Source: an uncultured Candidatus Binatia bacterium (lineage in GTDB: Bacteria > Desulfobacterota > Binatia > UBA9968 > CAXXLF01). Taken from it: DNA of 64,000 bases. A program made the position numbers and the translations under genes. The DNA is taken from assembly GCA_965218425.1 (NCBI GenBank), contig OZ244621.1:608001-672000 (forward strand). The letters run 5' to 3'. Positions within the stretch are counted from its first letter, which is position 1. The number at the start of each line of letters is the position of its first letter. Below are positions 1 to 64,000 of the stretch, one piece after another. The notes below the pieces were generated by a model. It had not been told where the DNA came from. It did no database searches and saw only the letters and a list, made by a program, of their open reading frames with translations.

Positions 1-123
1 ACCGAAGCCGGTCTCGAAGACACCCAATCTTGTCCGAGAACCGGAAAGTTGTCAATAGGAGTAGCGACGTCGACTGGTTAGCCTAATATAAACGTGGTAG
101 GACCTTTACGGGTCGAATCCCAT

Positions 124-669
124 TCATGGTTTGTACTTATAAAGGAGAAATCGGAGCGCCACGTAATCATACAGTGCATGGGTAACCATAGCCGCAAGGA
201 GATTTTCGTGGGCAAGGGAGAGCCAACCCATGTAGAAACCGAGCAGCCCTGCCAGAACTGCGTACGTTGGGGTGATGAAATGCCCCAATCCGAATAAGGC
301 GCTGGTCAACATCAACGCTACGCCAGGGTTTAACAATTCAGCGAGCAGGCTTTGCATAACCCCCCGGAACAATGCCTCTTCTCCGATTCCCGCCAATACA
401 CAGATCAAGATCAGGTCAAATTGTGAACAGCCTGCAAAAAGCGGTAGGATCTTGTGCTCGATTTCAAACATCAGGCCCCGAAAAGGACCCCACTCGGTTC
501 GTGAACACCACCACATTGCCAGTAGCAGTGGACCTGTGGCTGCCATTCCCAAGACGACGGCCCGCCATTTTAGCTGCACCAGCTCAAATGGCGGGGCACC
601 AACCAACCAGCCCAACCCCCAGGCCAGCACTAGGATGGAGCTCTCTACAGCGATGGCGAGCTTTACCAT
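124..669 (-). CDS. CPBP (Abi/CAAX protease-like) intramembrane metalloprotease
   Basis: Hydrophobic 181-aa ORF with EEALFRG, FGLGH and HALYD motifs. Confidence 0.9.
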   Translation of the reverse strand: MVKLAIAVESSILVLAWGLGWLVGAPPFELVQLKWRAVVLGMAATGPLLLAMWWCSRTEWGPFRGLMFEIEHKILPLFAGCSQFDLILICVLAGIGEEALFRGVMQSLLAELLNPGVALMLTSALFGLGHFITPTYAVLAGLLGFYMGWLSLAHENLLAAMVTHALYDYVALRFLLYKYKP

Positions 670-1014
670 AATTCCTTCACTGCTAACAAACTATAAACCC
701 GCGAAAATTCAAAATTGGAACAAACTTTACCGGGCGTTTGACTCTTTCACATAGTTCCAATTAATTAGAGCGTCAAAATACAAGGGTTTGCCGTCGAGGG
801 CGCTGGGCACCTGGCAAACCTCGACTCCCCTGTAAAACCAACTGGAATATCAACGGGTTACCAGCTTTGCGGTCCATAGCGAAAATGAATTATAACTCCC
901 GTACCACCAACACGCCCTGCCATCCTTCAAGCTGTTACTCGTAAAGGGAATCCATGGACTCAAAATATTAAGGAAGAAGAGCCGGGAAAAGGCCCAATTC
1001 AACTTGATGACGAG

Positions 1015-1710
1015 TTAAAATTGCGATGGAAGACGCTCTATAATGGATATCTCCTTTGGATTGACCCGTGCGCGATAAGGCAAGACATCTACCCCAGCCT
1101 TTTGAGCCTTGCGGAGCCAGTTGCCATACTCCTTGTCAATTTCATCGGCTGGCCTAAATGCATCACAGTCCCCCCTCTGAACCACAAACACCAAGGCAGC
1201 CCTTTCCCCCTTACGCCGCAAACGAATCAGCTCTCTCAAGTGTTTGGTTCCGCGCTTCGTCACTGCGTCGGGAAACGCCGCGATTCCTTGAAAGGCCAGG
1301 GTTACATTCTTGACCTCTACGTAGCAACGTCTCCCGGATTGCTCGAGACAGAGATCCAAACGGGTGCCGGGGCCCACCTGCACTTCCCTTCGAATTCGTT
1401 GGTAGCCCTGGAGTTCCGTGATGACTCCGGACTCAATCGCCTCGGCCACCAAACGATTGGGTATGATGGTATTGATCCCAACCCAGGTGCGACGCACGCG
1501 AACCAGCTCCCACGTATAAGCAAGACGCCTTTTCGGGTTCTTGGCCTGGGATACATAAACCGCACTTCCCGGCTCCTGACAGCCCATCATGCTACCGGTG
1601 TTGGCACAATGAGACGTAACCACCCGACCGTTGAGGAGTCGAACGTCCGCCAGAAAACGCTTGTAACGCCTAATCAGCTTCCCACGCAGCAATCGAGAAG
1701 TGAACACCAT
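1015..1710 (-). CDS. sfsA: DNA/RNA nuclease SfsA
   Basis: RRYKRFLADV, HCANTGSM, YVEVKNVT, FPDAVTKRGTKHL; start placed at ATG 1710. Confidence 0.95.
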   Translation of the reverse strand: MVFTSRLLRGKLIRRYKRFLADVRLLNGRVVTSHCANTGSMMGCQEPGSAVYVSQAKNPKRRLAYTWELVRVRRTWVGINTIIPNRLVAEAIESGVITELQGYQRIRREVQVGPGTRLDLCLEQSGRRCYVEVKNVTLAFQGIAAFPDAVTKRGTKHLRELIRLRRKGERAALVFVVQRGDCDAFRPADEIDKEYGNWLRKAQKAGVDVLPYRARVNPKEISIIERLPSQF

Positions 1711-1878
1711 AACCACGCAACCTAAATCCACGGGCACCAAGGCCTTCTAACCAATTTTGTGTTGAATGTCCATTACAAGTCTGTTCTTTGTTGACAGAAG
1801 GCTCACTTTTTCGCTATGAGTTCCGGTCGAGAAATTTTTAAAAAGCCTGAGAAGCCCGTCAAACGAAGGGAGGACCCT

Positions 1879-2724
1879 ATGGCGGATCTTCGCGGGGTAG
1901 GAACACCCATTGCCCATTCAGACGACAATCCAGTTTCGGATTGGATTGATGGACTTCGGAAAAAGCTCAACTTTCAGAAACGCAAGCCCAAGGACGATGC
2001 AGAGCGAGAGCTCCTTGCAAGGTGGTTGGGGTATCGAGGGCGAGATGAGTTGGAAAACATCGTGGGCACAGCCTGCTACGCCTATTCCCACTTCGAAATG
2101 GATGCCGAGTGGCGTTACCATCTCACGGATCACATCAGGACGGAGGCGGGGCACGGATGGGGCTACATCCGGCAAGGGAACGCCATCTTCCCGGGGCGAG
2201 ATCAGACGAAGCCTGATCCGGATTTCGTGCGGGAACGCGGTCTTGCACCACGTGTGGAGCATATAGAGCTAATGAAACGAGACTTTTTGAGTTATCTGTT
2301 ATCCGGCAATCTCTGGCCGTACGGACATTGCACGGCAGTATCGATACAAGGAGTCGATATAAGCACGCCGCAGGTATTGGATTTCGAAGAACGTGTGGTA
2401 CATGCCGAAGAGCGGGGACATCACAACGCAATCCTTCAGAAACTCCATGACTACGTGTGGGAGTTGATCGAAAAGGAGGGCGAGGGTCCGGTCCGACGTC
2501 GCATCGCTGAGATCGACGCCAAGGCTCTAAACAGTCGCTGCCGAACCATATTCGACCCGCCACGCCGGGAATTTCTGCGCAGGACCTTTAACGCGCCGGT
2601 GGAGAACGTGAAAAAATTTCCCGAGTGGAGGGAATATCTCTATCTCAACGTGCTGGGCTTCCCGCCCGAGCCCGTGGCCATTGCCAACTGGCCCGAGGAT
2701 GTTCCCCGACCCAAGGCGGCCTAG
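1879..2724 (+). CDS. Ferritin-like (di-iron four-helix bundle) domain protein
   Basis: Two ExxH motifs (TEAGHG, EERGHH) about 90 aa apart; GGGAGG RBS before ATG 1879. Confidence 0.55.
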   Translation: MADLRGVGTPIAHSDDNPVSDWIDGLRKKLNFQKRKPKDDAERELLARWLGYRGRDELENIVGTACYAYSHFEMDAEWRYHLTDHIRTEAGHGWGYIRQGNAIFPGRDQTKPDPDFVRERGLAPRVEHIELMKRDFLSYLLSGNLWPYGHCTAVSIQGVDISTPQVLDFEERVVHAEERGHHNAILQKLHDYVWELIEKEGEGPVRRRIAEIDAKALNSRCRTIFDPPRREFLRRTFNAPVENVKKFPEWREYLYLNVLGFPPEPVAIANWPEDVPRPKAA

Positions 2725-2826
2725 GAAAGATGAGACAATGAAATGGAAGGTTGAATTACAACGTCAATTTCTTTTGGTGTTTTGCCGCCATGACAAAACA
2801 CCTTAAACAAAACTATATAAACGATC

Positions 2827-3078
2827 GTGCAATCGAGCGGGGTGAAAAACTCTGAGTTAGAGACGGGGAAAATACAACACAGAAACAACCTAGGGAAAAT
2901 TCGCCTGGCAATGCCGCTGGGGAAAACGGAACTGGCCCGACTGAGCGGGCTTTCACTCTTAACCATTGATAGGATTGAAAAGGGCATGAAGGGTCGAATG
3001 GAAACCCAACGAAAAATCCTCCTGGCCCAGGGAATAAAGTTCAATCAAAAGCACGGAGTGTTTAAACAATTACGCTAG
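2827..3078 (+). CDS. XRE-family helix-turn-helix regulator
   Basis: NNLGKIR...KTELARLSGLSLLTIDRIEKG pattern; start uncertain. Confidence 0.75.
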   Translation: MQSSGVKNSELETGKIQHRNNLGKIRLAMPLGKTELARLSGLSLLTIDRIEKGMKGRMETQRKILLAQGIKFNQKHGVFKQLR

Positions 3079-3566
3079 GGCTCCCCTTCCCTAAAATACT
3101 TTCCGGCCTCGCCATCAGGCATGCCAAAGGTGAAAACAAATCGGGTCCCGTCTTGGTCGGTTCCACTGCCGTATCCTTTGCCCCAGGCGATGACTCTATA
3201 AATGGTGAGGATTCGTTTGCCATCCTGACAGGCAAAAGCTACGCGGCCTTCTTTCCCGGGCGGAGCAATATTCATCATCGACCTACCAACACATTTGACC
3301 TCATTCACCTGTCCCTTTATCTCTATGGATCCTTTCTCGGGATGAGAGCGTGCAATAAGATCCCCTCTAAAGACTTCACCAGAGTCGACGAACTTGCCCA
3401 CCACGGGGTATTTGACAACGCAACCCGACAACCAGACCCCCCCGGTTAAAACAATAAGCGCCGTGAGCCACCCTCTCCTGTCAATCATCATAACATTAGA
3501 AACTCCAAACACATAGGATAGACCTGTTAGGTTGATTTGTGCCATATGGACTCGCGTGAACCTCAA
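3075..3566 (-). CDS. Putative lipoprotein
   Basis: RR + hydrophobic stretch + LSGC lipobox; true start probably later (MMIDRR). Confidence 0.55.
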   Translation of the reverse strand: MRFTRVHMAQINLTGLSYVFGVSNVMMIDRRGWLTALIVLTGGVWLSGCVVKYPVVGKFVDSGEVFRGDLIARSHPEKGSIEIKGQVNEVKCVGRSMMNIAPPGKEGRVAFACQDGKRILTIYRVIAWGKGYGSGTDQDGTRFVFTFGMPDGEAGKYFREGEP

Positions 3567-3703
3567 CAGGGTGGGTCAGGGTTCTACCACATCGTCGTTA
3601 TTGATACATCAGGTGCTAACTTCTATCTGGAACATGCGCGTTAGCGGCGCTGGAGTTTGACATATCCAGACAAAACGCAATAGATACAAAGTCGAGTACA
3701 CAC

Positions 3704-4915
3704 ATGTTTGTAGAATCCGGCCCAGGCATCAGCTCAGGTTTACGTAATCTGCCAAAACACCTAACGCTCCTCACGGTTTCCCATGGATTTATGGGATGGG
3801 TGTTCAGCATCACCGGCCCCTTGTTAATACTGCTGAGCGCGGCGGAACAGGGAAAGCTCTCCACGGAAGCCACTGTTTCTTGGATCACTATCGGATACTC
3901 GGTGGGTGGAATCACAAGCTGGATCTTGTCGCTTCGCTACCGTCAGCCGCTAACAGCAGCCGTAACGATTCCGGGGATGGTCTTAGTGGGAACCGCATTG
4001 AACCACGTGACCTTTCCAGAGGTAATCGGTGCGTATCTTGTCACCGCAGCTCTCCTCATCCTCATTGCGGTGAGCGGAAAAATCAACGTGGTGATGAATC
4101 GGTTTCCTCTACCCATAGCTATGGCAATGGTGGCCGGAGTTTTCTTACCCTTCGGATCGAATATCATCACCGCATGGGCAAAAGACCCATGGTTATCGAT
4201 CCCGACAACACTCACTTTTTTAGTCATCTCATTGCTCCCAAGTTCCACCAGGACCTTTCCACCAATCTTAGGTGCCATTTTAGCAGGACTTCTTATGGCT
4301 TTTTCAACCGGACAAACCCATGGAGAGCTGTTTCAGCTAAAGTTCGGTGCACTTTCGTGGGTGAGCCCCGCCTGGAGCTTATCAGCCATCACGGAACTCA
4401 GTATTCCTCTTCTTCTCAGCGTGGTGGCGGTGCACAATGCTCAAGGGACCATGGTTCTGCGCATGGCCGGTTACGCTCCCCCCGTAAACGCCATGACCTG
4501 GGCCTGTGGTCTCGGAACAGTGATCAGCGCCGTTTTTGGATCCGCCCCCACCTGTATTACCGGACCGGTGACTGCAATCATATCTCCGCCGTCGGCTGGG
4601 CCGTCCGAAGGACGTTATGCAGCAGGTATCGTTACCGGAACCCTTTGGCTATTATCCGCACTGTTAGCTCCCGTGGTGGTACTGGGCAAGGAGATTTTTC
4701 CGGTTATATTAATCAACCTGCTGGCGGGGCTCGCGTTGTTTCCCGTTTTGGGCAATGCTTTCGTGGAGGCCTTTAAGGGCCGACATCGATTTGGGGCGCT
4801 CGTCTGCTTCATGGTAACCGTATCACGGATCACCCTCTTGAACGTAGGGGCTCCCTTCTGGGGATTGGTTACGGGACTCATGGTGTCAATCTTCCTGGAA
4901 CCCAAAGACTTTTAA
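3704..4915 (+). CDS. Benzoate/H+ symporter BenE family transporter
   Basis: 403-aa multi-TM protein; LSLRYRQP, PLPIAMAMVAG, GYAPPVN, GAPFWGLV. Confidence 0.85.
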   Translation: MFVESGPGISSGLRNLPKHLTLLTVSHGFMGWVFSITGPLLILLSAAEQGKLSTEATVSWITIGYSVGGITSWILSLRYRQPLTAAVTIPGMVLVGTALNHVTFPEVIGAYLVTAALLILIAVSGKINVVMNRFPLPIAMAMVAGVFLPFGSNIITAWAKDPWLSIPTTLTFLVISLLPSSTRTFPPILGAILAGLLMAFSTGQTHGELFQLKFGALSWVSPAWSLSAITELSIPLLLSVVAVHNAQGTMVLRMAGYAPPVNAMTWACGLGTVISAVFGSAPTCITGPVTAIISPPSAGPSEGRYAAGIVTGTLWLLSALLAPVVVLGKEIFPVILINLLAGLALFPVLGNAFVEAFKGRHRFGALVCFMVTVSRITLLNVGAPFWGLVTGLMVSIFLEPKDF

Positions 4916-5297
4916 ACAAGCATCCCAGTGTGCCATTCTCGACCATTCGACATGGCACGGTCACGGCCTTATCCACCGACCCTGCGGCATCGGATAAAAA
5001 CCCGACCATTTTATACGAACATCATCAAAACTCACTGTAAATACTTATATTTATTTAGATAGAAAAAAAGTAAATTTGGAGGAATCTGAATCTCAAAAGT
5101 GAGAGCCTCATTTCACCCCGGCTGACCCTTTCTGGTCATCAGTTCAACTTTTGACACTTATCCACACAACTTCACAATCCGTCAGAGGATTGCCGCAGGC
5201 CCTGCCCCTATTGGATATTTCCCTTGATTCAGGATACTTAGTATTATAACTCAAGTTGCGAGATAGGTTTGGTGAGTTAGCGCTGAAGGGTAAACGT

Positions 5298-6050
5298 TCA
5301 CCATATGCTTCTGGCCAAGGTAAGAATGAAAACCGCCTTCGCACCGCCGCGAATTAAGGTCCGGCTGCATTCGTTAGCGGTTGCGCCGGAAGTGTAAACA
5401 TCATCAACAAGCAGAATTCTCTTTCCCCGAATGGATTGCTTTTGATCTAAAGTAAAGGCGCCTCGTACGTTCTTCCTTCGAGCCTCTTCGGAAAGCTGCG
5501 TCTGCGGTTCCGTTACCGTAGACCTGAGAAGGATAAATGGGTTCATGGGAATCCTTCGCGAACGGCTGACTTGCTTGCCCAAGATGACTGCTTGATTAAA
5601 CCCCCGCCAGCGGAGTCTTTTGGGATGAAGAGGAACAGGAACGATCAAATCCAAGGGGAATTCCCTGAATAAGCCACTGCACCCTTTGGCCAAAAGTCTA
5701 CCCAAAGGTTTTCCTAAGGACGCCTTGCGTCCATACTTGAACTGCCGCAATACGGAGCGAAGCGGATCCATATTCTCGTCCCCCCGGGGATAGCACGCCC
5801 AGGCACGGGCCTGGATAAACAAAGGTGGTCGAACCAGGCATGCCCCACATAGGTGATCCTCTCCAGGAGTGTTTAGAAAAGGGTAGCCACAGGCAATGCA
5901 GAAAGGATGGGAAACCTCTCTAATCCTTTGCCGGCACTTCGAGCAAAAGCACAATTCATCCGGACCCGAGATTACATCTTTGCAAAATCGACAACGAGGT
6001 GGATAAAACAGATCAAGTAACGATTCGAGAGCAAATGCCATTTGCGTCAT
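5298..6050 (-). CDS. comF: ComF family protein (double Zn ribbon + PRTase)
   Basis: CxxC pairs, VPVPLH, RGFNQA, LLVDDVYTSGAT. Confidence 0.92.
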   Translation of the reverse strand: MTQMAFALESLLDLFYPPRCRFCKDVISGPDELCFCSKCRQRIREVSHPFCIACGYPFLNTPGEDHLCGACLVRPPLFIQARAWACYPRGDENMDPLRSVLRQFKYGRKASLGKPLGRLLAKGCSGLFREFPLDLIVPVPLHPKRLRWRGFNQAVILGKQVSRSRRIPMNPFILLRSTVTEPQTQLSEEARRKNVRGAFTLDQKQSIRGKRILLVDDVYTSGATANECSRTLIRGGAKAVFILTLARSIW

Positions 6051-6166
6051 GCTTGCATCAGCACAAGGCCGATTGAAAATAGTCCGCCGAATGCACCGTT
6101 ACGCTATGGCCTATATTGCACCATACCCCGACACCTGAGATTCTTCGTTCAAAGGATCGTAGGCTG

Positions 6167-7714
6167 TCAATGAAATTTTTCGATGAGGCAGTGCCCCGTC
6201 ATTTCAGTCGGTTGAGGGATTCCAAAAAGCTGGAGAATGGTGGGGGCAACATCAACGGCCGTTCCGGGGCGTAGTTGATTGATCTTGATCTGGTCATCCA
6301 CCAATATCAACGGAACCGGGTTACTGGTATGGGCCGTGTGAACGGAGCCAGTGTCGTAATCAATCATTTGTTCAGCATTGCCGTGATCCGCCGTGATAAC
6401 CAATCGACCCTTTTTCTGCAGCACAGCTCTCACTACTCTACCGACACATTCATCCGCCACCTCGCATGCGCGCAAGGTAGCCTTGAAGTCACCCGAATGC
6501 CCCACCATATCGCTGTTAGCAAAGTTAAGGATCACAAGCCCGTAGGAATCACCCGAAATCTCTTTCAGCAAAGTATCTGTGATTTCGTAGGCGCTCATTT
6601 CCGGTTTTAGATCATAGGTAGGGACTTCTTTCGCTGAAGGGACAAGAATCCGATTTTCAAGCGGAAAGCCTTGCTCCTCTCCGCCGTTGAAAAAATAGGT
6701 GACATGGGCGTATTTTTCAGTTTCCGCCAGGCGGAGCTGGGAAATGCCGCGACGACTGGCAACCTCGCCCAAAGTGTGAACCAGCTTCCGGGGCGGGAAG
6801 GCCACCGGGAGTTCAAAGGCACTGTCGTATTCCGTCATGGTCACAAAGGAAGATAGCGGGATTCGGCGCCAACGCGAGAACTCCTCAAATGCCGTCTGGG
6901 TAAAGGCCCTGGTCAACTGGCGAGCCCGGTCGGCCCTGAAATTGAAGAAAACCACGGAGTCTGCTTCCCGAATGGTCCCATTGGGATGGCAATCCTCAAT
7001 CAGGGTAGGGAGCACAAACTCGTCGGTGAGATCCTGCTGGTAGCTTTTACGGATCGCCTCCATAGCTGATGGAGCCCTGGATCCTATACCCTCTGTGAGG
7101 GCCAGATAGGCCTTTTCAATCCGATCCCAACGCTTGTCCCGATCCATGGCATAGTAGCGGCCGCTAAGGGATGCAATCTTCACTCCAGGAAAGGAAGGGA
7201 GTTTTTCGTTCAGTTCGCGCAAAAAACTCTCCCCGCTGGTGGGGGAAGTATCCCTGCCATCTAGAAAGAGATGGAGATAGACGTCCTCGACTTTCTGCAG
7301 CTTTGCCAACTCGAGGATAGCCTCAAGATGGCGCTGGTGGGCGTGGACACCTCCGTCCCCCAGAAGACCCAGGAGATGGAGTCTTGCGCTGGATTGCTTC
7401 ATGTGCTTCACCGCATCGATCAATACCTGGTTGGAAAAAAAACTGCCGTCATCAATGGCACGGTGAATGAGGGTAAGGCCCTGGTAGACAACCCGGCCCG
7501 AACCCAAATGCATGTGGCCCACCTCGGAATTACCCATTTGGCCCTCGGGAAGCCCTACGTGGAGCCCAGAAATTGAGATTAAGCTGGAAGGGCGAGATGC
7601 CACCAGCTCATCCATGTTCGGCGTAGCGGCCTGAAAAATGGCATTGCCCTCAGTTTTAGGGTTCACTCCCCACCCGTCGAGGATGACTAGGACAAGAGGT
7701 CGTTGATCTTGCAA
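6167..7714 (-). CDS. gpmI: 2,3-bisphosphoglycerate-independent phosphoglycerate mutase
   Basis: ILDGWG, GQMGNSEVGH, AETEKYAHVT, DMVGH, TADHGNAE. Confidence 0.98.
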   Translation of the reverse strand: MQDQRPLVLVILDGWGVNPKTEGNAIFQAATPNMDELVASRPSSLISISGLHVGLPEGQMGNSEVGHMHLGSGRVVYQGLTLIHRAIDDGSFFSNQVLIDAVKHMKQSSARLHLLGLLGDGGVHAHQRHLEAILELAKLQKVEDVYLHLFLDGRDTSPTSGESFLRELNEKLPSFPGVKIASLSGRYYAMDRDKRWDRIEKAYLALTEGIGSRAPSAMEAIRKSYQQDLTDEFVLPTLIEDCHPNGTIREADSVVFFNFRADRARQLTRAFTQTAFEEFSRWRRIPLSSFVTMTEYDSAFELPVAFPPRKLVHTLGEVASRRGISQLRLAETEKYAHVTYFFNGGEEQGFPLENRILVPSAKEVPTYDLKPEMSAYEITDTLLKEISGDSYGLVILNFANSDMVGHSGDFKATLRACEVADECVGRVVRAVLQKKGRLVITADHGNAEQMIDYDTGSVHTAHTSNPVPLILVDDQIKINQLRPGTAVDVAPTILQLFGIPQPTEMTGHCLIEKFH

Positions 7715-7787
7715 GGGCGGTCTCTCCTGGTTTACGGTGAGGCTTTTCTGGGACTAAAGGACCCTCCAAGGGCTCGTTTTTTAACCG

Positions 7788-8192
7788 TTAGGTGGTGGAT
7801 TCAGTCCTAAAACTGAACTGGTTAACCAGGGTCGAATAGGGCTCCGGCAGGCTTACTCGAGTTGCGTGTGACCAGAGTCCTTCCAGGTCATAAAATTCCC
7901 GCACCGGTTGATAGAAGACATGAACAATGACGTCGTCAAAATCCATCAAAACCCATTGCCCCCGGGTTCGCCCCTCCACGGAAAGCGGCTTAACGCTCTG
8001 TTTCCCTAGGTCTTCTTCGATGCCCTGCGCTATGCTTTGAACCTGCCGGTCAGAACGCCCGGAGCAAATAATGAAATAGTCGGCAATGGAGGTAACTTCG
8101 TTGACCTCTAACAAAACCAGATCGTTGGCTTTTTTATCCAGGGCAAAACGGCTTATGAGAAGGGCCTTATCCCAGGATTCCATCGAAGTCAA
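7788..8192 (-). CDS. rsfS: Ribosome silencing factor
   Basis: ADYFIICSG, WVLMDFDDVIVHVF, REFYDLEGLW; adjacent to nadD. Confidence 0.96.
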   Translation of the reverse strand: MTSMESWDKALLISRFALDKKANDLVLLEVNEVTSIADYFIICSGRSDRQVQSIAQGIEEDLGKQSVKPLSVEGRTRGQWVLMDFDDVIVHVFYQPVREFYDLEGLWSHATRVSLPEPYSTLVNQFSFRTESTT

Positions 8193-8860
8193 TCTTTTGA
8201 TCGTCCCTCCCGGGGCACCTGATACAGCGCCTTTTTATCTATATAGGATTCAACCTTTTGCGGCAGTAAATACCGAATTGACTTCCCCTTAGCTAACCGT
8301 TTTCTGATCTCAGAGGCAGAGATCCCAAGATCCGTAAGCCTACAAAAACAAAGATGTTTTCCACTTTCGTGACGAATGCTGTCGTTGCCTGGATCATAAC
8401 AAAATCCCCCCCGCACCGCAACGGGTATGGTCTTCAACGACAGGGCGTCGCCGGACCCAGGCCGGGAAGTCACGATGAGGTTGCACAGAGGGAATATCTC
8501 ATCCACGTTTTTCCAGGAATCAATGGCCATAAAGGTGTCCAGACCGAGAATAAAATAGAGCGAGTCCTTTGCCAATTGCTTCCTGGTAAAATAGCGGATT
8601 GTATCGATGGAATAGGACTTGCCAGGCCGTGACAGCTCTACGGCTGAGACGCCAAAGTGTCGGTTGCCGCCAACGGCCAAACGAACCATTCGCAATCGCT
8701 CTTCAGCCGATGTGGTCGGCCTTCTTCTTTTATGAGGAGGCGTGGAAGCGGGAATAAATATAATTCGATCCAGAGAAAAGGTCTCTCGAACCTCCTCGGC
8801 GCTTCTGAGGTGACCCCAGTGAATCGGATCGAAGGTGCCGCCAAATAGGCCGATCCTCAT
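8189..8860 (-). CDS. nadD: Nicotinate-nucleotide adenylyltransferase
   Basis: GGTFDPIHWGH, PPHK, ISASEIR. Confidence 0.97.
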   Translation of the reverse strand: MRIGLFGGTFDPIHWGHLRSAEEVRETFSLDRIIFIPASTPPHKRRRPTTSAEERLRMVRLAVGGNRHFGVSAVELSRPGKSYSIDTIRYFTRKQLAKDSLYFILGLDTFMAIDSWKNVDEIFPLCNLIVTSRPGSGDALSLKTIPVAVRGGFCYDPGNDSIRHESGKHLCFCRLTDLGISASEIRKRLAKGKSIRYLLPQKVESYIDKKALYQVPREGRSKD

Positions 8861-10137
8861 TCTCGTATCTGCCCGTCGCCAAAGACTATGAACTTTGTTG
8901 TAGTGAGCTCCTCCAGACCCATGGGACCAAAGGCATGGATCTTGCTCGTACTGATGCCGATCTCAGCGCCCAATCCTAACTCTCCCCCGTCATTAAAACG
9001 GGTGGAGGCGTTGACAAGCACCGCCGAGGAATTAACCCGGTTTACAAACTGCCTGGATTTTTCATAGTCAGAGGTTAATATGGTTTCCGTGTGCTGCGAG
9101 CCGTATTGCTCGATATGCTCGACGGCTTCGTTCATGTCGTCCACCACCCGAACCGCCAGAACCAAGTCGAGATATTCAGTTGTCCAGTCCTCGTCCCTGG
9201 CGGCTTTGACACCCGGCGCCAACAATTGCGTCCTTTTACAACCGCGAATCTCCACACCGGACTGCTGAAATTTGACGATCATGTTTGGTAAGAACTTGGG
9301 CGCAATGGACTCATGAACTAACAGGGTCTCCATGGCATTGCAGACGGATGGACGCTGAACTTTGGCGTTCATACAAACCCGCTCGGCCATTTCCAAGGAG
9401 GCATCGGACTCCACGTAAACGTGGCAGACTCCCTTGTAGTGTTTGACCACGGGAACTCGTGAGTTTCCCGCCACCCGACGAATCAATTCTTCTCCGCCCC
9501 GGGGAATAATCAGATCGATGTATTCCTCCAACTGAAGCAGTTCATCCACCATTTCCCGGTCCTTGGACTTCACCACCTGAACCGTCCCCTTTGCCATGTG
9601 GGCCTCTATGCAGGCCTCCTCGAGCACCGCACCGATGGCCTGGTTTGAATGATAGGCCTCGCTACCCCCACGTAGAATGACGGCGTTCCCCGATTTGAGA
9701 CATAGAGCCGCGGCATCGGCGGTCACATTGGGCCGAGCTTCGTAAATCATGGCGATGACGCCAAGGGGGATACGCATACGCCCCACCTGGAGACCGTTGG
9801 GGCGGCGCCACATCTTAACCACCTCACCCACCGGATCGCCCATGGCGGCCACCTCTCTGATTCCATTGGCCATGGCCTGGACGCGACCCGCATCGAGGGC
9901 GAGCCGATCCAGCAAGGCTTCTGAAACGCCCGCCTTGCGCGCCGACTTCAGGTCCTTGGCGTTCTCCTTCAGCAAAAGATCCTTCTTTTTCTCCAACTCT
10001 TCCGCCATAAGAAAAAGAGCCCGGCTCCTCACCCCTGAAGAAACCTCGGCCAGCCGGCTTGCAGCCTTCTTTGCATTTTGTCCTAACCGGACAGCTTCCT
10101 CTCTTAAAGACATCTTTTGCGCTTGCACTTTAGCCAT
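8857..10137 (-). CDS. proA: Glutamate-5-semialdehyde dehydrogenase
   Basis: IYEARPNVT, CNAMETLL, NASTRFNDG, GISTSKIHAFGPMGL. Confidence 0.98.
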   Translation of the reverse strand: MAKVQAQKMSLREEAVRLGQNAKKAASRLAEVSSGVRSRALFLMAEELEKKKDLLLKENAKDLKSARKAGVSEALLDRLALDAGRVQAMANGIREVAAMGDPVGEVVKMWRRPNGLQVGRMRIPLGVIAMIYEARPNVTADAAALCLKSGNAVILRGGSEAYHSNQAIGAVLEEACIEAHMAKGTVQVVKSKDREMVDELLQLEEYIDLIIPRGGEELIRRVAGNSRVPVVKHYKGVCHVYVESDASLEMAERVCMNAKVQRPSVCNAMETLLVHESIAPKFLPNMIVKFQQSGVEIRGCKRTQLLAPGVKAARDEDWTTEYLDLVLAVRVVDDMNEAVEHIEQYGSQHTETILTSDYEKSRQFVNRVNSSAVLVNASTRFNDGGELGLGAEIGISTSKIHAFGPMGLEELTTTKFIVFGDGQIRE

Positions 10138-10261
10138 CAGGTAACAGCATTCACTCTTATATTCAACCTAACGTTGAATCCGACCTCCGTCTCTGATTTC
10201 CGATTCCCGACTTTTCACTTCCAAGCAAGCCACGGCTGAAAGCAAATCGCTGAAAAGCAAT

Positions 10262-11413
10262 CTAGAGCAGCACCAGGTCATCGCGATGGATGATTTCGTC
10301 GTAGGCCTTATAGCCAAGCGTTTTTTCGATCCCTGAAGTGTGCATTCCCTTGATTTGGTTCAGCTCCGGGGCACTGTAGTTGACCAGCCCCCGGGCAAAC
10401 TCTCGTCCGTCGGTATCCAGGCAACGCACGCAATCCCCAACTCCAAAGGAGCCTCGAACCTCCCTCAATCCTGACGGAAGGAGACTCTTTCCCTTCTTGA
10501 CCAGAGCTTCATAGGCTCCATGGTCAACCACAATCTCCCCCAACGGTCGAAGGTTATGAGCGATCCAATGCTTGCGATTGGCAAGTCTACTCTCTTCCGG
10601 AAGAATCAGAGTGCCCACGTCTTCCTTGGCATTGAAGACTCGATGCAAGATTCCATCTTCCATACCGTTGGCAATGATGGTGGGGATACCAGATGACGCC
10701 GCCTTCTCCCCCGCCTCGATCTTTGAGGATATGCCTCCCGTCCCATAAGGGCCCCGGCCGCTGTCACCGGGCTTTTCCTTGAATTCCTTGAGATCGGAGA
10801 TTAAAGGGATCAACCGCGCCTTTGGATGATTGCGCGGGTCCTGATCATAAACGCCATTGACATCGCTCAACATCACCAACAAGTCAGCCTCCAGGAGGGT
10901 CGCCACTAAGGAAGACAAATGATCGTTATCGCCAAATTTCATTTCTTCAACGGCAACGGTGTCGTTTTCATTCACAATGGGTGTGATCTTTGACTCTAAG
11001 AGAGTGAACAGAGTATGTTTAGCGTTCAAATAGCGGTGACGATCGGACAAATCTTGGTGTGTGAGCAGGACCTGTGCAACGCTCTTGTTAAATTCAGAGA
11101 AAAGCCTCTCGTAGAGGGCCATGAGTTTGATCTGCCCCACCGCCGCCAGGGCCTGCTTGTGTGGGATCGTCTTGGGTCTCTCTCTCAAACCAAGGCGTGC
11201 CATGCCCGCCGCTACGGCTCCCGATGAGACCACCACCACCTCTTTTTTTTGATCGTGGAGGACCGCGAGATCCGACACCAGAACTCGAATTCTCTCCTCC
11301 TCCACTCCATTGAACGAAGAGAGTATCTGACTCCCGATCTTGATAACCACACGACGGGTCTTAGGCAAAAGGCGTTTCTTAAAGTCCTCTTGTGACACCG
11401 GTAGTACCCTCAA
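10262..11413 (-). CDS. proB: Glutamate 5-kinase with PUA domain
   Basis: VIKIGS, VSSGAVAAG, NENDTVA, FGDNDHLS, IHRDDLV. Confidence 0.98.
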   Translation of the reverse strand: MRVLPVSQEDFKKRLLPKTRRVVIKIGSQILSSFNGVEEERIRVLVSDLAVLHDQKKEVVVVSSGAVAAGMARLGLRERPKTIPHKQALAAVGQIKLMALYERLFSEFNKSVAQVLLTHQDLSDRHRYLNAKHTLFTLLESKITPIVNENDTVAVEEMKFGDNDHLSSLVATLLEADLLVMLSDVNGVYDQDPRNHPKARLIPLISDLKEFKEKPGDSGRGPYGTGGISSKIEAGEKAASSGIPTIIANGMEDGILHRVFNAKEDVGTLILPEESRLANRKHWIAHNLRPLGEIVVDHGAYEALVKKGKSLLPSGLREVRGSFGVGDCVRCLDTDGREFARGLVNYSAPELNQIKGMHTSGIEKTLGYKAYDEIIHRDDLVLL

Positions 11414-12410
11414 CCGATTTGTTTTGTTCCAGCTTGGTCCCGATCAATCCCTTGAGTTCGTCCAATCCCTCGTGGGTGGCCGCAGATATGGCACAAAAAG
11501 GAATTTTCCCTTCCAGAAGCTTGAGATTCTCCCTGGCCCCAGGCAAATCAATCTTGTTGACCACCACGAGCTGTGGCTTAAGAACCAGGTTAAGACCCGA
11601 CAGCTCCAGCTCGCGATTGACGGCAATATAGTCAGCCAGAGGATCTTCTTCCACAATGTTCGACCCATCCAACAAATGAATTAACAGGCTGGTACGGCTC
11701 ACATGCCGCAAAAACCTATCTCCAAGCCCCTCTCCTCGATGGGCGCCCTCGATGAGCCCAGGAATATCCGCAAGGACAAAACTGCCATCGTCGCCATAGG
11801 AAACCACCCCGAGGTTGGGCACGAGTGTCGTAAAAGGATAATCAGCAATCTTCGGTCGCGCGGCTGACACGGCAGCGATCAAAGTAGACTTCCCCACGTT
11901 GGGAAGCCCAACGATCCCCACATCAGCCAGGAGCCTAAGCTCCAGATGGAGTTCCTTCTCTTCTCCCGCAAGTCCCGGCTGAGCGCGACGTGGACTGCGG
12001 TTCGTAGATGAAACGAAATGCGCATTTCCTTTTCCCCCCAATCCTCCTGCCGCCACCACCACCCGATCCATCGGCGTCTCGAGGTCGGCCATGAACTCAC
12101 CCGTTTGTACGTTTCGAATGATGGTACCCACTGGAACGGCGACGGTCCTGTCCTCTCCGCTTTTTCCATGTTGATCTTTTCCCCTGCCGTGCTCACCCCT
12201 GTCGGCCCGATACAGCTTCTGAAAGCGTAAATCCAACAAGGTAGAGAGCTGAGGATTTGCCACAACACAAACGTCTCCTCCCTTCCCACCGTTGCCGCCG
12301 TTGGGTCCTCCCCGGGCTTCAAACTTCTCCCTTCGAAAACTCACACACCCGCGACCCCCATCACCAGCCCTCACTTTGATTTTTACCTCATCCACAAACT
12401 TCATAAGCAC
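11379..12410 (-). CDS. obgE: GTPase ObgE/CgtA
   Basis: FVDEVKI...GGPNGGNGG, GLPNVGKS, DYPFTTL, DIPG, NKID. Confidence 0.98.
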   Translation of the reverse strand: MLMKFVDEVKIKVRAGDGGRGCVSFRREKFEARGGPNGGNGGKGGDVCVVANPQLSTLLDLRFQKLYRADRGEHGRGKDQHGKSGEDRTVAVPVGTIIRNVQTGEFMADLETPMDRVVVAAGGLGGKGNAHFVSSTNRSPRRAQPGLAGEEKELHLELRLLADVGIVGLPNVGKSTLIAAVSAARPKIADYPFTTLVPNLGVVSYGDDGSFVLADIPGLIEGAHRGEGLGDRFLRHVSRTSLLIHLLDGSNIVEEDPLADYIAVNRELELSGLNLVLKPQLVVVNKIDLPGARENLKLLEGKIPFCAISAATHEGLDELKGLIGTKLEQNKSVEGTTGVTRGL

Positions 12411-12482
12411 ACGGGCCAGCTACATCCCGCAATCCATCTTCATTCTTCATTGCCTATCGTTCATCATTGCCCTTTCGTTGGC

Positions 12483-12509
12483 AAAAAAAAAGCCCCGAAC
12501 GGGGCTTTT
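12483..12509 (-). terminator. Intrinsic terminator between rpmA and obgE
   Basis: Minus strand reads AAAAGCCCC-GTTC-GGGGC followed by a long T run. Confidence 0.8.
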
Positions 12510-12527
12510 GGGCCAGGTGACGTAAAA

Positions 12528-12782
12528 CTAAGCCGGCACGACGCTCACCTTTTTTCTCTCTCTATCCAGCCTTTCATAAAGCACCGATCCGTCGATTTTA
12601 GCAAATAAGGTGTAATCTCGACCCATGCCGACATTTTTTCCCGGGTGAATACGCGTCCCTAACTGACGCACGATGATGTTGCCGGAACGAACCTGCTGGC
12701 CGCCGTATATCTTCACACCCCGTCTCTGTCCCTTGCTGTCCCTACCGTTTCGTGAACTTCCACCTGCTTTTTTATGAGCCAT
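12528..12782 (-). CDS. rpmA: 50S ribosomal protein L27
   Basis: [16 protein letters not shown]. Confidence 0.99.
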
Positions 12783-12793
12783 GAGCTTCGCCT

Positions 12794-13105
12794 CTACGCC
12801 TGAATATCTAGAATCTTCAACTTTGTTAACCTTTGCCTATGTCCTTGTTTGCGGCTGTAAGCCTTACGTCTCTTCTTTTTAAAAACGATTATCTTTTTAG
12901 CGAGTGTCTGTTCAACAATTTCCGCGGTAACTCTCACATCCGCCAAAACGGGAGTGCCAATCTTGACCTCTTCGTTTCCTCCAATCAAAAGCACTGGTTC
13001 CAGAACAACCTGCTCCCCCACCTCGCCGGTCAGCAACTCCACATCAACGGTGTCCCCCTGGGACACCCGATACTGCTTTCCACCTGTCTTTACCACCGCA
13101 TACAT
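12794..13105 (-). CDS. rplU: 50S ribosomal protein L21
   Basis: [14 protein letters not shown]...GHRQ. Confidence 0.99.
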
Positions 13106-13128
13106 GGTTCAACTCCCTTAAGTCGGCA

Positions 13129-13157
13129 TTTTTAATGGAAATTACCTTCAATGTCAA
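13129..13157 (-). promoter_or_regulatory. Probable sigma70 promoter of rplU-rpmA
   Basis: TTGACA, 17-nt spacer, TAAAAA on the minus strand just upstream of the rplU RBS. Confidence 0.55.
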
Positions 13158-13232
13158 CTAACGCGATAAAGGCCGGGCCATCTCAAAACAAGGATAATCA
13201 CCGCATCCTTGCGAAAAGGAAGCCTAAGTACC

Positions 13233-13745
13233 TTAAACCCTTGTAATTAAAGGATTCCGGCAGCTGGTGGCGTTTTGAGAATGAAACAAGCCGTACCAGT
13301 AAAGGCCAAGGGTCGGGGTCGACAGCACAAGAGCCAGGAGAAAGCTGCCGAATAGATCCCTTCCGCTGCCGTTGAATTGGAATTCTTCGTTGCCGAAATA
13401 GGAACGGGACGTCATGAGCAGGTACTTCTTCGTTGTAAAAAAAGATAGTATAGGCCTAGGGTGACCGTGGAAAGGAGCGATCCGCCCATAAAGACCTTGA
13501 AGAAATCCCACACCCGTCCGCGGAACGAGAAGCGGGTTCCCCGCCAGGAGGTTCGACTCATACGGTAGCGACGGGAGGCCACGGTGACGAAAGGAATTAG
13601 AAAGATGAGGAAGTATACCACCAACCCCGTGGAGACCTTGATCAGCTCCCCTACGTCAAGAACATCGAGAACCACGGTCAATAGGGTCAGGAGGGCCAGG
13701 GGGATCCCGAACACGACCATGGCCTTAAGGAAACCGAAGCGGGCT
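13233..13745 (-). pseudogene. DUF898/YjgN-family membrane protein remnant (frameshifted, N-terminus missing)
   Basis: RRYRMSRTSWRGTRFSFRG...TLGLYY in one frame continues as FFTTKK...SYFGNEEFQFNGSG...TLGLYW in another; the shift is next to the A-run at 13437-13443. Confidence 0.75.
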
Positions 13746-13787
13746 TGCTTCAGGCCACATATTTGTCCAAAGACATCCAGGAGAAAA

Positions 13788-15074
13788 TCAGGAATTCTCC
13801 GACAGGGGGCTTGCTTTCCGAGCACCCACCAGAGCCAAAAGCACCATCCCCGCAAGGTATGAGGCACCGGCCAGGTAAAATGCCGGGGTGAAACCATACC
13901 GATCCAAGACAAACCCAGACAAGAGGGTCCAGAAAGGACCAGACATGAAACCGATAAAGTAGTAGAGAGAGAATGCCGCATCAGCGATATCGTCGGTGGC
14001 AAAATCACCAATCATGGCCTGGGTCAAGGTGCCCCTTGCCTGGACAAAGGTCCCGTAGAGCAGGAGATTTATGAAAAGTAAGAGGCCCATTGAGGTTTGG
14101 TGGGCGAGCCAGAAGGTACAGACTGCCGACAGCAGCAACGTGCTCTGAACCACCAGCGCCCTTCGTCCCACCCGGTCGGAAATCCAAGCCACGGCCAACG
14201 GACCCGCTACTCCAGCCGCTTCAAGAACCATAAGCAAAAAACCCGCTTGCGAAACGGTGAGATGGAATCTCTCCATAAAGTACGGGACGAGATAGGCCGT
14301 GTTAAATCCCGTGCCACGACCAGCCGCTCCCACCATCAAGATCAAAGATGTAAAAACGATATTACGATTTTTGAGGCACTGCCAATAGGCATCCAAACCA
14401 GCTTGCGCGGCCTTCTTCTTGCCCATTCTCGCGCTGCTCGGCACCCGATCGCGCAGCAAAAAGTAGCACACACCCATCAGGATGCTCGGAACTCCAAGGA
14501 TGAGAAAGACCTGCCTCCATCCCATAACGAGAAGTAGCGAGGCGGCAACGGCGGGGGCAAGAAAAGAACCGATATTGCCGGCGGTATGATGAAGCATCAA
14601 AGCCCGGCCGCGAGCCTTGGGAAAATAGCCTGACAAAATGCTGGCCCCCATGGGATTTTGCGCGCTTGCGCCAAGGCTGGAAAAAACACGGGCCCCCAAT
14701 AGCTGGCCATAGTTGCCAAGAAAGGCATGAACAATCACCGACACACCCAGGATCGTGTTTCCTACCCCGAGAATCACTGCTCGCTTCATGAAGGCCGCCA
14801 GAAAACCATAAATCACCTGAAGGCCCTGAGCGGCGAAGTGGTGCGCCGCGGAAAGGATTCCGAGCTGAAGATAACCAAAGCCAAGCTCCTTCATCATGGC
14901 GGGGAAAAGCACCGATGTAACACCTGACTGGATGTGATTAAGTGTATGGGAAGAACAGACAAGCCCCAGGACAAAGGATTTCTGCGCCTGGCTCACTTCA
15001 TCAGCTTGGGCTCCAGTAGCAGCGGATGAAACCGCCGCTTCCGAAGCTCCTACCGTTACTTCGTTTTGAGCCAT
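13788..15074 (-). CDS. MFS transporter
   Basis: 428 aa with many TM-like segments; WISDRVGRR motif. Confidence 0.9.
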   Translation of the reverse strand: MAQNEVTVGASEAAVSSAATGAQADEVSQAQKSFVLGLVCSSHTLNHIQSGVTSVLFPAMMKELGFGYLQLGILSAAHHFAAQGLQVIYGFLAAFMKRAVILGVGNTILGVSVIVHAFLGNYGQLLGARVFSSLGASAQNPMGASILSGYFPKARGRALMLHHTAGNIGSFLAPAVAASLLLVMGWRQVFLILGVPSILMGVCYFLLRDRVPSSARMGKKKAAQAGLDAYWQCLKNRNIVFTSLILMVGAAGRGTGFNTAYLVPYFMERFHLTVSQAGFLLMVLEAAGVAGPLAVAWISDRVGRRALVVQSTLLLSAVCTFWLAHQTSMGLLLFINLLLYGTFVQARGTLTQAMIGDFATDDIADAAFSLYYFIGFMSGPFWTLLSGFVLDRYGFTPAFYLAGASYLAGMVLLALVGARKASPLSENS

Positions 15075-15201
15075 GGGGTGCTTTGATTCCCCCGAAACCT
15101 ACTTCGGCTTAGATACTTTGATTTATGGTAAATTTGGAATGAGACAAACAATACAAACAGGAGGATTCATCATCTTCGTACAACCACTCACCGCTCTCCC
15201 C

Positions 15202-15696
15202 CTAAAGCGGTGTCAACCAATTCTCAAGGGCGCCGGGAGCCCACTGCATTCCCAGATAGTATTCGAAAAGGCCCCAAAGCAACCCCGCTGTGCCTGCGGT
15301 CATCGCCAGGGAAAAGACCCAACTCTCCCGCGCCTCGACTTTTGTGTATAAGAAAACAAAGAGAGAAACTGAGTATGCAAAACCCAAAAGCCACACTCCT
15401 AGCGCAATGCCGGCCATCCAACCGAAAAATCCAAGAGTACGAACTATCTCCAACCTGGGCGGAACTGTACGCTCGTAGACCTCGTCCACCTGGGTCCCCT
15501 GTCCCCGGCTAGAATCCTTTTCCAACCATCCGGTGGAGTCCCGCCAGAACTGGACCAGGGACAAGGCCAGTCCCGGGAACCCTATGGACCATGGAAACAG
15601 ACTTGCCTGGAGGAGCCAATCCCGGGACAAAATAATCGTCCCAGCGAAGAAAATCACGAACGACAGGCTCACCAAATTCTCCGGCTTGAAGCTCAT
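15202..15696 (-). CDS. Tripartite tricarboxylate transporter TctB family
   Basis: Small 4-5 TM protein whose start overlaps the tctA stop. Confidence 0.8.
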   Translation of the reverse strand: MSFKPENLVSLSFVIFFAGTIILSRDWLLQASLFPWSIGFPGLALSLVQFWRDSTGWLEKDSSRGQGTQVDEVYERTVPPRLEIVRTLGFFGWMAGIALGVWLLGFAYSVSLFVFLYTKVEARESWVFSLAMTAGTAGLLWGLFEYYLGMQWAPGALENWLTPL

Positions 15697-17177
15697 GATT
15701 CTTCCGACTCTCCCCCTGACCTGCGAGCTCGAAGAGAAACGATCAGTCCCACTACGATGAGAGGTAACAGGATCATAACCCCGGGGCGCACTAGGAATCC
15801 CGCCCCATAGGCTGCTACTGATATAAACAGGTACTTCTCCATGAGCCTCCCCAGCACTGCTCCCAGGACCAACGGCGGCCTCGGATAGCCATAACGCTTC
15901 ATGATGACACCGATCACGCCGAATAAGCAGAGGAGGATCACATCCATCATGTCCCGAGTTGCCATATAGGCGCCCAGGAAGCTAGCGCCCAGGATGATGG
16001 GTACCAGGACCGAATATCGCAACGAGGCTATCTTCGACAACTGGGGGATAAAGGCAAGACAAATCACACCGCCTATCAGGGAAGAAAAGGTCATCACCCA
16101 TAGCATATAGAAGACGAGGTCCATCCTGTTCTCCAACAGGCTGGGACCCGGAGTGATCCCCATGATAATAAGGGCGAGCATGAAAAGGGCATTGGTGGTG
16201 CTCCCTGGTACGCCAAAGGCAAGGGTGGGAATCAACTCTCCACCATCTTTGGAGCTGTTTGTCGTATCTGGAGCAATGACCCCGCGGACGTCCCCTTGAC
16301 CGAAGTTCGTTTTCCCCTTGCTGGTCTGCACCGCATGGGCATAGGCGAGCCAATCAGCCACCTGAGAACCCAAACCGGGGGTCGCGCCGATGATGACCCC
16401 GAGGACACTGCAACGCAGGACCAGCCACCAATTGTGAAGGGTGTCTTTGATTCCCTGAAGCATACCAGTCCCCAAGGGAGCGCTGTGTTGCTCCACGCCC
16501 ATCCTGCGAACCGCAAGATCCAGGCAGGCGGGCACAGCGAAAACACCCAAAGCGATAATCGTCAGGGGGATTCCATCAATGAGGTAGGGCAGCCCCAGCA
16601 TGAATCTGGGGACTCCAACGTTCAAATCCATTCCGACCATGGTAACGCTTAGACCAAAGGCGGCCGAAATCAATCCCTTGATGGGTTGTGGTCCGGCCAA
16701 CAGTGAGACCGTACTGATCCCCCAAATAACGAGAACCAGGAGTTCCGGGGCACCGATCAAAAGGATCAGGGGTCTCAACAGCGGGATGGTAATGCCCATC
16801 ACCACGATGCCAAAGAGACCACCCAGAATGCTCGCGCTGAAACCCGCGGCCAGGGCCCGTTTAGCCTCCCCCTTCTGCCCCATAGGGTATCCGTCCAAGA
16901 TGATGGCCTGTGCCCCTGCCCCGCCGGGTATGGAGAAAAGAACGGGAAGGAAGGTATTTCCCGTGTTGGTTACCGTGTCCATTCCCAGCAATAGGGCAAT
17001 GGCAATATAAGGATCGAACTGGACTACGATGGGAATGAGCAGCGAATAGGCCAGCGGCAGCCCCAGACCTTGAGGGGTCACGGCGATAAAGGTGCCTATA
17101 CCGATTCCCACGAGCATGGCACCGAAGAGCGTCGGTTGTAGGACTGTTAGCGGTCCCTGAAGGAATGCTTCCAACAT
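15693..17177 (-). CDS. Tripartite tricarboxylate transporter permease TctA
   Basis: DGYPMGQKG, FGQGDVRGVIAP, PTLAFGVPGS, YPRPPLVLG. Confidence 0.92.
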   Translation of the reverse strand: MLEAFLQGPLTVLQPTLFGAMLVGIGIGTFIAVTPQGLGLPLAYSLLIPIVVQFDPYIAIALLLGMDTVTNTGNTFLPVLFSIPGGAGAQAIILDGYPMGQKGEAKRALAAGFSASILGGLFGIVVMGITIPLLRPLILLIGAPELLVLVIWGISTVSLLAGPQPIKGLISAAFGLSVTMVGMDLNVGVPRFMLGLPYLIDGIPLTIIALGVFAVPACLDLAVRRMGVEQHSAPLGTGMLQGIKDTLHNWWLVLRCSVLGVIIGATPGLGSQVADWLAYAHAVQTSKGKTNFGQGDVRGVIAPDTTNSSKDGGELIPTLAFGVPGSTTNALFMLALIIMGITPGPSLLENRMDLVFYMLWVMTFSSLIGGVICLAFIPQLSKIASLRYSVLVPIILGASFLGAYMATRDMMDVILLCLFGVIGVIMKRYGYPRPPLVLGAVLGRLMEKYLFISVAAYGAGFLVRPGVMILLPLIVVGLIVSLRARRSGGESEES

Positions 17178-17228
17178 CGGAAAGCAAACTACTCCTTTTT
17201 AGACATATCTCCCTCAGGGGTAGTCTAG

Positions 17229-18308
17229 TTATCGGGACGGGAGCGGCCCCGCTCCTGCTAACTTTTTGTATAACCCCAGCATTTCCGAACTTCTGGGAAT
17301 ACTCCTTACCGCCTCTGCTTGCTCTTGCGGCAATAAGGGATGGTATTCCTCCCCGGTCAGTTGGACCCAAGCCTTTTGCGTTGCGGGATCCTGAAACACC
17401 TTGCGAAAGGCCTGTTTAAGGATCTCTATGCGTTCCTTCGGCACTCCCGGAGGAGCGATATAAGGAGACCCCACCAGCCTGAAGTTGGTCTGCATCTTCA
17501 ATATCAACCTCTCCTGTTTCGTCCTGGTAAAGCTCCTCAGTGTCGGGGGCTTCACAAAAGCCGGATGAGGACTCAAACGAAATCCTTCCGGGATCTCCAT
17601 GACCGAATGAAGGTTCGCCTTCTTTTTCAGAACCCAATCCGGGCTCCGGCGCATCATACTGGCGGGGTTGTTTACGCGGCCGTCCACCTCACCCCGGGTT
17701 ACGGCAAGATCCAACTCCGGCCCGGAGTACCCGGAAACGAATGTAACGTCCTTCAAACCTATAATCCATGAAAAAAGCCGCGCTAAAGTATAGATCTCAT
17801 GGCCCACGGACAAGGTCCCGATCTTTACGGAACCTGACCGTAGCTTCTCTATGGTATCAAAGCCCGCAACGCTCCGGGTGACAAAGACGTAGGTGGTGTT
17901 GCTATTGCCCGAACCGAGAAAGTTAAACTTATCGACGTCATACCTTACCCCGGCCGCCCCCGTTATCCCGTTTGAGACAAAACCTGAGCCGATATTGGCG
18001 AGGGTCAAGCCGTCCCGCCTTGCCTTTAGAAAAAGGTGATTGGCGGCCTTTCTACCGCCGGCACCAGGCATATATTGCGTGACGATGGTGGGATTGCCCG
18101 GTATGTGTTTCGAGAGCCTCGTCATGGCAGCCCGCGTCCGAATGTCTCCCAAGCCACCCGGACGACGCCCTTGAATGATCAAAAGGGTTTTGCCTTTATA
18201 AAAGGAACTTTGAGAAAAGGCGAAATCATCGGCCCAAAAGACTGTTGTCAACAACATGAATAGAACGACCCAGAACCCAGGCCTGAGCACTATTCGCATA
18301 CAATTCAT
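17229..18308 (-). CDS. TctC/Bug-family substrate-binding protein
   Basis: Signal peptide, FYKGKT, PGG..D, MPGAGG, APPGVP. Confidence 0.88.
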   Translation of the reverse strand: MNCMRIVLRPGFWVVLFMLLTTVFWADDFAFSQSSFYKGKTLLIIQGRRPGGLGDIRTRAAMTRLSKHIPGNPTIVTQYMPGAGGRKAANHLFLKARRDGLTLANIGSGFVSNGITGAAGVRYDVDKFNFLGSGNSNTTYVFVTRSVAGFDTIEKLRSGSVKIGTLSVGHEIYTLARLFSWIIGLKDVTFVSGYSGPELDLAVTRGEVDGRVNNPASMMRRSPDWVLKKKANLHSVMEIPEGFRLSPHPAFVKPPTLRSFTRTKQERLILKMQTNFRLVGSPYIAPPGVPKERIEILKQAFRKVFQDPATQKAWVQLTGEEYHPLLPQEQAEAVRSIPRSSEMLGLYKKLAGAGPLPSR

Positions 18309-18794
18309 ACGTACCTCCTAATAATCGTGTTACTCTATCAATTCAAATTCCCTGAAAGAACACAGACTTCTAACCGAAAGGCGGTCTTAAGTCAATCTGA
18401 ATTGGCCTGTCCGTGAAAAATGTGATGCGAGATGTTTCCTTGACCGTATCGACTGAGGCGCGTGAAGTTTACATATTCCCTGTTTCTGTTATTTTGGGCT
18501 TCGGCGACTTCCTTCCCCTTGATCTTCCTCGGGCGAGCAACCCCCTACGAGAGCCTCAGGGCCGTGGGCCCGTCGAATCGGTCGAACCACGCCCCACGGG
18601 ACTCCCGCAGCGACCCACCGGGCCTGCGCTCGTATGAACCTCCAGAGCTTCAAGGCTCCTCGTGGAGCGAGCCTCCGGCCGCAGGCAATGCCGGTAAATA
18701 TCCGAAGCTGAACGTTCGATACCCATGGCCTTACGTCTCGCTCCCCAGCGTCGCCTTGCGGTTTTGAAGCGCAAGGGGCCTGGACAGAAGAGAG

Positions 18795-18967
18795 GGAGAC
18801 GTCCGGTACTGGAGGTTCAAGCCGTATTGGCACGTCGGATAAAATTAAGGGGCCTCGTGGCCGAGGTCCATCGGCTCCCGCTGAGGGGCACGTCCCCAAT
18901 CCCTACCTCGCACGGGTAAATGAGCGTTCTCGCCGAGGAACCGCTGAAGCGAAGGCAAGGCATCTCC
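18795..18967 (-). ncRNA. Candidate 6S RNA
   Basis: ~173-nt non-coding segment right after recJ. The ends pair (GGAGATG/CGTCTCC) and a rod with an AT-rich central bubble can be drawn by eye. 3' arm CCTTAA..CGACG..CTTGAACC resembles the E. coli 6S 3' arm as I recall it. Confidence 0.5.
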
Positions 18968-18979
18968 TGTAAAGGAAGA

Positions 18980-20707
18980 CTATGGCTGGACTGTATCCGA
19001 TAGACGGGCGTCAACGATTCTTAGCTGTGCCGTAGAGGTTCCGTTCCACTCGTTTTCGCCCAAGCTGTAAACCACATCAATCACGGCGCCCTGTTGACCG
19101 GGAAAGTCATCCTTAGGCCCAAAGATGACGGCATTTATCCACTGGTTTCCTTGTCGTAGACGGAAACGCGCCCCACCGTTGAAATCTCTTCGCTCTGAGA
19201 CCTCCACGCCATGGGTCAGGAAAGTGGGCTCGGGATTGCCAATCCCAAAAGGCTGAAGGAGTTGGAGCTGTCGCGCCATTGGCAGGCCAACTTCATGGAA
19301 CTCCACCTTAGCATCCACCTCAAGATAAGGGATCAGATCTTCCGAGGTGAGGCATGTCCGGGCAACCTCTTCAAACCGCTGGGAAAATAGCGGCAACTTT
19401 TCTTGTTTAATGCTGAGGCCCCCGGCGTATTCGTGACCACCAAATTTTTCCAGGAGATCGGCGCAGCGGCGCAGGCCCTCTACCATGTGAAAACCACGAA
19501 TGCTGCGGGCGGATGCTTTCCCCTCTCCATGGCTAAAGCCAACGACCACGGTGGGTCGGTGATACCTTGCAACAATTCGAGAGGCCACAATCCCCAGCAC
19601 ACCAGGATGCCAACCCTCGGACCCCAAGACGATGGAACAGCGATCTCCCTGGTTTGGATCCGTCTCGACTTTCTCCAAGGCTTCCGCCAGTACGCGAGCC
19701 TCCATTTCCTGCCTCTCCCGATTGTTTCCATCCAGTTCTTGTGCTATTCGATTCGCTTCCTCCTCCGACTCGGTGGTTAGCATCTCAACCACCTTAAGCC
19801 CGGCGTCCATTCGACCCGCCGCATTGATCCTGGGACCAAGCCGGAACCCCACCTGCCCCGCACTCACAGCGCCTGCTGGAATACCGGCCACCTGCCTCAA
19901 CGCAACGATGCCGGGACGAGTAGAGGTCGCAAGCTCTAGCAGTCCTCGGCGAACCAGGACACGGTTGACACCCCTTAATGGAACCATATCCGCAATTGTG
20001 CCCAGGGAGATCACGTCCAGATGGCGGCGAATATCAGGCGCGCCTACGCCGCTAAACCACTGGATGTCGCGTAGCTTCGCTCTGAGTCCTATGATCAAGT
20101 AAAACGCAAGTCCGGCACCGCACAGGCCTTTGTCAGGAAACAGGCAGTCAGCCCGGTGAGGATTCAAAACCGCTACCGCTGGAGGGAGGGCCGACGGAGG
20201 TTCATGGTGGTCAACGATCACCACGTCCAACCCAAGGCCCTGGGCGTATTCCACTTCATGGTAATTTGAGATTCCGCAGTCCACGGAAACGACCAGTGTG
20301 ACCCCCTTTTCTCGCAGCCGCTTCAATCCCTGGGCGTTCATCCCGTAGCCCTCATCGATTCGATGGGGGACATAGAACATGGGACTACCACCGATTTCCC
20401 TTAGGAAAGATACCAATGCCGACGTCCCCGTGGTCCCATCCACATCGTAGTCACCCCAGACACAGATGAGCTCTCTACCCTCAAGGGCGCTAACCAAGCG
20501 TGCAACGGCCCGATCCATATCGGCTATCAAAAAGGGAGACGGGAGATCTGTGCTTAGACTGGAGGCAAGAAAAGGTTTGGCCTCGTCGGCCTCATGGAAT
20601 CCGCGATGGGCCAAAATGCGAGCCAGAAGTGGCGGGACTTTTAACCCATGAGATAAACTGGAGACGACCTTTTCATCGGTATCCAGCAAGATCCAGCGCT
20701 TTTGCAT
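18980..20707 (-). CDS. recJ: ssDNA-specific exonuclease RecJ
   Basis: GDYDVDG, VDCG, VDHH, GTIADMVPL, PRINAAGR, FGGH. Confidence 0.98.
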   Translation of the reverse strand: MQKRWILLDTDEKVVSSLSHGLKVPPLLARILAHRGFHEADEAKPFLASSLSTDLPSPFLIADMDRAVARLVSALEGRELICVWGDYDVDGTTGTSALVSFLREIGGSPMFYVPHRIDEGYGMNAQGLKRLREKGVTLVVSVDCGISNYHEVEYAQGLGLDVVIVDHHEPPSALPPAVAVLNPHRADCLFPDKGLCGAGLAFYLIIGLRAKLRDIQWFSGVGAPDIRRHLDVISLGTIADMVPLRGVNRVLVRRGLLELATSTRPGIVALRQVAGIPAGAVSAGQVGFRLGPRINAAGRMDAGLKVVEMLTTESEEEANRIAQELDGNNRERQEMEARVLAEALEKVETDPNQGDRCSIVLGSEGWHPGVLGIVASRIVARYHRPTVVVGFSHGEGKASARSIRGFHMVEGLRRCADLLEKFGGHEYAGGLSIKQEKLPLFSQRFEEVARTCLTSEDLIPYLEVDAKVEFHEVGLPMARQLQLLQPFGIGNPEPTFLTHGVEVSERRDFNGGARFRLRQGNQWINAVIFGPKDDFPGQQGAVIDVVYSLGENEWNGTSTAQLRIVDARLSDTVQP

Positions 20708-20711
20708 AGGC

Positions 20712-21635
20712 TCACCTTCTCTTACTCCGCTCGCTGAGAAGGATCACCGGCGTGGCGATGAAAATTGTGGAATAGACACCGGAAATGAATCCCACCAAAA
20801 GGGCGAAGGCAAAGGGCCGGATGACACCTCCGCCCAACACCAGCAAGGCCGAAAGAACCAACAGTGACGTGCCGGTGGTGATAACCGTGCGACTCAGGGT
20901 CTCATTGATGCTTTTGTTGATAATGCTCTCCATCCCTTCTCGGCGAACCTTGCGCATGTTTTCCCGGATGCGATCGGATATAACCACGGTGTCATTGACG
21001 GAATAGCCCGCGATGGTGAGGAGGGCAGCCACAATGGGAAGATCGAACTCATAGTTGGCTAAGACAAGTGCCCCAATGGTAATCGCCACATCATGGATCA
21101 GGGCCGCAACGGCCCCTAAACCGAAGCCAAGTCCAAAGCGGGTTCCAAAACTAGAGCCAAAGCGGATCCAGACATACACGCCCATCATGACGGTGGCGGC
21201 GATGACCGACCATGTTCCCCTCCGACGCAGGTCCTTACCCACCTTGGGTCCCACAAATTCAACTCTACGGATCTCGAACTGATCGGGGCCAAACTGCTCG
21301 GTAAGGCCTCGGCGGATCTCTCCCCCGACAGTTGCCACCTGGTCTCCCGTCTTCTCCAAACGAATGAGAAACTCGCCTGCCCCACCACCGCCAAAATCCT
21401 GAACCACGCTGTCCCCGAAGCCCAAGCCCTCAAGGGATCGGCGGAGCTTATTGATGGTGAGATTCTCGGAAAATTTAACGTGGACCATGGTCCCGCCCGT
21501 AAAGTCCACGCCAAGGTTCGGGCCTTTCACTGCCAGGAGAAGAAAAACACTGAGAACCAGTACTCCTGACACCATGAAGGCTACGTAGCGATAACTAAGA
21601 AATGGGATTTGGGTTCCTGCTTTGATCAGTTCCAT
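20712..21635 (-). CDS. secF: Protein translocase subunit SecF
   Basis: GVDFTGG, VGPKVG, GYSVNDTVV, TLSRT; start placed at MELIK. Confidence 0.97.
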   Translation of the reverse strand: MELIKAGTQIPFLSYRYVAFMVSGVLVLSVFLLLAVKGPNLGVDFTGGTMVHVKFSENLTINKLRRSLEGLGFGDSVVQDFGGGGAGEFLIRLEKTGDQVATVGGEIRRGLTEQFGPDQFEIRRVEFVGPKVGKDLRRRGTWSVIAATVMMGVYVWIRFGSSFGTRFGLGFGLGAVAALIHDVAITIGALVLANYEFDLPIVAALLTIAGYSVNDTVVISDRIRENMRKVRREGMESIINKSINETLSRTVITTGTSLLVLSALLVLGGGVIRPFAFALLVGFISGVYSTIFIATPVILLSERSKRR

Positions 21636-21643
21636 GATTTTTC

Positions 21644-23245
21644 TCAAACACTCAAGCGGGCGAGACTCCTCCCCGACAGTCGGTAGTCGTAATAGATTCT
21701 GGTGCCGAAAACGGCCGTTATTACAGTGGTAAAAATTCCCACACACAGGGTTACGGCGAAACCCTTCACCGGACCGGTGCCGAATTGAAACAGAATCACG
21801 CCTGCCAGGAAAGTCGTAATATTCGAGTCAAAGATAGCCGGCAGGGCCCGCTCATAACCGGATTCCACTGCCGCCCTGGGTGATTTTCCGGTTCTCACCT
21901 CTTCACGGATTCGCTCGTTGATGAGCACGTTGGCATCCACCGCCATGCCCATGGTCAGAATGATCCCGCCGATCCCGGGCAATGTTAAGACGGCCCCAAA
22001 CCCCGCCAATACGGCCATCATGAAAAGGATGTTTGCCACCAGGGCCACATCAGCAAGGAGTCCGGCGCCTTGATAATAGGCAATCATAAAAAGCAGCAGC
22101 AGGGCTCCGCCAATGATAAATGAGGTTACGCCCTGGCGGATGGAGTCGCGTCCCAAGGAAGGACCCACGGTGCGTTCCTCCACGATTTCAACCGGAGCCG
22201 GCAAAGCCCCGGCCCTGAGCACAATGGAGAGATCGTGAGCTTCCTTGAAATCAAAACTTCCAGTGATGGAGGCCACCCCTCCGGCGATCCTCTCTTGAAT
22301 GACCGGCGCCGAATAGACCCGGCTGTCGAGGATAATGGCCAACTGCCGCCTGACGTTTTCCCCGGTAATTCTTTCAAAGATTCTTGCGCCTTCTGAGTTT
22401 AAAGTGAGTTCCACATAAGGACCTTCCAACTGCCCTCCCGGTCGAACCCTGGCGTCCGCGATATACTCTCCTGTCATCAAGGTTTTCGCCTCCAGAAGGT
22501 AGGGCACCTTCTGCACTCCAAGCCCTCCAACCACCCGCGGAGCGGTGGAATAAAGGATCTCCCTTCCAGGTGGAGGACCGTTGGTGACAGCTTCCTGCGG
22601 GTCGTTGACCTCGTCCACCAATTTAAATTCGAGCAAGGCCGTCTTTCCTATCAACTCCTTGGCCCTTTCCGGGTCCTGAATACCCGGCAGCTGAACGAGT
22701 ATGTCACGTCGCCCCTGGCGTTGGATGGTGGGTTCGCTAACGCCAAACTGGTCGATTCGATTTCGGATGGTCTCCAGTGACTGCTCCACGGCATTATCCC
22801 TGATGGTGCGAAGCTCCCTTTCCTGCAGGCCAAGTAAGATTTCCGCTCCCTCGGCACCGGACTGAGCACTCACCACAACGAGATTGGGGGCCTCGCTCCG
22901 AATGAGCTCCCGCACCCGTTGAGAGCTTTGTGATGGAACCCGAACGAGCACCCTGTTGTCCGAAACAAGAGCTATACTCGTCAGGGGGATCCCCCTTTCC
23001 TTGAGAAGATTGGTGAGATCGTCCCTCAACCGTTCCAGGCTGTTTTTCACCGCCTTCTCCACCTTGACTTCCAAAATAAGGTGGGTCCCACCCTGAAGAT
23101 CCAAGCCCAAATGAAGCCCTTCGGCCGGAAAGATTGCAGTCCACCACCCTGGCAGCTTCTCCACGAATGATGGCATCAGATAAACCAGCGAGGTGCAGAT
23201 GGAAATCAACAGGATGGCTACTCGAATGATTAAACCTTGCGACAT
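21644..23245 (-). CDS. secD: Protein translocase subunit SecD
   Basis: LGLDLQGG, RIDQFGVSEP, LRAGALPAP, VGPSLG, GMAVDANV. Confidence 0.98.
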   Translation of the reverse strand: MSQGLIIRVAILLISICTSLVYLMPSFVEKLPGWWTAIFPAEGLHLGLDLQGGTHLILEVKVEKAVKNSLERLRDDLTNLLKERGIPLTSIALVSDNRVLVRVPSQSSQRVRELIRSEAPNLVVVSAQSGAEGAEILLGLQERELRTIRDNAVEQSLETIRNRIDQFGVSEPTIQRQGRRDILVQLPGIQDPERAKELIGKTALLEFKLVDEVNDPQEAVTNGPPPGREILYSTAPRVVGGLGVQKVPYLLEAKTLMTGEYIADARVRPGGQLEGPYVELTLNSEGARIFERITGENVRRQLAIILDSRVYSAPVIQERIAGGVASITGSFDFKEAHDLSIVLRAGALPAPVEIVEERTVGPSLGRDSIRQGVTSFIIGGALLLLFMIAYYQGAGLLADVALVANILFMMAVLAGFGAVLTLPGIGGIILTMGMAVDANVLINERIREEVRTGKSPRAAVESGYERALPAIFDSNITTFLAGVILFQFGTGPVKGFAVTLCVGIFTTVITAVFGTRIYYDYRLSGRSLARLSV

Positions 23246-23246
23246 A

Positions 23247-23585
23247 CTACTGCGCCTTGACCTCCTTGCCGGCAGCTTTTTCCACTTTGGTCAATTGGGC
23301 GATTTGCGGTCGGTTGACCCGAATCCTCATATTCGGGGCAACTTCCAGGGTCACCACGTTATCCGCTAAAGAGATGACCTTGCCGAAGATACCTCCGGAG
23401 GTGAGAACTTCATCGTTCTTTTTTAGCTGAGCCAGCATATTTCGATGTTCCTTCGACTTTTTCTGTTGGGGACGCACCAGAAGGAAATAAAAAATGACAA
23501 AAATTAGCACCAACGGAAAAAGACTTATCAGGGTGCTGGGTCCCGAAGGTGCCGGCGTGTCCTGGGCAAAAGCTATACCCCACAT
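23247..23585 (-). CDS. yajC: Preprotein translocase subunit YajC
   Basis: FYFLLVRPQQK, DEVLTSGGIFG; AGGAG RBS before ATG 23585. Confidence 0.95.
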   Translation of the reverse strand: MWGIAFAQDTPAPSGPSTLISLFPLVLIFVIFYFLLVRPQQKKSKEHRNMLAQLKKNDEVLTSGGIFGKVISLADNVVTLEVAPNMRIRVNRPQIAQLTKVEKAAGKEVKAQ

Positions 23586-23593
23586 AATCGCTC

Positions 23594-24712
23594 CTATTCC
23601 GACTCTGAGTCCTGCACTACAATTTCTGATTCCGAGGGCCAAAGTTCATTCTTGCCCTCCCGAAGGCCCGTACGAATTTTCTCCATAAGACCATAATAAA
23701 AAGTCAGGTTATGCAGAGAATGGAGGCGGGCCGCAAGCATTTCTCCGGCCATATAGAGGTGCCGAAGGTAAGCGCGAGAGAAATGGCCGCAACAATAGCA
23801 ACCACAGGACTCATCCACCGGGCGACGATCGCGGGAGAACTCCGCGCGTTTAATATTGATTTTTCCTTTCGATGTGAACAGGGTCCCGTTCCTCGCATTT
23901 CTCGTCGGAATAACACAGTCAAACAAGTCATAACCGCAACGGGCGGCGAAGACCAGATCCTGCGGTCTTCCGACTCCCATGAGATAGCGGGGCTGATCCT
24001 CAGGTAAAAGGTTTGCCACAAAATCGGTCATTTCGCAAAATTGACTCTCTTCCTCACCCACGCCCAATCCACCTACGGCGAATCCGTCAAAGGGAAAATC
24101 AACGAGATCTTTCAAGCATTGCTCCCGGAGATCTTTGTACACACCCCCTTGGATAATGGCCAGGACGGCTTGCTTCCTTGAGCCGCGGGATTCGAGGGAA
24201 CGACGGGCCCACCTCACGGTTCGATGGGTTGAAGTACGGGCATAGTCCCGGGTCGCAGGGTAAGGAATACATTCATCTAGAACCATCGAGAGATCGCTGC
24301 CCAATGCCTCCTGGATTTCTATGACCTTCTCAGGGGTAAGGATATGTGTGGAGCCATCCAGATGGGACTGGAACCGCACCCCCCCCTCATTAATCTCCCT
24401 CAATCCCCCTATGCTCAACACCTGAAAACCACCGCTATCGGTCAGAATGGAACCTTCCCACCCCATGAATTTATGGAGCCCTCCTAAATCCCGAATCACA
24501 TCCACCCCCGGGCGAAGATACAAATGGTAGGTATTGGACAGGATCATTCGGTAGCCTATTTCCATCAGATCCCTGGGTGAGATGGCCTTCACGCTCCCCT
24601 GGGTCCCAACGGGCATGAAGGCTGGGGTTTCGATGACCCCATGGGCGGTTTCGAGTCGGCCCAGCCTGGCGCCACTGGCCGGGTCCTTTTTACAAACTGT
24701 AAATTTGAGCAT
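23594..24712 (-). CDS. tgt: tRNA-guanine transglycosylase
   Basis: TPAFMPVGT, NTYHL, TDSGGFQV, YLMGVG, CxCxxC. Confidence 0.98.
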   Translation of the reverse strand: MLKFTVCKKDPASGARLGRLETAHGVIETPAFMPVGTQGSVKAISPRDLMEIGYRMILSNTYHLYLRPGVDVIRDLGGLHKFMGWEGSILTDSGGFQVLSIGGLREINEGGVRFQSHLDGSTHILTPEKVIEIQEALGSDLSMVLDECIPYPATRDYARTSTHRTVRWARRSLESRGSRKQAVLAIIQGGVYKDLREQCLKDLVDFPFDGFAVGGLGVGEEESQFCEMTDFVANLLPEDQPRYLMGVGRPQDLVFAARCGYDLFDCVIPTRNARNGTLFTSKGKINIKRAEFSRDRRPVDESCGCYCCGHFSRAYLRHLYMAGEMLAARLHSLHNLTFYYGLMEKIRTGLREGKNELWPSESEIVVQDSESE

Positions 24713-24815
24713 CGTTACTGGTTAGTGCTTATGCGTTCATTGTACATTGATTACTCGCAGGATTACTCAATGCGCTCATCACGAATATACGATTTTACGA
24801 TTACACGATTAACCA

Positions 24816-25853
24816 TTAAAGGATTAACATCGCGTCCCCATAACTGTAAAACCGGTATTTCAACCGAACCGCCTCGTCATAGGCCTGTCGAACCAAATCC
24901 AGTCCGGCAAATGCAGCCACCATTAGAAGCGGGGTGGACCCCGGCAAATGAAAATTGGTGATCAATCCACTGATCACCCGAAAAGTAAAACCAGGCCGAA
25001 TGAATATACGGGTGAGACCATGGTCTTCTTCCAAATGTCCCTTTTTTTGTGCGATTCCCTCCAGAGTACGAGTGGAAGTTGATCCCACGGCAATAACTCG
25101 CCTGCCACTTTTTCTTGCCTTCTCAATCTTTTGGGCGGCTTTTTTCCCTAGAGTATAACGCTCTCCCTCCATTCGATGGGACTCCACCTCCACCGATCGG
25201 ATAGGCTGGAAGGTCCCCGGACCCACATGCAAGGTCAAAAACACCCGCTCCACGCCCATGGACGCCAATTTCTCAAAGAGTTCCGGGGTGAAATGAAGAC
25301 CCGCGGTAGGTGCAGCCACAGATCCCGGGCTCGACGCATACACGGTCTGGTACCTCTCCCAATCCGTTTGCTCCAGCTTTCGAGTACGATGGATGTAAGG
25401 GGGAAGAGGCGGCTCCCCCACCTCGGAAAGGACATCCATAAAGTTTCCCTGGTGACGGAACTGCAGACCAAATCGACCTTGCCCCATAACTCCCACCACG
25501 ATGGCGGTGATCCCACGGGAGAACATCAAGCGACTTCCCAAACGCGGTTTTTTGGCCGAATCAACCATTGCAATCCAAAGACTGCTCTGGCCGGGGAAGG
25601 ATTCCAGGAGCAGGACCTCTACCTTTCCTCCTGTTTCCTTCCGTCCAAGAAGCCTAACCGGAAGGACTTCCGAGTCATTGAGCACCAGGAGATCACCTGG
25701 CGATAGAAAGTCCACCAGGGAGGCGAAATCAGTGTGGGTTATTGTTCCGGCATGCCGTTCCAACACCAGGAGGCGTGACCCCGCACGATCTTCACTTGGG
25801 TAGGGTGCGATCAGGGATTGAGGGAGTTCATAGAGGAACTCTCTTAGCTCCAT
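24816..25853 (-). CDS. queA: S-adenosylmethionine:tRNA ribosyltransferase-isomerase
   Basis: PLPPYI, YQTVYA, AAPTAGLHF, TNFHLP, FYSYGDAM. Confidence 0.98.
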   Translation of the reverse strand: MELREFLYELPQSLIAPYPSEDRAGSRLLVLERHAGTITHTDFASLVDFLSPGDLLVLNDSEVLPVRLLGRKETGGKVEVLLLESFPGQSSLWIAMVDSAKKPRLGSRLMFSRGITAIVVGVMGQGRFGLQFRHQGNFMDVLSEVGEPPLPPYIHRTRKLEQTDWERYQTVYASSPGSVAAPTAGLHFTPELFEKLASMGVERVFLTLHVGPGTFQPIRSVEVESHRMEGERYTLGKKAAQKIEKARKSGRRVIAVGSTSTRTLEGIAQKKGHLEEDHGLTRIFIRPGFTFRVISGLITNFHLPGSTPLLMVAAFAGLDLVRQAYDEAVRLKYRFYSYGDAMLIL

Positions 25854-25985
25854 AATAGACTTGCCGGTCTGATGAGTTTATCGAACAAGAGATTGCCCAA
25901 GTCAGTAGAGCGAGGCAATGCCTCGCCCAAAAAGGGAATGAGAGTTAAAGGATAACCGTCGAACCTCCGGTCCCCAGCGGATCCC

Positions 25986-26750
25986 CTAGGTTTCCGACTC
26001 TGACTTTTTGATGAATGGGGTCAGCAAGTCAATGGGGACGGGAAATATGGTGGTGGAATTTTTTTCCGATGCCACCTCCACCAGACTCTGTAGGAAACGG
26101 AGCTGCAAGGCCATGGGTTGCTTACTGATTACTTCCGCCGCATCCGCCAGCTTTTGCGAGGCCTGGAATTCGCCGTCGGCGTGAATGACTTTTGCCCTTC
26201 GTTCCCTCTCCGCCTCCGCCTGTTTCGCCATGGCACGCTGCATCTCCTGAGGCAGGTCAATATGTTTCAACTCCACCAGTACGACCTTGATTCCCCAGGG
26301 ATCGGTCTGAAGGTCAAGAATTTCCTGGATTCGCCCGTTAATCCTTTCCCGTTCGGCAAGAAGCTCATCCAGCTCAGCCTGTCCACAGACGCTCCTTAAG
26401 GTGACCTGGGCAAGTTGAGAGGTGGCGAAGAGGAAACTCTCCACCTCTCGGATGGCCCTATTGGGGTCCAACACCCTGAAGTACAAGACCGCATTGACCT
26501 TAACGGATACGTTGTCCCGTGTAATGACATCCTGCGGTGGGACGTCCATGGTTACCGTACGTAGATCCACCCGAAGCATTCGCTCAATGACTGGAATCAC
26601 GTAGATGATCCCTGGACCCCGTGGATTCACCATCCGTCCAAGTCTAAATATTACACCGCGCTCAAATTCCCTTAATATCTTTATTCCGGTCACTAGCAGG
26701 ATACCGAGAATAATCAGAAACGTGTATAAGGGACCAAATCCAAAAAACAT
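25986..26750 (-). CDS. Slipin/stomatin (SPFH) family protein
   Basis: [29 protein letters not shown]; follows nfeD. Confidence 0.95.
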
Positions 26751-26776
26751 AGCTGCCTCCTATCCCAGATCCTTGG

Positions 26777-28132
26777 CTAACTCTCCGCCCGACTTTTCAC
26801 CTTAAGTATCATCCCATCAAACCCGGCCACTTTGACTTTCTCACCCACGTCGTATTCCCCTCCGTCCCCCTCCGCGTTCCAAAATTCCCCATGAACGAAA
26901 ACTTTCCCATCGGGGTTCAACCTCACCTTGACCTCGGCCAACTCCCCCAACAGGCCCTCCACACCCAAGGTAGGTTTTCTCCGATGCGCCTTCACGACCA
27001 AATACCCGATCACAATCATGAACGCGCTCAAAGTACCAACCGCTGTGAAGACAATTTTCTTGTCCAACACCAAATCAGAGCCCTGGGTGTCAAATAAGAG
27101 AAGGGAACCAAGGGTTAGGGCAATGATCCCCCCAATTCCAAGCACCCCGAAACTTGGCAGAAAGGCCTCCCCCACAAGGAGCGCGAGACCCAATAGGATC
27201 AATGCCAGCCCCGCATAATTGATAGGAATGAGCTGAAACGAGGCGAGGGCCAAAAGGAGGGCTATGCCTCCGGCCACACCGGGGAAAATCACTCCCGGAT
27301 TGGAAAATTCCATATAGAGACCCAGGATGCCGGCCATCAACAGCAAATAGGCGATATTGGGGTCCGAGAGGATGTCGATGATTTTCTGCCTCAGAGCCAT
27401 GTTAAAACTCTGCACTCTCACCCCTTTGAAAGAGACCTTTTGCTTGGTCCCATTGATATCCACCTCACGCCCCTCGGCCTGTTTCAAAAGGTCCCTGATG
27501 TCATTGGCCACGATATCGATCACGTTTTTCTCCAGGGCTTCTTTGTCCGTGATGGAGATGCTGCGCCGCACAGCCTGGATCGCAAACTCCGTGTTTCTCC
27601 CGCGTCTTTCCGCAATGGTCTCGCTGAACGAGGCGGTAAAGTTCTCAATCTTCTCGCCCATCACCCCTTTGATCTCCTGCCCCCCTCCCGCCACGGGATG
27701 GGCAGCACCAATGTTTGTGCCGGGCGCCATGGCGGCGATGTGGGCTGCCAGCGTGATAAAGACTCCCGCCGATCCCGCACCCGCTCCACTGGGTGCCACA
27801 TAGACCAGCACAGGGAGCGGCGCCCCTAAGATCTCCTTAACGATGGATCGTGTGGAGCTGAGCAGCCCCCCCGGGGTATCCAGCTGAATCACCAGGGCCT
27901 TGGCGCCGCTGGCATGGGCCCTGGCAATGTTCTCCTTAATAAAGTCATCCACGGCGGGGTTGATTCCGCCATCCACCACGATCAGGTGCACCTGGGGTGA
28001 AACGGAAACGGGCTCCTTCATCTGAGCCAGGACGGAAAACCCTGCCAGGGCAAGGCCCACGAAAAGCGATCCCCCACTAAACAGCAGGAGAGGCGAGCTC
28101 TTGGAGCACTTTCTTGATATCTTGCCAAACAA
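26777..28132 (-). CDS. NfeD-family membrane serine protease (ClpP-like domain)
   Basis: LDTPGGL, AGSAG, TNIGAAHPV, VFVHGEFW; start uncertain. Confidence 0.93.
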   Translation of the reverse strand: MFGKISRKCSKSSPLLLFSGGSLFVGLALAGFSVLAQMKEPVSVSPQVHLIVVDGGINPAVDDFIKENIARAHASGAKALVIQLDTPGGLLSSTRSIVKEILGAPLPVLVYVAPSGAGAGSAGVFITLAAHIAAMAPGTNIGAAHPVAGGGQEIKGVMGEKIENFTASFSETIAERRGRNTEFAIQAVRRSISITDKEALEKNVIDIVANDIRDLLKQAEGREVDINGTKQKVSFKGVRVQSFNMALRQKIIDILSDPNIAYLLLMAGILGLYMEFSNPGVIFPGVAGGIALLLALASFQLIPINYAGLALILLGLALLVGEAFLPSFGVLGIGGIIALTLGSLLLFDTQGSDLVLDKKIVFTAVGTLSAFMIVIGYLVVKAHRRKPTLGVEGLLGELAEVKVRLNPDGKVFVHGEFWNAEGDGGEYDVGEKVKVAGFDGMILKVKSRAES

Positions 28133-28838
28133 GCTTCTTATCTCCAGGATTACGCAGCAGGTAGGCAGGGTGGAGTGTGGGCATCAACTTGATGCCGTGG
28201 TAGTCATGCCAGCCCCCGCGCAATTTCATGATTGGGACCTTACTCTTTAACAAAGATTGAACCGCAAATTTTCCCAAGGCCACAACGACCCTGGGCTTGA
28301 TCAATTCAATTTGTCGAACCAAAAAGGGCTCACAGGATTCGATCTCGTCGGACTCAGGATTGCGATTTTCAGGGGGACGACATTTAACCACGTTGGCAAT
28401 GTAGACCTCCGACCTTTCCATTCCCATGCCTTTGGTGATGATGTCCGTTAGGAGTTGCCCCGCACGCCCTACGAAAGGCTCCCCTTTCAAGTCCTCATCC
28501 CTTCCGGGCCCCTCTCCCACAAACATGACCTTTGCCTTTGGGTTTCCCACGCCAAAGACCAAATGAGTCCGCCCCGACGACAGTTTACATCGTTGACAGT
28601 CGCCAATGGCTTCACGCAGCTCCTCCAGCGTCTTGCTTTTATATGCAGAGGTATAATCGGAAAAGAGGTTAACCTCAAGGGCTTGACCGGGAACGGGTTG
28701 ATTCACAGCGTTCAGATTTCCAATCCGTGACTCGTCAATGGACAAATGAGAAATACCAACCTCAACTCGCCGCTCAAGGTGTAAGCGTAGCGAGGCGGCG
28801 ATCCTCTTTACTTCCTCTTGGCTACTCCGTTGGGACAT
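28077..28838 (-). CDS. Family-4 (Fe-S) uracil-DNA glycosylase
   Basis: [31 protein letters not shown]. Confidence 0.95.
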
Positions 28839-28888
28839 CCCTATACCAGAAGGAGCATCTTAGCACCATTCTTGAGGTACTATCAACA

Positions 28889-29431
28889 TTATCCGGCATG
28901 TTTTAACTGCTCCATGTATACGGAGCGGAGTGTAGCGAAATAAGAGAGGGTCACATCCCAGCGGTAATCGGGGTAGGTATGGCCATAAGGATGAAACGAC
29001 TCGTGATGATAACTGAGCGTTGCCTCGCCGTAAATTCCGGATCTTAGGTAAATTCGATGAGCGGCATCCTTGGTGGTTGCCAGGACTACTTTATTGGCAT
29101 CCAGATATCCCGGGTCGACGTTGACTCGACGACCCGCCTTGCCGCCTTCATGCCTCAGAAAGTTGTACTCCAATTCCTGTGAGATGGTTTTGATCTCCGC
29201 CAGCCGGTCGGGTTGAATCAAAGGAACATGAGAGACGAATTTGCGTAGAAGCTCCGGGCCCATCTCCTTTTCGTAGAAATCCGTCACCTCCCATGGGAAG
29301 GACGGACTTGCCGATTCCATGGGACCGAAGCGTTCCATCAGGGCGTCTTCCACCACAGGTAACAGCGGCCCGTGATTACAAAGCAGGCCGATAAATAGTT
29401 TGACTGGTTTTGGCTCCCGGGAAATCCCCAT
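28889..29431 (-). CDS. DUF4416 family protein
   Basis: TDFYEKEMG, RRVNVDPGY, HRIYL, YPDY. Confidence 0.85.
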   Translation of the reverse strand: MGISREPKPVKLFIGLLCNHGPLLPVVEDALMERFGPMESASPSFPWEVTDFYEKEMGPELLRKFVSHVPLIQPDRLAEIKTISQELEYNFLRHEGGKAGRRVNVDPGYLDANKVVLATTKDAAHRIYLRSGIYGEATLSYHHESFHPYGHTYPDYRWDVTLSYFATLRSVYMEQLKHAG

Positions 29432-29510
29432 GAATTACCAATGGTAATGACGTCTATGGAGTCGCCATGGATGAACGGCCGGAGATCAACGGAGGGTCCT
29501 TCTCCAGCGG

Positions 29511-30740
29511 CTATTCGTTTTGGGCCCTTTGCCTTCGGCCCTTTAGTGAGAGGAAATGATCCAAGATCCTGTCCGCTAGATCATCTTTGGTCATGAGGGG
29601 AAGAGGATGGGTCCCGCCCTTACGGTCCAGGAGAGTAGCCACGTTGGTATCCGAATCGAACCCGCTGCCTTCCTTGGTAACATCGTTGGCCACAATCAAG
29701 TCGAGGTTTTTCGCTCGGAGTTTTTTCCCCGCATTGGCCACGAGATCCTCCGTCTCGGCGGCAAATCCCACAAGGACCTTCCCGTTTTTTTTGGCGCCCA
29801 ATTCTTTGAGGATATCAACGTTAGGTTTTAGATTCAGCCGAAGGGCGGCGTCCCCTCGTTTGATTTTCCGGGCCACAACCTTTTCGGGTCGAAAATCAGT
29901 CACCGCAGCAGCCATAATAACCGCCGTAGCGCCTGCATACTCCTTGAGGACAGCCTGGCGCATCTCTTCCGCCGTCACCACCGAAATCAAATTCACTCCG
30001 GCAGGCGGTGCAGGGGTCGCCGGGCCACTGATCAGAGTGACTTCCGCCCCGCGTCTGGCGCCTGCGCGGGCCAGGGAATAACCCATCTTTCCCGACGAAC
30101 GATTGGAGATGTAACGAACAGGGTCCAGTGATTCCCGACTCGGGCCAGCAGTTACAACAAGCCGTTCACCCACCAGGTCCTTCTTCCCCAGCAGCCTCTG
30201 AATCTCCTTTAAGATATCCGCCGGCTCCGGTAGCCGTCCCTTCCCTTCATAGCCACAAGCCAGGTAACCATCGGCCGGCTCCATGAGTTCGTATCCGAGC
30301 CCCTTGAGCTTGCCAATATTTTCCTGCAGCACGGGGTTCTGAAACATATTCACATTCATGGATGGGGCAATCAGGACCCGGGCCCGAGTCGCCATGACCG
30401 CCGTAGTCAATAGATCATCGGCTATACCCGTTGCAATTTTTCCTATGAGATTGGCCGTTGCGGGCGCAATGACAAAAAGATCGGCCTGATCGGCAAGGTT
30501 GATATGGCCTATCTCGGATTCCTGAGTCAGATTGAATAAATCTGACGCCACGGGGTGGCCCGAAAGAGTCTGAAAGGTCAAGGGAGCGATAAATTCCATG
30601 GCCCCACGGGTCATGACCACCTGGACATCAATCCCCGCTCGGACTAGCAATCGGACCAGCTCGGCTGCCTTGTAACAGGCAATTCCCCCAGACACTCCGA
30701 GTACCACGTTTTTGCCCTTATTTTCTTCGCCTTGCGCCAC
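29511..30740 (-). CDS. coaBC: Phosphopantothenoylcysteine decarboxylase/synthetase
   Basis: GGIACYK, APATAN, TAGP..DPVRYISNRSSGKMG, GFAAET. Confidence 0.98.
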   Translation of the reverse strand: MAQGEENKGKNVVLGVSGGIACYKAAELVRLLVRAGIDVQVVMTRGAMEFIAPLTFQTLSGHPVASDLFNLTQESEIGHINLADQADLFVIAPATANLIGKIATGIADDLLTTAVMATRARVLIAPSMNVNMFQNPVLQENIGKLKGLGYELMEPADGYLACGYEGKGRLPEPADILKEIQRLLGKKDLVGERLVVTAGPSRESLDPVRYISNRSSGKMGYSLARAGARRGAEVTLISGPATPAPPAGVNLISVVTAEEMRQAVLKEYAGATAVIMAAAVTDFRPEKVVARKIKRGDAALRLNLKPNVDILKELGAKKNGKVLVGFAAETEDLVANAGKKLRAKNLDLIVANDVTKEGSGFDSDTNVATLLDRKGGTHPLPLMTKDDLADRILDHFLSLKGRRQRAQNE

Positions 30741-31002
30741 GTTTTTTTAAGATATCCAATCACCTAAGGGTTTGCAATCCCAGAACCTATTGGAATCCAA
30801 ATGATCAAACCTTAACAGCAAGGGCCCCTGGCGTGTCACAAGGTGTGCAAAATTAGTCCAAATCGTACCCGGATCGATCATCCTTAGGATCCTCCCCCAT
30901 GGCCTCCTGATTGCATTAAATTTCAGGAAGCCGTCTCCAGCTCATGCTAGGACGGCCTACCTCGTCGTTCAACGGGGTCTCGACGGGAGAGCTGAAACCA
31001 AC

Positions 31003-31030
31003 TTGACCTGTCGGAATAAGTCTGTAAAAT
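31003..31030 (+). promoter_or_regulatory. Possible sigma70 promoter of mlaA
   Basis: TTGACC, 16-nt spacer, TAAAAT shortly before ATG 31044. Confidence 0.45.
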
Positions 31031-31043
31031 TATTAAGAGAATT

Positions 31044-31892
31044 ATGGACGCCCGCGTCAAATATTACAGGTTCTTCCTCATGGTGGTCATTGCCGTTGGT
31101 CTCGTGAGCGGCCCGGCTCTGCAATCCAAGGCTCACGCAAATGGGGACCCCGCTCCTCCTGGAGCCGGTGCTGCCACTGACCCCGTGGGAAAGTCACCCG
31201 CTGAAAAATCGTCTGAAAAGAGGCAATCCTCACTGTTCGAGGACCCCTTTGCGGTCGAGGCCGGCAATAGCGCCGCCGCAGGAGACCCATGGGAAAAATT
31301 CAATGAAAAGATGTTCTCGTTCAACCGAGAATTCGATCGCTGGTTTCTGGAACCGGTTGCCGCAGGATACGACTTCGTCCTTCCCGATGTGGCGCAGACC
31401 GGCGTCAGGAACGCCATCAGAAATATCGACGTGGTACACCGACTGGTAAATAGCCTCCTGCAGCTCAAGTTTGAAGGAGCGGCGCGGGAAATCCTTCGCT
31501 TCACCATCAACTCTACTTTCGGTATCGGCGGGCTGATCGACTTTGCAAAAATCTCAGCGGGGATTCCACAAAGCAACGAGGATACCGGACAAACCATGGG
31601 AGTTTACGGCATGAAGCCCGGCCCCTATTTGATCCTTCCCTTTTTTCCTCCCATGACGGTTCGCGACGGCATCGGCGCCATATGTGACCGGGCCATGAAT
31701 CCACTCCTTTACGGTGGTATGTTCGTGGACGGAGCAACCGGCGTAAGCAACGCCGTCTCTATCCTCAACGCCGTCAACGAGCGCTCCTATAACATGGAAA
31801 CCTTTGAGCAGTTTGAGGGCTTGGTCATCGACCCGTACAGCGCCCTGCGCAACGCCTATCTGCAAAACCGGGAAGCCGCCGTCAGAGAATAA
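31044..31892 (+). CDS. mlaA: VacJ/MlaA family protein
   Basis: DPWEKFN, RFTINSTFGIGG, EDTGQT, GPYLILP, DPYSALRNAYLQ. Confidence 0.92.
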   Translation: MDARVKYYRFFLMVVIAVGLVSGPALQSKAHANGDPAPPGAGAATDPVGKSPAEKSSEKRQSSLFEDPFAVEAGNSAAAGDPWEKFNEKMFSFNREFDRWFLEPVAAGYDFVLPDVAQTGVRNAIRNIDVVHRLVNSLLQLKFEGAAREILRFTINSTFGIGGLIDFAKISAGIPQSNEDTGQTMGVYGMKPGPYLILPFFPPMTVRDGIGAICDRAMNPLLYGGMFVDGATGVSNAVSILNAVNERSYNMETFEQFEGLVIDPYSALRNAYLQNREAAVRE

Positions 31893-32065
31893 CCGCCCGG
31901 TCATCATATCGACTCGTAGACAAAGGGCGCCCCTTGCGCACGGGGGAAGTGCCATTCTCGCTGCCTCCAAGAAAAAACAATTGATTTCCTCAATTCATTG
32001 AATTATATGAGGGATGCGTTTGGCCTTCGCACCGGTTCCCGCTCGGGAACTGCCGACAATCCATT

Positions 32066-33175
32066 ATGGCGGGGAGAAGCAAGCATCTAGCAGGCAAAAA
32101 GATCGATCCAAAGCCGATCAATCCGTCGACTTCCATCATCGAGCTCGTGGATAACAACCTCATCTCTTATAATGGGGGTCGTCTAAGGGAAGCATGCCAG
32201 CTATTTAGTGAGAAGATCCTTCAGGACGACGTGACCGTTGGATTGAGTCTGAGCGGCGCTCTCACCCCAGCCGGGCTCGGCATTTCAGCCCTCATCCCCC
32301 TGATCGAAAATGGCTTCGTGGACTGGATGGTGAGCACGGGAGCCAACCTTTATCACGACACGCACTTTGCCATAGGGCTTGCGTTACACCGCGGCAGATT
32401 CGATGCCGACGACGTGGCGTTGAGAGAGGACGGTATCGTTCGGATCTACGACATCTTTTTCGACTACGACATCCTGATTTCCACGGATGAGTTCTTCCGC
32501 AAGATCGTGGCGGCCCCGGAATTTCAAAAAGAGATGAGCACCTCGGAATTTCACCATCTCGTGGGCAAGTATCTCACGGAGCGGGAGAAAGTCCTGGGAA
32601 CGGAAAAAAGGTCCCTTCTGGCTACGGCCTACCAATACGGGGTGCCCATCTACACTTCCTCCCCTGGAGACAGCTCCATCGGAATGAACGTTGCCGCCCT
32701 GGCCTTGAAAGGCAACAAGATGAAGTTCGACGTGTCCATGGACGTGAACGAGTCTGCGGCCATCGTGCTGGAGGCAAAGAGGGCCGGTGGCAAGAGTGCC
32801 GCAATGATACTAGGCGGAGGGTCACCGAAGAACTTTCTCCTGCAAACCGAGCCCCACATCCAAGAGGTCCTTGGTTTGGAAGAGCGAGGTTACGATTATT
32901 TTATTCAGCTAACGGACGCCCGTGCGGACACCGGAGGACTCTCGGGCGCCACACCCGGGGAAGCTGTGAGTTGGGGGAAGATCGACCCGGAGCAGTTGCC
33001 GGATTCCGTGGTCTGCTACACCGACTCAACCATTGGACTTCCCATTATGGCCGCCTACGCCCTGGCCAAGCACCCCCCGCGAAAGCCCAAACGGCTGTTC
33101 GAACAGAGAGCCGACATGCTCACAAGCATCGGCAAGGAGTTCAAAGAAAAGTTTGGAAAGATCAAGCTGAGATAG
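32066..33175 (+). CDS. Deoxyhypusine synthase-like protein (homospermidine biosynthesis type)
   Basis: [40 protein letters not shown]. Confidence 0.9.
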
Positions 33176-33209
33176 CCGGTTTGCAAACTGATTCCTAATA
33201 TTGTCCGGC

Positions 33210-33809
33210 TCAAGTCTCTTTTGCCATCACTTTTTTTATCCGATTATAGTCCTCTTGCGTGTTCACGTTCGCAAACTCATCCCGAAAGCGATCCGGCGTG
33301 TCCACAAAGCGAACTCTGGCCTCTTCCAGTAAAAAATGCAGCGCGTAACGGCCCGCCTGTATGGACTCCTCCATGATGGGAAGGAAGCTCTTCTCATAAA
33401 TTCCAAGGAGAGGCTCCATCCCTCCTTGATGCCGCGCAATGACCGCGTCCACATGGGTGTCGTGGTTATCCAAAAGCCATTGGATCAGCGCCTCGGAGAC
33501 AAGAGGCATATCACAGGCGGTGACGAGAACTCCGCCCGGGAGGCGCCTCAAAGCCGTGGCGATGCCTCCGATGGGTCCGAGGCCCTCCTGGTCATCGTTA
33601 AGAATCATCATGGACCCGGGCCAGTCTCCCCGCTGTCCTTGTGCACGCACCGCTGCGAGCTTCTGGAAAGGAAAATTTCGCAGGGTTTTCACCAGACGGT
33701 CCAGGACCCTTTGACCTGAGAACGCCATCTCCGCCTTGTCCCTGCCAAAGCGAGAGCTCTTCCCCCCTGCCAGAATCACGGCGCTAAGACGAGCTGCCGA
33801 ATCTTTCAC
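33210..33809 (-). CDS. mobA: Molybdenum cofactor guanylyltransferase
   Basis: ILAGGKSSRFGRDKA, GPIGG, ACDMP, NVNT; GTG start with GGAGG RBS. Confidence 0.93.
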   Translation of the reverse strand: MKDSAARLSAVILAGGKSSRFGRDKAEMAFSGQRVLDRLVKTLRNFPFQKLAAVRAQGQRGDWPGSMMILNDDQEGLGPIGGIATALRRLPGGVLVTACDMPLVSEALIQWLLDNHDTHVDAVIARHQGGMEPLLGIYEKSFLPIMEESIQAGRYALHFLLEEARVRFVDTPDRFRDEFANVNTQEDYNRIKKVMAKET

Positions 33810-34254
33810 GAAACTCCTCCAATGCCTCACGGAAACGCTCGGGTTCGTTTCTTGATACCGACAATTTATAAAGGGCATAACGTTGGAAGGCGTCACACCG
33901 GGCCCATTCTTCAGATGACACGGACTTACCCAAACCTTTGCTGCGATCGAGAACCGTTGCGGGAGGTTGACCGGTATCCTCCCAGGGCGGATTGGACGGC
34001 GGCGAAAACAGCTCCGGTTCCTCGCCTTTGTATTTGCGCACGAGAACGAGAAGATAGGCAATAAAGTTCCCTCCCCCTTCCTCCGCCTCCACCGGCAAGT
34101 TGCACAGGGCCCACCGCTCTTCCAGGGTAAAAGCTCCCCAGTCTTTGAGCGAGATCTTGGCCCCGGTTAAATCCAGCTTCATACGCACTTCTAGAGGCAT
34201 ACGGTCCAGCGACTCGTAAACCTCCGATTCAAAGCCATAGCGGTTAAACATCAC
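33784..34254 (-). CDS. Nitrate-reductase-associated (NarM-like) protein
   Basis: FE..SL..MP..VR.KLD..G.K..L..W and FQRYALYKL patterns. Confidence 0.75.
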   Translation of the reverse strand: MMFNRYGFESEVYESLDRMPLEVRMKLDLTGAKISLKDWGAFTLEERWALCNLPVEAEEGGGNFIAYLLVLVRKYKGEEPELFSPPSNPPWEDTGQPPATVLDRSKGLGKSVSSEEWARCDAFQRYALYKLSVSRNEPERFREALEEFRERFGSSS

Positions 34255-34322
34255 GCCGCCGTATGGATCGAATCGATTTCAAGGAACTCATACTTAAGCA
34301 ACCGCAAAGCATGCGAGCCCTC

Positions 34323-35558
34323 TCAATTTCCCTCCTGTGAGTTGGGGGACCTCCTGACCTGCCAGACATTAGCCGTAGATGCGACAAAACATAACATGGC
34401 CACGAGAAAGGCCATAAAATAACTATTGGTGGCATCATGAATGAACCCGCCAAGCCAGGCCCCGAACGCCCCGCCAACCCCTATGCTCATGGTAAAGTAC
34501 CCATAAATGGCCCCGAAGCTCTTTCCCAGGAAGAGGTCGGCGGAAATGGTTGAGAGGACCAGGGCGCGGGAGCCCTGCCCTAGACCGTAAAAAACGGCAT
34601 AGGCATAGAGAAGCGCCGGGAACGATTGATCATGGACAGACATAAGGGACGCGATACCCAGTGTCGATACGACCTGCACCATGGTAAAGACACTCTCACC
34701 TCTCATGCGGTCGGCGAGGGAGCCGAATAAAACCCTGCCGAAGACGCTGATCACTCCCATGAGCCCGAAGATGGACGCCGCGAAAAGCTTTGAGAATCCT
34801 GCGTCCACGGCATGTGCAATTTGATGGGTTATGACGATTTGATTGCCCATGCTCGCTAACACGCGGGAACTGAACAGAAGCCAGAAAGGGAGCGACGTGA
34901 GAGCCTGCTTGACGGTCCAATCGGCTTCTCTTCCGTCTGCTTTCGCCGACTGAACCGACTGACCCGACTTCGGAGCAAGAATAAACCATGCAGGGGGAAC
35001 CACCGACAAAGCGGTGACGCACCCCAATACCGCGTAAGCGGTGGGCCACCCCCAACCGTCGATCATGATCTGCGCGAGGGGCACCAGCAGCAACATCCCC
35101 AGCCCACCCCCCGCATAGGCCAAACCCAGCACCGCGCCGCGATGCCTGGTAAATTCGCGGGCCAGCATGGCCACATGGGGCACCATGCCGATCAACCCCA
35201 AGCCCAGGGAGACCACCAGGCCTAACCAAAGGTAGAGTTGCCAAAGGGAGGAAATGGTTGCGCTGAAACCGAGACCGAGGGCAAGTATGGATCCACCGAC
35301 CACCAGGGTCCTGCGCGGTCCGAGACGATCCGTCAGGGATCCGACGAAGGGGAACGAGATCCCCTCAAAAACGATGGAGAGGGATATGGCGCCGGCCGTA
35401 GCGGCGCGGGACCAACCAAAAGCCTCCAGCAGAGCAACGTAAAAGACGCCATAGGTGCCGCGGATACCCCTGGCAACACCGAGATGTACAAAGGAGGCGC
35501 CGATGAGGGCGAGCCTTTTAATACGAGCGGAGAAATCCGTGCTGTTCACTTCCTGCAC
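34323..35558 (-). CDS. MFS transporter
   Basis: GSLTDRLGPRR and GSLADR motifs; multiple TM-like segments. Confidence 0.9.
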   Translation of the reverse strand: MQEVNSTDFSARIKRLALIGASFVHLGVARGIRGTYGVFYVALLEAFGWSRAATAGAISLSIVFEGISFPFVGSLTDRLGPRRTLVVGGSILALGLGFSATISSLWQLYLWLGLVVSLGLGLIGMVPHVAMLAREFTRHRGAVLGLAYAGGGLGMLLLVPLAQIMIDGWGWPTAYAVLGCVTALSVVPPAWFILAPKSGQSVQSAKADGREADWTVKQALTSLPFWLLFSSRVLASMGNQIVITHQIAHAVDAGFSKLFAASIFGLMGVISVFGRVLFGSLADRMRGESVFTMVQVVSTLGIASLMSVHDQSFPALLYAYAVFYGLGQGSRALVLSTISADLFLGKSFGAIYGYFTMSIGVGGAFGAWLGGFIHDATNSYFMAFLVAMLCFVASTANVWQVRRSPNSQEGN

Positions 35559-35755
35559 ACTATTATTTCATGGGGCGGAGTCATTCAAGGGATGAATCCT
35601 GATCCCATTCTATCCCTGGGCGCGGCTGAAGTGGATCGGATGAAAGATTTATGCCGCCGGCTCAATAAAGAACGGAAATCGGGAGCGGAGGTCAGATCGT
35701 CGCAGGAGTCCGCCCTTAATCAATGATAGAGCGGTTTTATTTTCAAGCAACCCTA

Positions 35756-36793
35756 TTAGAACCTTCGCTTCATGCGGAGGTATTTGTAGCGATCGGAGCT
35801 ACGAACGGGAATACTTCGAATCCGGGCTCCCCTGAGCACATTGAGCGACACCTCTACACCGGCATAACCTTTGGACCATACCTTGCGATAGAAATCGGCC
35901 AGACTTTCCACCGCCTCCCCGGCTACTCCCACAATCATGTCACCGCGCCTGATCCCCGCTTGATGGGCCGGACCGTTCGGGGTGATTCTCAAAACCACGA
36001 TCCGGCCGCCCAGCTCCTGCGTATACATTCCCAGCCAGGGCCTGGAAGGCTCGGAAGAACGTCCTTGGGCAATCAGGTCCGCGAGTATCGGCTTGAGTTG
36101 ATCAATGGGGATGAACATGTTTCCCGCAATGGGACCGTGAGCGGGCAACACATCCTGGAGGAAGAGAGAGCCGATGCCGAGCAGTCTTCCTCTTCGTCCG
36201 ATGAGAGCGGCGCCGCCGAAGTTAGGATGGGGCGGGGTGGTGTAGATGGCATCTTCCAGGAGGTACTCCCAGGAGCCGGCAAACTCTCGTCGCGCCGCCA
36301 CGAACGCCCCTTGTACGGAGCCGGCCCCCCCATGGCTGGCCACCAACACCCCGTCACGCAACTTCAATTTGGAAGATTCTCCGAATTGCATGGGTTTCGC
36401 TTTCAGGGCCTTTTGCGCCCTTAAAAGACCGAAGCCGGTATTGTGATCGTATCCGACCACTCGAGCGTCCTTGGGTTTACCGTCCGGACCGAGTACCTCG
36501 GCCTTGGCCGCTTCAAGGATCAAGTAGCCAACCGTCAGCACCAACCCCCCCGAATCGATTACGACTCCGCTCCCTTCGCGCCGTGTTCCCAGCGATCGCG
36601 CGGTAAGGGCGTCCGCGGGGACCTCCGAGCTGACCTTTACAACGGCTCTGAGAATCTCATCCGGCGTCGGAGCGGCTTGGACAGGCGCCGACAGGAAGAA
36701 CAGACCGGCCCATACAACTGTCAATCGTCCATAAATCACAACGTGCCCCGCAAAATCAGCGAACCGTAATCCCCGTGGGAGATCTCCATTCAC
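35756..36793 (-). CDS. S1C trypsin-like + PDZ protein with non-canonical catalytic residues
   Basis: GSGVVID, LTVGYLI, PNFGGAAL, RPWLG + PDZ. Confidence 0.85.
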   Translation of the reverse strand: MNGDLPRGLRFADFAGHVVIYGRLTVVWAGLFFLSAPVQAAPTPDEILRAVVKVSSEVPADALTARSLGTRREGSGVVIDSGGLVLTVGYLILEAAKAEVLGPDGKPKDARVVGYDHNTGFGLLRAQKALKAKPMQFGESSKLKLRDGVLVASHGGAGSVQGAFVAARREFAGSWEYLLEDAIYTTPPHPNFGGAALIGRRGRLLGIGSLFLQDVLPAHGPIAGNMFIPIDQLKPILADLIAQGRSSEPSRPWLGMYTQELGGRIVVLRITPNGPAHQAGIRRGDMIVGVAGEAVESLADFYRKVWSKGYAGVEVSLNVLRGARIRSIPVRSSDRYKYLRMKRRF

Positions 36794-37188
36794 GGGCCGT
36801 ACTTTTCTTTCAGCGCGTTGAAACCATCCACCCGCTCCGGAACAAGCTCGCCGCCCCGGTCGTACATCCCGAAAAACACCATGAGAAGCGGTTCGCTTCC
36901 CTTCCCCAACAGCCTCAGACTAAAAGCGTCCCGCTCCTTATCGTGAACGTCCGGCTCCCGCACAAACCGGAGCTCTTCCACCTCAGCAACGTTCAAATGA
37001 CAATGCCAGGCGCCGCTTTCCACCGCCAGCCAATCGCCTTTGAGATAAACTTGGAGCTCCTTGGCCTGCACCCACCCCTCCATCACGGCCTGCGGCCCCT
37101 TCCCCATGACCAACAGCGCTCCGGGAAGCTTTGTCGCCTCATCCACCACCGCCGCGATTTTTTGATTTTCTTCTTGATCCCTTGACAC
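36790..37188 (-). CDS. Hypothetical protein, possibly HemS/HutX-like fold
   Basis: AVMEG...WHCHLN...FSLRLL...LMVFF pattern; stop overlaps the next start; start inferred. Confidence 0.5.
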   Translation of the reverse strand: MSRDQEENQKIAAVVDEATKLPGALLVMGKGPQAVMEGWVQAKELQVYLKGDWLAVESGAWHCHLNVAEVEELRFVREPDVHDKERDAFSLRLLGKGSEPLLMVFFGMYDRGGELVPERVDGFNALKEKYGP

Positions 37189-37479
37189 GGAACCGGCCTC
37201 TTGGCTCAAGCGTAGTCCCGCCAACATAGCGCTGTCAATCCCGGTGTGAACAGCCTTCCCATTCGAAGAATCCCAACTTGCGACAATGGGCAAGGAAAAA
37301 AACAGGGGCGGCGGACTGAGGGGGCCATGCGACCTGGGAACCGAACACACCGCAGAGCTGACCCGCCCCTTCCCCCTCACCGACTCTTTGATTGACCGAC
37401 GGATTTTGCTACAAGCAATTACCGCCCCGGGCATCCATTTTGAGGCCGGCATATTGATGAGCCGGCGCGGGGAACATTC

Positions 37480-38568
37480 ATGAACGGAACCATGAAGGCA
37501 GGCCGGTTCCACGGCAGCGGACAACCCATTCGGATTGAGGAGATCCCTATTCCCGACATCCGGCGCAACGAAGTGCTCCTGCGCGTGCGACGCGCCGGGA
37601 CAAACGGCGGAGACGTTCACCTGAGGCGGGGTCTCTACGACAAGTACATACCCGTCGTGCCCCTGACCATCGGACATGAGGGCCTTGGGGAAGTGGTGGA
37701 AGCAGGCCCCGAAGCCACCGGGGTGAAGGTCGGCGACCGGGTGATCGTCAGACCGAACCTGACCTGCGGGTTCTGCAAGTTTTGCCGTTCAGAGCGCGAG
37801 CATCGGTGTATCCGTCGCCAGGTCATCGGCTGGCTCAGCCGCCCGGAGCCTCTCAACCCCCGCTGTGTCGACGGCATGTGGGCCGAATACTGCCGCATCC
37901 CCGACACCAACGTGCACCGTCTCGAGCCCGAGGACGACATCGAGAGGTATTCCTTTGTCTCGGTCATCGCGGTTGGATATCGGGCCTTGAAACGGGCCGG
38001 GATGAGTCCCGGCGATACCGTGGTGATTAACGGCGCCACCGGGGTAACGGGCGTCCCCGCCGTGCTGGCGGCCATGACGCTGGGCGCGGCGCATGTCATC
38101 GCCGTCGCGCGAAACGAGTCGCGGCTACGAAAGCTTAGAGAATTGGACCCGGACAGGATCTCTATCGTTTCGACCGGCGATGGGTACGTCGCCGAAAGCA
38201 TCTTGGAGCTTACCGGGAATCAGGGCGCGAGCGTGGTGGTGGATCTGGTGCCCGACACGAACGAGAGCTTGATGGAATGTATCCGCGCCCTCGAACCCTG
38301 CGGGCGAGTCGCCTTGCTTGCCGCAAAGAACGAGCCCGTCCAGCTGACCTACCACGACTTTTTGCTGCGAAGCGTGGAGATCGTCAGCTCCAATGGACGA
38401 AACTACCAGGACATCGCTGAATTGGTGGAATTGACAAGGCACGGGGTCATCGACCCGACGGTCATCACGCCGTTATTTTTCTCGCTGGAACAAGTCAACG
38501 AAGCGATCGACGCGGTGGACCGCCGCATCACGCCCGAGCCGTGCTGGCCGATGCTGCGGATTGACTGA
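37480..38568 (+). CDS. Zn-dependent medium-chain alcohol dehydrogenase family protein
   Basis: GHEGLGEV, CGFCKFC...C, GATGVTG. Confidence 0.9.
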   Translation: MNGTMKAGRFHGSGQPIRIEEIPIPDIRRNEVLLRVRRAGTNGGDVHLRRGLYDKYIPVVPLTIGHEGLGEVVEAGPEATGVKVGDRVIVRPNLTCGFCKFCRSEREHRCIRRQVIGWLSRPEPLNPRCVDGMWAEYCRIPDTNVHRLEPEDDIERYSFVSVIAVGYRALKRAGMSPGDTVVINGATGVTGVPAVLAAMTLGAAHVIAVARNESRLRKLRELDPDRISIVSTGDGYVAESILELTGNQGASVVVDLVPDTNESLMECIRALEPCGRVALLAAKNEPVQLTYHDFLLRSVEIVSSNGRNYQDIAELVELTRHGVIDPTVITPLFFSLEQVNEAIDAVDRRITPEPCWPMLRID

Positions 38569-38914
38569 AGAGGAAGACGAGCCGCGGCATGATCAAGCGG
38601 CTACGGGGTTTAATCTGACCGCTATATCGGCTTCGCACGGGAGAGGTCAGAGTTTTCTACGATGTATCAGCGCCCGCTCGGGACCGTCCACGATAGACCG
38701 CCATGCGGCGCCGCGTGCCGGTACCTATCGCGGTGAACGGCGCCGGCTCGTCTCCGGCCGCCGGAAGGCCGGTTATTCACAGTTTAAAGCGGCCTAAAAG
38801 GGCCTTTAAAGGCCGGTTATCGAGCCCTGAACGCCCCGTAAAATCCGGCCGGTTTCCGGCCCATTTCCAATTATTTCCGTCCGCCTACACCGATATTTAA
38901 GCCGTGATGCCGGA

Positions 38915-39047
38915 GTCATGAGCCGTGGGTTGCGACAATTAGAAGACCGTCTTCTAAAGGACAGAGATTTACACAAGAGAACTGGTACGATACAAGCTGA
39001 AATCCGAAAGGGAACGAAACCCAGAATAGCAAAAAGGCATGCCTGCC
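38915..39047 (+). repeat. Repeat family X, copy E (apparent RAYT-transposase 3' end)
   Basis: GAGCCGTGGGTTG..CAATTAGA..ATCCGAAAGGGAA.GAAACCC.GAATAGCAAAAAGGCA, shared with four other copies. Confidence 0.8.
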
Positions 39048-39146
39048 CTCAATTATTATTGAATGATTTTAAACAGTTTGATAGATACTTACTTTTTTAG
39101 ATAATTTATTCTTGACAAGTCTCGAAATATAGACTATGCATGAAAT

Positions 39147-41744
39147 ATGCTTAATAAGCGACACTCGTCGGCTAACCAAATTGTTAGCGTCATAGATACC
39201 GAGCGCCTGCGCGCCGGTCCTGCCTCCGCCTTCGAGCGGGATCCCTCTCGGTTTCTGCCTCAGACGTACCCGACCGAGGACATTCACCGGATGCTGCGTT
39301 GTTTGAGCGGGAGATTCGACCGGTACCTTTCGCTCGGTAACGAGTATCCGGGTCTTATCTTGGCGGAAGGCGTTAAAGGTCAAGGCAAGTCGCACGCGCT
39401 GGTTTTGGCGTATCATCTCTTTGGGAATGCCGAGCCCGCAAGTGGCTGGATGGAATCACATGGATATTCGTGGTCTCCCCCCGCCGATGGAATTGTGATC
39501 GTTGAAAAGTTTACTGACCAGTACCTGCCGTTCGATTCGCTTTGGACATACATCGGCCAAAAGATTGGCGCAAAGTGGTCTCAGGATCACGCTCCGTCCC
39601 TCGTCGAGTTTCGAACCGCGCTAGCGAACCGACACATCGTGCTTATCTTCGACGAGCTTGAACGGGGCATCACAAACATCAGTGATTCCGCCAGGCGCAG
39701 CCAAAATCTCAGCTTTCTCCAGATGCTCTCGGAAGAGGCCAATCGGGGCCGCAGTGTTACCCTGATTGCAGCGATTTATAACGGGGCCGTTGAACCGGGT
39801 CTCACGTTGAAGCGAATCCCTCGGCTGGAGCTTCGGTTTCAAAAAACAGAGGACCGCGCGGCAATAGTTCGGCACCGACTTTTTTCCAACGCTGATTCCT
39901 ATGATCGTAAGGCCGCTGAAAATCTTATTCAATCCTACGTAAACACGTGGCGCCGGATGGGAGTGCAGATGAGCGACGATTATCTCGCCCGTCTGAGATC
40001 CTCTTTTCCATTTTTACCGGAGCTCATCGACCTCATTTTTGAGCGAATGGGAGGAGGAGAGGCCTTCCAAGGGACGCGAGGCGCGTTAGGGCTACTCGGA
40101 GCGATGGTGGACGCGTCGGTCAAAGAACCGGGACTGCTTACGGCCGCCCATTGTAAGCTGACCAATGTCACCTGCGCCAACCGGCTGCAAGATTTGGATC
40201 CGCCGGGTACAACCATCGCCTGTGCAAGCGGTAATCTTCGCGAATTGGCAAATCAGCCTTATGCCGAGGCGATCGCCTCGGCCACGTTGCTCGCGAGCCT
40301 TGTCCCGGGAGGGGTCCGGGGGCTTTCTAAAGAGGAGCTGATTCGCCACGTGGCAGAGCCGGGATACGATCCCAACCAGTTTGAAGCCACACTTGAAACG
40401 TTTCGCCGGTATGGCTCGTATTTTCATAGAGAAGAGAACCGATTCTATTTCGATATCGAGGAAAACGAGGAAGCAAAGGTCGAGCTTGAGGCATACCGAT
40501 CCGGCAACGACGAAGCCGCGCGCCGGCAGATCGCCGACCTTTGGCTCAGAGACATGTTCAAGGAGTCGCAGCAGGCTGTAATCCTTGCCGACCTTGAGAC
40601 AACCCGGGGAGCTTTGAGCGGCATGTCGAAGAGAGGACCCCGATTTGTGCTCGCCCCTCGCCGCTTGTCGAACCCCGAACGAAATGAGTTGTATCAAGGC
40701 GCAGACTACCGGAATCAGATCCTTTTGCTTGAACCGCGGGATGACCAGGCGGGCCACATGAACAATCCCGACCTGTTGTCTGCCGCAAAACGATTTGCTG
40801 CGGCCACGAGTCTTGCCGGTACGGCCCGAACCGCTGAACGCCGGGACCGGTACGAGAAAATCACGGTCCGCGAGCGAAAGCTTATCCTGGATGCCCTCAA
40901 GCAGGCAGGACTCGTTTATATCCGGGTCGAGCGTCGGGAGGAGAACATCGAGGAAACCGTGTTCGAGGTCGAGCCCCTCGGCCAATCCTCTACCCGTGAA
41001 GACGTAGTTAATTTTCTCCGTACGCAGGTGTACACCCGGACTTATTTCGCCGAGCACATGCGCGAGCGGCTGACGAACCTTATGGGGCAATCGGTTGAGC
41101 AGGTTGACCGCCTCTATCGCACCACGCTCGGATATCCGGCCCCGCTTAAAGAGGACATGGTAGCCGCAGCGCTACGGTCTCTGGTCGAAGACGGAGAAAC
41201 CCGCCCCCTCGGCTTGATCGGACCCAGGGGGCGTAGCTATTGCGGGCAGTTTGTGGACTTGACGCCCCCCGAATTGGACGAGGCCATACTCAGCGAGCCC
41301 TGGCATGAGACCAAGACTACTCCTCCGACATCGCAACCAATTCCGCAGCCGGGCCCTACTCCCCCTCAAACCCCGTCGCCGACACCGCCGATCACACCAC
41401 CTGGCTTTGAGGGCGAGGAAGTTGGCACGCCCTCTTATCGTTCTCCGGGTGAATTACGGCAACAAATAGCCGGGCGACTCGCTGACATGTCCGACGGTCA
41501 AGTGCAGAAAGTAAGTTTCCGTATCCTGGCAAACGCCCAGGACGTGGAATTATCCGGGTACAGTTCGGGTGTACGGGGTGCCCTCAGCGGAAAGGGCACG
41601 GTCGACGTTCAAATTGAGCTGACATTTCCCGGTCCTATTACAAAGGCTGAGGTTGAGGCAAAGTGCGAGCAACTACCTCAGGTCCCGTCCGGGTCGTATT
41701 CTGGGCGGCTTCGCGTGTTGCGTAAACGAGGCGAGCAAAGATGA
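39147..41744 (+). CDS. DUF499/BrxC-like AAA+ ATPase
   Basis: Walker A GVKGQGKSH, Walker B LIFDE, SFPFLPELID, FQGTRG; Pro-rich linker before a C-terminal domain. Confidence 0.8.
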   Translation: MLNKRHSSANQIVSVIDTERLRAGPASAFERDPSRFLPQTYPTEDIHRMLRCLSGRFDRYLSLGNEYPGLILAEGVKGQGKSHALVLAYHLFGNAEPASGWMESHGYSWSPPADGIVIVEKFTDQYLPFDSLWTYIGQKIGAKWSQDHAPSLVEFRTALANRHIVLIFDELERGITNISDSARRSQNLSFLQMLSEEANRGRSVTLIAAIYNGAVEPGLTLKRIPRLELRFQKTEDRAAIVRHRLFSNADSYDRKAAENLIQSYVNTWRRMGVQMSDDYLARLRSSFPFLPELIDLIFERMGGGEAFQGTRGALGLLGAMVDASVKEPGLLTAAHCKLTNVTCANRLQDLDPPGTTIACASGNLRELANQPYAEAIASATLLASLVPGGVRGLSKEELIRHVAEPGYDPNQFEATLETFRRYGSYFHREENRFYFDIEENEEAKVELEAYRSGNDEAARRQIADLWLRDMFKESQQAVILADLETTRGALSGMSKRGPRFVLAPRRLSNPERNELYQGADYRNQILLLEPRDDQAGHMNNPDLLSAAKRFAAATSLAGTARTAERRDRYEKITVRERKLILDALKQAGLVYIRVERREENIEETVFEVEPLGQSSTREDVVNFLRTQVYTRTYFAEHMRERLTNLMGQSVEQVDRLYRTTLGYPAPLKEDMVAAALRSLVEDGETRPLGLIGPRGRSYCGQFVDLTPPELDEAILSEPWHETKTTPPTSQPIPQPGPTPPQTPSPTPPITPPGFEGEEVGTPSYRSPGELRQQIAGRLADMSDGQVQKVSFRILANAQDVELSGYSSGVRGALSGKGTVDVQIELTFPGPITKAEVEAKCEQLPQVPSGSYSGRLRVLRKRGEQR

Positions 41745-42742
41745 ACCGGGCAAACTACGGATTGGACCGAACTCTGTTAAACGAGCTGACTCAGCCGGGA
41801 TTCCGGTTGCCGCCGCTTACTAACTGGCTGATGACCGACGTGTGGACGATGGATCGGTACCGGGGAGTGGGTGAAAAGCCGGCCGATTACTTGATAGAGG
41901 GAGAACGTCTGGTCCATCACCGGGAGACGCTTCTCACCCTGGCCGGAGATTCCCTCTACGATGAGCTTGCATCACCGCCGATCATGAACCGGTCCGTCAA
42001 AGCGTTTTTAGATCAATATCCGGGAGGGTCCGTAGTCATTCTTGACGGATGCTCGATTCGGGAGCTGCCTCGACTCGTTCAATTGGCGGCATCCTCCGGC
42101 CGACCTGTCCTGGAACGAAGTTATGGCTTTGCCGCCGTCCCGAGCGAGACGGAGATGTTCATTGGTCAAAGAATGGGGCTTGGCCTTCCGGCAATTTCTC
42201 CTTCCACTCTCCCTGGCCGGCGAGAGCTGCGGGAACAGGGTATCAAAGCGATTTGGCAGAGGCAGCCGACTCAACGGCTGAGAGTCGAGGACGGTCAAGA
42301 AGCTTTATTGCTATGGGCCCGATTCCCGGACATGCGGTTCATGGATGCGGCGGCGTCCACGGCCGCATTGTTCGATTCTATCTGGGATATGCTGGAGACT
42401 GTCTGGATGCGAACCGTTCAAGTAATGCCGGCGTCACGGCCGGTATTGGTAACAAGCGATCACGGATACATATTTCTCGGCGCCGCCCTGAGCGACCCCA
42501 GGCTAAAGGGAGTCGATAGACCCCTTGAAGGTAAGCGCTACCGTGAGTTTCCCCCTCAAGAAGAGCTGCCTCAGAGAAAACCGGGCCTGTGGGTTGATCC
42601 GGGGCGGCGATTGGCAGTGGTGGCCGGTCGGGCCCACAATCGCCCGCAAGCGCCTTCGCCGAGCAACTCCGTTTACAGGCATGGGGGACTCAGCCTTATG
42701 GAAATGGTGACCCCTTGGTTGGTACTTGGTCCAAAGGAGTAA
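41741..42742 (+). CDS. Stand-alone PglZ-like alkaline-phosphatase-superfamily protein
   Basis: VILDGCS, PSET, VTSDHG, HGGLSLMEMVTPW; ATGA overlap with the ATPase. Confidence 0.85.
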   Translation: MNRANYGLDRTLLNELTQPGFRLPPLTNWLMTDVWTMDRYRGVGEKPADYLIEGERLVHHRETLLTLAGDSLYDELASPPIMNRSVKAFLDQYPGGSVVILDGCSIRELPRLVQLAASSGRPVLERSYGFAAVPSETEMFIGQRMGLGLPAISPSTLPGRRELREQGIKAIWQRQPTQRLRVEDGQEALLLWARFPDMRFMDAAASTAALFDSIWDMLETVWMRTVQVMPASRPVLVTSDHGYIFLGAALSDPRLKGVDRPLEGKRYREFPPQEELPQRKPGLWVDPGRRLAVVAGRAHNRPQAPSPSNSVYRHGGLSLMEMVTPWLVLGPKE

Positions 42743-42747
42743 GGGCT

Positions 42748-43068
42748 ATGAAGCAAAAAATCGGCACGCTTATCGAAGAGGACATTATGAGACAAGCCAA
42801 GCGGCGGGCGGCCGGGGAGGGGCGGTCTCTGAGCGACCTCATCCAGGACGCTCTCTTGCAATACCTCCATAAAGAGGCGGCGGCCCCAAAGGAACGGAAG
42901 ATGGCCTATCATCTCTTTTGCGAGCGCCCGATGAAGATACCTCAGGAAGAGCTCCAACACGTGCTGGAAGAAGATACGTGGGACTTAGGCCCGAAGCAGC
43001 TTGAGCAAAGAGACGTCCCGATCCAAGATCCGTTCGGGAAAACGAGAAGGATCACTCTGAAAGACTGA
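42748..43068 (+). CDS. Ribbon-helix-helix antitoxin-like protein
   Basis: KQKIGTLIEEDIMRQAKRRAA.EGRSLSDLIQDAL; directly upstream of a PIN gene. Confidence 0.75.
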   Translation: MKQKIGTLIEEDIMRQAKRRAAGEGRSLSDLIQDALLQYLHKEAAAPKERKMAYHLFCERPMKIPQEELQHVLEEDTWDLGPKQLEQRDVPIQDPFGKTRRITLKD

Positions 43069-43077
43069 AATGACGCT

Positions 43078-43596
43078 ATGAACCTCGACGACATCCCTAG
43101 CGGGAGCCTTTGCGTGCTCGACAGTAATATCCTGATCTACGCGGAACAAGGCGCCTCCATGCAGGCGCAGCGTCTCCTGCGCCGCATTGAAGAACGCGAC
43201 CTGAACGGAGTATTGCCGCAGCCGGTTTGGCAGGAAACCATGCACAGACTGATGGTAACCGAAGCTATCATGGTTGGGCAAATCCGTGGCCCCAATCCCG
43301 CTCGACAGCTTTCTCGGAAGCCGGATGCGGTGAAACAACTGACGCTCTACAAGGAAAAGATAAGGGCATTGATAACTCTAGGCCTTGGCTTTGAGCCGTG
43401 TCAGGAGAGCGATCTTTTAACCGAAGCGCTTGAGATCCAGGATCGGTACGGGCTGCTCACGAACGACTCCTTGATCGCGGCAATGGCGCTGCGACTGGAG
43501 GCGGACGCGTTGGCCTCCACGGACGCGGGGTTCGGAGGTATCAGGGAAATTATGGTCTATGTGCCCACGGATGTGAAGCTTCCTTCAAGATCATGA
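43078..43596 (+). CDS. PIN-domain (VapC-like) toxin
   Basis: LDSNILIY, E, LLTNDSLIAA, STDAGF. Confidence 0.9.
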   Translation: MNLDDIPSGSLCVLDSNILIYAEQGASMQAQRLLRRIEERDLNGVLPQPVWQETMHRLMVTEAIMVGQIRGPNPARQLSRKPDAVKQLTLYKEKIRALITLGLGFEPCQESDLLTEALEIQDRYGLLTNDSLIAAMALRLEADALASTDAGFGGIREIMVYVPTDVKLPSRS

Positions 43597-46500
43597 AATC
43601 AGAGTTTCAACAGACTACTAAGGAATCAAGGTCCGCAATGGCTCCGGCGGAATCCGAAGGCGACGGGACGCTGATGAAGCGTGCGATTGAGGTCGGGTTC
43701 CCTATCGTCGAGATCAACCGGCTTGCCGTTCCGGAGCGGAACTCCTTCAAACCCATTTATCAAATGCACAAGTGGTTCGCCCGTCGCGCCTCCTGCGTCT
43801 TCCGGGCCATTCTTCTGGGAACGCTTAAACCGGCGCACCAGCCGGATGGCGCCCCCACCGACCTCATGGCGGAGTTCTATAAAGACCACTCCGATGATCC
43901 CGATACTAAAGACAAAGTCATTCTTGATCCGTTCATGGGCGGCGGCACGACGGTCGTCGAGGCGCTCAGGCTTGGCTGCCGCGTCATCGGCATCGACCTG
44001 AACCCCGTTGCCTGGTTCATCGTCAAAACCGAGATCGAGCCCGTAGATCCGGATGCGTTACAGGCCGCCTTTGAGCGCCTGGGGGCGCGCCCTGTGGCAT
44101 GGAACGGCGGGTGGCCGCTCAAGGAAACGCTGCTGGGGCTATACCGGACCGAGGTTGCCGGCGGCATTGAAGCCGATGTGATCTACACCTTCTGGGTCAA
44201 GTCCGCCATCTGCACCGATGCTAACTGCCGCCGTGAGGTGCCTCTATTCAAAGACTATATTATCGCTCAAAAAGCCCCGAAGATCCGCTATCATCGGGAC
44301 GCCATCTGTCCCGCATGCAAGAAAACGTTCGATTGGGAAATCCAAGTTGCCTCCCTCATCGCCGAACCGGCACTCATGGTCAATGCACCGCGGGGAAGCG
44401 GGGGAGAGGGAAGGCCGGCGTCTCTGTGGAGCTACGCACACGAACCGCCGAAGCCCCCCAAACGCGGCAACCCATGGCAAACCGATGTGCCTTGCCCTCA
44501 CTGCCAACAATCCGTCCGCATGCAGGTGCCGAGCGCGCGGAAGGAAAGAAAATCAGTTTCCCTGACCGTCCTGCTTTGCCCTGCGTGCGAAGCCGTCTGG
44601 CAATGGCGCGGCTCATTGCCGGACGGTCCAATGGACTGCCCGGCTTGCCACCATTCCTATGATCCCCGCAAGGGTAACGTCCCCGAAAAAGGAAAATTCA
44701 AGTGTAGTTGCGGCCAGAAGGACGACATCATAGCGAGTATTCGCACGTTGCCCCAGGATCAGCGCCTGCCGGTCCGGCCATACGCGGTCCAGGCGTACCT
44801 AAAGCCTAGTGGACAGCAGGACTATGATGATGGCCAGTCAACATTTTTTGAAACTAATGAGCAGGAGCCGCCGAATCATACGGACGACGGGGTGCGCAGG
44901 GTAGAAACCGATGGCCTCTTGTTTCCTGACAACGGCAAGTTCTTCAAGCGTTTCACCGTTGCGGACACGCGGCAGCTACAACAAGTAGAAGCTCTATGGG
45001 AGGAACATAAGGAAAAGTTGCCGTACCCGAAGAGCGCAATCCCTGAAGGGTACAACACCAATCAAATGTTAAAGCATAACTACCGGAATTGGGCTGAGAT
45101 GTTTTCTCCTCGCCAGCTACTTGCCCTGAGCACGCTGCTCCAGGGGATAATGGAGGAAGAGGATGAAAAGCTAAAGGAAAAGTTACTTTGTTCCTTTTCG
45201 GGGTGTCTCGAACTAAACAACGTATTCACTCGATATATGGTCTCCCGTGAAACGGCAGGTGGCCAAACCGCCCAGGGCGTTTTTTCCCGCCATGATTTCC
45301 AACCTAAGACTACGATCACAGAAAACAACGCATTTGGCATAGTAAATATTGGGATGGGCTCCTTCACATCCAAATATTTTCTCGCGATTGATGGACTGAA
45401 ATATCACAATTCTTGCTGGGATTTCTACGATGACACTGATGCGAAAAAGAGAAAGAAGATTGTGGTAGATCAAATCAGTACACAGGAATTGCAGCTGGCC
45501 TGTCGGAGTATTCTCCAGACTGGCGATATGAGTGAGCGTGTGTCACATGTGATCACAGACCCACCCTACGTTGGAAACGTGAACTATTCCGAGCTGGCTG
45601 ACTTCTTTTATGTATGGCTACGTCTGGCTTTGAAGGACCGATATTTCCATTTTGCCCCTGAATATACTCCTAAAAACGGGGAGATAGTTGAAAACAAAAC
45701 TAGAGGAAAAACGAGAAAGGATTTCTTCGACGGGCTTATCGAAGCGTTCAAGCAAATCGGTAGCCAGATGCGTGACGAGGGAGTTTTGGTCTTTACTTTC
45801 CATCATACCGACCAGAAAGGCCTTGTTTGGCAAGGGTTGCTCGAATCTCTTTGCGAAGCTGGCTTTGAGATAGCCGCGGTCTACCCCATTCATGGAGAAT
45901 CGGAATCGTCTTTGCATCTTCAAAACAAAGCAAATGTCTCGTACGACCTGATCCACGTTTGCCGGAAACGAAGTGAGGATATCCCCGCGCGGTCATGGGC
46001 GGGTATCCGGATGGACATGCGGCGTCAGGCGCGGGAGGAATTACAGGCGATAGAGAAGGGCCGCTACGGCAATGAACCTCTGTCAGAGCCCGATGTCCGG
46101 CTTATCTGTATTGGCAAATGCCTGGAGCTCTACAGCACTCATTTCGGCAAGGTCCTTGACCACGAAGGCAAACCCCTCCCGCTTCACAAGGCCTTGCAAG
46201 ACATCTCGGCGACCGTGGACCAGTTGGTGACAAAGGATCGTCCATTGCCCTCTGAGTTGGAAGCCGTGGATGCCTTATCATACGTGTGGCTCAAGGTTCT
46301 AGCGCCGATTCGCAACGAGATCACCGTCGACGCGGTAAGCAAGGCCGCCCGCGTCATGCAGGTATCCGTAGAGGATCTCAAAGGCGCCGACCTGATTGTG
46401 CGCGGGCGTACGGGTCGCGGGCGGACCTATGAAGTGAAACAACCCGGTCAACGCCTGCCGGACTTGCTGCGGCAGTACCAGCCGGGGCAGAGAGTTCGAA

Positions 46501-46766
46501 CTACCCAGGGAGAGTTGTTCACTTCCGAAGGCGAAACGATCTTTTATGACATCAAATTGGTGGACCTACTCCATTTGGTTCTGGGGCTGGCGACCGCGGG
46601 AGAATCCGTCGTGCCTTGGCTGGATCGTTTCGGGGTATTGCGGCCCCAGCTCCGGGCCGCGCTTCGCTTTGCGCGAGACATACGATCGGACTGGAGGGAG
46701 CCGATTGATCGTGTGTTGGCGCTGATCGAAGGCGCGCCGCTTCTCCGGGCCATGGAGGACACCTGA
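43593..46766 (+). CDS. DUF1156-family adenine-specific DNA methylase with Zn-ribbon insert
   Basis: HKWFARR, DPFMGGGTT, DLNPVA, several CxxC, TDPPY...YSELADFFYVW, FTFHH. Confidence 0.92.
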   Translation: MKSEFQQTTKESRSAMAPAESEGDGTLMKRAIEVGFPIVEINRLAVPERNSFKPIYQMHKWFARRASCVFRAILLGTLKPAHQPDGAPTDLMAEFYKDHSDDPDTKDKVILDPFMGGGTTVVEALRLGCRVIGIDLNPVAWFIVKTEIEPVDPDALQAAFERLGARPVAWNGGWPLKETLLGLYRTEVAGGIEADVIYTFWVKSAICTDANCRREVPLFKDYIIAQKAPKIRYHRDAICPACKKTFDWEIQVASLIAEPALMVNAPRGSGGEGRPASLWSYAHEPPKPPKRGNPWQTDVPCPHCQQSVRMQVPSARKERKSVSLTVLLCPACEAVWQWRGSLPDGPMDCPACHHSYDPRKGNVPEKGKFKCSCGQKDDIIASIRTLPQDQRLPVRPYAVQAYLKPSGQQDYDDGQSTFFETNEQEPPNHTDDGVRRVETDGLLFPDNGKFFKRFTVADTRQLQQVEALWEEHKEKLPYPKSAIPEGYNTNQMLKHNYRNWAEMFSPRQLLALSTLLQGIMEEEDEKLKEKLLCSFSGCLELNNVFTRYMVSRETAGGQTAQGVFSRHDFQPKTTITENNAFGIVNIGMGSFTSKYFLAIDGLKYHNSCWDFYDDTDAKKRKKIVVDQISTQELQLACRSILQTGDMSERVSHVITDPPYVGNVNYSELADFFYVWLRLALKDRYFHFAPEYTPKNGEIVENKTRGKTRKDFFDGLIEAFKQIGSQMRDEGVLVFTFHHTDQKGLVWQGLLESLCEAGFEIAAVYPIHGESESSLHLQNKANVSYDLIHVCRKRSEDIPARSWAGIRMDMRRQAREELQAIEKGRYGNEPLSEPDVRLICIGKCLELYSTHFGKVLDHEGKPLPLHKALQDISATVDQLVTKDRPLPSELEAVDALSYVWLKVLAPIRNEITVDAVSKAARVMQVSVEDLKGADLIVRGRTGRGRTYEVKQPGQRLPDLLRQYQPGQRVRTTQGELFTSEGETIFYDIKLVDLLHLVLGLATAGESVVPWLDRFGVLRPQLRAALRFARDIRSDWREPIDRVLALIEGAPLLRAMEDT

Positions 46767-47197
46767 TGCCCGGGTATCGTCTGATCGAGGAGCGTATGCT
46801 GAAGCCTTCCAATCGCGACGGCATCGAGCAAAATCCTTATCGCATGGGCTTTCTTGATTACATGAGGGAGCTTCGCCAGGACCCTTTCCCGTTTCCTCCC
46901 GGTCACAAGGTTCGGGTCGAGGGGCTTGAGCACGCACTTCTTGCGGCAGGTGACAAGCTTGAAGAAGTAGAGCGTTTTATCCACGACGTCTTGGCCAGTC
47001 GAGCAAACGAGCTTTACTCTGTCGTGGGAAGTGATGTCCAGGTCATATTTCAGGATAAGCTTCAGAGGTCCGATGATTTTTGGGTCGAGGCCGGGCCCCG
47101 GCGGCATTTGAGCCTGCGCCCGATCTTCGGCACGCCCATCCGGCAAGAAGGACCAGGCGGGACGGAATTCTTTTTTGTGGGGTTTAATCTGACATGA
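46766..47197 (+). CDS. Hypothetical 143-aa component of the DUF499 operon
   Basis: Start/stop overlaps on both sides (TGATG, ATGA). Confidence 0.75.
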   Translation: MPGYRLIEERMLKPSNRDGIEQNPYRMGFLDYMRELRQDPFPFPPGHKVRVEGLEHALLAAGDKLEEVERFIHDVLASRANELYSVVGSDVQVIFQDKLQRSDDFWVEAGPRRHLSLRPIFGTPIRQEGPGGTEFFFVGFNLT

Positions 47198-49992
47198 GTG
47201 AGCAGACGGCTAGATACGAGCAGGTGCAAACGCCGATTGCGCCTAACGATAAGGTCCGAGTTCTCTCTCATCCCGAGTTGGGAATCGGCGAGGTACTGCG
47301 AGTGGCGGAGCAGGCCGGGTTCTATCAGGCGGACGTTGTTTTTGATACTCCTACCGGCCGGCGACTTGAAGCCTTCCCTATTGAACTGCTGGAGCGAACG
47401 GGTGATCTGTGGCAGAGGCTGAAGGAGGGCGCTTTCGACGACTCTACAGCCTACCGGATAAGACAGATCGCCGTAGATCTCGCCCACTCCAATTCGGGTG
47501 GGGAGCTTTCGGCCAGCCGCGTAAACCTTCTCCCTCACCAAATTCTGCTGGTCCATGACTTGGTCGCCATGGCCGAGCGGCGTCTTCTGGTTGCGGATGA
47601 GGTCGGACTGGGAAAAACCATCGAAACCGGCATGCTCCTTCGCGAGTTGAATGCCAGGGGCGAAGTCGACAGGGTTCTCATTGTGACTCCTGCGGGTTTG
47701 GTTAAAAACTGGCAAAACGAACTCCGCGAGTGTTTCCGTCTTCATTGCTCTATCCTCAGTCACGATTTCTATGATTACGGAACGGCTTCCTGGGAAAGCC
47801 ACCCCTGGGTTATTGCCTCTATTGATACCCTTAAGCAGCCGCGTAGAATGCAGCGGCTCCTCGGAGGGCCAAGGTGGGATGTGATCATTTTCGATGAGGC
47901 CCATCATTTGTCTCGAACGCGCACCGGAAAAAAGACCGTCACGACCCAGAACTACAAACTCGCCGAAACTCTGCGAAGCCACACGCGGGATCTGCTCTTT
48001 CTGTCAGCCACTCCCCATCAGGGCAATCCGTTCCAGTTCTGGTCATTGATCCAACTGCTCAACGACCAGCTCTTTAGCAATCCGGATGAGCTGAGTGAGC
48101 ACCGGGGCCTGCTGGCGCGCGTTATGATTCGACGGACCAAGCGGGAGGTGACTGACGCCGGAGGCAATCCGATCTTTCGGCGCCGCCAAGTTAATACGGA
48201 ACGCTTCCCTTTGGCCCCGCGCGAGCGTGAGTTCTACGACAGCCTAAGTGAATATTTGCGGGAAGGCTACGACGTCGCCGGTATAAATCAGTCGAGGACG
48301 ACTCGGCAGCAGCGGGCCATTGGTTTTGTCATGGCCACCTTCCAAAAGATCATGTCTTCGAGCCCGCGTGCGATTCGCCAAGCGCTCAGGCGCCGCCTCC
48401 TTGTCCTGCTGGTCCGAAAGCAGCTTGCGCTGGAAGCCAAACGCCGGTCTGGCGCGTCCAACAGTGATGCGATCCTCAAGATTCAAGACGAGATGCTCCA
48501 GGTGGCCCGGGCTATTCTCGGCGAACAGACCGCCGATAACTTGGACGGCGAAGCTTATGTTTTGCGTGTTCGACGCCGACTGCTAAAGCGGATGGACGAA
48601 AACTACGAGACGACTTCGTGGTCGCTCGACGGCGACGAAGAAGCGGAGGAAGGAGTATACGCTGACGCCGATATCCCCCAGGAGATCGAGAAGGTTCGGG
48701 AGTTGATCCAATTGGTTCCCAAAGGGACTGATCGTCGTTTCGATACGCTGGTGCAAGCAGTCAGCGAACTCTCCGAGAACAATTCTGACGAACGGTTCGT
48801 GATTTTTACTCAGTATCGCGACACGCTCGAATTCCTTTCTGAGGAATTGGGTAAAATCTATGGCTCGAATCGCATGGCACGAATTATCGGAGGCCCATTG
48901 GAAGACAAGGTCGCGGCTATGGAGTCATTTTGGGACCCGGATGGAGCCCGTTTTCTCATTAGCACCTCAGCCGGCGGCGAGGGGATAAATCTTCAAATCG
49001 GGCATATTGTTTTTAATTACGACCTTCCGTGGAATCCGATGGCCGTCGAGCAGCGTATCGGCCGAATTCACCGCTATGGACAGGAGGAGACGGTGCAGGT
49101 CTACAACTTGCTGGCACAGGACACCGTGGAAGAACATATCTACGGCCTGTTGGACCAAAAGCTTTTAGAGATTGCACGCTCCATCGGTAATACCGATTCA
49201 CAGGGGCGACCCCTCGAAGACTTTCGGAGCGATGTTCTGGGTTATCTTGGAAGCCGTCCGGACTATCAGGACTTGTACAAGCGTGCTCTGGTCAACCGCG
49301 ACTACAGGCACACGGATGCTGAACTTCAACGCATGATTCAAGAAGCGCTGCGCGCTCGCGAAGCGCTGGACCGATTGGCCCAGGATTTAGGGCATTTTAA
49401 TCTCGAGCACTATCGAACGTTGGAGGGACGGTATTCTCTGGGGGAGCTTGGCGAGTGGGTCCGGGCGGCCATCCTAAACCTCGGCGGCGGCGCCGTTCCA
49501 ACGGGCGAATTCTGGACCTTAATTTGTCCCGACTCGTTGCAGCGTAACTACCGTCTGCTTCCAAGATACGAGAGAGTTTGTTTTGACCGGGACATCGCGC
49601 TCCGCAATCGCGGCTGCGAACTCGGAGGGATCGGACACCCGTTAGTGGACGCTCTCCTCGCGGAAACTCGATCCCCAACCTTGGCGGGTGAAGTCGGGGA
49701 CCTAGGGACGGGAGCTCTGTGTGCTCGTTATCTCGTGCGCCGCCGTGATGAACGAGGTCTCATCCAGAGTCGTGTGATTACCTTGACGTACCAACCCACC
49801 ACCGGGGAGGTCCAAACGCTCCCGCACTTCCCAACAGATGAGGGGTCTAGCTCTGACAATAATGGAGATGGGGATCTTGCCCAGGCTCGCTCAGCAATTG
49901 AAAGCGCATTGGAAACCGAAATCAATAGCTGGCTCCCCAGTCGGCAGTCCCGGATTGGTTTGAATATCTCCCTGGTCGGTCTGCACTGGTGA
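47194..49992 (+). CDS. SNF2/RapA-like helicase
   Basis: LPHQ, ADEVGLGKT, DEAH, SATP, IFTQYRDT, GGEGINLQ, PWNP..EQRIGRIHR. Confidence 0.95.
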   Translation: MSEQTARYEQVQTPIAPNDKVRVLSHPELGIGEVLRVAEQAGFYQADVVFDTPTGRRLEAFPIELLERTGDLWQRLKEGAFDDSTAYRIRQIAVDLAHSNSGGELSASRVNLLPHQILLVHDLVAMAERRLLVADEVGLGKTIETGMLLRELNARGEVDRVLIVTPAGLVKNWQNELRECFRLHCSILSHDFYDYGTASWESHPWVIASIDTLKQPRRMQRLLGGPRWDVIIFDEAHHLSRTRTGKKTVTTQNYKLAETLRSHTRDLLFLSATPHQGNPFQFWSLIQLLNDQLFSNPDELSEHRGLLARVMIRRTKREVTDAGGNPIFRRRQVNTERFPLAPREREFYDSLSEYLREGYDVAGINQSRTTRQQRAIGFVMATFQKIMSSSPRAIRQALRRRLLVLLVRKQLALEAKRRSGASNSDAILKIQDEMLQVARAILGEQTADNLDGEAYVLRVRRRLLKRMDENYETTSWSLDGDEEAEEGVYADADIPQEIEKVRELIQLVPKGTDRRFDTLVQAVSELSENNSDERFVIFTQYRDTLEFLSEELGKIYGSNRMARIIGGPLEDKVAAMESFWDPDGARFLISTSAGGEGINLQIGHIVFNYDLPWNPMAVEQRIGRIHRYGQEETVQVYNLLAQDTVEEHIYGLLDQKLLEIARSIGNTDSQGRPLEDFRSDVLGYLGSRPDYQDLYKRALVNRDYRHTDAELQRMIQEALRAREALDRLAQDLGHFNLEHYRTLEGRYSLGELGEWVRAAILNLGGGAVPTGEFWTLICPDSLQRNYRLLPRYERVCFDRDIALRNRGCELGGIGHPLVDALLAETRSPTLAGEVGDLGTGALCARYLVRRRDERGLIQSRVITLTYQPTTGEVQTLPHFPTDEGSSSDNNGDGDLAQARSAIESALETEINSWLPSRQSRIGLNISLVGLHW

Positions 49993-50043
49993 AGACGTTA
50001 CGAGGCCAAGCTGGGGGAACGACAATAACGGACAGTAACCGAT

Positions 50044-50236
50044 GTCAGGTAACATGAAAAAGGGGTCAAGCTCCAGTAGGACGGTGGTTGTAACGGCCAT
50101 CAAACCTGAAAGGAGAAAACCCCATGCTTTGGTGGACCGCGTCCAAGTGGACAGGATATTCCAAGAGCGAATTGGTACAATACAGGCTGGAATCCGAAAG
50201 GGAAGGAAACCCGGAACAGCAAAAAGGCAAGTATGG
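50044..50236 (+). mobile_element. Repeat family X, copy A: IS110 left end + ATG fused to the RAYT-like 3' end
   Basis: GTCAGGTAACATGAAAAAGGGGTCAAGCTCCAG...GAAAGGAGAAAACCCCATGCTTT followed by the X core. Confidence 0.75.
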
Positions 50237-50333
50237 CTCCAATTATGAAAGACCCAAGAAAATATTGCATCCACGCAACGGGGCTCGGAGACTTTTTGCC
50301 TTGCTTTACAATCCAGCAGAATAGGCGACCAGG

Positions 50334-52169
50334 ATGAAGTTCCAAACTAGCGACAACCTAATCTCCTTACTTGTTGGCCAAAACCTCTACTCAAGCGGGG
50401 ATGCCGCTCTCCGCGAGTTGCTTCAGAACTCTGAAGACGCGTGCAATCTTATGGCACTAACTGATCCGACCTTTGAGCCCCAAATCAATATTCGATACTC
50501 GGCCGGTAAGAATTATTTTGAAATCGACGACAATGGTTTGGGAATGGATGAAGAAATATTTAAAGAAAGTTTTGTGACTATAGGAGCCTCCAAAACCAAT
50601 TCAACCAAACTAAAAGCGTTGCTAGAACGGGCAGGTGGAACTGTACGTCCGATCGGCCAGTACGGCATAGGTATCTTAAGTTGCTTTGGGGTGTCAGAGA
50701 CCGTTCAAATCCTCACGCTAGCTGAAGGAGCCGACCCTCTATCGTATAACATTCCAGACTTACGTGGCGACTTCAGTACGCTAGATGAATACAGGAATCA
50801 GCGAGGGACAACAGTACGACTGTATTTGAAGCCAAATGGACCGATGTCGGCGCGCGATATTCCCGGAGCTGTATCCCGCTACGTTCGACATGCAACTAAC
50901 ATCTGGATAGAAGACCTAGACAACCGTCAGCGAACGCCTGTTTCGGAACAATGGTTGGTAGATTCAACGGATGAACCAACCGTATTGACAACTGATACGA
51001 TTCTGAAGGGTCGCCTCGAGCTAAGCGCTGGCTGGGAAAATATAAACCAAGGATTAGACGACCAGATCACTCTTTGCAACGGTGGCTTCTTAGTCACGGA
51101 GAATGCTCGCGACATGTTGCCCGATTACTCTGTTGGATTTCGTGGAGAAATTGACATCCGTCCTGGCAGCATGACGATACTATTGAATCGCGAAGGATTT
51201 CAAAAAGATCAATTCTGGCAACAATTTTGCGTATCAGTGAAGCTACACTATCAGTGTCTTGTCGAGCGAAAACTTGACTCTTGGCTGAACGACCCATCAG
51301 CGACTGATTTTTCCTTAGACAAGAAGCGTGCAATTCAACGAATTATATTGTTGATACTGTTTTCTCCATTGGGAGAAGTTGTGGGCGAAGCGAATATGGA
51401 AAAGGCGCGCCTGCTATTACCACTAGCTTTACACAACATTGAAAAGGACTACCGTAGTGTTAAACAAGTGATTGCTGCCGCGCAGCATAAGCCGCCTCTA
51501 TACGTTTATCGAACCGATGATGATCAAGTCCTGAACAAATCGCTCAATGACGGGAGTCAAAATATTCAGCTCTCAGCTCCAATTCGAAGTTTGGATTTGC
51601 GCACCACGTTGCTACGCTTGAACGGCTTTGTTGTTGTTGAGGCGGAAAATCACAGCTATTCAGTTTTTCATAATGGGAGAAATAGAAATGTAGATATCAA
51701 CGACATTCAAGCGTTAGAGCTGTTTGCTTCCGCTCGCGGACTTCTAATTGGTTTGGTTAGGGATGCCCCGGTTGACCATACGCGAATTGGTACATCATTT
51801 GATGCACAGGAGATAACCAGAATATTTGAATTAACGTCAGATCTCAAATTCCAGTCAGTTGACGCTATAGCAGACGCCGTAATTGCGGACTTCAACGGAT
51901 ATATTCTAAACTCAAGGAACGAGGAAATTCGACGTATTTTGTCAGTCATCCCGGACGCAATTGGTAATCCTATTCGAAAGAATTTAATCAGCGCATACCT
52001 TTCGCTTTCTGTGTACGACGTAGCGCGGTCACGACAAACACTTTACGAGTTGATTGTTGATGAAGAATTTCAATTGAAGGCTCGCCAAGAGACGGGCAAA
52101 TATTTTCGACTGTATTTAGCGGATAAGATAAGGAATCTGTTGGAAGCCGAAGGAGGGAAAAATGTCTAA
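50334..52169 (+). CDS. HSP90/HtpG-like GHKL ATPase with an unrecognised C-terminal region
   Basis: LYS..AALRELLQNSEDA, DNGLGM, IGQYGIGILSCF, GTTVRL, middle-domain LNREG. Confidence 0.85.
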   Translation: MKFQTSDNLISLLVGQNLYSSGDAALRELLQNSEDACNLMALTDPTFEPQINIRYSAGKNYFEIDDNGLGMDEEIFKESFVTIGASKTNSTKLKALLERAGGTVRPIGQYGIGILSCFGVSETVQILTLAEGADPLSYNIPDLRGDFSTLDEYRNQRGTTVRLYLKPNGPMSARDIPGAVSRYVRHATNIWIEDLDNRQRTPVSEQWLVDSTDEPTVLTTDTILKGRLELSAGWENINQGLDDQITLCNGGFLVTENARDMLPDYSVGFRGEIDIRPGSMTILLNREGFQKDQFWQQFCVSVKLHYQCLVERKLDSWLNDPSATDFSLDKKRAIQRIILLILFSPLGEVVGEANMEKARLLLPLALHNIEKDYRSVKQVIAAAQHKPPLYVYRTDDDQVLNKSLNDGSQNIQLSAPIRSLDLRTTLLRLNGFVVVEAENHSYSVFHNGRNRNVDINDIQALELFASARGLLIGLVRDAPVDHTRIGTSFDAQEITRIFELTSDLKFQSVDAIADAVIADFNGYILNSRNEEIRRILSVIPDAIGNPIRKNLISAYLSLSVYDVARSRQTLYELIVDEEFQLKARQETGKYFRLYLADKIRNLLEAEGGKNV

Positions 52170-53610
52170 TGTTGGTTTTTTGTTGGGTGCAGGAGCATCC
52201 TACCCATTCGGCATTCCGATGATGCGGGAGTTCTATAGCAATTTCGTCAACTACGTCCGGAACAAGAGATCGCATTGCCATGGACTGATGATTAAGCTTG
52301 AGAGTGAGGCAGCGGACTACATGGATTTGGAGACCTTGATTTCGCAACTAGATAAAATTCGTGGCATACGCGATGGTCTCAGCGCTTTGGGGAGGAAGGA
52401 CGATGGGGCATTGGCCGCTGAGCTAGATGTTGCTGAAGAGTTGCGAGGCTATTTGGACGCTTACTTAATTGAGGTATGTGAACAATTCGACAGAAACAAG
52501 GTCAAGAATACGCTAACGCCTTTTGTCCAATATTGCTATGACAGCAATACTCACATTTTCTCAACAAACTACGATAGACTCATAGAGACAGCTGCCGACG
52601 GATTGGGTGTAGCTTGTAGTGACGGATTTGAACAGCAATCGGGTCGTCCAGAAGCGGCGTGGATTGGCGATGTTGAAGCGTCACAGGGGATTAGACTTGT
52701 AAAACTGCATGGTTCAGTTAATTGGTATAAGGAAGAGGGCTCGGGAACTATATTTCGGCTGGAAAGAGGGTACTCTTTACCGTCACATGAGTATCGATTG
52801 ACTCATGGAGAAAGAGCGCTTCGTCCACTGATGATTATTCCAACTTTGGAGAAGACGGTGTTGCAGATTCCCTATGCAACTTTGCTTACGACATTTAGCG
52901 ATGCGCTGTTGTCTATGGATTTATTGATTGTGATCGGTAACAGCATGAGAGACGAACACATAAGGAATACCATTGCGGCGAGATTGAGAGGTCTTTATGT
53001 CGTGCTTGTCAATCCCCAAGCCGATGGTCAGGTAAGCTTGTTCGGCGACGGGGAAAAGGTACAGGCGATGCCGATTGGGATGGAGGATTTCATTAGAATC
53101 GGTATTCCAAAGTTGCGACAAATGTCTAGTGAGGGATTGCGTTCAAGTGTGTGGGGCAATAGCGGTGACGACGTGAGAGCATTTGTGCAGGAGGTGCTGA
53201 GTGGCGTGGATAGCGTGGACGGGATGAGTATAGAGGATCGCCAGGTACTGGAACGGCTTAGGAGTGGGTCCTCATCAGAGCGGATTGAAGTTATGAACGG
53301 TATTGGTGGGGAGGCTCACAAGGAAGTAATATTGCAGTTGCGGAATATTGCAAAGGAGGGAAGCACGGAATCAGAACAGATTGGGGCCGTGGATGCTTTA
53401 GCGGAGGTGGGCGATATGGGGTCGATTGACTTGTTGTTGGAAGTGGTGGATGAGAGTCCAACACTGGCTGTAAAGGCTGAGGCAATATTGGCGCTAAAGC
53501 AGATTCTAAGGCAAAATGGAGTGGACGACTCTCCCTATGTGCAAAGATTTGCTTCGCGGAACCAATTGGAACGGTCATTAATGTCAGCAACGGTTAAAGT
53601 TCTGCACTGA
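52162..53610 (+). CDS. SIR2-like NADase domain + C-terminal HEAT-like repeats
   Basis: FLLGAGAS, STNYD, KLHGS, VIGNSMRDEHI; C-terminal AVDALAEVG..SIDLLL..VKAEAILAL. Confidence 0.88.
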   Translation: MSNVGFLLGAGASYPFGIPMMREFYSNFVNYVRNKRSHCHGLMIKLESEAADYMDLETLISQLDKIRGIRDGLSALGRKDDGALAAELDVAEELRGYLDAYLIEVCEQFDRNKVKNTLTPFVQYCYDSNTHIFSTNYDRLIETAADGLGVACSDGFEQQSGRPEAAWIGDVEASQGIRLVKLHGSVNWYKEEGSGTIFRLERGYSLPSHEYRLTHGERALRPLMIIPTLEKTVLQIPYATLLTTFSDALLSMDLLIVIGNSMRDEHIRNTIAARLRGLYVVLVNPQADGQVSLFGDGEKVQAMPIGMEDFIRIGIPKLRQMSSEGLRSSVWGNSGDDVRAFVQEVLSGVDSVDGMSIEDRQVLERLRSGSSSERIEVMNGIGGEAHKEVILQLRNIAKEGSTESEQIGAVDALAEVGDMGSIDLLLEVVDESPTLAVKAEAILALKQILRQNGVDDSPYVQRFASRNQLERSLMSATVKVLH

Positions 53611-53934
53611 CCGTTGGAAATGCCGCCCGCCGTGTTGGGGGTGGTAGAAGGGTTAGGACAAAGGGGTCAAACCTTGTCGGGTTGTTTCCCTAACATCGGT
53701 TAAATAGCGCAATAGATCGAACAGAATTATTATGCGCCGTGTTTGTTTCCTCAAACCGCCACGGCTTGCTGCAAGGCCATGGAACGGCGGTCGCAAAGCG
53801 AATGGCCCCGTTCGTTGCCGTAGCCATAACCGCTCTGAGTTTGGCCGTGCATGATAAATCGATGGCCCGATGTTCTGCATTGTCGCCATCAAGTAATCCT
53901 GAATCTACACCCGCCGACGACCGCCCCACCGCGC

Positions 53935-54269
53935 TCGTTTCAGTCCGTATCGACTCCCTGCATGCATGACGCTTTTCTGTTTCCGCGTTATGCCAAGGGC
54001 AATACAGTCTTTGGATGTGCTGGCGCAGGGTCTGTAGCGAGGCTGAGCTTGGCAGACTGCGACTTCCTGACCTCTGCCACACCACGGCTAGTCATGCGAT
54101 CATGTCGGGAGAGAACCTGACCCTGGTCGGCACGCTGCTCGGGCACCTGCGGCATCGAACCACGGCGGACTACGCGCACCTCGCCGATGGGCACCTTATC
54201 GAAGCGGCGGAGCGCATCGGCGCGATCATTACGGAAGCGATGGTGTGTGCCAACAACAACCGACTCTGA
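53935..54269 (+). pseudogene. Tyrosine recombinase C-terminal remnant
   Basis: LRLPDLCHT (degenerate HDLRH), LLGH, TTADYAHL; upstream FLFPRYA is in another frame. Confidence 0.8.
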
Positions 54270-54290
54270 TATGTTCGGTACGTCAAATAA

Positions 54291-54873
54291 CTACCCTGGA
54301 TTTCTCGAAGTCCATATCTCGTGCACAAACTCACGAGCGCTTTTAAGATCAAGATCTGTCGAAAGTTCGCGTGTTTCGATCACCTGTTGCACCCACCCTG
54401 GTCCATGCCCACCGACGGATTTGCAGAAGCCTTCCAACTCGCCAACAGGTACGATCCAGAGGCCCTTCTTCTTGAAAAGCGCTTTTAGTTTTTGGAACTG
54501 TTGCGTGGCCTGCCCCTTGGGAATGGCGGCTTCTCCCGCTTCCTTGACAGCATCCCAAGGGGACGCCTTTCTAAATATCTTCTCAATTTCCTTCTGCGTT
54601 TCTTTTGGAAACTCACCCTTCGTCTGTATGGTTTCCAATTTCCCCAAAATCGCCTTTTTAATTTCACCCGTATTCGACCACGGTTTGTGTTCCTCGATAG
54701 ATTTACGAATAGTTCGGACAATGGGCTCTATTTTATTCCAACTTATCCCAAGAATTCCGACAATATTTTCAAGAACATCATCACTCTTCAAAATGTCTAA
54801 ATCTGATATAACGTCCACCCGCACGTCGAGTTCCGTCAACGCCCTTGCCAGCGCAGCCATTCGATGCTTACCG
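54291..54873 (-). pseudogene. C-terminal fragment of an OLD-family/TOPRIM nuclease
   Basis: GKHRM...VDVISDLDIL and WIVPVGELEGF; the 5' part is replaced at a GGGGTCA element. Confidence 0.7.
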
Positions 54874-54876
54874 TGT

Positions 54877-54928
54877 GTGGGGTCAGACCTTGACATTTGA
54901 CATGATTCATCTCGCCTTCTCAAAAGTT
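54877..54928 (+). repeat. Repeat family Y, copy 1 (GGGGTCAGACCTTGACATTTGACATGATTCATCTCGCCTTCTCAAAAGTT)
   Basis: Near-identical ~50 bp also at ~61015 and ~62243. Confidence 0.9.
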
Positions 54929-55059
54929 GCGAAATGGCCCGTAAACCGCCCATGCAAAGCCCCTGAAAGGGCCGTGCAACGACCGCGCTCGATGCCGCCC
55001 ATGCCCGGGCAGCTTGCCGAGCCTTGCATCGCCGTAGACCGCCTGCGCCTCCGTAGATT

Positions 55060-55143
55060 GCCCTCGCCCCTGCCTTGGGCATAGCGCGGAAACAGAAATG
55101 TATTCCCGCTTCGCTCACCGGTCGATGCATCGATGTGCGCCAT
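55060..55143 (-). pseudogene. Second short tyrosine-recombinase fragment
   Basis: FLFPRYAQG matches FLFPRYAKG at ~53970 in the opposite orientation. Confidence 0.5.
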
Positions 55144-55170
55144 CCGCTGCGCCTCCCCTCACCCATGTCA

Positions 55171-55884
55171 CTATTCGCAGACCACCCCGTCGCCATCGCC
55201 GTCGCGCATGAAGGGGTAAGCCGGATGGCCGCGCCGTACCGGTGCGATGCCGTGCCGCCGCGCCTCGCGGCAGGTGATCCGTCCGTTGCGGTTGTCGTCC
55301 CAAAGACGCAGGGCGTCACCAGACCCCAGAGCCGTGGCACTATGCGAAGCGGGCGGATCGGAAGACGCTGGCGAGCCGTCGGCGCAGGCATGGACGACGA
55401 GCTCGGTCGAGGAGCAAGACGACAGCACCTGTTCCAGCGCGTCGGCCTCGCGCCGGTCGATGGTGAGACCGTACTTGCGGCGTACCTCGATGATACGGGC
55501 AGCGAACCAACACTGATTCTTATCCGACATCCATTCGGCGGCGTCCTTGGCACACTTACCGGATTTGCTGCAGCGGTTCACCTTTGGGCTCGCCAGGGTC
55601 AGGTTCAGCAGGTCGGATGCGAACCGGCGTCTCATGGAGCGATCAGCCCCACAGAGCCCGCTGTCATGGGCCTCGGACCGAGCGACGATGTGTTCAATGT
55701 CCGTCTGCCGGATGCCAGCGAAGCAACGCCCCGTGTAGGGTCCGTAAACCTTGCCGATCGCGGAGACAATCCGGGGCTCAACCGACTGCGGATAGTGGTA
55801 GTCGCGGGAGCTGTAGGGGGAGCAACGGTGCTCTGGCGCGACGACAAGACCGTTCCAGGTCTGGCCATCTTCCGCATGGACCAC
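55171..55884 (-). CDS. HNH-like (DUF1524-like) nuclease + Excalibur Ca-binding domain
   Basis: DIEHIVA...NLTLA..VN..K; C-terminal ITCREAR...Y..MRDGDGDGVVCE. Confidence 0.8.
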   Translation of the reverse strand: MVHAEDGQTWNGLVVAPEHRCSPYSSRDYHYPQSVEPRIVSAIGKVYGPYTGRCFAGIRQTDIEHIVARSEAHDSGLCGADRSMRRRFASDLLNLTLASPKVNRCSKSGKCAKDAAEWMSDKNQCWFAARIIEVRRKYGLTIDRREADALEQVLSSCSSTELVVHACADGSPASSDPPASHSATALGSGDALRLWDDNRNGRITCREARRHGIAPVRRGHPAYPFMRDGDGDGVVCE

Positions 55885-56169
55885 TCCTGCGATCAGAACC
55901 GCGAAAATAGCCGTGATGATAAGGTGGTTGAAGATCCGTCTCTGGACTTTGACGACACTTGATTCGGATTACGATAGTGACGCTGGAATTAAACCGCCAA
56001 GACCTAAAACCAGGCAATCGAGCATTGAACAATCTTGCGCTGCCAGATAGGTGTAAAAGACAGTTCTGGCCTTAAATTATTGTGCATCGCCCCAACGACG
56101 TTATTGCCGGCCATAAAGTTCTGTGCTCAACTCTTGCAGCCATCCCGCAACGAACCTGTTGTTTTAGCG

Positions 56170-57036
56170 CTATTTGTGTAACTCATATGCACGCTTCAAC
56201 AATATTCCCAGGGTTTCATGCTTTTGCGTTATGTCACTTTCGTTGAGTTTGAGTTTGTAACTACCCCGACGCTTGTTATAGTCAAGAAGATCCAGCTCCG
56301 CATTGGTTATGAGCTCTGTATTTTCTGTGGTTTCCGGAAGTCTTATTGAGATGCGAAAGGCGTTTTTCTGAGGTTGACACAATGCAAAATTACATGCGCG
56401 GCTCTCAACCAAGAAACCGATGTAGTACTTGTTATAGTTGAACTCCACAGACGGAAGAAACAATTTCGTGATGTCCAGCACTTTATCCGCGAGCGCAACA
56501 GTCTGTTTAGTGCCACGTTGTTTTTCCCAATAATTACGATCTGTTGGTTCTGACGTTTCTTCGTCTTCGTCTGGATAACCAAGCTCCACGGCAGATAGAA
56601 TTTTCGTAAACTGGAGGCCTACTCCCTCAGGGGTTTCAATCGCCGTGACTTGGATAGCAATAAGTGGAATAAACCCGTTGAATAGCCCAACTACATTGAG
56701 AAACCGGCTTGTAATGTCTTCTGCAACAATTACAGCGGTATGGTTGTATTGGGGGTATCTTTTTCTTTCTAAATCCCAATATTCAATCGTTCTGATGATG
56801 TGTGATTCATCAGTCGCGCCGAGTTGAATCTCTACTTCGTACCGCTCGGAACCGTCCACATCCTGTAGCAATAGATCTAACCGACCTGCCCTGCTATGAA
56901 TGCGTTCTTTGTCTTTGAGAATGACGTCACCAATACCCAATATTGAGGGGTCCTCGGCAACGATTTTCTGAAGCCACTTTTCGTCTAGTTGTGGGTGATC
57001 CTTAATACTCAACGTTTGCAGTTTGATGTGCTTCAT
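56170..57036 (-). CDS. NucS/DUF91-like PD-(D/E)xK nuclease with a C-terminal domain
   Basis: EKWLQ..DPSILG, GRLDLL, YEVEIQLG..DESHIIRTIEYW. Confidence 0.75.
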   Translation of the reverse strand: MKHIKLQTLSIKDHPQLDEKWLQKIVAEDPSILGIGDVILKDKERIHSRAGRLDLLLQDVDGSERYEVEIQLGATDESHIIRTIEYWDLERKRYPQYNHTAVIVAEDITSRFLNVVGLFNGFIPLIAIQVTAIETPEGVGLQFTKILSAVELGYPDEDEETSEPTDRNYWEKQRGTKQTVALADKVLDITKLFLPSVEFNYNKYYIGFLVESRACNFALCQPQKNAFRISIRLPETTENTELITNAELDLLDYNKRRGSYKLKLNESDITQKHETLGILLKRAYELHK

Positions 57037-57123
57037 TCACCCAATATACAACACGATCGAATGTCGGCCAAGGGTCTGTATCAGGCTAGTACAGATTGCG
57101 CTTTAGGGCTGCAAAAGAAAGGT

Positions 57124-57195
57124 GAATTTGATGGTGCGCTCTACCATGGAACTTCTCGCGACAATGCCCGAGAGGATATCTTCGATGACGATCAG
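57124..57195 (+). pseudogene. N-terminal fragment of a REP-associated tyrosine (HUH/Y1) transposase
   Basis: EFDGALYHGTSRDNAREDIFDDD matches the RAYT N-terminal pattern ExxGAxYHVTxRGNxRxxIF. Confidence 0.75.
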
Positions 57196-57504
57196 GCAAG
57201 CTCGGTAAGGCCGAGCGGGACAGTTTGATTGGCCGTGCGGCGCATGGTGATGGATACAGCCGGAGAGAGGTAGCCGATTATCCAGGCCTGCACTACGCTA
57301 CGGTCAGCCGGTCGGCAAAAAAGGAGTGAAATAAGATATAAGACGTGAGCCCAGTGTCGGCTATCGACAAGAGATCCTCAACGGAGGCTTACGTTGCACT
57401 GATTCGCGGCTTTTGATACCACTGATCTAAACAGACTATTCACCAACCTTCAATAGCGCGGTGCTGAAGTGAAAGTTATTATCGGTTCTTTATAGAGAAA
57501 TGCT

Positions 57505-58641
57505 GTGGCCCGTATTCCTTACATTCCGAGTAACCCATCCTGTCATCAAATAGAAGTATTGAATGCCACCCTACAGCGTATTCCAAAAGATGACCCCATC
57601 GTTCTCTCGCTTGCCCGGAAAACCGGTGCAAAATTTTTCTCTGAGAGTTCAATAGCTCAGCTAATTGCTCATCTCTCCCGGCGTTCCGGAAAGCTTGTGA
57701 TTCGTGATACACACAATAGCTGGTTGCCAGCTCATTATTATCGATTCACATCAAAAATTGATGGCGTAGCTGCCTTAGTATATTCGAACCTCATTAGCAC
57801 AGGACGCTTAGAGAACGTAAAGAAACTTGCTGCACCTGACTCACTATTTACAGCTCTGAAATCTCGTCTTTTGGTGTCTGGATGTCTTGAGGATGCAGGT
57901 CCGACTCGCACATTCACTGCAATTGATCCTGATTACCCAACACCTGCTGAACTGGGCAGGCCTCAAGTCCGTAAAAGTGATTTTCACAACATAGTGCGAA
58001 GTACGCTAAGTCAATACGAAAATCGCTTAAAAGGGAAATCCTACGAGAGGCGCCGGGCAGAAGATCGACTTATCAGCTTTGTCTATGAAACCTTCCAAAA
58101 CACGATTGAGCACGGACGCTTCACCAAAAATAATGATTTAATCGATGGCATTCGCTATTTGCGTCTGCATGTTTACGTTGATAATAGTATTTCAGATTTG
58201 TTACGTCGAGCAGTTGGGTTTCCAGAGCTTCAACAGTTCATAGAACGAACACAACGGCAACGGAGCACCGTAAGATTTGTTGAATTAGCCGTCGCTGATG
58301 CTGGGCAAGGAATTACATCTCATTACCTAAATTCGCGATCCCCAACAGCGCCGGCTCCGGATGATCGAGCACAGGTTCTTCAAGAACTGATTGATGGAAG
58401 GCTTTCAAGCAAAAGGTCGATGTCGGGTGTTGGACTGGGTTTACCCAACGCAATGTCAGCGCTCAGGGAACTCAAGGCCTTTTTTAGCCTCCGTACTGAG
58501 GAATTTTGGCTATATCGTGATTACAGTGACCAAGACAGCGCCGCGAATGTTAGGCCGCCCCTTCATCCCGTTAGTAAAATTAAATCAATAGCACCACTCG
58601 CTGGAACCCAGTTCAACGTATTGATTGATTTCCCGAGGTAA
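57505..58641 (+). CDS. GHKL/histidine-kinase-like ATPase with no recognisable HisKA or TM segments
   Basis: N-box YETFQNTIEHG, G1 VADAGQGI, G2 GVGLGL, G3 GTQF. Confidence 0.8.
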   Translation: MARIPYIPSNPSCHQIEVLNATLQRIPKDDPIVLSLARKTGAKFFSESSIAQLIAHLSRRSGKLVIRDTHNSWLPAHYYRFTSKIDGVAALVYSNLISTGRLENVKKLAAPDSLFTALKSRLLVSGCLEDAGPTRTFTAIDPDYPTPAELGRPQVRKSDFHNIVRSTLSQYENRLKGKSYERRRAEDRLISFVYETFQNTIEHGRFTKNNDLIDGIRYLRLHVYVDNSISDLLRRAVGFPELQQFIERTQRQRSTVRFVELAVADAGQGITSHYLNSRSPTAPAPDDRAQVLQELIDGRLSSKRSMSGVGLGLPNAMSALRELKAFFSLRTEEFWLYRDYSDQDSAANVRPPLHPVSKIKSIAPLAGTQFNVLIDFPR

Positions 58642-58646
58642 GGAGG

Positions 58647-60938
58647 GTGGCCGTATTGCTCCATGTCCTCCCTTTTAAATTCGTTGATGGTAACGTGGTC
58701 CGAATTGGCATTTTGCTGGATATCCCGGAAAATGTAGACCTCACCACAATTGAAACCGAGTTGCACACGCAGCATCGGCCTCATTTCCTTGCGGCAGACC
58801 TAATCCTGCTCCGCTTTCCCCCGTGGAAAATGCGGCAACCGGAGCCGCTAGCAGTCGAGAGGCAAGGTGTTTCTAGAATTGCTGATCGATTTCCCAATGC
58901 CCAGGTGCGAATTTTATCATCGCACAAATACCAACACCTGATCGGAGACAATTTATCAGCAATCTATACTGGGAAATTCGACTTTGAAAACAACAAAGGA
59001 TCGTTCTTAAATGAATTACGAGCACAAGAACTTCAATATTTAATTGAACGGTCAGACGCAATTCTTAGTGCCGATTCAAAATATACATTTCGTCTTCCAT
59101 CTGGAGTATTCTCCTCTCACTTTCTTCGAGTCGGCAACATCCAAACCAACAGTCACAATCTTGATATATTTTTTTTCTGGATGCTTCCTTATCTGGTTGA
59201 TGTTGGAGGTATTCTGGTAGATACGTGGTCGATTGGTTCGATCGCGCTAAACTGCAGTCGGCTCACCGATAGATATGACCCCAACAATAAGAGTCTCATG
59301 AGAGTCGAGATGCGGGACAGTTATTTAGACGGTAGAGCCGAAACCCGATCTGAGCTAATCGAGCTGATAAAACGAGTATCGGACGATTTCAATTCTCCAT
59401 TCCTTTCCGTATTTAGTGCTATGATGACTAGCCGTTCCTTGAAGAACTTTTGGTCGGCTCTCGATATAGAAAACTGTCCTTCCGAACTGATTCGACTTTT
59501 AGTGTTATACCGGATGGGAGATTCCGAGATCAATCTAGATGGAAAAGATGTTCCGATATTGTGTAACTTCAAAACATCGCAATCGAGCGACGTTTCCAAC
59601 GAGAACCACGCTCAGAAGGCTGTTATCGAGATTGATCGCGGTACATATTTTCCGGTATTTATTAAGGAAAAGGAAGTTCGCCTTACCACAGACATTGCTT
59701 CTAAGAATCAAGAATTTTTTAGAAACTACGGATCATCGAATGGAATACGTATTCACGCTGATAGTATGGTAGATAGACAATTTTATCGGCATCACGGAAT
59801 TTACATTGATATTCAGAAATTGCTCCGGGAGGATTGCTTTCAGAGGCGACTGCGCGCAATTCTTACGAAGTTTCATCGATCACCCAAAATGGTGATTGTA
59901 CCGCCGCATGATAGTGGTAAAGCTCTAGCGAAGGCGGTAGCAGATCATTTTCAGCAAGAGAATGGATACAGACCGCGTATCGTCATTCATCTCGATCTAG
60001 GTTTCCCTCCTGGTGATGGTGTCGAGAACCATGACCGACAGAAAATGGCGGGGATTCATAAAGAATTAAAATCTTACGCAAATGAGGACACAATAACGGT
60101 GCTTGACGACGTTCTAACAACCGGATCTCGACTATTGTCATATCAGAAACGACTCCGAGATATAGAGTACGTTGGGCAAATTCAATATCTCGTAGGCGTT
60201 CAGAGAATGCCGTCGGCGCGGGCTTGGGCCGATCTAGCTTCTACGTTGCGTCAGAATAACCTTGGTCAGAAACACACTGCCGAATTCGTAGAATCTGTCG
60301 TATTGCCGAACTGGGATCACGACAGTTGTCCCTTATGTGTAGAGGGAAGGCTTCTGAGTGAGCTCAAAAAGGATGAATCAGTGAAAGTTTCTGATTGGAG
60401 CCTCAAACGACTGCAATTGTTGCAAAGGTCGACAAATGATGGTCTAACCAAAGATGTATTTTTTCAACCCCCGAACACACCCTCACTACGACTTTCTATA
60501 AATTCTTTCTTCGGTGACGCAGATGCGCCCCAGTCAGTGGTGTTAAGCTCTGTCGCTGCTGCAATACAAGAAATGAGAGAGCACGAAGACCCAATGAAAC
60601 GATTGGAATCGCGGGGCTTTCCTGTACGGACGGTGTTTGCGTTTGAAGACATATTCAGCAGGTATACGGACGGCATTCTTCGTGCGTCTATCCTGCGCAG
60701 CTTGACCTCAGAGGAACTTCAGCCGAGTGCTCACGGAAAAAGGACCTTGCTAATCGAGCGGGCAAAGATGTTGTTTAACACAAAGGAAGAAGACGAGTGG
60801 AATATCCAACCGGAAGTAGCGTTGGCTATCGGACTAAGAAAAGTTCCTATCGAATCTGCTGATGAAGGCACCATACAACGATTCAAAGAACTCGGTCTCA
60901 ACGATTTGGTCCCGATTGTAGAAGCAGGAAAATCGTAA
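58647..60938 (+). CDS. Large protein with tandem type-I PRTase-like domains
   Basis: FRLPSGVFSSHFLRVGN (OPRTase-like hood) with a degenerate PRPP loop; second domain has intact VLDDVLTTGS. Confidence 0.75.
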   Translation: MAVLLHVLPFKFVDGNVVRIGILLDIPENVDLTTIETELHTQHRPHFLAADLILLRFPPWKMRQPEPLAVERQGVSRIADRFPNAQVRILSSHKYQHLIGDNLSAIYTGKFDFENNKGSFLNELRAQELQYLIERSDAILSADSKYTFRLPSGVFSSHFLRVGNIQTNSHNLDIFFFWMLPYLVDVGGILVDTWSIGSIALNCSRLTDRYDPNNKSLMRVEMRDSYLDGRAETRSELIELIKRVSDDFNSPFLSVFSAMMTSRSLKNFWSALDIENCPSELIRLLVLYRMGDSEINLDGKDVPILCNFKTSQSSDVSNENHAQKAVIEIDRGTYFPVFIKEKEVRLTTDIASKNQEFFRNYGSSNGIRIHADSMVDRQFYRHHGIYIDIQKLLREDCFQRRLRAILTKFHRSPKMVIVPPHDSGKALAKAVADHFQQENGYRPRIVIHLDLGFPPGDGVENHDRQKMAGIHKELKSYANEDTITVLDDVLTTGSRLLSYQKRLRDIEYVGQIQYLVGVQRMPSARAWADLASTLRQNNLGQKHTAEFVESVVLPNWDHDSCPLCVEGRLLSELKKDESVKVSDWSLKRLQLLQRSTNDGLTKDVFFQPPNTPSLRLSINSFFGDADAPQSVVLSSVAAAIQEMREHEDPMKRLESRGFPVRTVFAFEDIFSRYTDGILRASILRSLTSEELQPSAHGKRTLLIERAKMLFNTKEEDEWNIQPEVALAIGLRKVPIESADEGTIQRFKELGLNDLVPIVEAGKS

Positions 60939-61014
60939 TATTGCTTAACCTGCTGGCAGGATCTGTTATCGCTAGACGGTGGAAATCCGCGCCCGCTTCC
61001 CGGCCGCACGTTGT

Positions 61015-61444
61015 GGGGGTCAGACCTTGACATTTGACATGATTCATCTCGCCTTCTCAAAAGTTATTGAGGGAGCACTAAAGCTCTCCCGCCACCGTCG
61101 CCCCCCGGGTTGCACTGTCCCGACACCACGGGGCGGCGGCTGCTGCAATATGCGTCAAGACGCCGTCGCATGACGTGGAGCGGCACGGCCATGTCGTCTT
61201 TTGAAACCGCTGTCAGGCTTGCCCCTTTTCTATTCCGGGTTTCCTTCCCTTTCGGATTCCAGCTTGTTCGTGCCAATTCTATTGTGGAATGTCCTGTCCA
61301 TTTGGACCCGGTGCTTTCCTGTCAATGGCATTTACCTGGGCGTGTCTTTTGTGAAAGCATGGGGTCTTCTCCTTTCAGGTTTGTTGGCTGCCATAACCAC
61401 TATCCTACTGGAGCTTGACCCCTTTTTCATGTTACCTGACCCCC
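61015..61444. repeat. ~430-bp direct repeat, copy 1 (Y end + GC-rich spacer + reverse-strand X/IS110 copy B)
   Basis: Colinear and highly similar to 62243-62670. Confidence 0.9.
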
Positions 61445-61663
61445 GGTCCAATGGAGCCGTTGCTGGCAACTTCTATGGGAGTGGCCATGAAGGGGTTGCA
61501 GGCTCGCTGGAGCGCAACGACCTGACAGCAGCAGCATTTGGGGCCAGCCGATATGCAGACGATGAGCCAAGACTACCGCTTGAGAACCCACTCACTAGTA
61601 AAATAATCAATGGTATGGCTAAATTCCAAAAAGGCCAAGTGTTGGTATAGAAAAGGAGAAAGC

Positions 61664-61870
61664 ATGAAAAACGATGGAGGATCGGCATTTCCGAGTCCGG
61701 GAGTGGGACAATACGGCATGTCCCTCCGTGACTGGTTCGCGGGACAGGCGTTGACTGATCTAGTGGGATCAACGGTGGGTGTACAGGTACCGGTCGTGGT
61801 AAAGGCCGCCTACGAAATAGCCGACGCCATGATCGCGGAGCGAGAGAAGCAAGCCGAGCAGGGAAAATAA
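61664..61870 (+). CDS. Small phage-type protein
   Basis: GGSAFP...GMSLRDWFAGQAL...AYEIADAMIAER, a pattern I recognise from phage hypothetical proteins; AGGAG RBS. Confidence 0.75.
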   Translation: MKNDGGSAFPSPGVGQYGMSLRDWFAGQALTDLVGSTVGVQVPVVVKAAYEIADAMIAEREKQAEQGK

Positions 61871-61889
61871 CCAACGGGAAACTAACGCG

Positions 61890-62105
61890 ATGGCACTAGG
61901 CACGAAAACAGGTGGGAAACCGTTTGAACAGGGCAATAAGCTGGCAAAGGGCGGCCGCAGGAACCCGCCTGGAGGCAGACCCAGCAATGCCCAACTGGCA
62001 GCGAAGACGGCCATGATCGAGATTTGGGAGAAGGAACTCGCCAAGAAGGAAAGAAAAGTGGCGGCGCGCTATGCAGAGCAAGCTCTAAAAGATAACAGAG
62101 AAACC
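61890..62105 (+). pseudogene. Phage terminase-small-subunit/DUF5681-like N-terminal fragment, running into repeat copy D
   Basis: KPFEQGNK..GG..NP.GGRP motif. Confidence 0.45.
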
Positions 62106-62108
62106 GGT

Positions 62109-62241
62109 GTCATGCCTGCCTTTTTGCTATTTTGGGTTTCCTTCCCTTTCGGATTCCAACTTGTATTGCACCAGTTCTCTCTTGGAACGTCCTGTCCATT
62201 TAGAGGCGGTGCTCTAATTGGCCCAACCCACTGCTCGGACT
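62109..62241 (-). repeat. Repeat family X, copy D
   Basis: Matches copy E including the 5' extension GAGC.GTGGGTTG...CAATTAGA. Confidence 0.8.
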
Positions 62242-62242
62242 A

Positions 62243-62670
62243 TGGGGTCAGACTTTGACATTTGACATGATTCATCTCGCCTTCTCAAAAGTTATTGAGG
62301 GAGCACTAAAACTCTCCCGCCACGGTCGCCCCCCAGGTTGCACTGTCCCGACACCACGGGGCGGCGGCTGCCGCAATATGCGTCAAGACGCCGTCGCATG
62401 ACGTGGAGCGGCTCGGCCATGTCGTTCTTTGAAACCGCCGTCAGGCTTGCCCCTTTTCTATTCCGGGTTCCCTTCCCTTTCGGATTCCCGCTTGTATTGT
62501 GCCAATTCTCTTTTGGAACGTCCTGTCCATTTCCCGTCGATTGAATTTACCTGAGCGTATCGTTTGTGATAGTCTATCCCGACATAAAGCATGGGGTCTT
62601 GTCCTTTCAGGTTTGATGGCCGTTACAACCACCATCCTGCTGGAGCTTGACCCCTTTTTCATGTTACCCG
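62243..62670. repeat. ~430-bp direct repeat, copy 2 (contains X/IS110 copy C)
   Basis: Colinear with 61015-61444. Confidence 0.9.
62458..62592 (-). pseudogene. IS110-family transposase N-terminal remnant
   Basis: Translates as MLYVGIDYHKRYAQVNSIDGK..., the IS110 DEDD-domain start. Confidence 0.8.
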
Positions 62671-62720
62671 ATTCCGATTACGAAGCGATTGGCGGCCCTT
62701 CGAGGAGGCGGAACAGCCGG

Positions 62721-62972
62721 TCAGATCATCCCGCCCACGAATCCTTGCTTGCGAATCCTGGCCACCGGCTCGAGGCGCGCCTTCCTGGATCGGCACTCCC
62801 GGCAGCGAAGGAGAGGCTCCAGGTCCTCCAGGCGCATTCCGCGATGCACTTTTCCCGTCTCCGCCCGGGCCAGGAGATCGGCGGGCTCCAGGGCCGTCTC
62901 CCGGCCGCACGTCCCACACGCCGCGATGAAATACCAACCTCCCCCGGCGTAATCGCCCAGGCAAAGCGCCAC
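62721..62972 (-). CDS. Small Zn-finger-like protein (CxxC...CxxC)
   Basis: GTG overlaps the polymerase stop; CGTCGR...LRCRECRSR. Confidence 0.65.
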   Translation of the reverse strand: MALCLGDYAGGGWYFIAACGTCGRETALEPADLLARAETGKVHRGMRLEDLEPLLRCRECRSRKARLEPVARIRKQGFVGGMI

Positions 62973-64000
62973 TACTGGAAATCCTCCAACGCGGGAATGC
63001 GGCCGTACGCGATCTTGGCCCCGGCGTAGCCGCCCGCAGGAGCGCACCCGCCGTAGCCGATGACGGTGCGCGCATAGCGGCCGTTGATCGAATCGACGGC
63101 CGCGCTCACCCTCGCCCTGACCGACCCGGCATCCGGCTCTCCGAAAGGCAGCTCGGGCTGCACGCCGGCCGCCGGCATGAACCGGTCGAACGACACGGCG
63201 ATGCGGAACAGGGAGGCCCGGCCCCGCGCCTCGGCGAGCGCGGCCCAGAGCGCCGACAGGGCGCCGAGGCAAGTCAGGTCGTCGTTCGCTCCTGGGACGG
63301 CCGCCGCGGCCTTCCACGACGGCGCATCGAGGCAGTCGGCCGACAGGGTGAGCCTCCGGGCGAGGAACCCCTCCCGGCGCAAGCGCCGGGCCGCCTTCAC
63401 CACCAGTTGCCTGGCCATCGGCCGGGCTGACTGCGCGCCGCGCTCCCCCGGAGGCAGGACCCGGCCGTGGCCGATGGCGCCGCGTTGCGTCTGCGGCGCT
63501 TGCACCGCGTAGCCGTGCAGCGCGTACCAGCAGCGCGCCCCGCTCACATTGCCCCAGACCGCTCTCAGCCGTCCGGGTTCGCTTTTCCAAAGGTCTTCGA
63601 CCGTCGTTATCCCGGCCCGCCCCAGACGCGCGCGCATGCGCCCGCCGACTCCGGGCAATTCCTCCAGCCCGAGGTCGAGCAGCGGACCTGGCAGGTCGCC
63701 GGAAAGCAGCACCGTCAGGCCATCGGGCTTTTTCATGTCCGCGGCGATCTTGGCCAGCCACCTGTTGGGCGCACAGCCGATGGAGCAGGTGACGCGTTCC
63801 CCCACGGCTTCCCGCACGCCGGCCTTGATCCTTCCCGCGATCTCTTCGGGACGGTCCCGATCCTCCAGAACCATGGCGAGCTCGTCGATCGAGCAGATCA
63901 CATCGATCGGCAACACGGAGAGCACCGCCGCCACGATCCGCCGGTGGACGCGCACGTACAGGTCCGGCCGCTGCGCCACGAGAGCTATCCGGGAACACAG
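62972..64000 (-). CDS. Y-family (DinB/ImpB-like) DNA polymerase, 5' end outside the window
   Basis: SIDE, CSIG.APN.WLAKIA..KPDGL, LPGVG; visibly very GC-rich. Confidence 0.92.
   Translation of the reverse strand: MCSRIALVAQRPDLYVRVHRRIVAAVLSVLPIDVICSIDELAMVLEDRDRPEEIAGRIKAGVREAVGERVTCSIGCAPNRWLAKIAADMKKPDGLTVLLSGDLPGPLLDLGLEELPGVGGRMRARLGRAGITTVEDLWKSEPGRLRAVWGNVSGARCWYALHGYAVQAPQTQRGAIGHGRVLPPGERGAQSARPMARQLVVKAARRLRREGFLARRLTLSADCLDAPSWKAAAAVPGANDDLTCLGALSALWAALAEARGRASLFRIAVSFDRFMPAAGVQPELPFGEPDAGSVRARVSAAVDSINGRYARTVIGYGGCAPAGGYAGAKIAYGRIPALEDFQ

Follow-up and report, generated by a model that had tools for sequence, protein, structure and literature searches.

A divergent Hsp90-like ATPase and a SIR2-HEAT protein form a conserved two-gene unit in a bacterial defence island

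A gene for a divergent Hsp90-like ATPase and, directly behind it, a gene for a SIR2 protein with a HEAT-repeat tail form a conserved two-gene unit, which we describe here from a 64,000-nucleotide stretch of DNA of an uncultured Candidatus Binatia bacterium, analysed at its full length (the window). The pair, real and conserved, recombines two defence modules that are each known and is itself apparently uncharacterised; it sits in a defence island in the window. It probably has a role in defence, and we tentatively favour a mechanism of abortive NAD+ depletion in which the Hsp90-like protein acts as a clamp that activates the SIR2-HEAT protein.

The initial annotation had described two forward-strand open reading frames (ORFs) which overlap by 8 nt and are richer in AT than the backbone, and both the coordinates (Table 1) and the base composition agree with this. 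The overlap reads ATGTCTAA, and GC content is 0.45 in the ATPase gene and 0.479 in the SIR2-HEAT gene, against 0.54 in the genome and 0.55–0.57 in three upstream island genes. Stop/start overlaps recur at homologous ATPase/SIR2-HEAT junctions. Promoter and terminator scans at the cassette gave results at chance level, and neither an Rfam family nor a tRNA was found there.

Table 1 Positions within the window of the ATPase/SIR2-HEAT cassette and of the repeats at its edges.
Feature	Positions	Strand	Basis or remark
Hsp90-like ATPase gene, first of the pair (divergent full-length Hsp90-like GHL ATPase, 611 aa)	50334..52169	+	Pfam, AF2 model, Foldseek and VIA-align to Hsp90/HtpG/TRAP1 over residues 4–581
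N-box ExxxN (E28, N32)	50415..50429	+	Kept in 40/40 family members covering the site
R286 in LNREGF, middle-domain catalytic Arg	51189..51191	+	Alignment to HtpG; 50/50 rows
Shine-Dalgarno-like GGAGGG (52152–52157) and 8-nt stop/start overlap	52152..52169	+	Sequence; translational coupling
SIR2-HEAT gene, second of the pair (482 aa)	52162..53610	+	ORF
SIR2 domain (residues ~1–325), Sir2-HerA structural type	52162..53136	+	Pfam SIR2_2; motifs 77/77; structure match
N136 of TNYD	52567..52569	+	SIR2 motif
H183 of KLHGS	52708..52710	+	SIR2 motif
HEAT-repeat solenoid (residues ~355–480) and stop codon	53224..53610	+	Pfam HEAT_2; alphaRep by profile and structure
Dispersed intergenic repeat	50044..50240	.	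Cassette left edge, context; ~40–48 overlapping BLAST matches in genome
Second dispersed intergenic repeat	53660..53960	.	Cassette right edge, context; ~10–14 overlapping matches

When a SIR2 motif specific to the family was run over 185,579 GTDB genomes, it retrieved 10 loci, all of them family members; this count is a lower bound, because the scan missed the carrier genome G662. The ATPase gene lies directly upstream on the same contig in nine of these loci. At the tenth (L033) an insertion sequence (IS), recognisable by its inverted ends and a duplication of 8 bp, interrupts the ATPase gene close to the part that encodes the C terminus; the gene sits at the end of a different contig from that genome, and its last codons directly precede the SIR2 start, so that adjacency is seen in 10 of 10. 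From the ATPase side, a metagenome scan with the ATPase alignment, which draws on generic N-terminal patterns, gave at least three family matches among the 17 loci listed. Both full-length loci among all the ATPase-side matches listed (L001 and L044) have the SIR2-HEAT gene directly downstream. Two fragments were also met on this side: L002 stops at the contig edge and shows no SIR2 gene, and L003 holds a truncated ATPase followed by an unrelated gene. The conserved adjacency for which the initial annotation had suggested looking is thus found from either side. Around the 12 other loci no gene family turns up repeatedly as a neighbour, and a conserved third gene was rejected.

The two families also diverge together. 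For 13 of 30 ATPase homologues the longest contig was exactly equal in size to that of one of 109 SIR2-HEAT homologues, compared with a mean of 0.16 in a jittered control, and two clusters have five contig sizes in common. Pairwise identities of the two proteins were correlated (Spearman 0.95, 0 of 5000 permutations) over 21 pairs, some of them related and so not independent data points; eight come from DNA and 13 are inferred from equal-size contigs. The two trees are close to congruent. This co-divergence, which reaches down to ~25% identity, shows joint inheritance of neighbours that travel together and is no proof of contact.

The first protein carries all the GHKL/HSP90 ATPase motifs attributed to it initially (E28/N32, D66-G68-G70, G111/G113 and G158-T159), with HATPase_c_3 as the sole Pfam domain above cut-off; E28, N32 and the G-boxes show no variation among the 40–41 covering rows of a 50-sequence alignment. 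We take E28 to be the catalytic Glu and N32 the Mg-binding Asn, as is general for GHKL proteins. A weak match in the second domain places R286 opposite the Arg in LNVSRE of HtpG, and its counterpart is presumably HtpG R336. The ATPase domain starts at residue 1, and Pfam found no effector fused to the N terminus.

The C-terminal half, which had been reported as having no match in HtpG, does match poorly by sequence; by predicted structure it matches well. An AF2 model based on the 50-sequence alignment (pLDDT 85.6), with predicted N (~1–200), middle (~201–485) and C-terminal (~486–605) domains, resembles full-length Hsp90, TRAP1, GRP94 and HtpG, and the Hsp90 fold accounts for all 611 aa. Because residues 5–575 align to HtpG 9–626 (Z 24.9, rmsd 7.0, 495 aligned), the C-terminal half is not a new fold; a novel fold was ruled out in favour of a complete N-M-C Hsp90, and the model identifies this half as a diverged middle and C-terminal Hsp90 domain. 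Conservation is 0.51 in the C-terminal domain and 0.60 in the N domain, so that the former is about as conserved as the rest. Conserved helices past residue 540, missing in the TIR fusion that we examined, may provide a docking or dimer surface. The acidic C-terminal tail was rejected as an MEEVD-like docking motif, being variable and overlapping the ribosome site of the next gene. Matches to the ATPase in the ESM Atlas were unnamed HATPase_c_3 clusters.

The protein has the full three-domain fold, the catalytic Glu and Arg and the GHKL N domain with G-boxes of HtpG, Hsp90 and TRAP1, and differs from them in a structural identity of just 15–20% and in having one fixed gene partner. It is not HtpG: it scores far under the cut-offs of the curated HtpG/Hsp90 models NF003555 and NF010683 (76 vs 371 and 84 vs 455 bits), the Pfam scan gave no PF00183 match, and the family falls outside the branch formed by five HtpG rows (100/100) in a tree in which these rows alone represent the canonical bacterial Hsp90s. 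The host genome, one contig at 97% completeness, has no PF00183 match and hence no HtpG. Canonical HtpG is present in five of the 10 other carrier genomes tested, several of which are incomplete, and because of these co-occurrences the ATPase is no simple replacement for HtpG.

By sequence, the nearest relatives outside the family are effector-fused Hsp90-like conflict proteins, which cluster with the ATPase family apart from HtpG; the best of these matches bear N-terminal extensions. Among the 22 scanned, 20 carry an N-terminal effector domain (six TIR, 10 HD-CE, three calcineurin-like and one EAD11) and two have no extra domain; here the effector would be the separate SIR2-HEAT gene. The TIR fusion P0207 aligns with the ATPase over 501 columns, ends near residue 548 and is without the Arg. 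The family forms its own clade (100/99) among the effector fusions, with an ambiguous sister group, in a tree of top matches to the query with five HtpG rows as outgroup and assumed root, which suggests that the ATPase shares its ATPase-middle-domain lineage with these proteins. HD-CE, calcineurin-like, TIR and EAD11 fusions of Hsp90-like conflict proteins were reportedly listed by Nicastro et al. 2023.

A preprint (bioRxiv 10.64898/2026.09.30.754977), citing Nicastro et al. 2023, notes earlier proposals that Hsp90-like proteins fused to HD or calcineurin-like effectors act in defence. The same preprint describes fast-evolving sensor tails in the fused proteins, in contrast to the conserved Hsp90-type C-terminal domain found here, and presents Tiamat, another GHL ATPase in anti-phage defence with a catalytic Glu and a transducer Arg. 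As given there, Tiamat is a single large protein of the sacsin clade with DUF3684 and a C-terminal nuclease, neither of which was found in our ATPase.

The second protein, annotated initially as having intact GAGAS, TNYD and KLHGS motifs and a HEAT-like end, fits that description: SIR2_2 scores above cut-off at residues 131–275 and HEAT_2 at cut-off at 362–446, DLE and GNSxRDxH motifs are also present, and T135-N136, D138 and K181-S185, which include the Asn/His dyad, are invariant in 77 of 77 rows. About 110 full-length homologues make up a family of their own, beyond which scores fall off sharply to those of other SIR2 proteins. Its predicted model (pLDDT 90.4) places the SIR2 domain closest to the Sir2 chains of Sir2-HerA (Z 21–23, ~280–300 aligned; 8w9l, Z 23.2, rmsd 3.4, 290 aligned), ahead of deacetylase sirtuins (Z 18 or less; CobB and Sir2Af 17–18) and ThsA (15.6), and on this structural basis the domain is predicted to be of the anti-phage NADase type. 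Scoring of 7997 candidates brought up no fused or longer form, though this counts as weak evidence, and the ESM Atlas gave a weak SIR2_2 lead.

Sir2-HerA (Nezha; PDB 8w9l, 8wld, 8su9, 8j4u), the best structural match, likewise consists of two genes, for a SIR2 protein with an Asn/His dyad and an ATPase; its partner is the HerA motor instead of an Hsp90-like GHL ATPase, and the SIR2 protein described here has an added HEAT tail. HerA models had no match among the neighbours scanned. According to PMC11514289, the S. aureus Sir2 of Sir2-HerA has an Asn/His dyad and is autoinhibited until its ATPase partner binds. Like DSR2, Avs5 and ThsA, SIR2-HEAT combines an N-terminal SIR2 domain with a C-terminal regulatory or sensing domain, which is an alpha-solenoid in DSR2 too; unlike them, it is short (482 aa), shows no detectable SLOG or STAND and has a constant Hsp90-like partner. 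Avs5/SIR2-STAND places a STAND NTPase between SIR2 and repeats, where only ~30 residues separate the two domains here (1–325 and 355–480). Type I Thoeris has ThsA with SLOG and an adjacent TIR gene, whereas the C-terminal domain here is HEAT and a ThsB-like gene lies nearby in one of the 12 other loci (L028).

The pair matches no named system among the models of PADLOC 2.0, NCBIfam 20 and Pfam, a check that the initial annotation had proposed, and our literature search found no description of it; Nicastro et al. 2023, which lay outside that search, may list the architecture. PMC13069673 mentions neither HATPase nor HSP90 in its main text, and three Pfam names are absent from one of its supplements. 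Ambrosia was rejected as a match, its HATPase being a sensor kinase. The initial view that a SIR2 protein paired with an HSP90-like one is undescribed stands as far as these models and this literature go, and is tempered by the effector-fused Hsp90-like defence proteins already proposed.

Upstream of the pair lies a DUF499-PglZ-PIN-methylase-SNF2 operon with Hma/BREX-like matches, and downstream are a GmrSD_C protein, a DUF5655 protein and a PDC-M65-like pair. Outside the window and the 4-kb contig L029, which were both set aside, five of 11 other loci have a strong PADLOC neighbour (E 1e-25 or better, among 45 selected neighbour ORFs, a subset), compared with one of 11 control windows of 16 kb, evenly spaced over the host genome alone and holding 141 ORFs (one-sided p=0.074); this enrichment is suggestive. 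The neighbours are type I restriction-modification (L026), a ThsB-like TIR with an integrase and a conjugation gene (L028), Hhe/PDC-S37 (L030), a DruE-like helicase (L032) and BREX (L044).

In the mechanism that we favour, the pair would be a stand-alone two-gene abortive-infection module and SIR2-HEAT a latent NAD+ glycohydrolase. The Hsp90-like protein would act as a dimeric, ATP-driven clamp, co-translated with SIR2-HEAT, which it probably binds through the HEAT tail and its own family-specific C-terminal helices. Capture of an invader protein in the middle-domain lumen may be the trigger; ATP-driven closure would then rearrange or cluster the bound SIR2 domains, NAD+ would be depleted and the infected cell would arrest. 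This would resemble Sir2-HerA with an Hsp90 clamp in place of HerA, or a TIR-Hsp90 fusion with its effector in trans. Linkage, co-divergence, the Sir2-HerA-like fold, effector-fused kin, patchiness, low GC and the island speak for the defence and activator readings. Against them, the strong conservation that both genes show from phylum to phylum would suit a fixed chaperone-client pair no less than a phage-pressed sensor, the C-terminal ATPase domain is conserved, strong PADLOC neighbours occur at only five of 11 other loci, and, beside the L003 fragment with its unrelated downstream gene, several copies (L027, L031) lie among housekeeping genes.

A true three-domain Hsp90 might instead be the private chaperone of a single immune effector, its client-binding cycle serving as the infection sensor, which we consider rather unlikely; equally doubtful is the corresponding view of SIR2-HEAT as an NLR-like protein that joins an effector to repeats and has no NTPase of its own, with the Hsp90 clamp as a switch in trans. 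Were this so, Hsp90-gated immune receptors would have a prokaryotic counterpart made of two proteins, and client activation by Hsp90 a minimal model.

It is unlikely, by a similar assessment, that the Hsp90 paralogue guards the cell by keeping SIR2-HEAT, its sole client, inactive or primed, in a chaperone addiction from which a phage protein, a burst of unfolded protein or a shut-off of host translation would free the NADase by titrating the chaperone; in a variant, the HEAT tail would be the sensor and the chaperone would merely mature SIR2-HEAT. Toxin-antitoxin-chaperone defence systems and Hsp90-dependent NLRs are precedents for such a guard. The complete N-M-C fold with both catalytic residues, the conserved rather than variable C-terminal domain and the place of the chaperone gene, ahead of its partner and in translational coupling with it at every intact locus examined, agree with it, and so may the breakage by frameshifts or IS of five of the 12 other loci (L029, L030, L033, L034 and L044), which is compatible with costly cargo, although some frameshifts may be assembly errors. 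However, the IS at L033/L048 removes the last ATPase helix and leaves the SIR2 frame intact, which would be costly with a strict antitoxin unless SIR2 expression were also stopped, and the fused effectors of the nearest relatives fit a switch better than a folding aid. Moreover, in the system whose Sir2 is nearest in structure, the ATPase switches this protein on and does not hold it back (PMC11514289).

A role outside phage defence appears improbable: as a sirtuin with a dedicated chaperone, SIR2-HEAT would modify a protein target by ADP-ribosylation or deacylation in stress or proteostasis. Six of the 11 other loci lack a strong defence neighbour, the host is without HtpG, and plasmids and viral contigs yielded no copies. 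Yet the domain is of the SIR2_2 type and structurally much nearer to anti-phage Sir2 than to CobB or Sir2Af, half of the other carriers tested have canonical HtpG, and the spread is very sparse and crosses phyla. That the pair serves the upstream operon as an accessory, or is there by chance juxtaposition in the island, is highly improbable and, for the accessory, largely refuted by the varied neighbourhoods, since the shared strand, the 341 nt between helicase and pair and the BREX genes near the pair in G662 are outweighed by the intervening dispersed repeat, the different GC and a two-gene adjacency conserved independently of any neighbour family.

If the pair proves phage-defensive, it would add a new class of ATPase partner to SIR2 NADase immunity. 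Hsp90-like modules in bacterial defence, which so far seem to have been predicted for fused proteins, would also gain an example that is compact and open to testing. With its single fixed partner, a divergent Hsp90 of this kind would moreover lend itself unusually well to the study of how Hsp90 closure turns a client on or off, NAD+ loss being the direct readout.

The pair is rarely encountered. It was present in 0 of 400 genomes of the phylum and one of 400 of the class, and in none of 400 further genomes of a phylum sample centred on G793; the cassette DNA had no match in 30 relatives, one same-genus genome included. No family match came from plasmids, the eight loci retrieved from viral contigs were other SIR2 proteins, and a GTDB single-protein locus search found nothing. 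The family was met here in metagenome-derived records only, and this, with its rarity, may explain why it has gone unnamed in screens that focus on cultured strains. The named carriers belong to at least five phyla: Acidobacteriota, Actinomycetota, Planctomycetota, Pseudomonadota and Dadabacteria.

A canonical HtpG (PF00183) was not found in the host genome, searched in its entirety as a single contig that is 97% complete, and the sole Hsp90-like protein found there is the SIR2-linked paralogue. In its partner, the SIR2-HEAT protein P0002, Cys106 is unchanged across the alignment (77/77 SIR2-HEAT rows), and the consensus includes a His-Cys motif upstream of this position (P0002 residues 39-40). 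Cys106 and the upstream motif could possibly constitute a metal or redox site.

Among the nearest relatives of the ATPase outside the family, P0188, P0189, P0191, P0192, P0197 and P0207 are TIR-Hsp90-like fusion proteins. The alignment of P0207 covers most of the Hsp90 fold, with the middle-domain Arg absent, and the ATPase part of such fusions was without a PADLOC model in the three proteins scanned. These fusions are a candidate sister system that seems worth a look.

The gene blocks of the island are bounded by dispersed intergenic repeats, many of which start with GGGGTC and which, elsewhere in the genome, are concentrated in a few regions. It may be that the island is cassette-like and that these repeats are its MITE- or REP-like spacers. 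At another locus carrying the pair, in a Vicinamibacterales genome (L034:1512-9470), four different IS transposases interrupt or flank it.

Features of the island around the pair
Feature	Window positions	Content
Hma/BREX-like operon with stand-alone PglZ-like gene	39147-49992	DUF499-like ATPase, short PglZ-like protein, antitoxin-PIN pair, DUF1156 methylase, 143-aa unknown, SNF2 helicase
Dispersed intergenic repeats	38800-39050, 50044-50240, 53660-53960, 54876-55090, 61010-61440, 62110-62670	several families, 200-450 bp
Short remnant	54015-54269	motif HxxRHT...HLRHR...T.DY
Gene pair	57505-60938	HATPase-like and PRTase-like

All gene matches in the upstream operon lie under the NCBIfam cut-offs. 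The short remnant, which by its motif we take to be similar to a tyrosine recombinase C terminus, has a few copies in the genome, and the gene pair further downstream matches the PADLOC candidate PDC-M65A/B.
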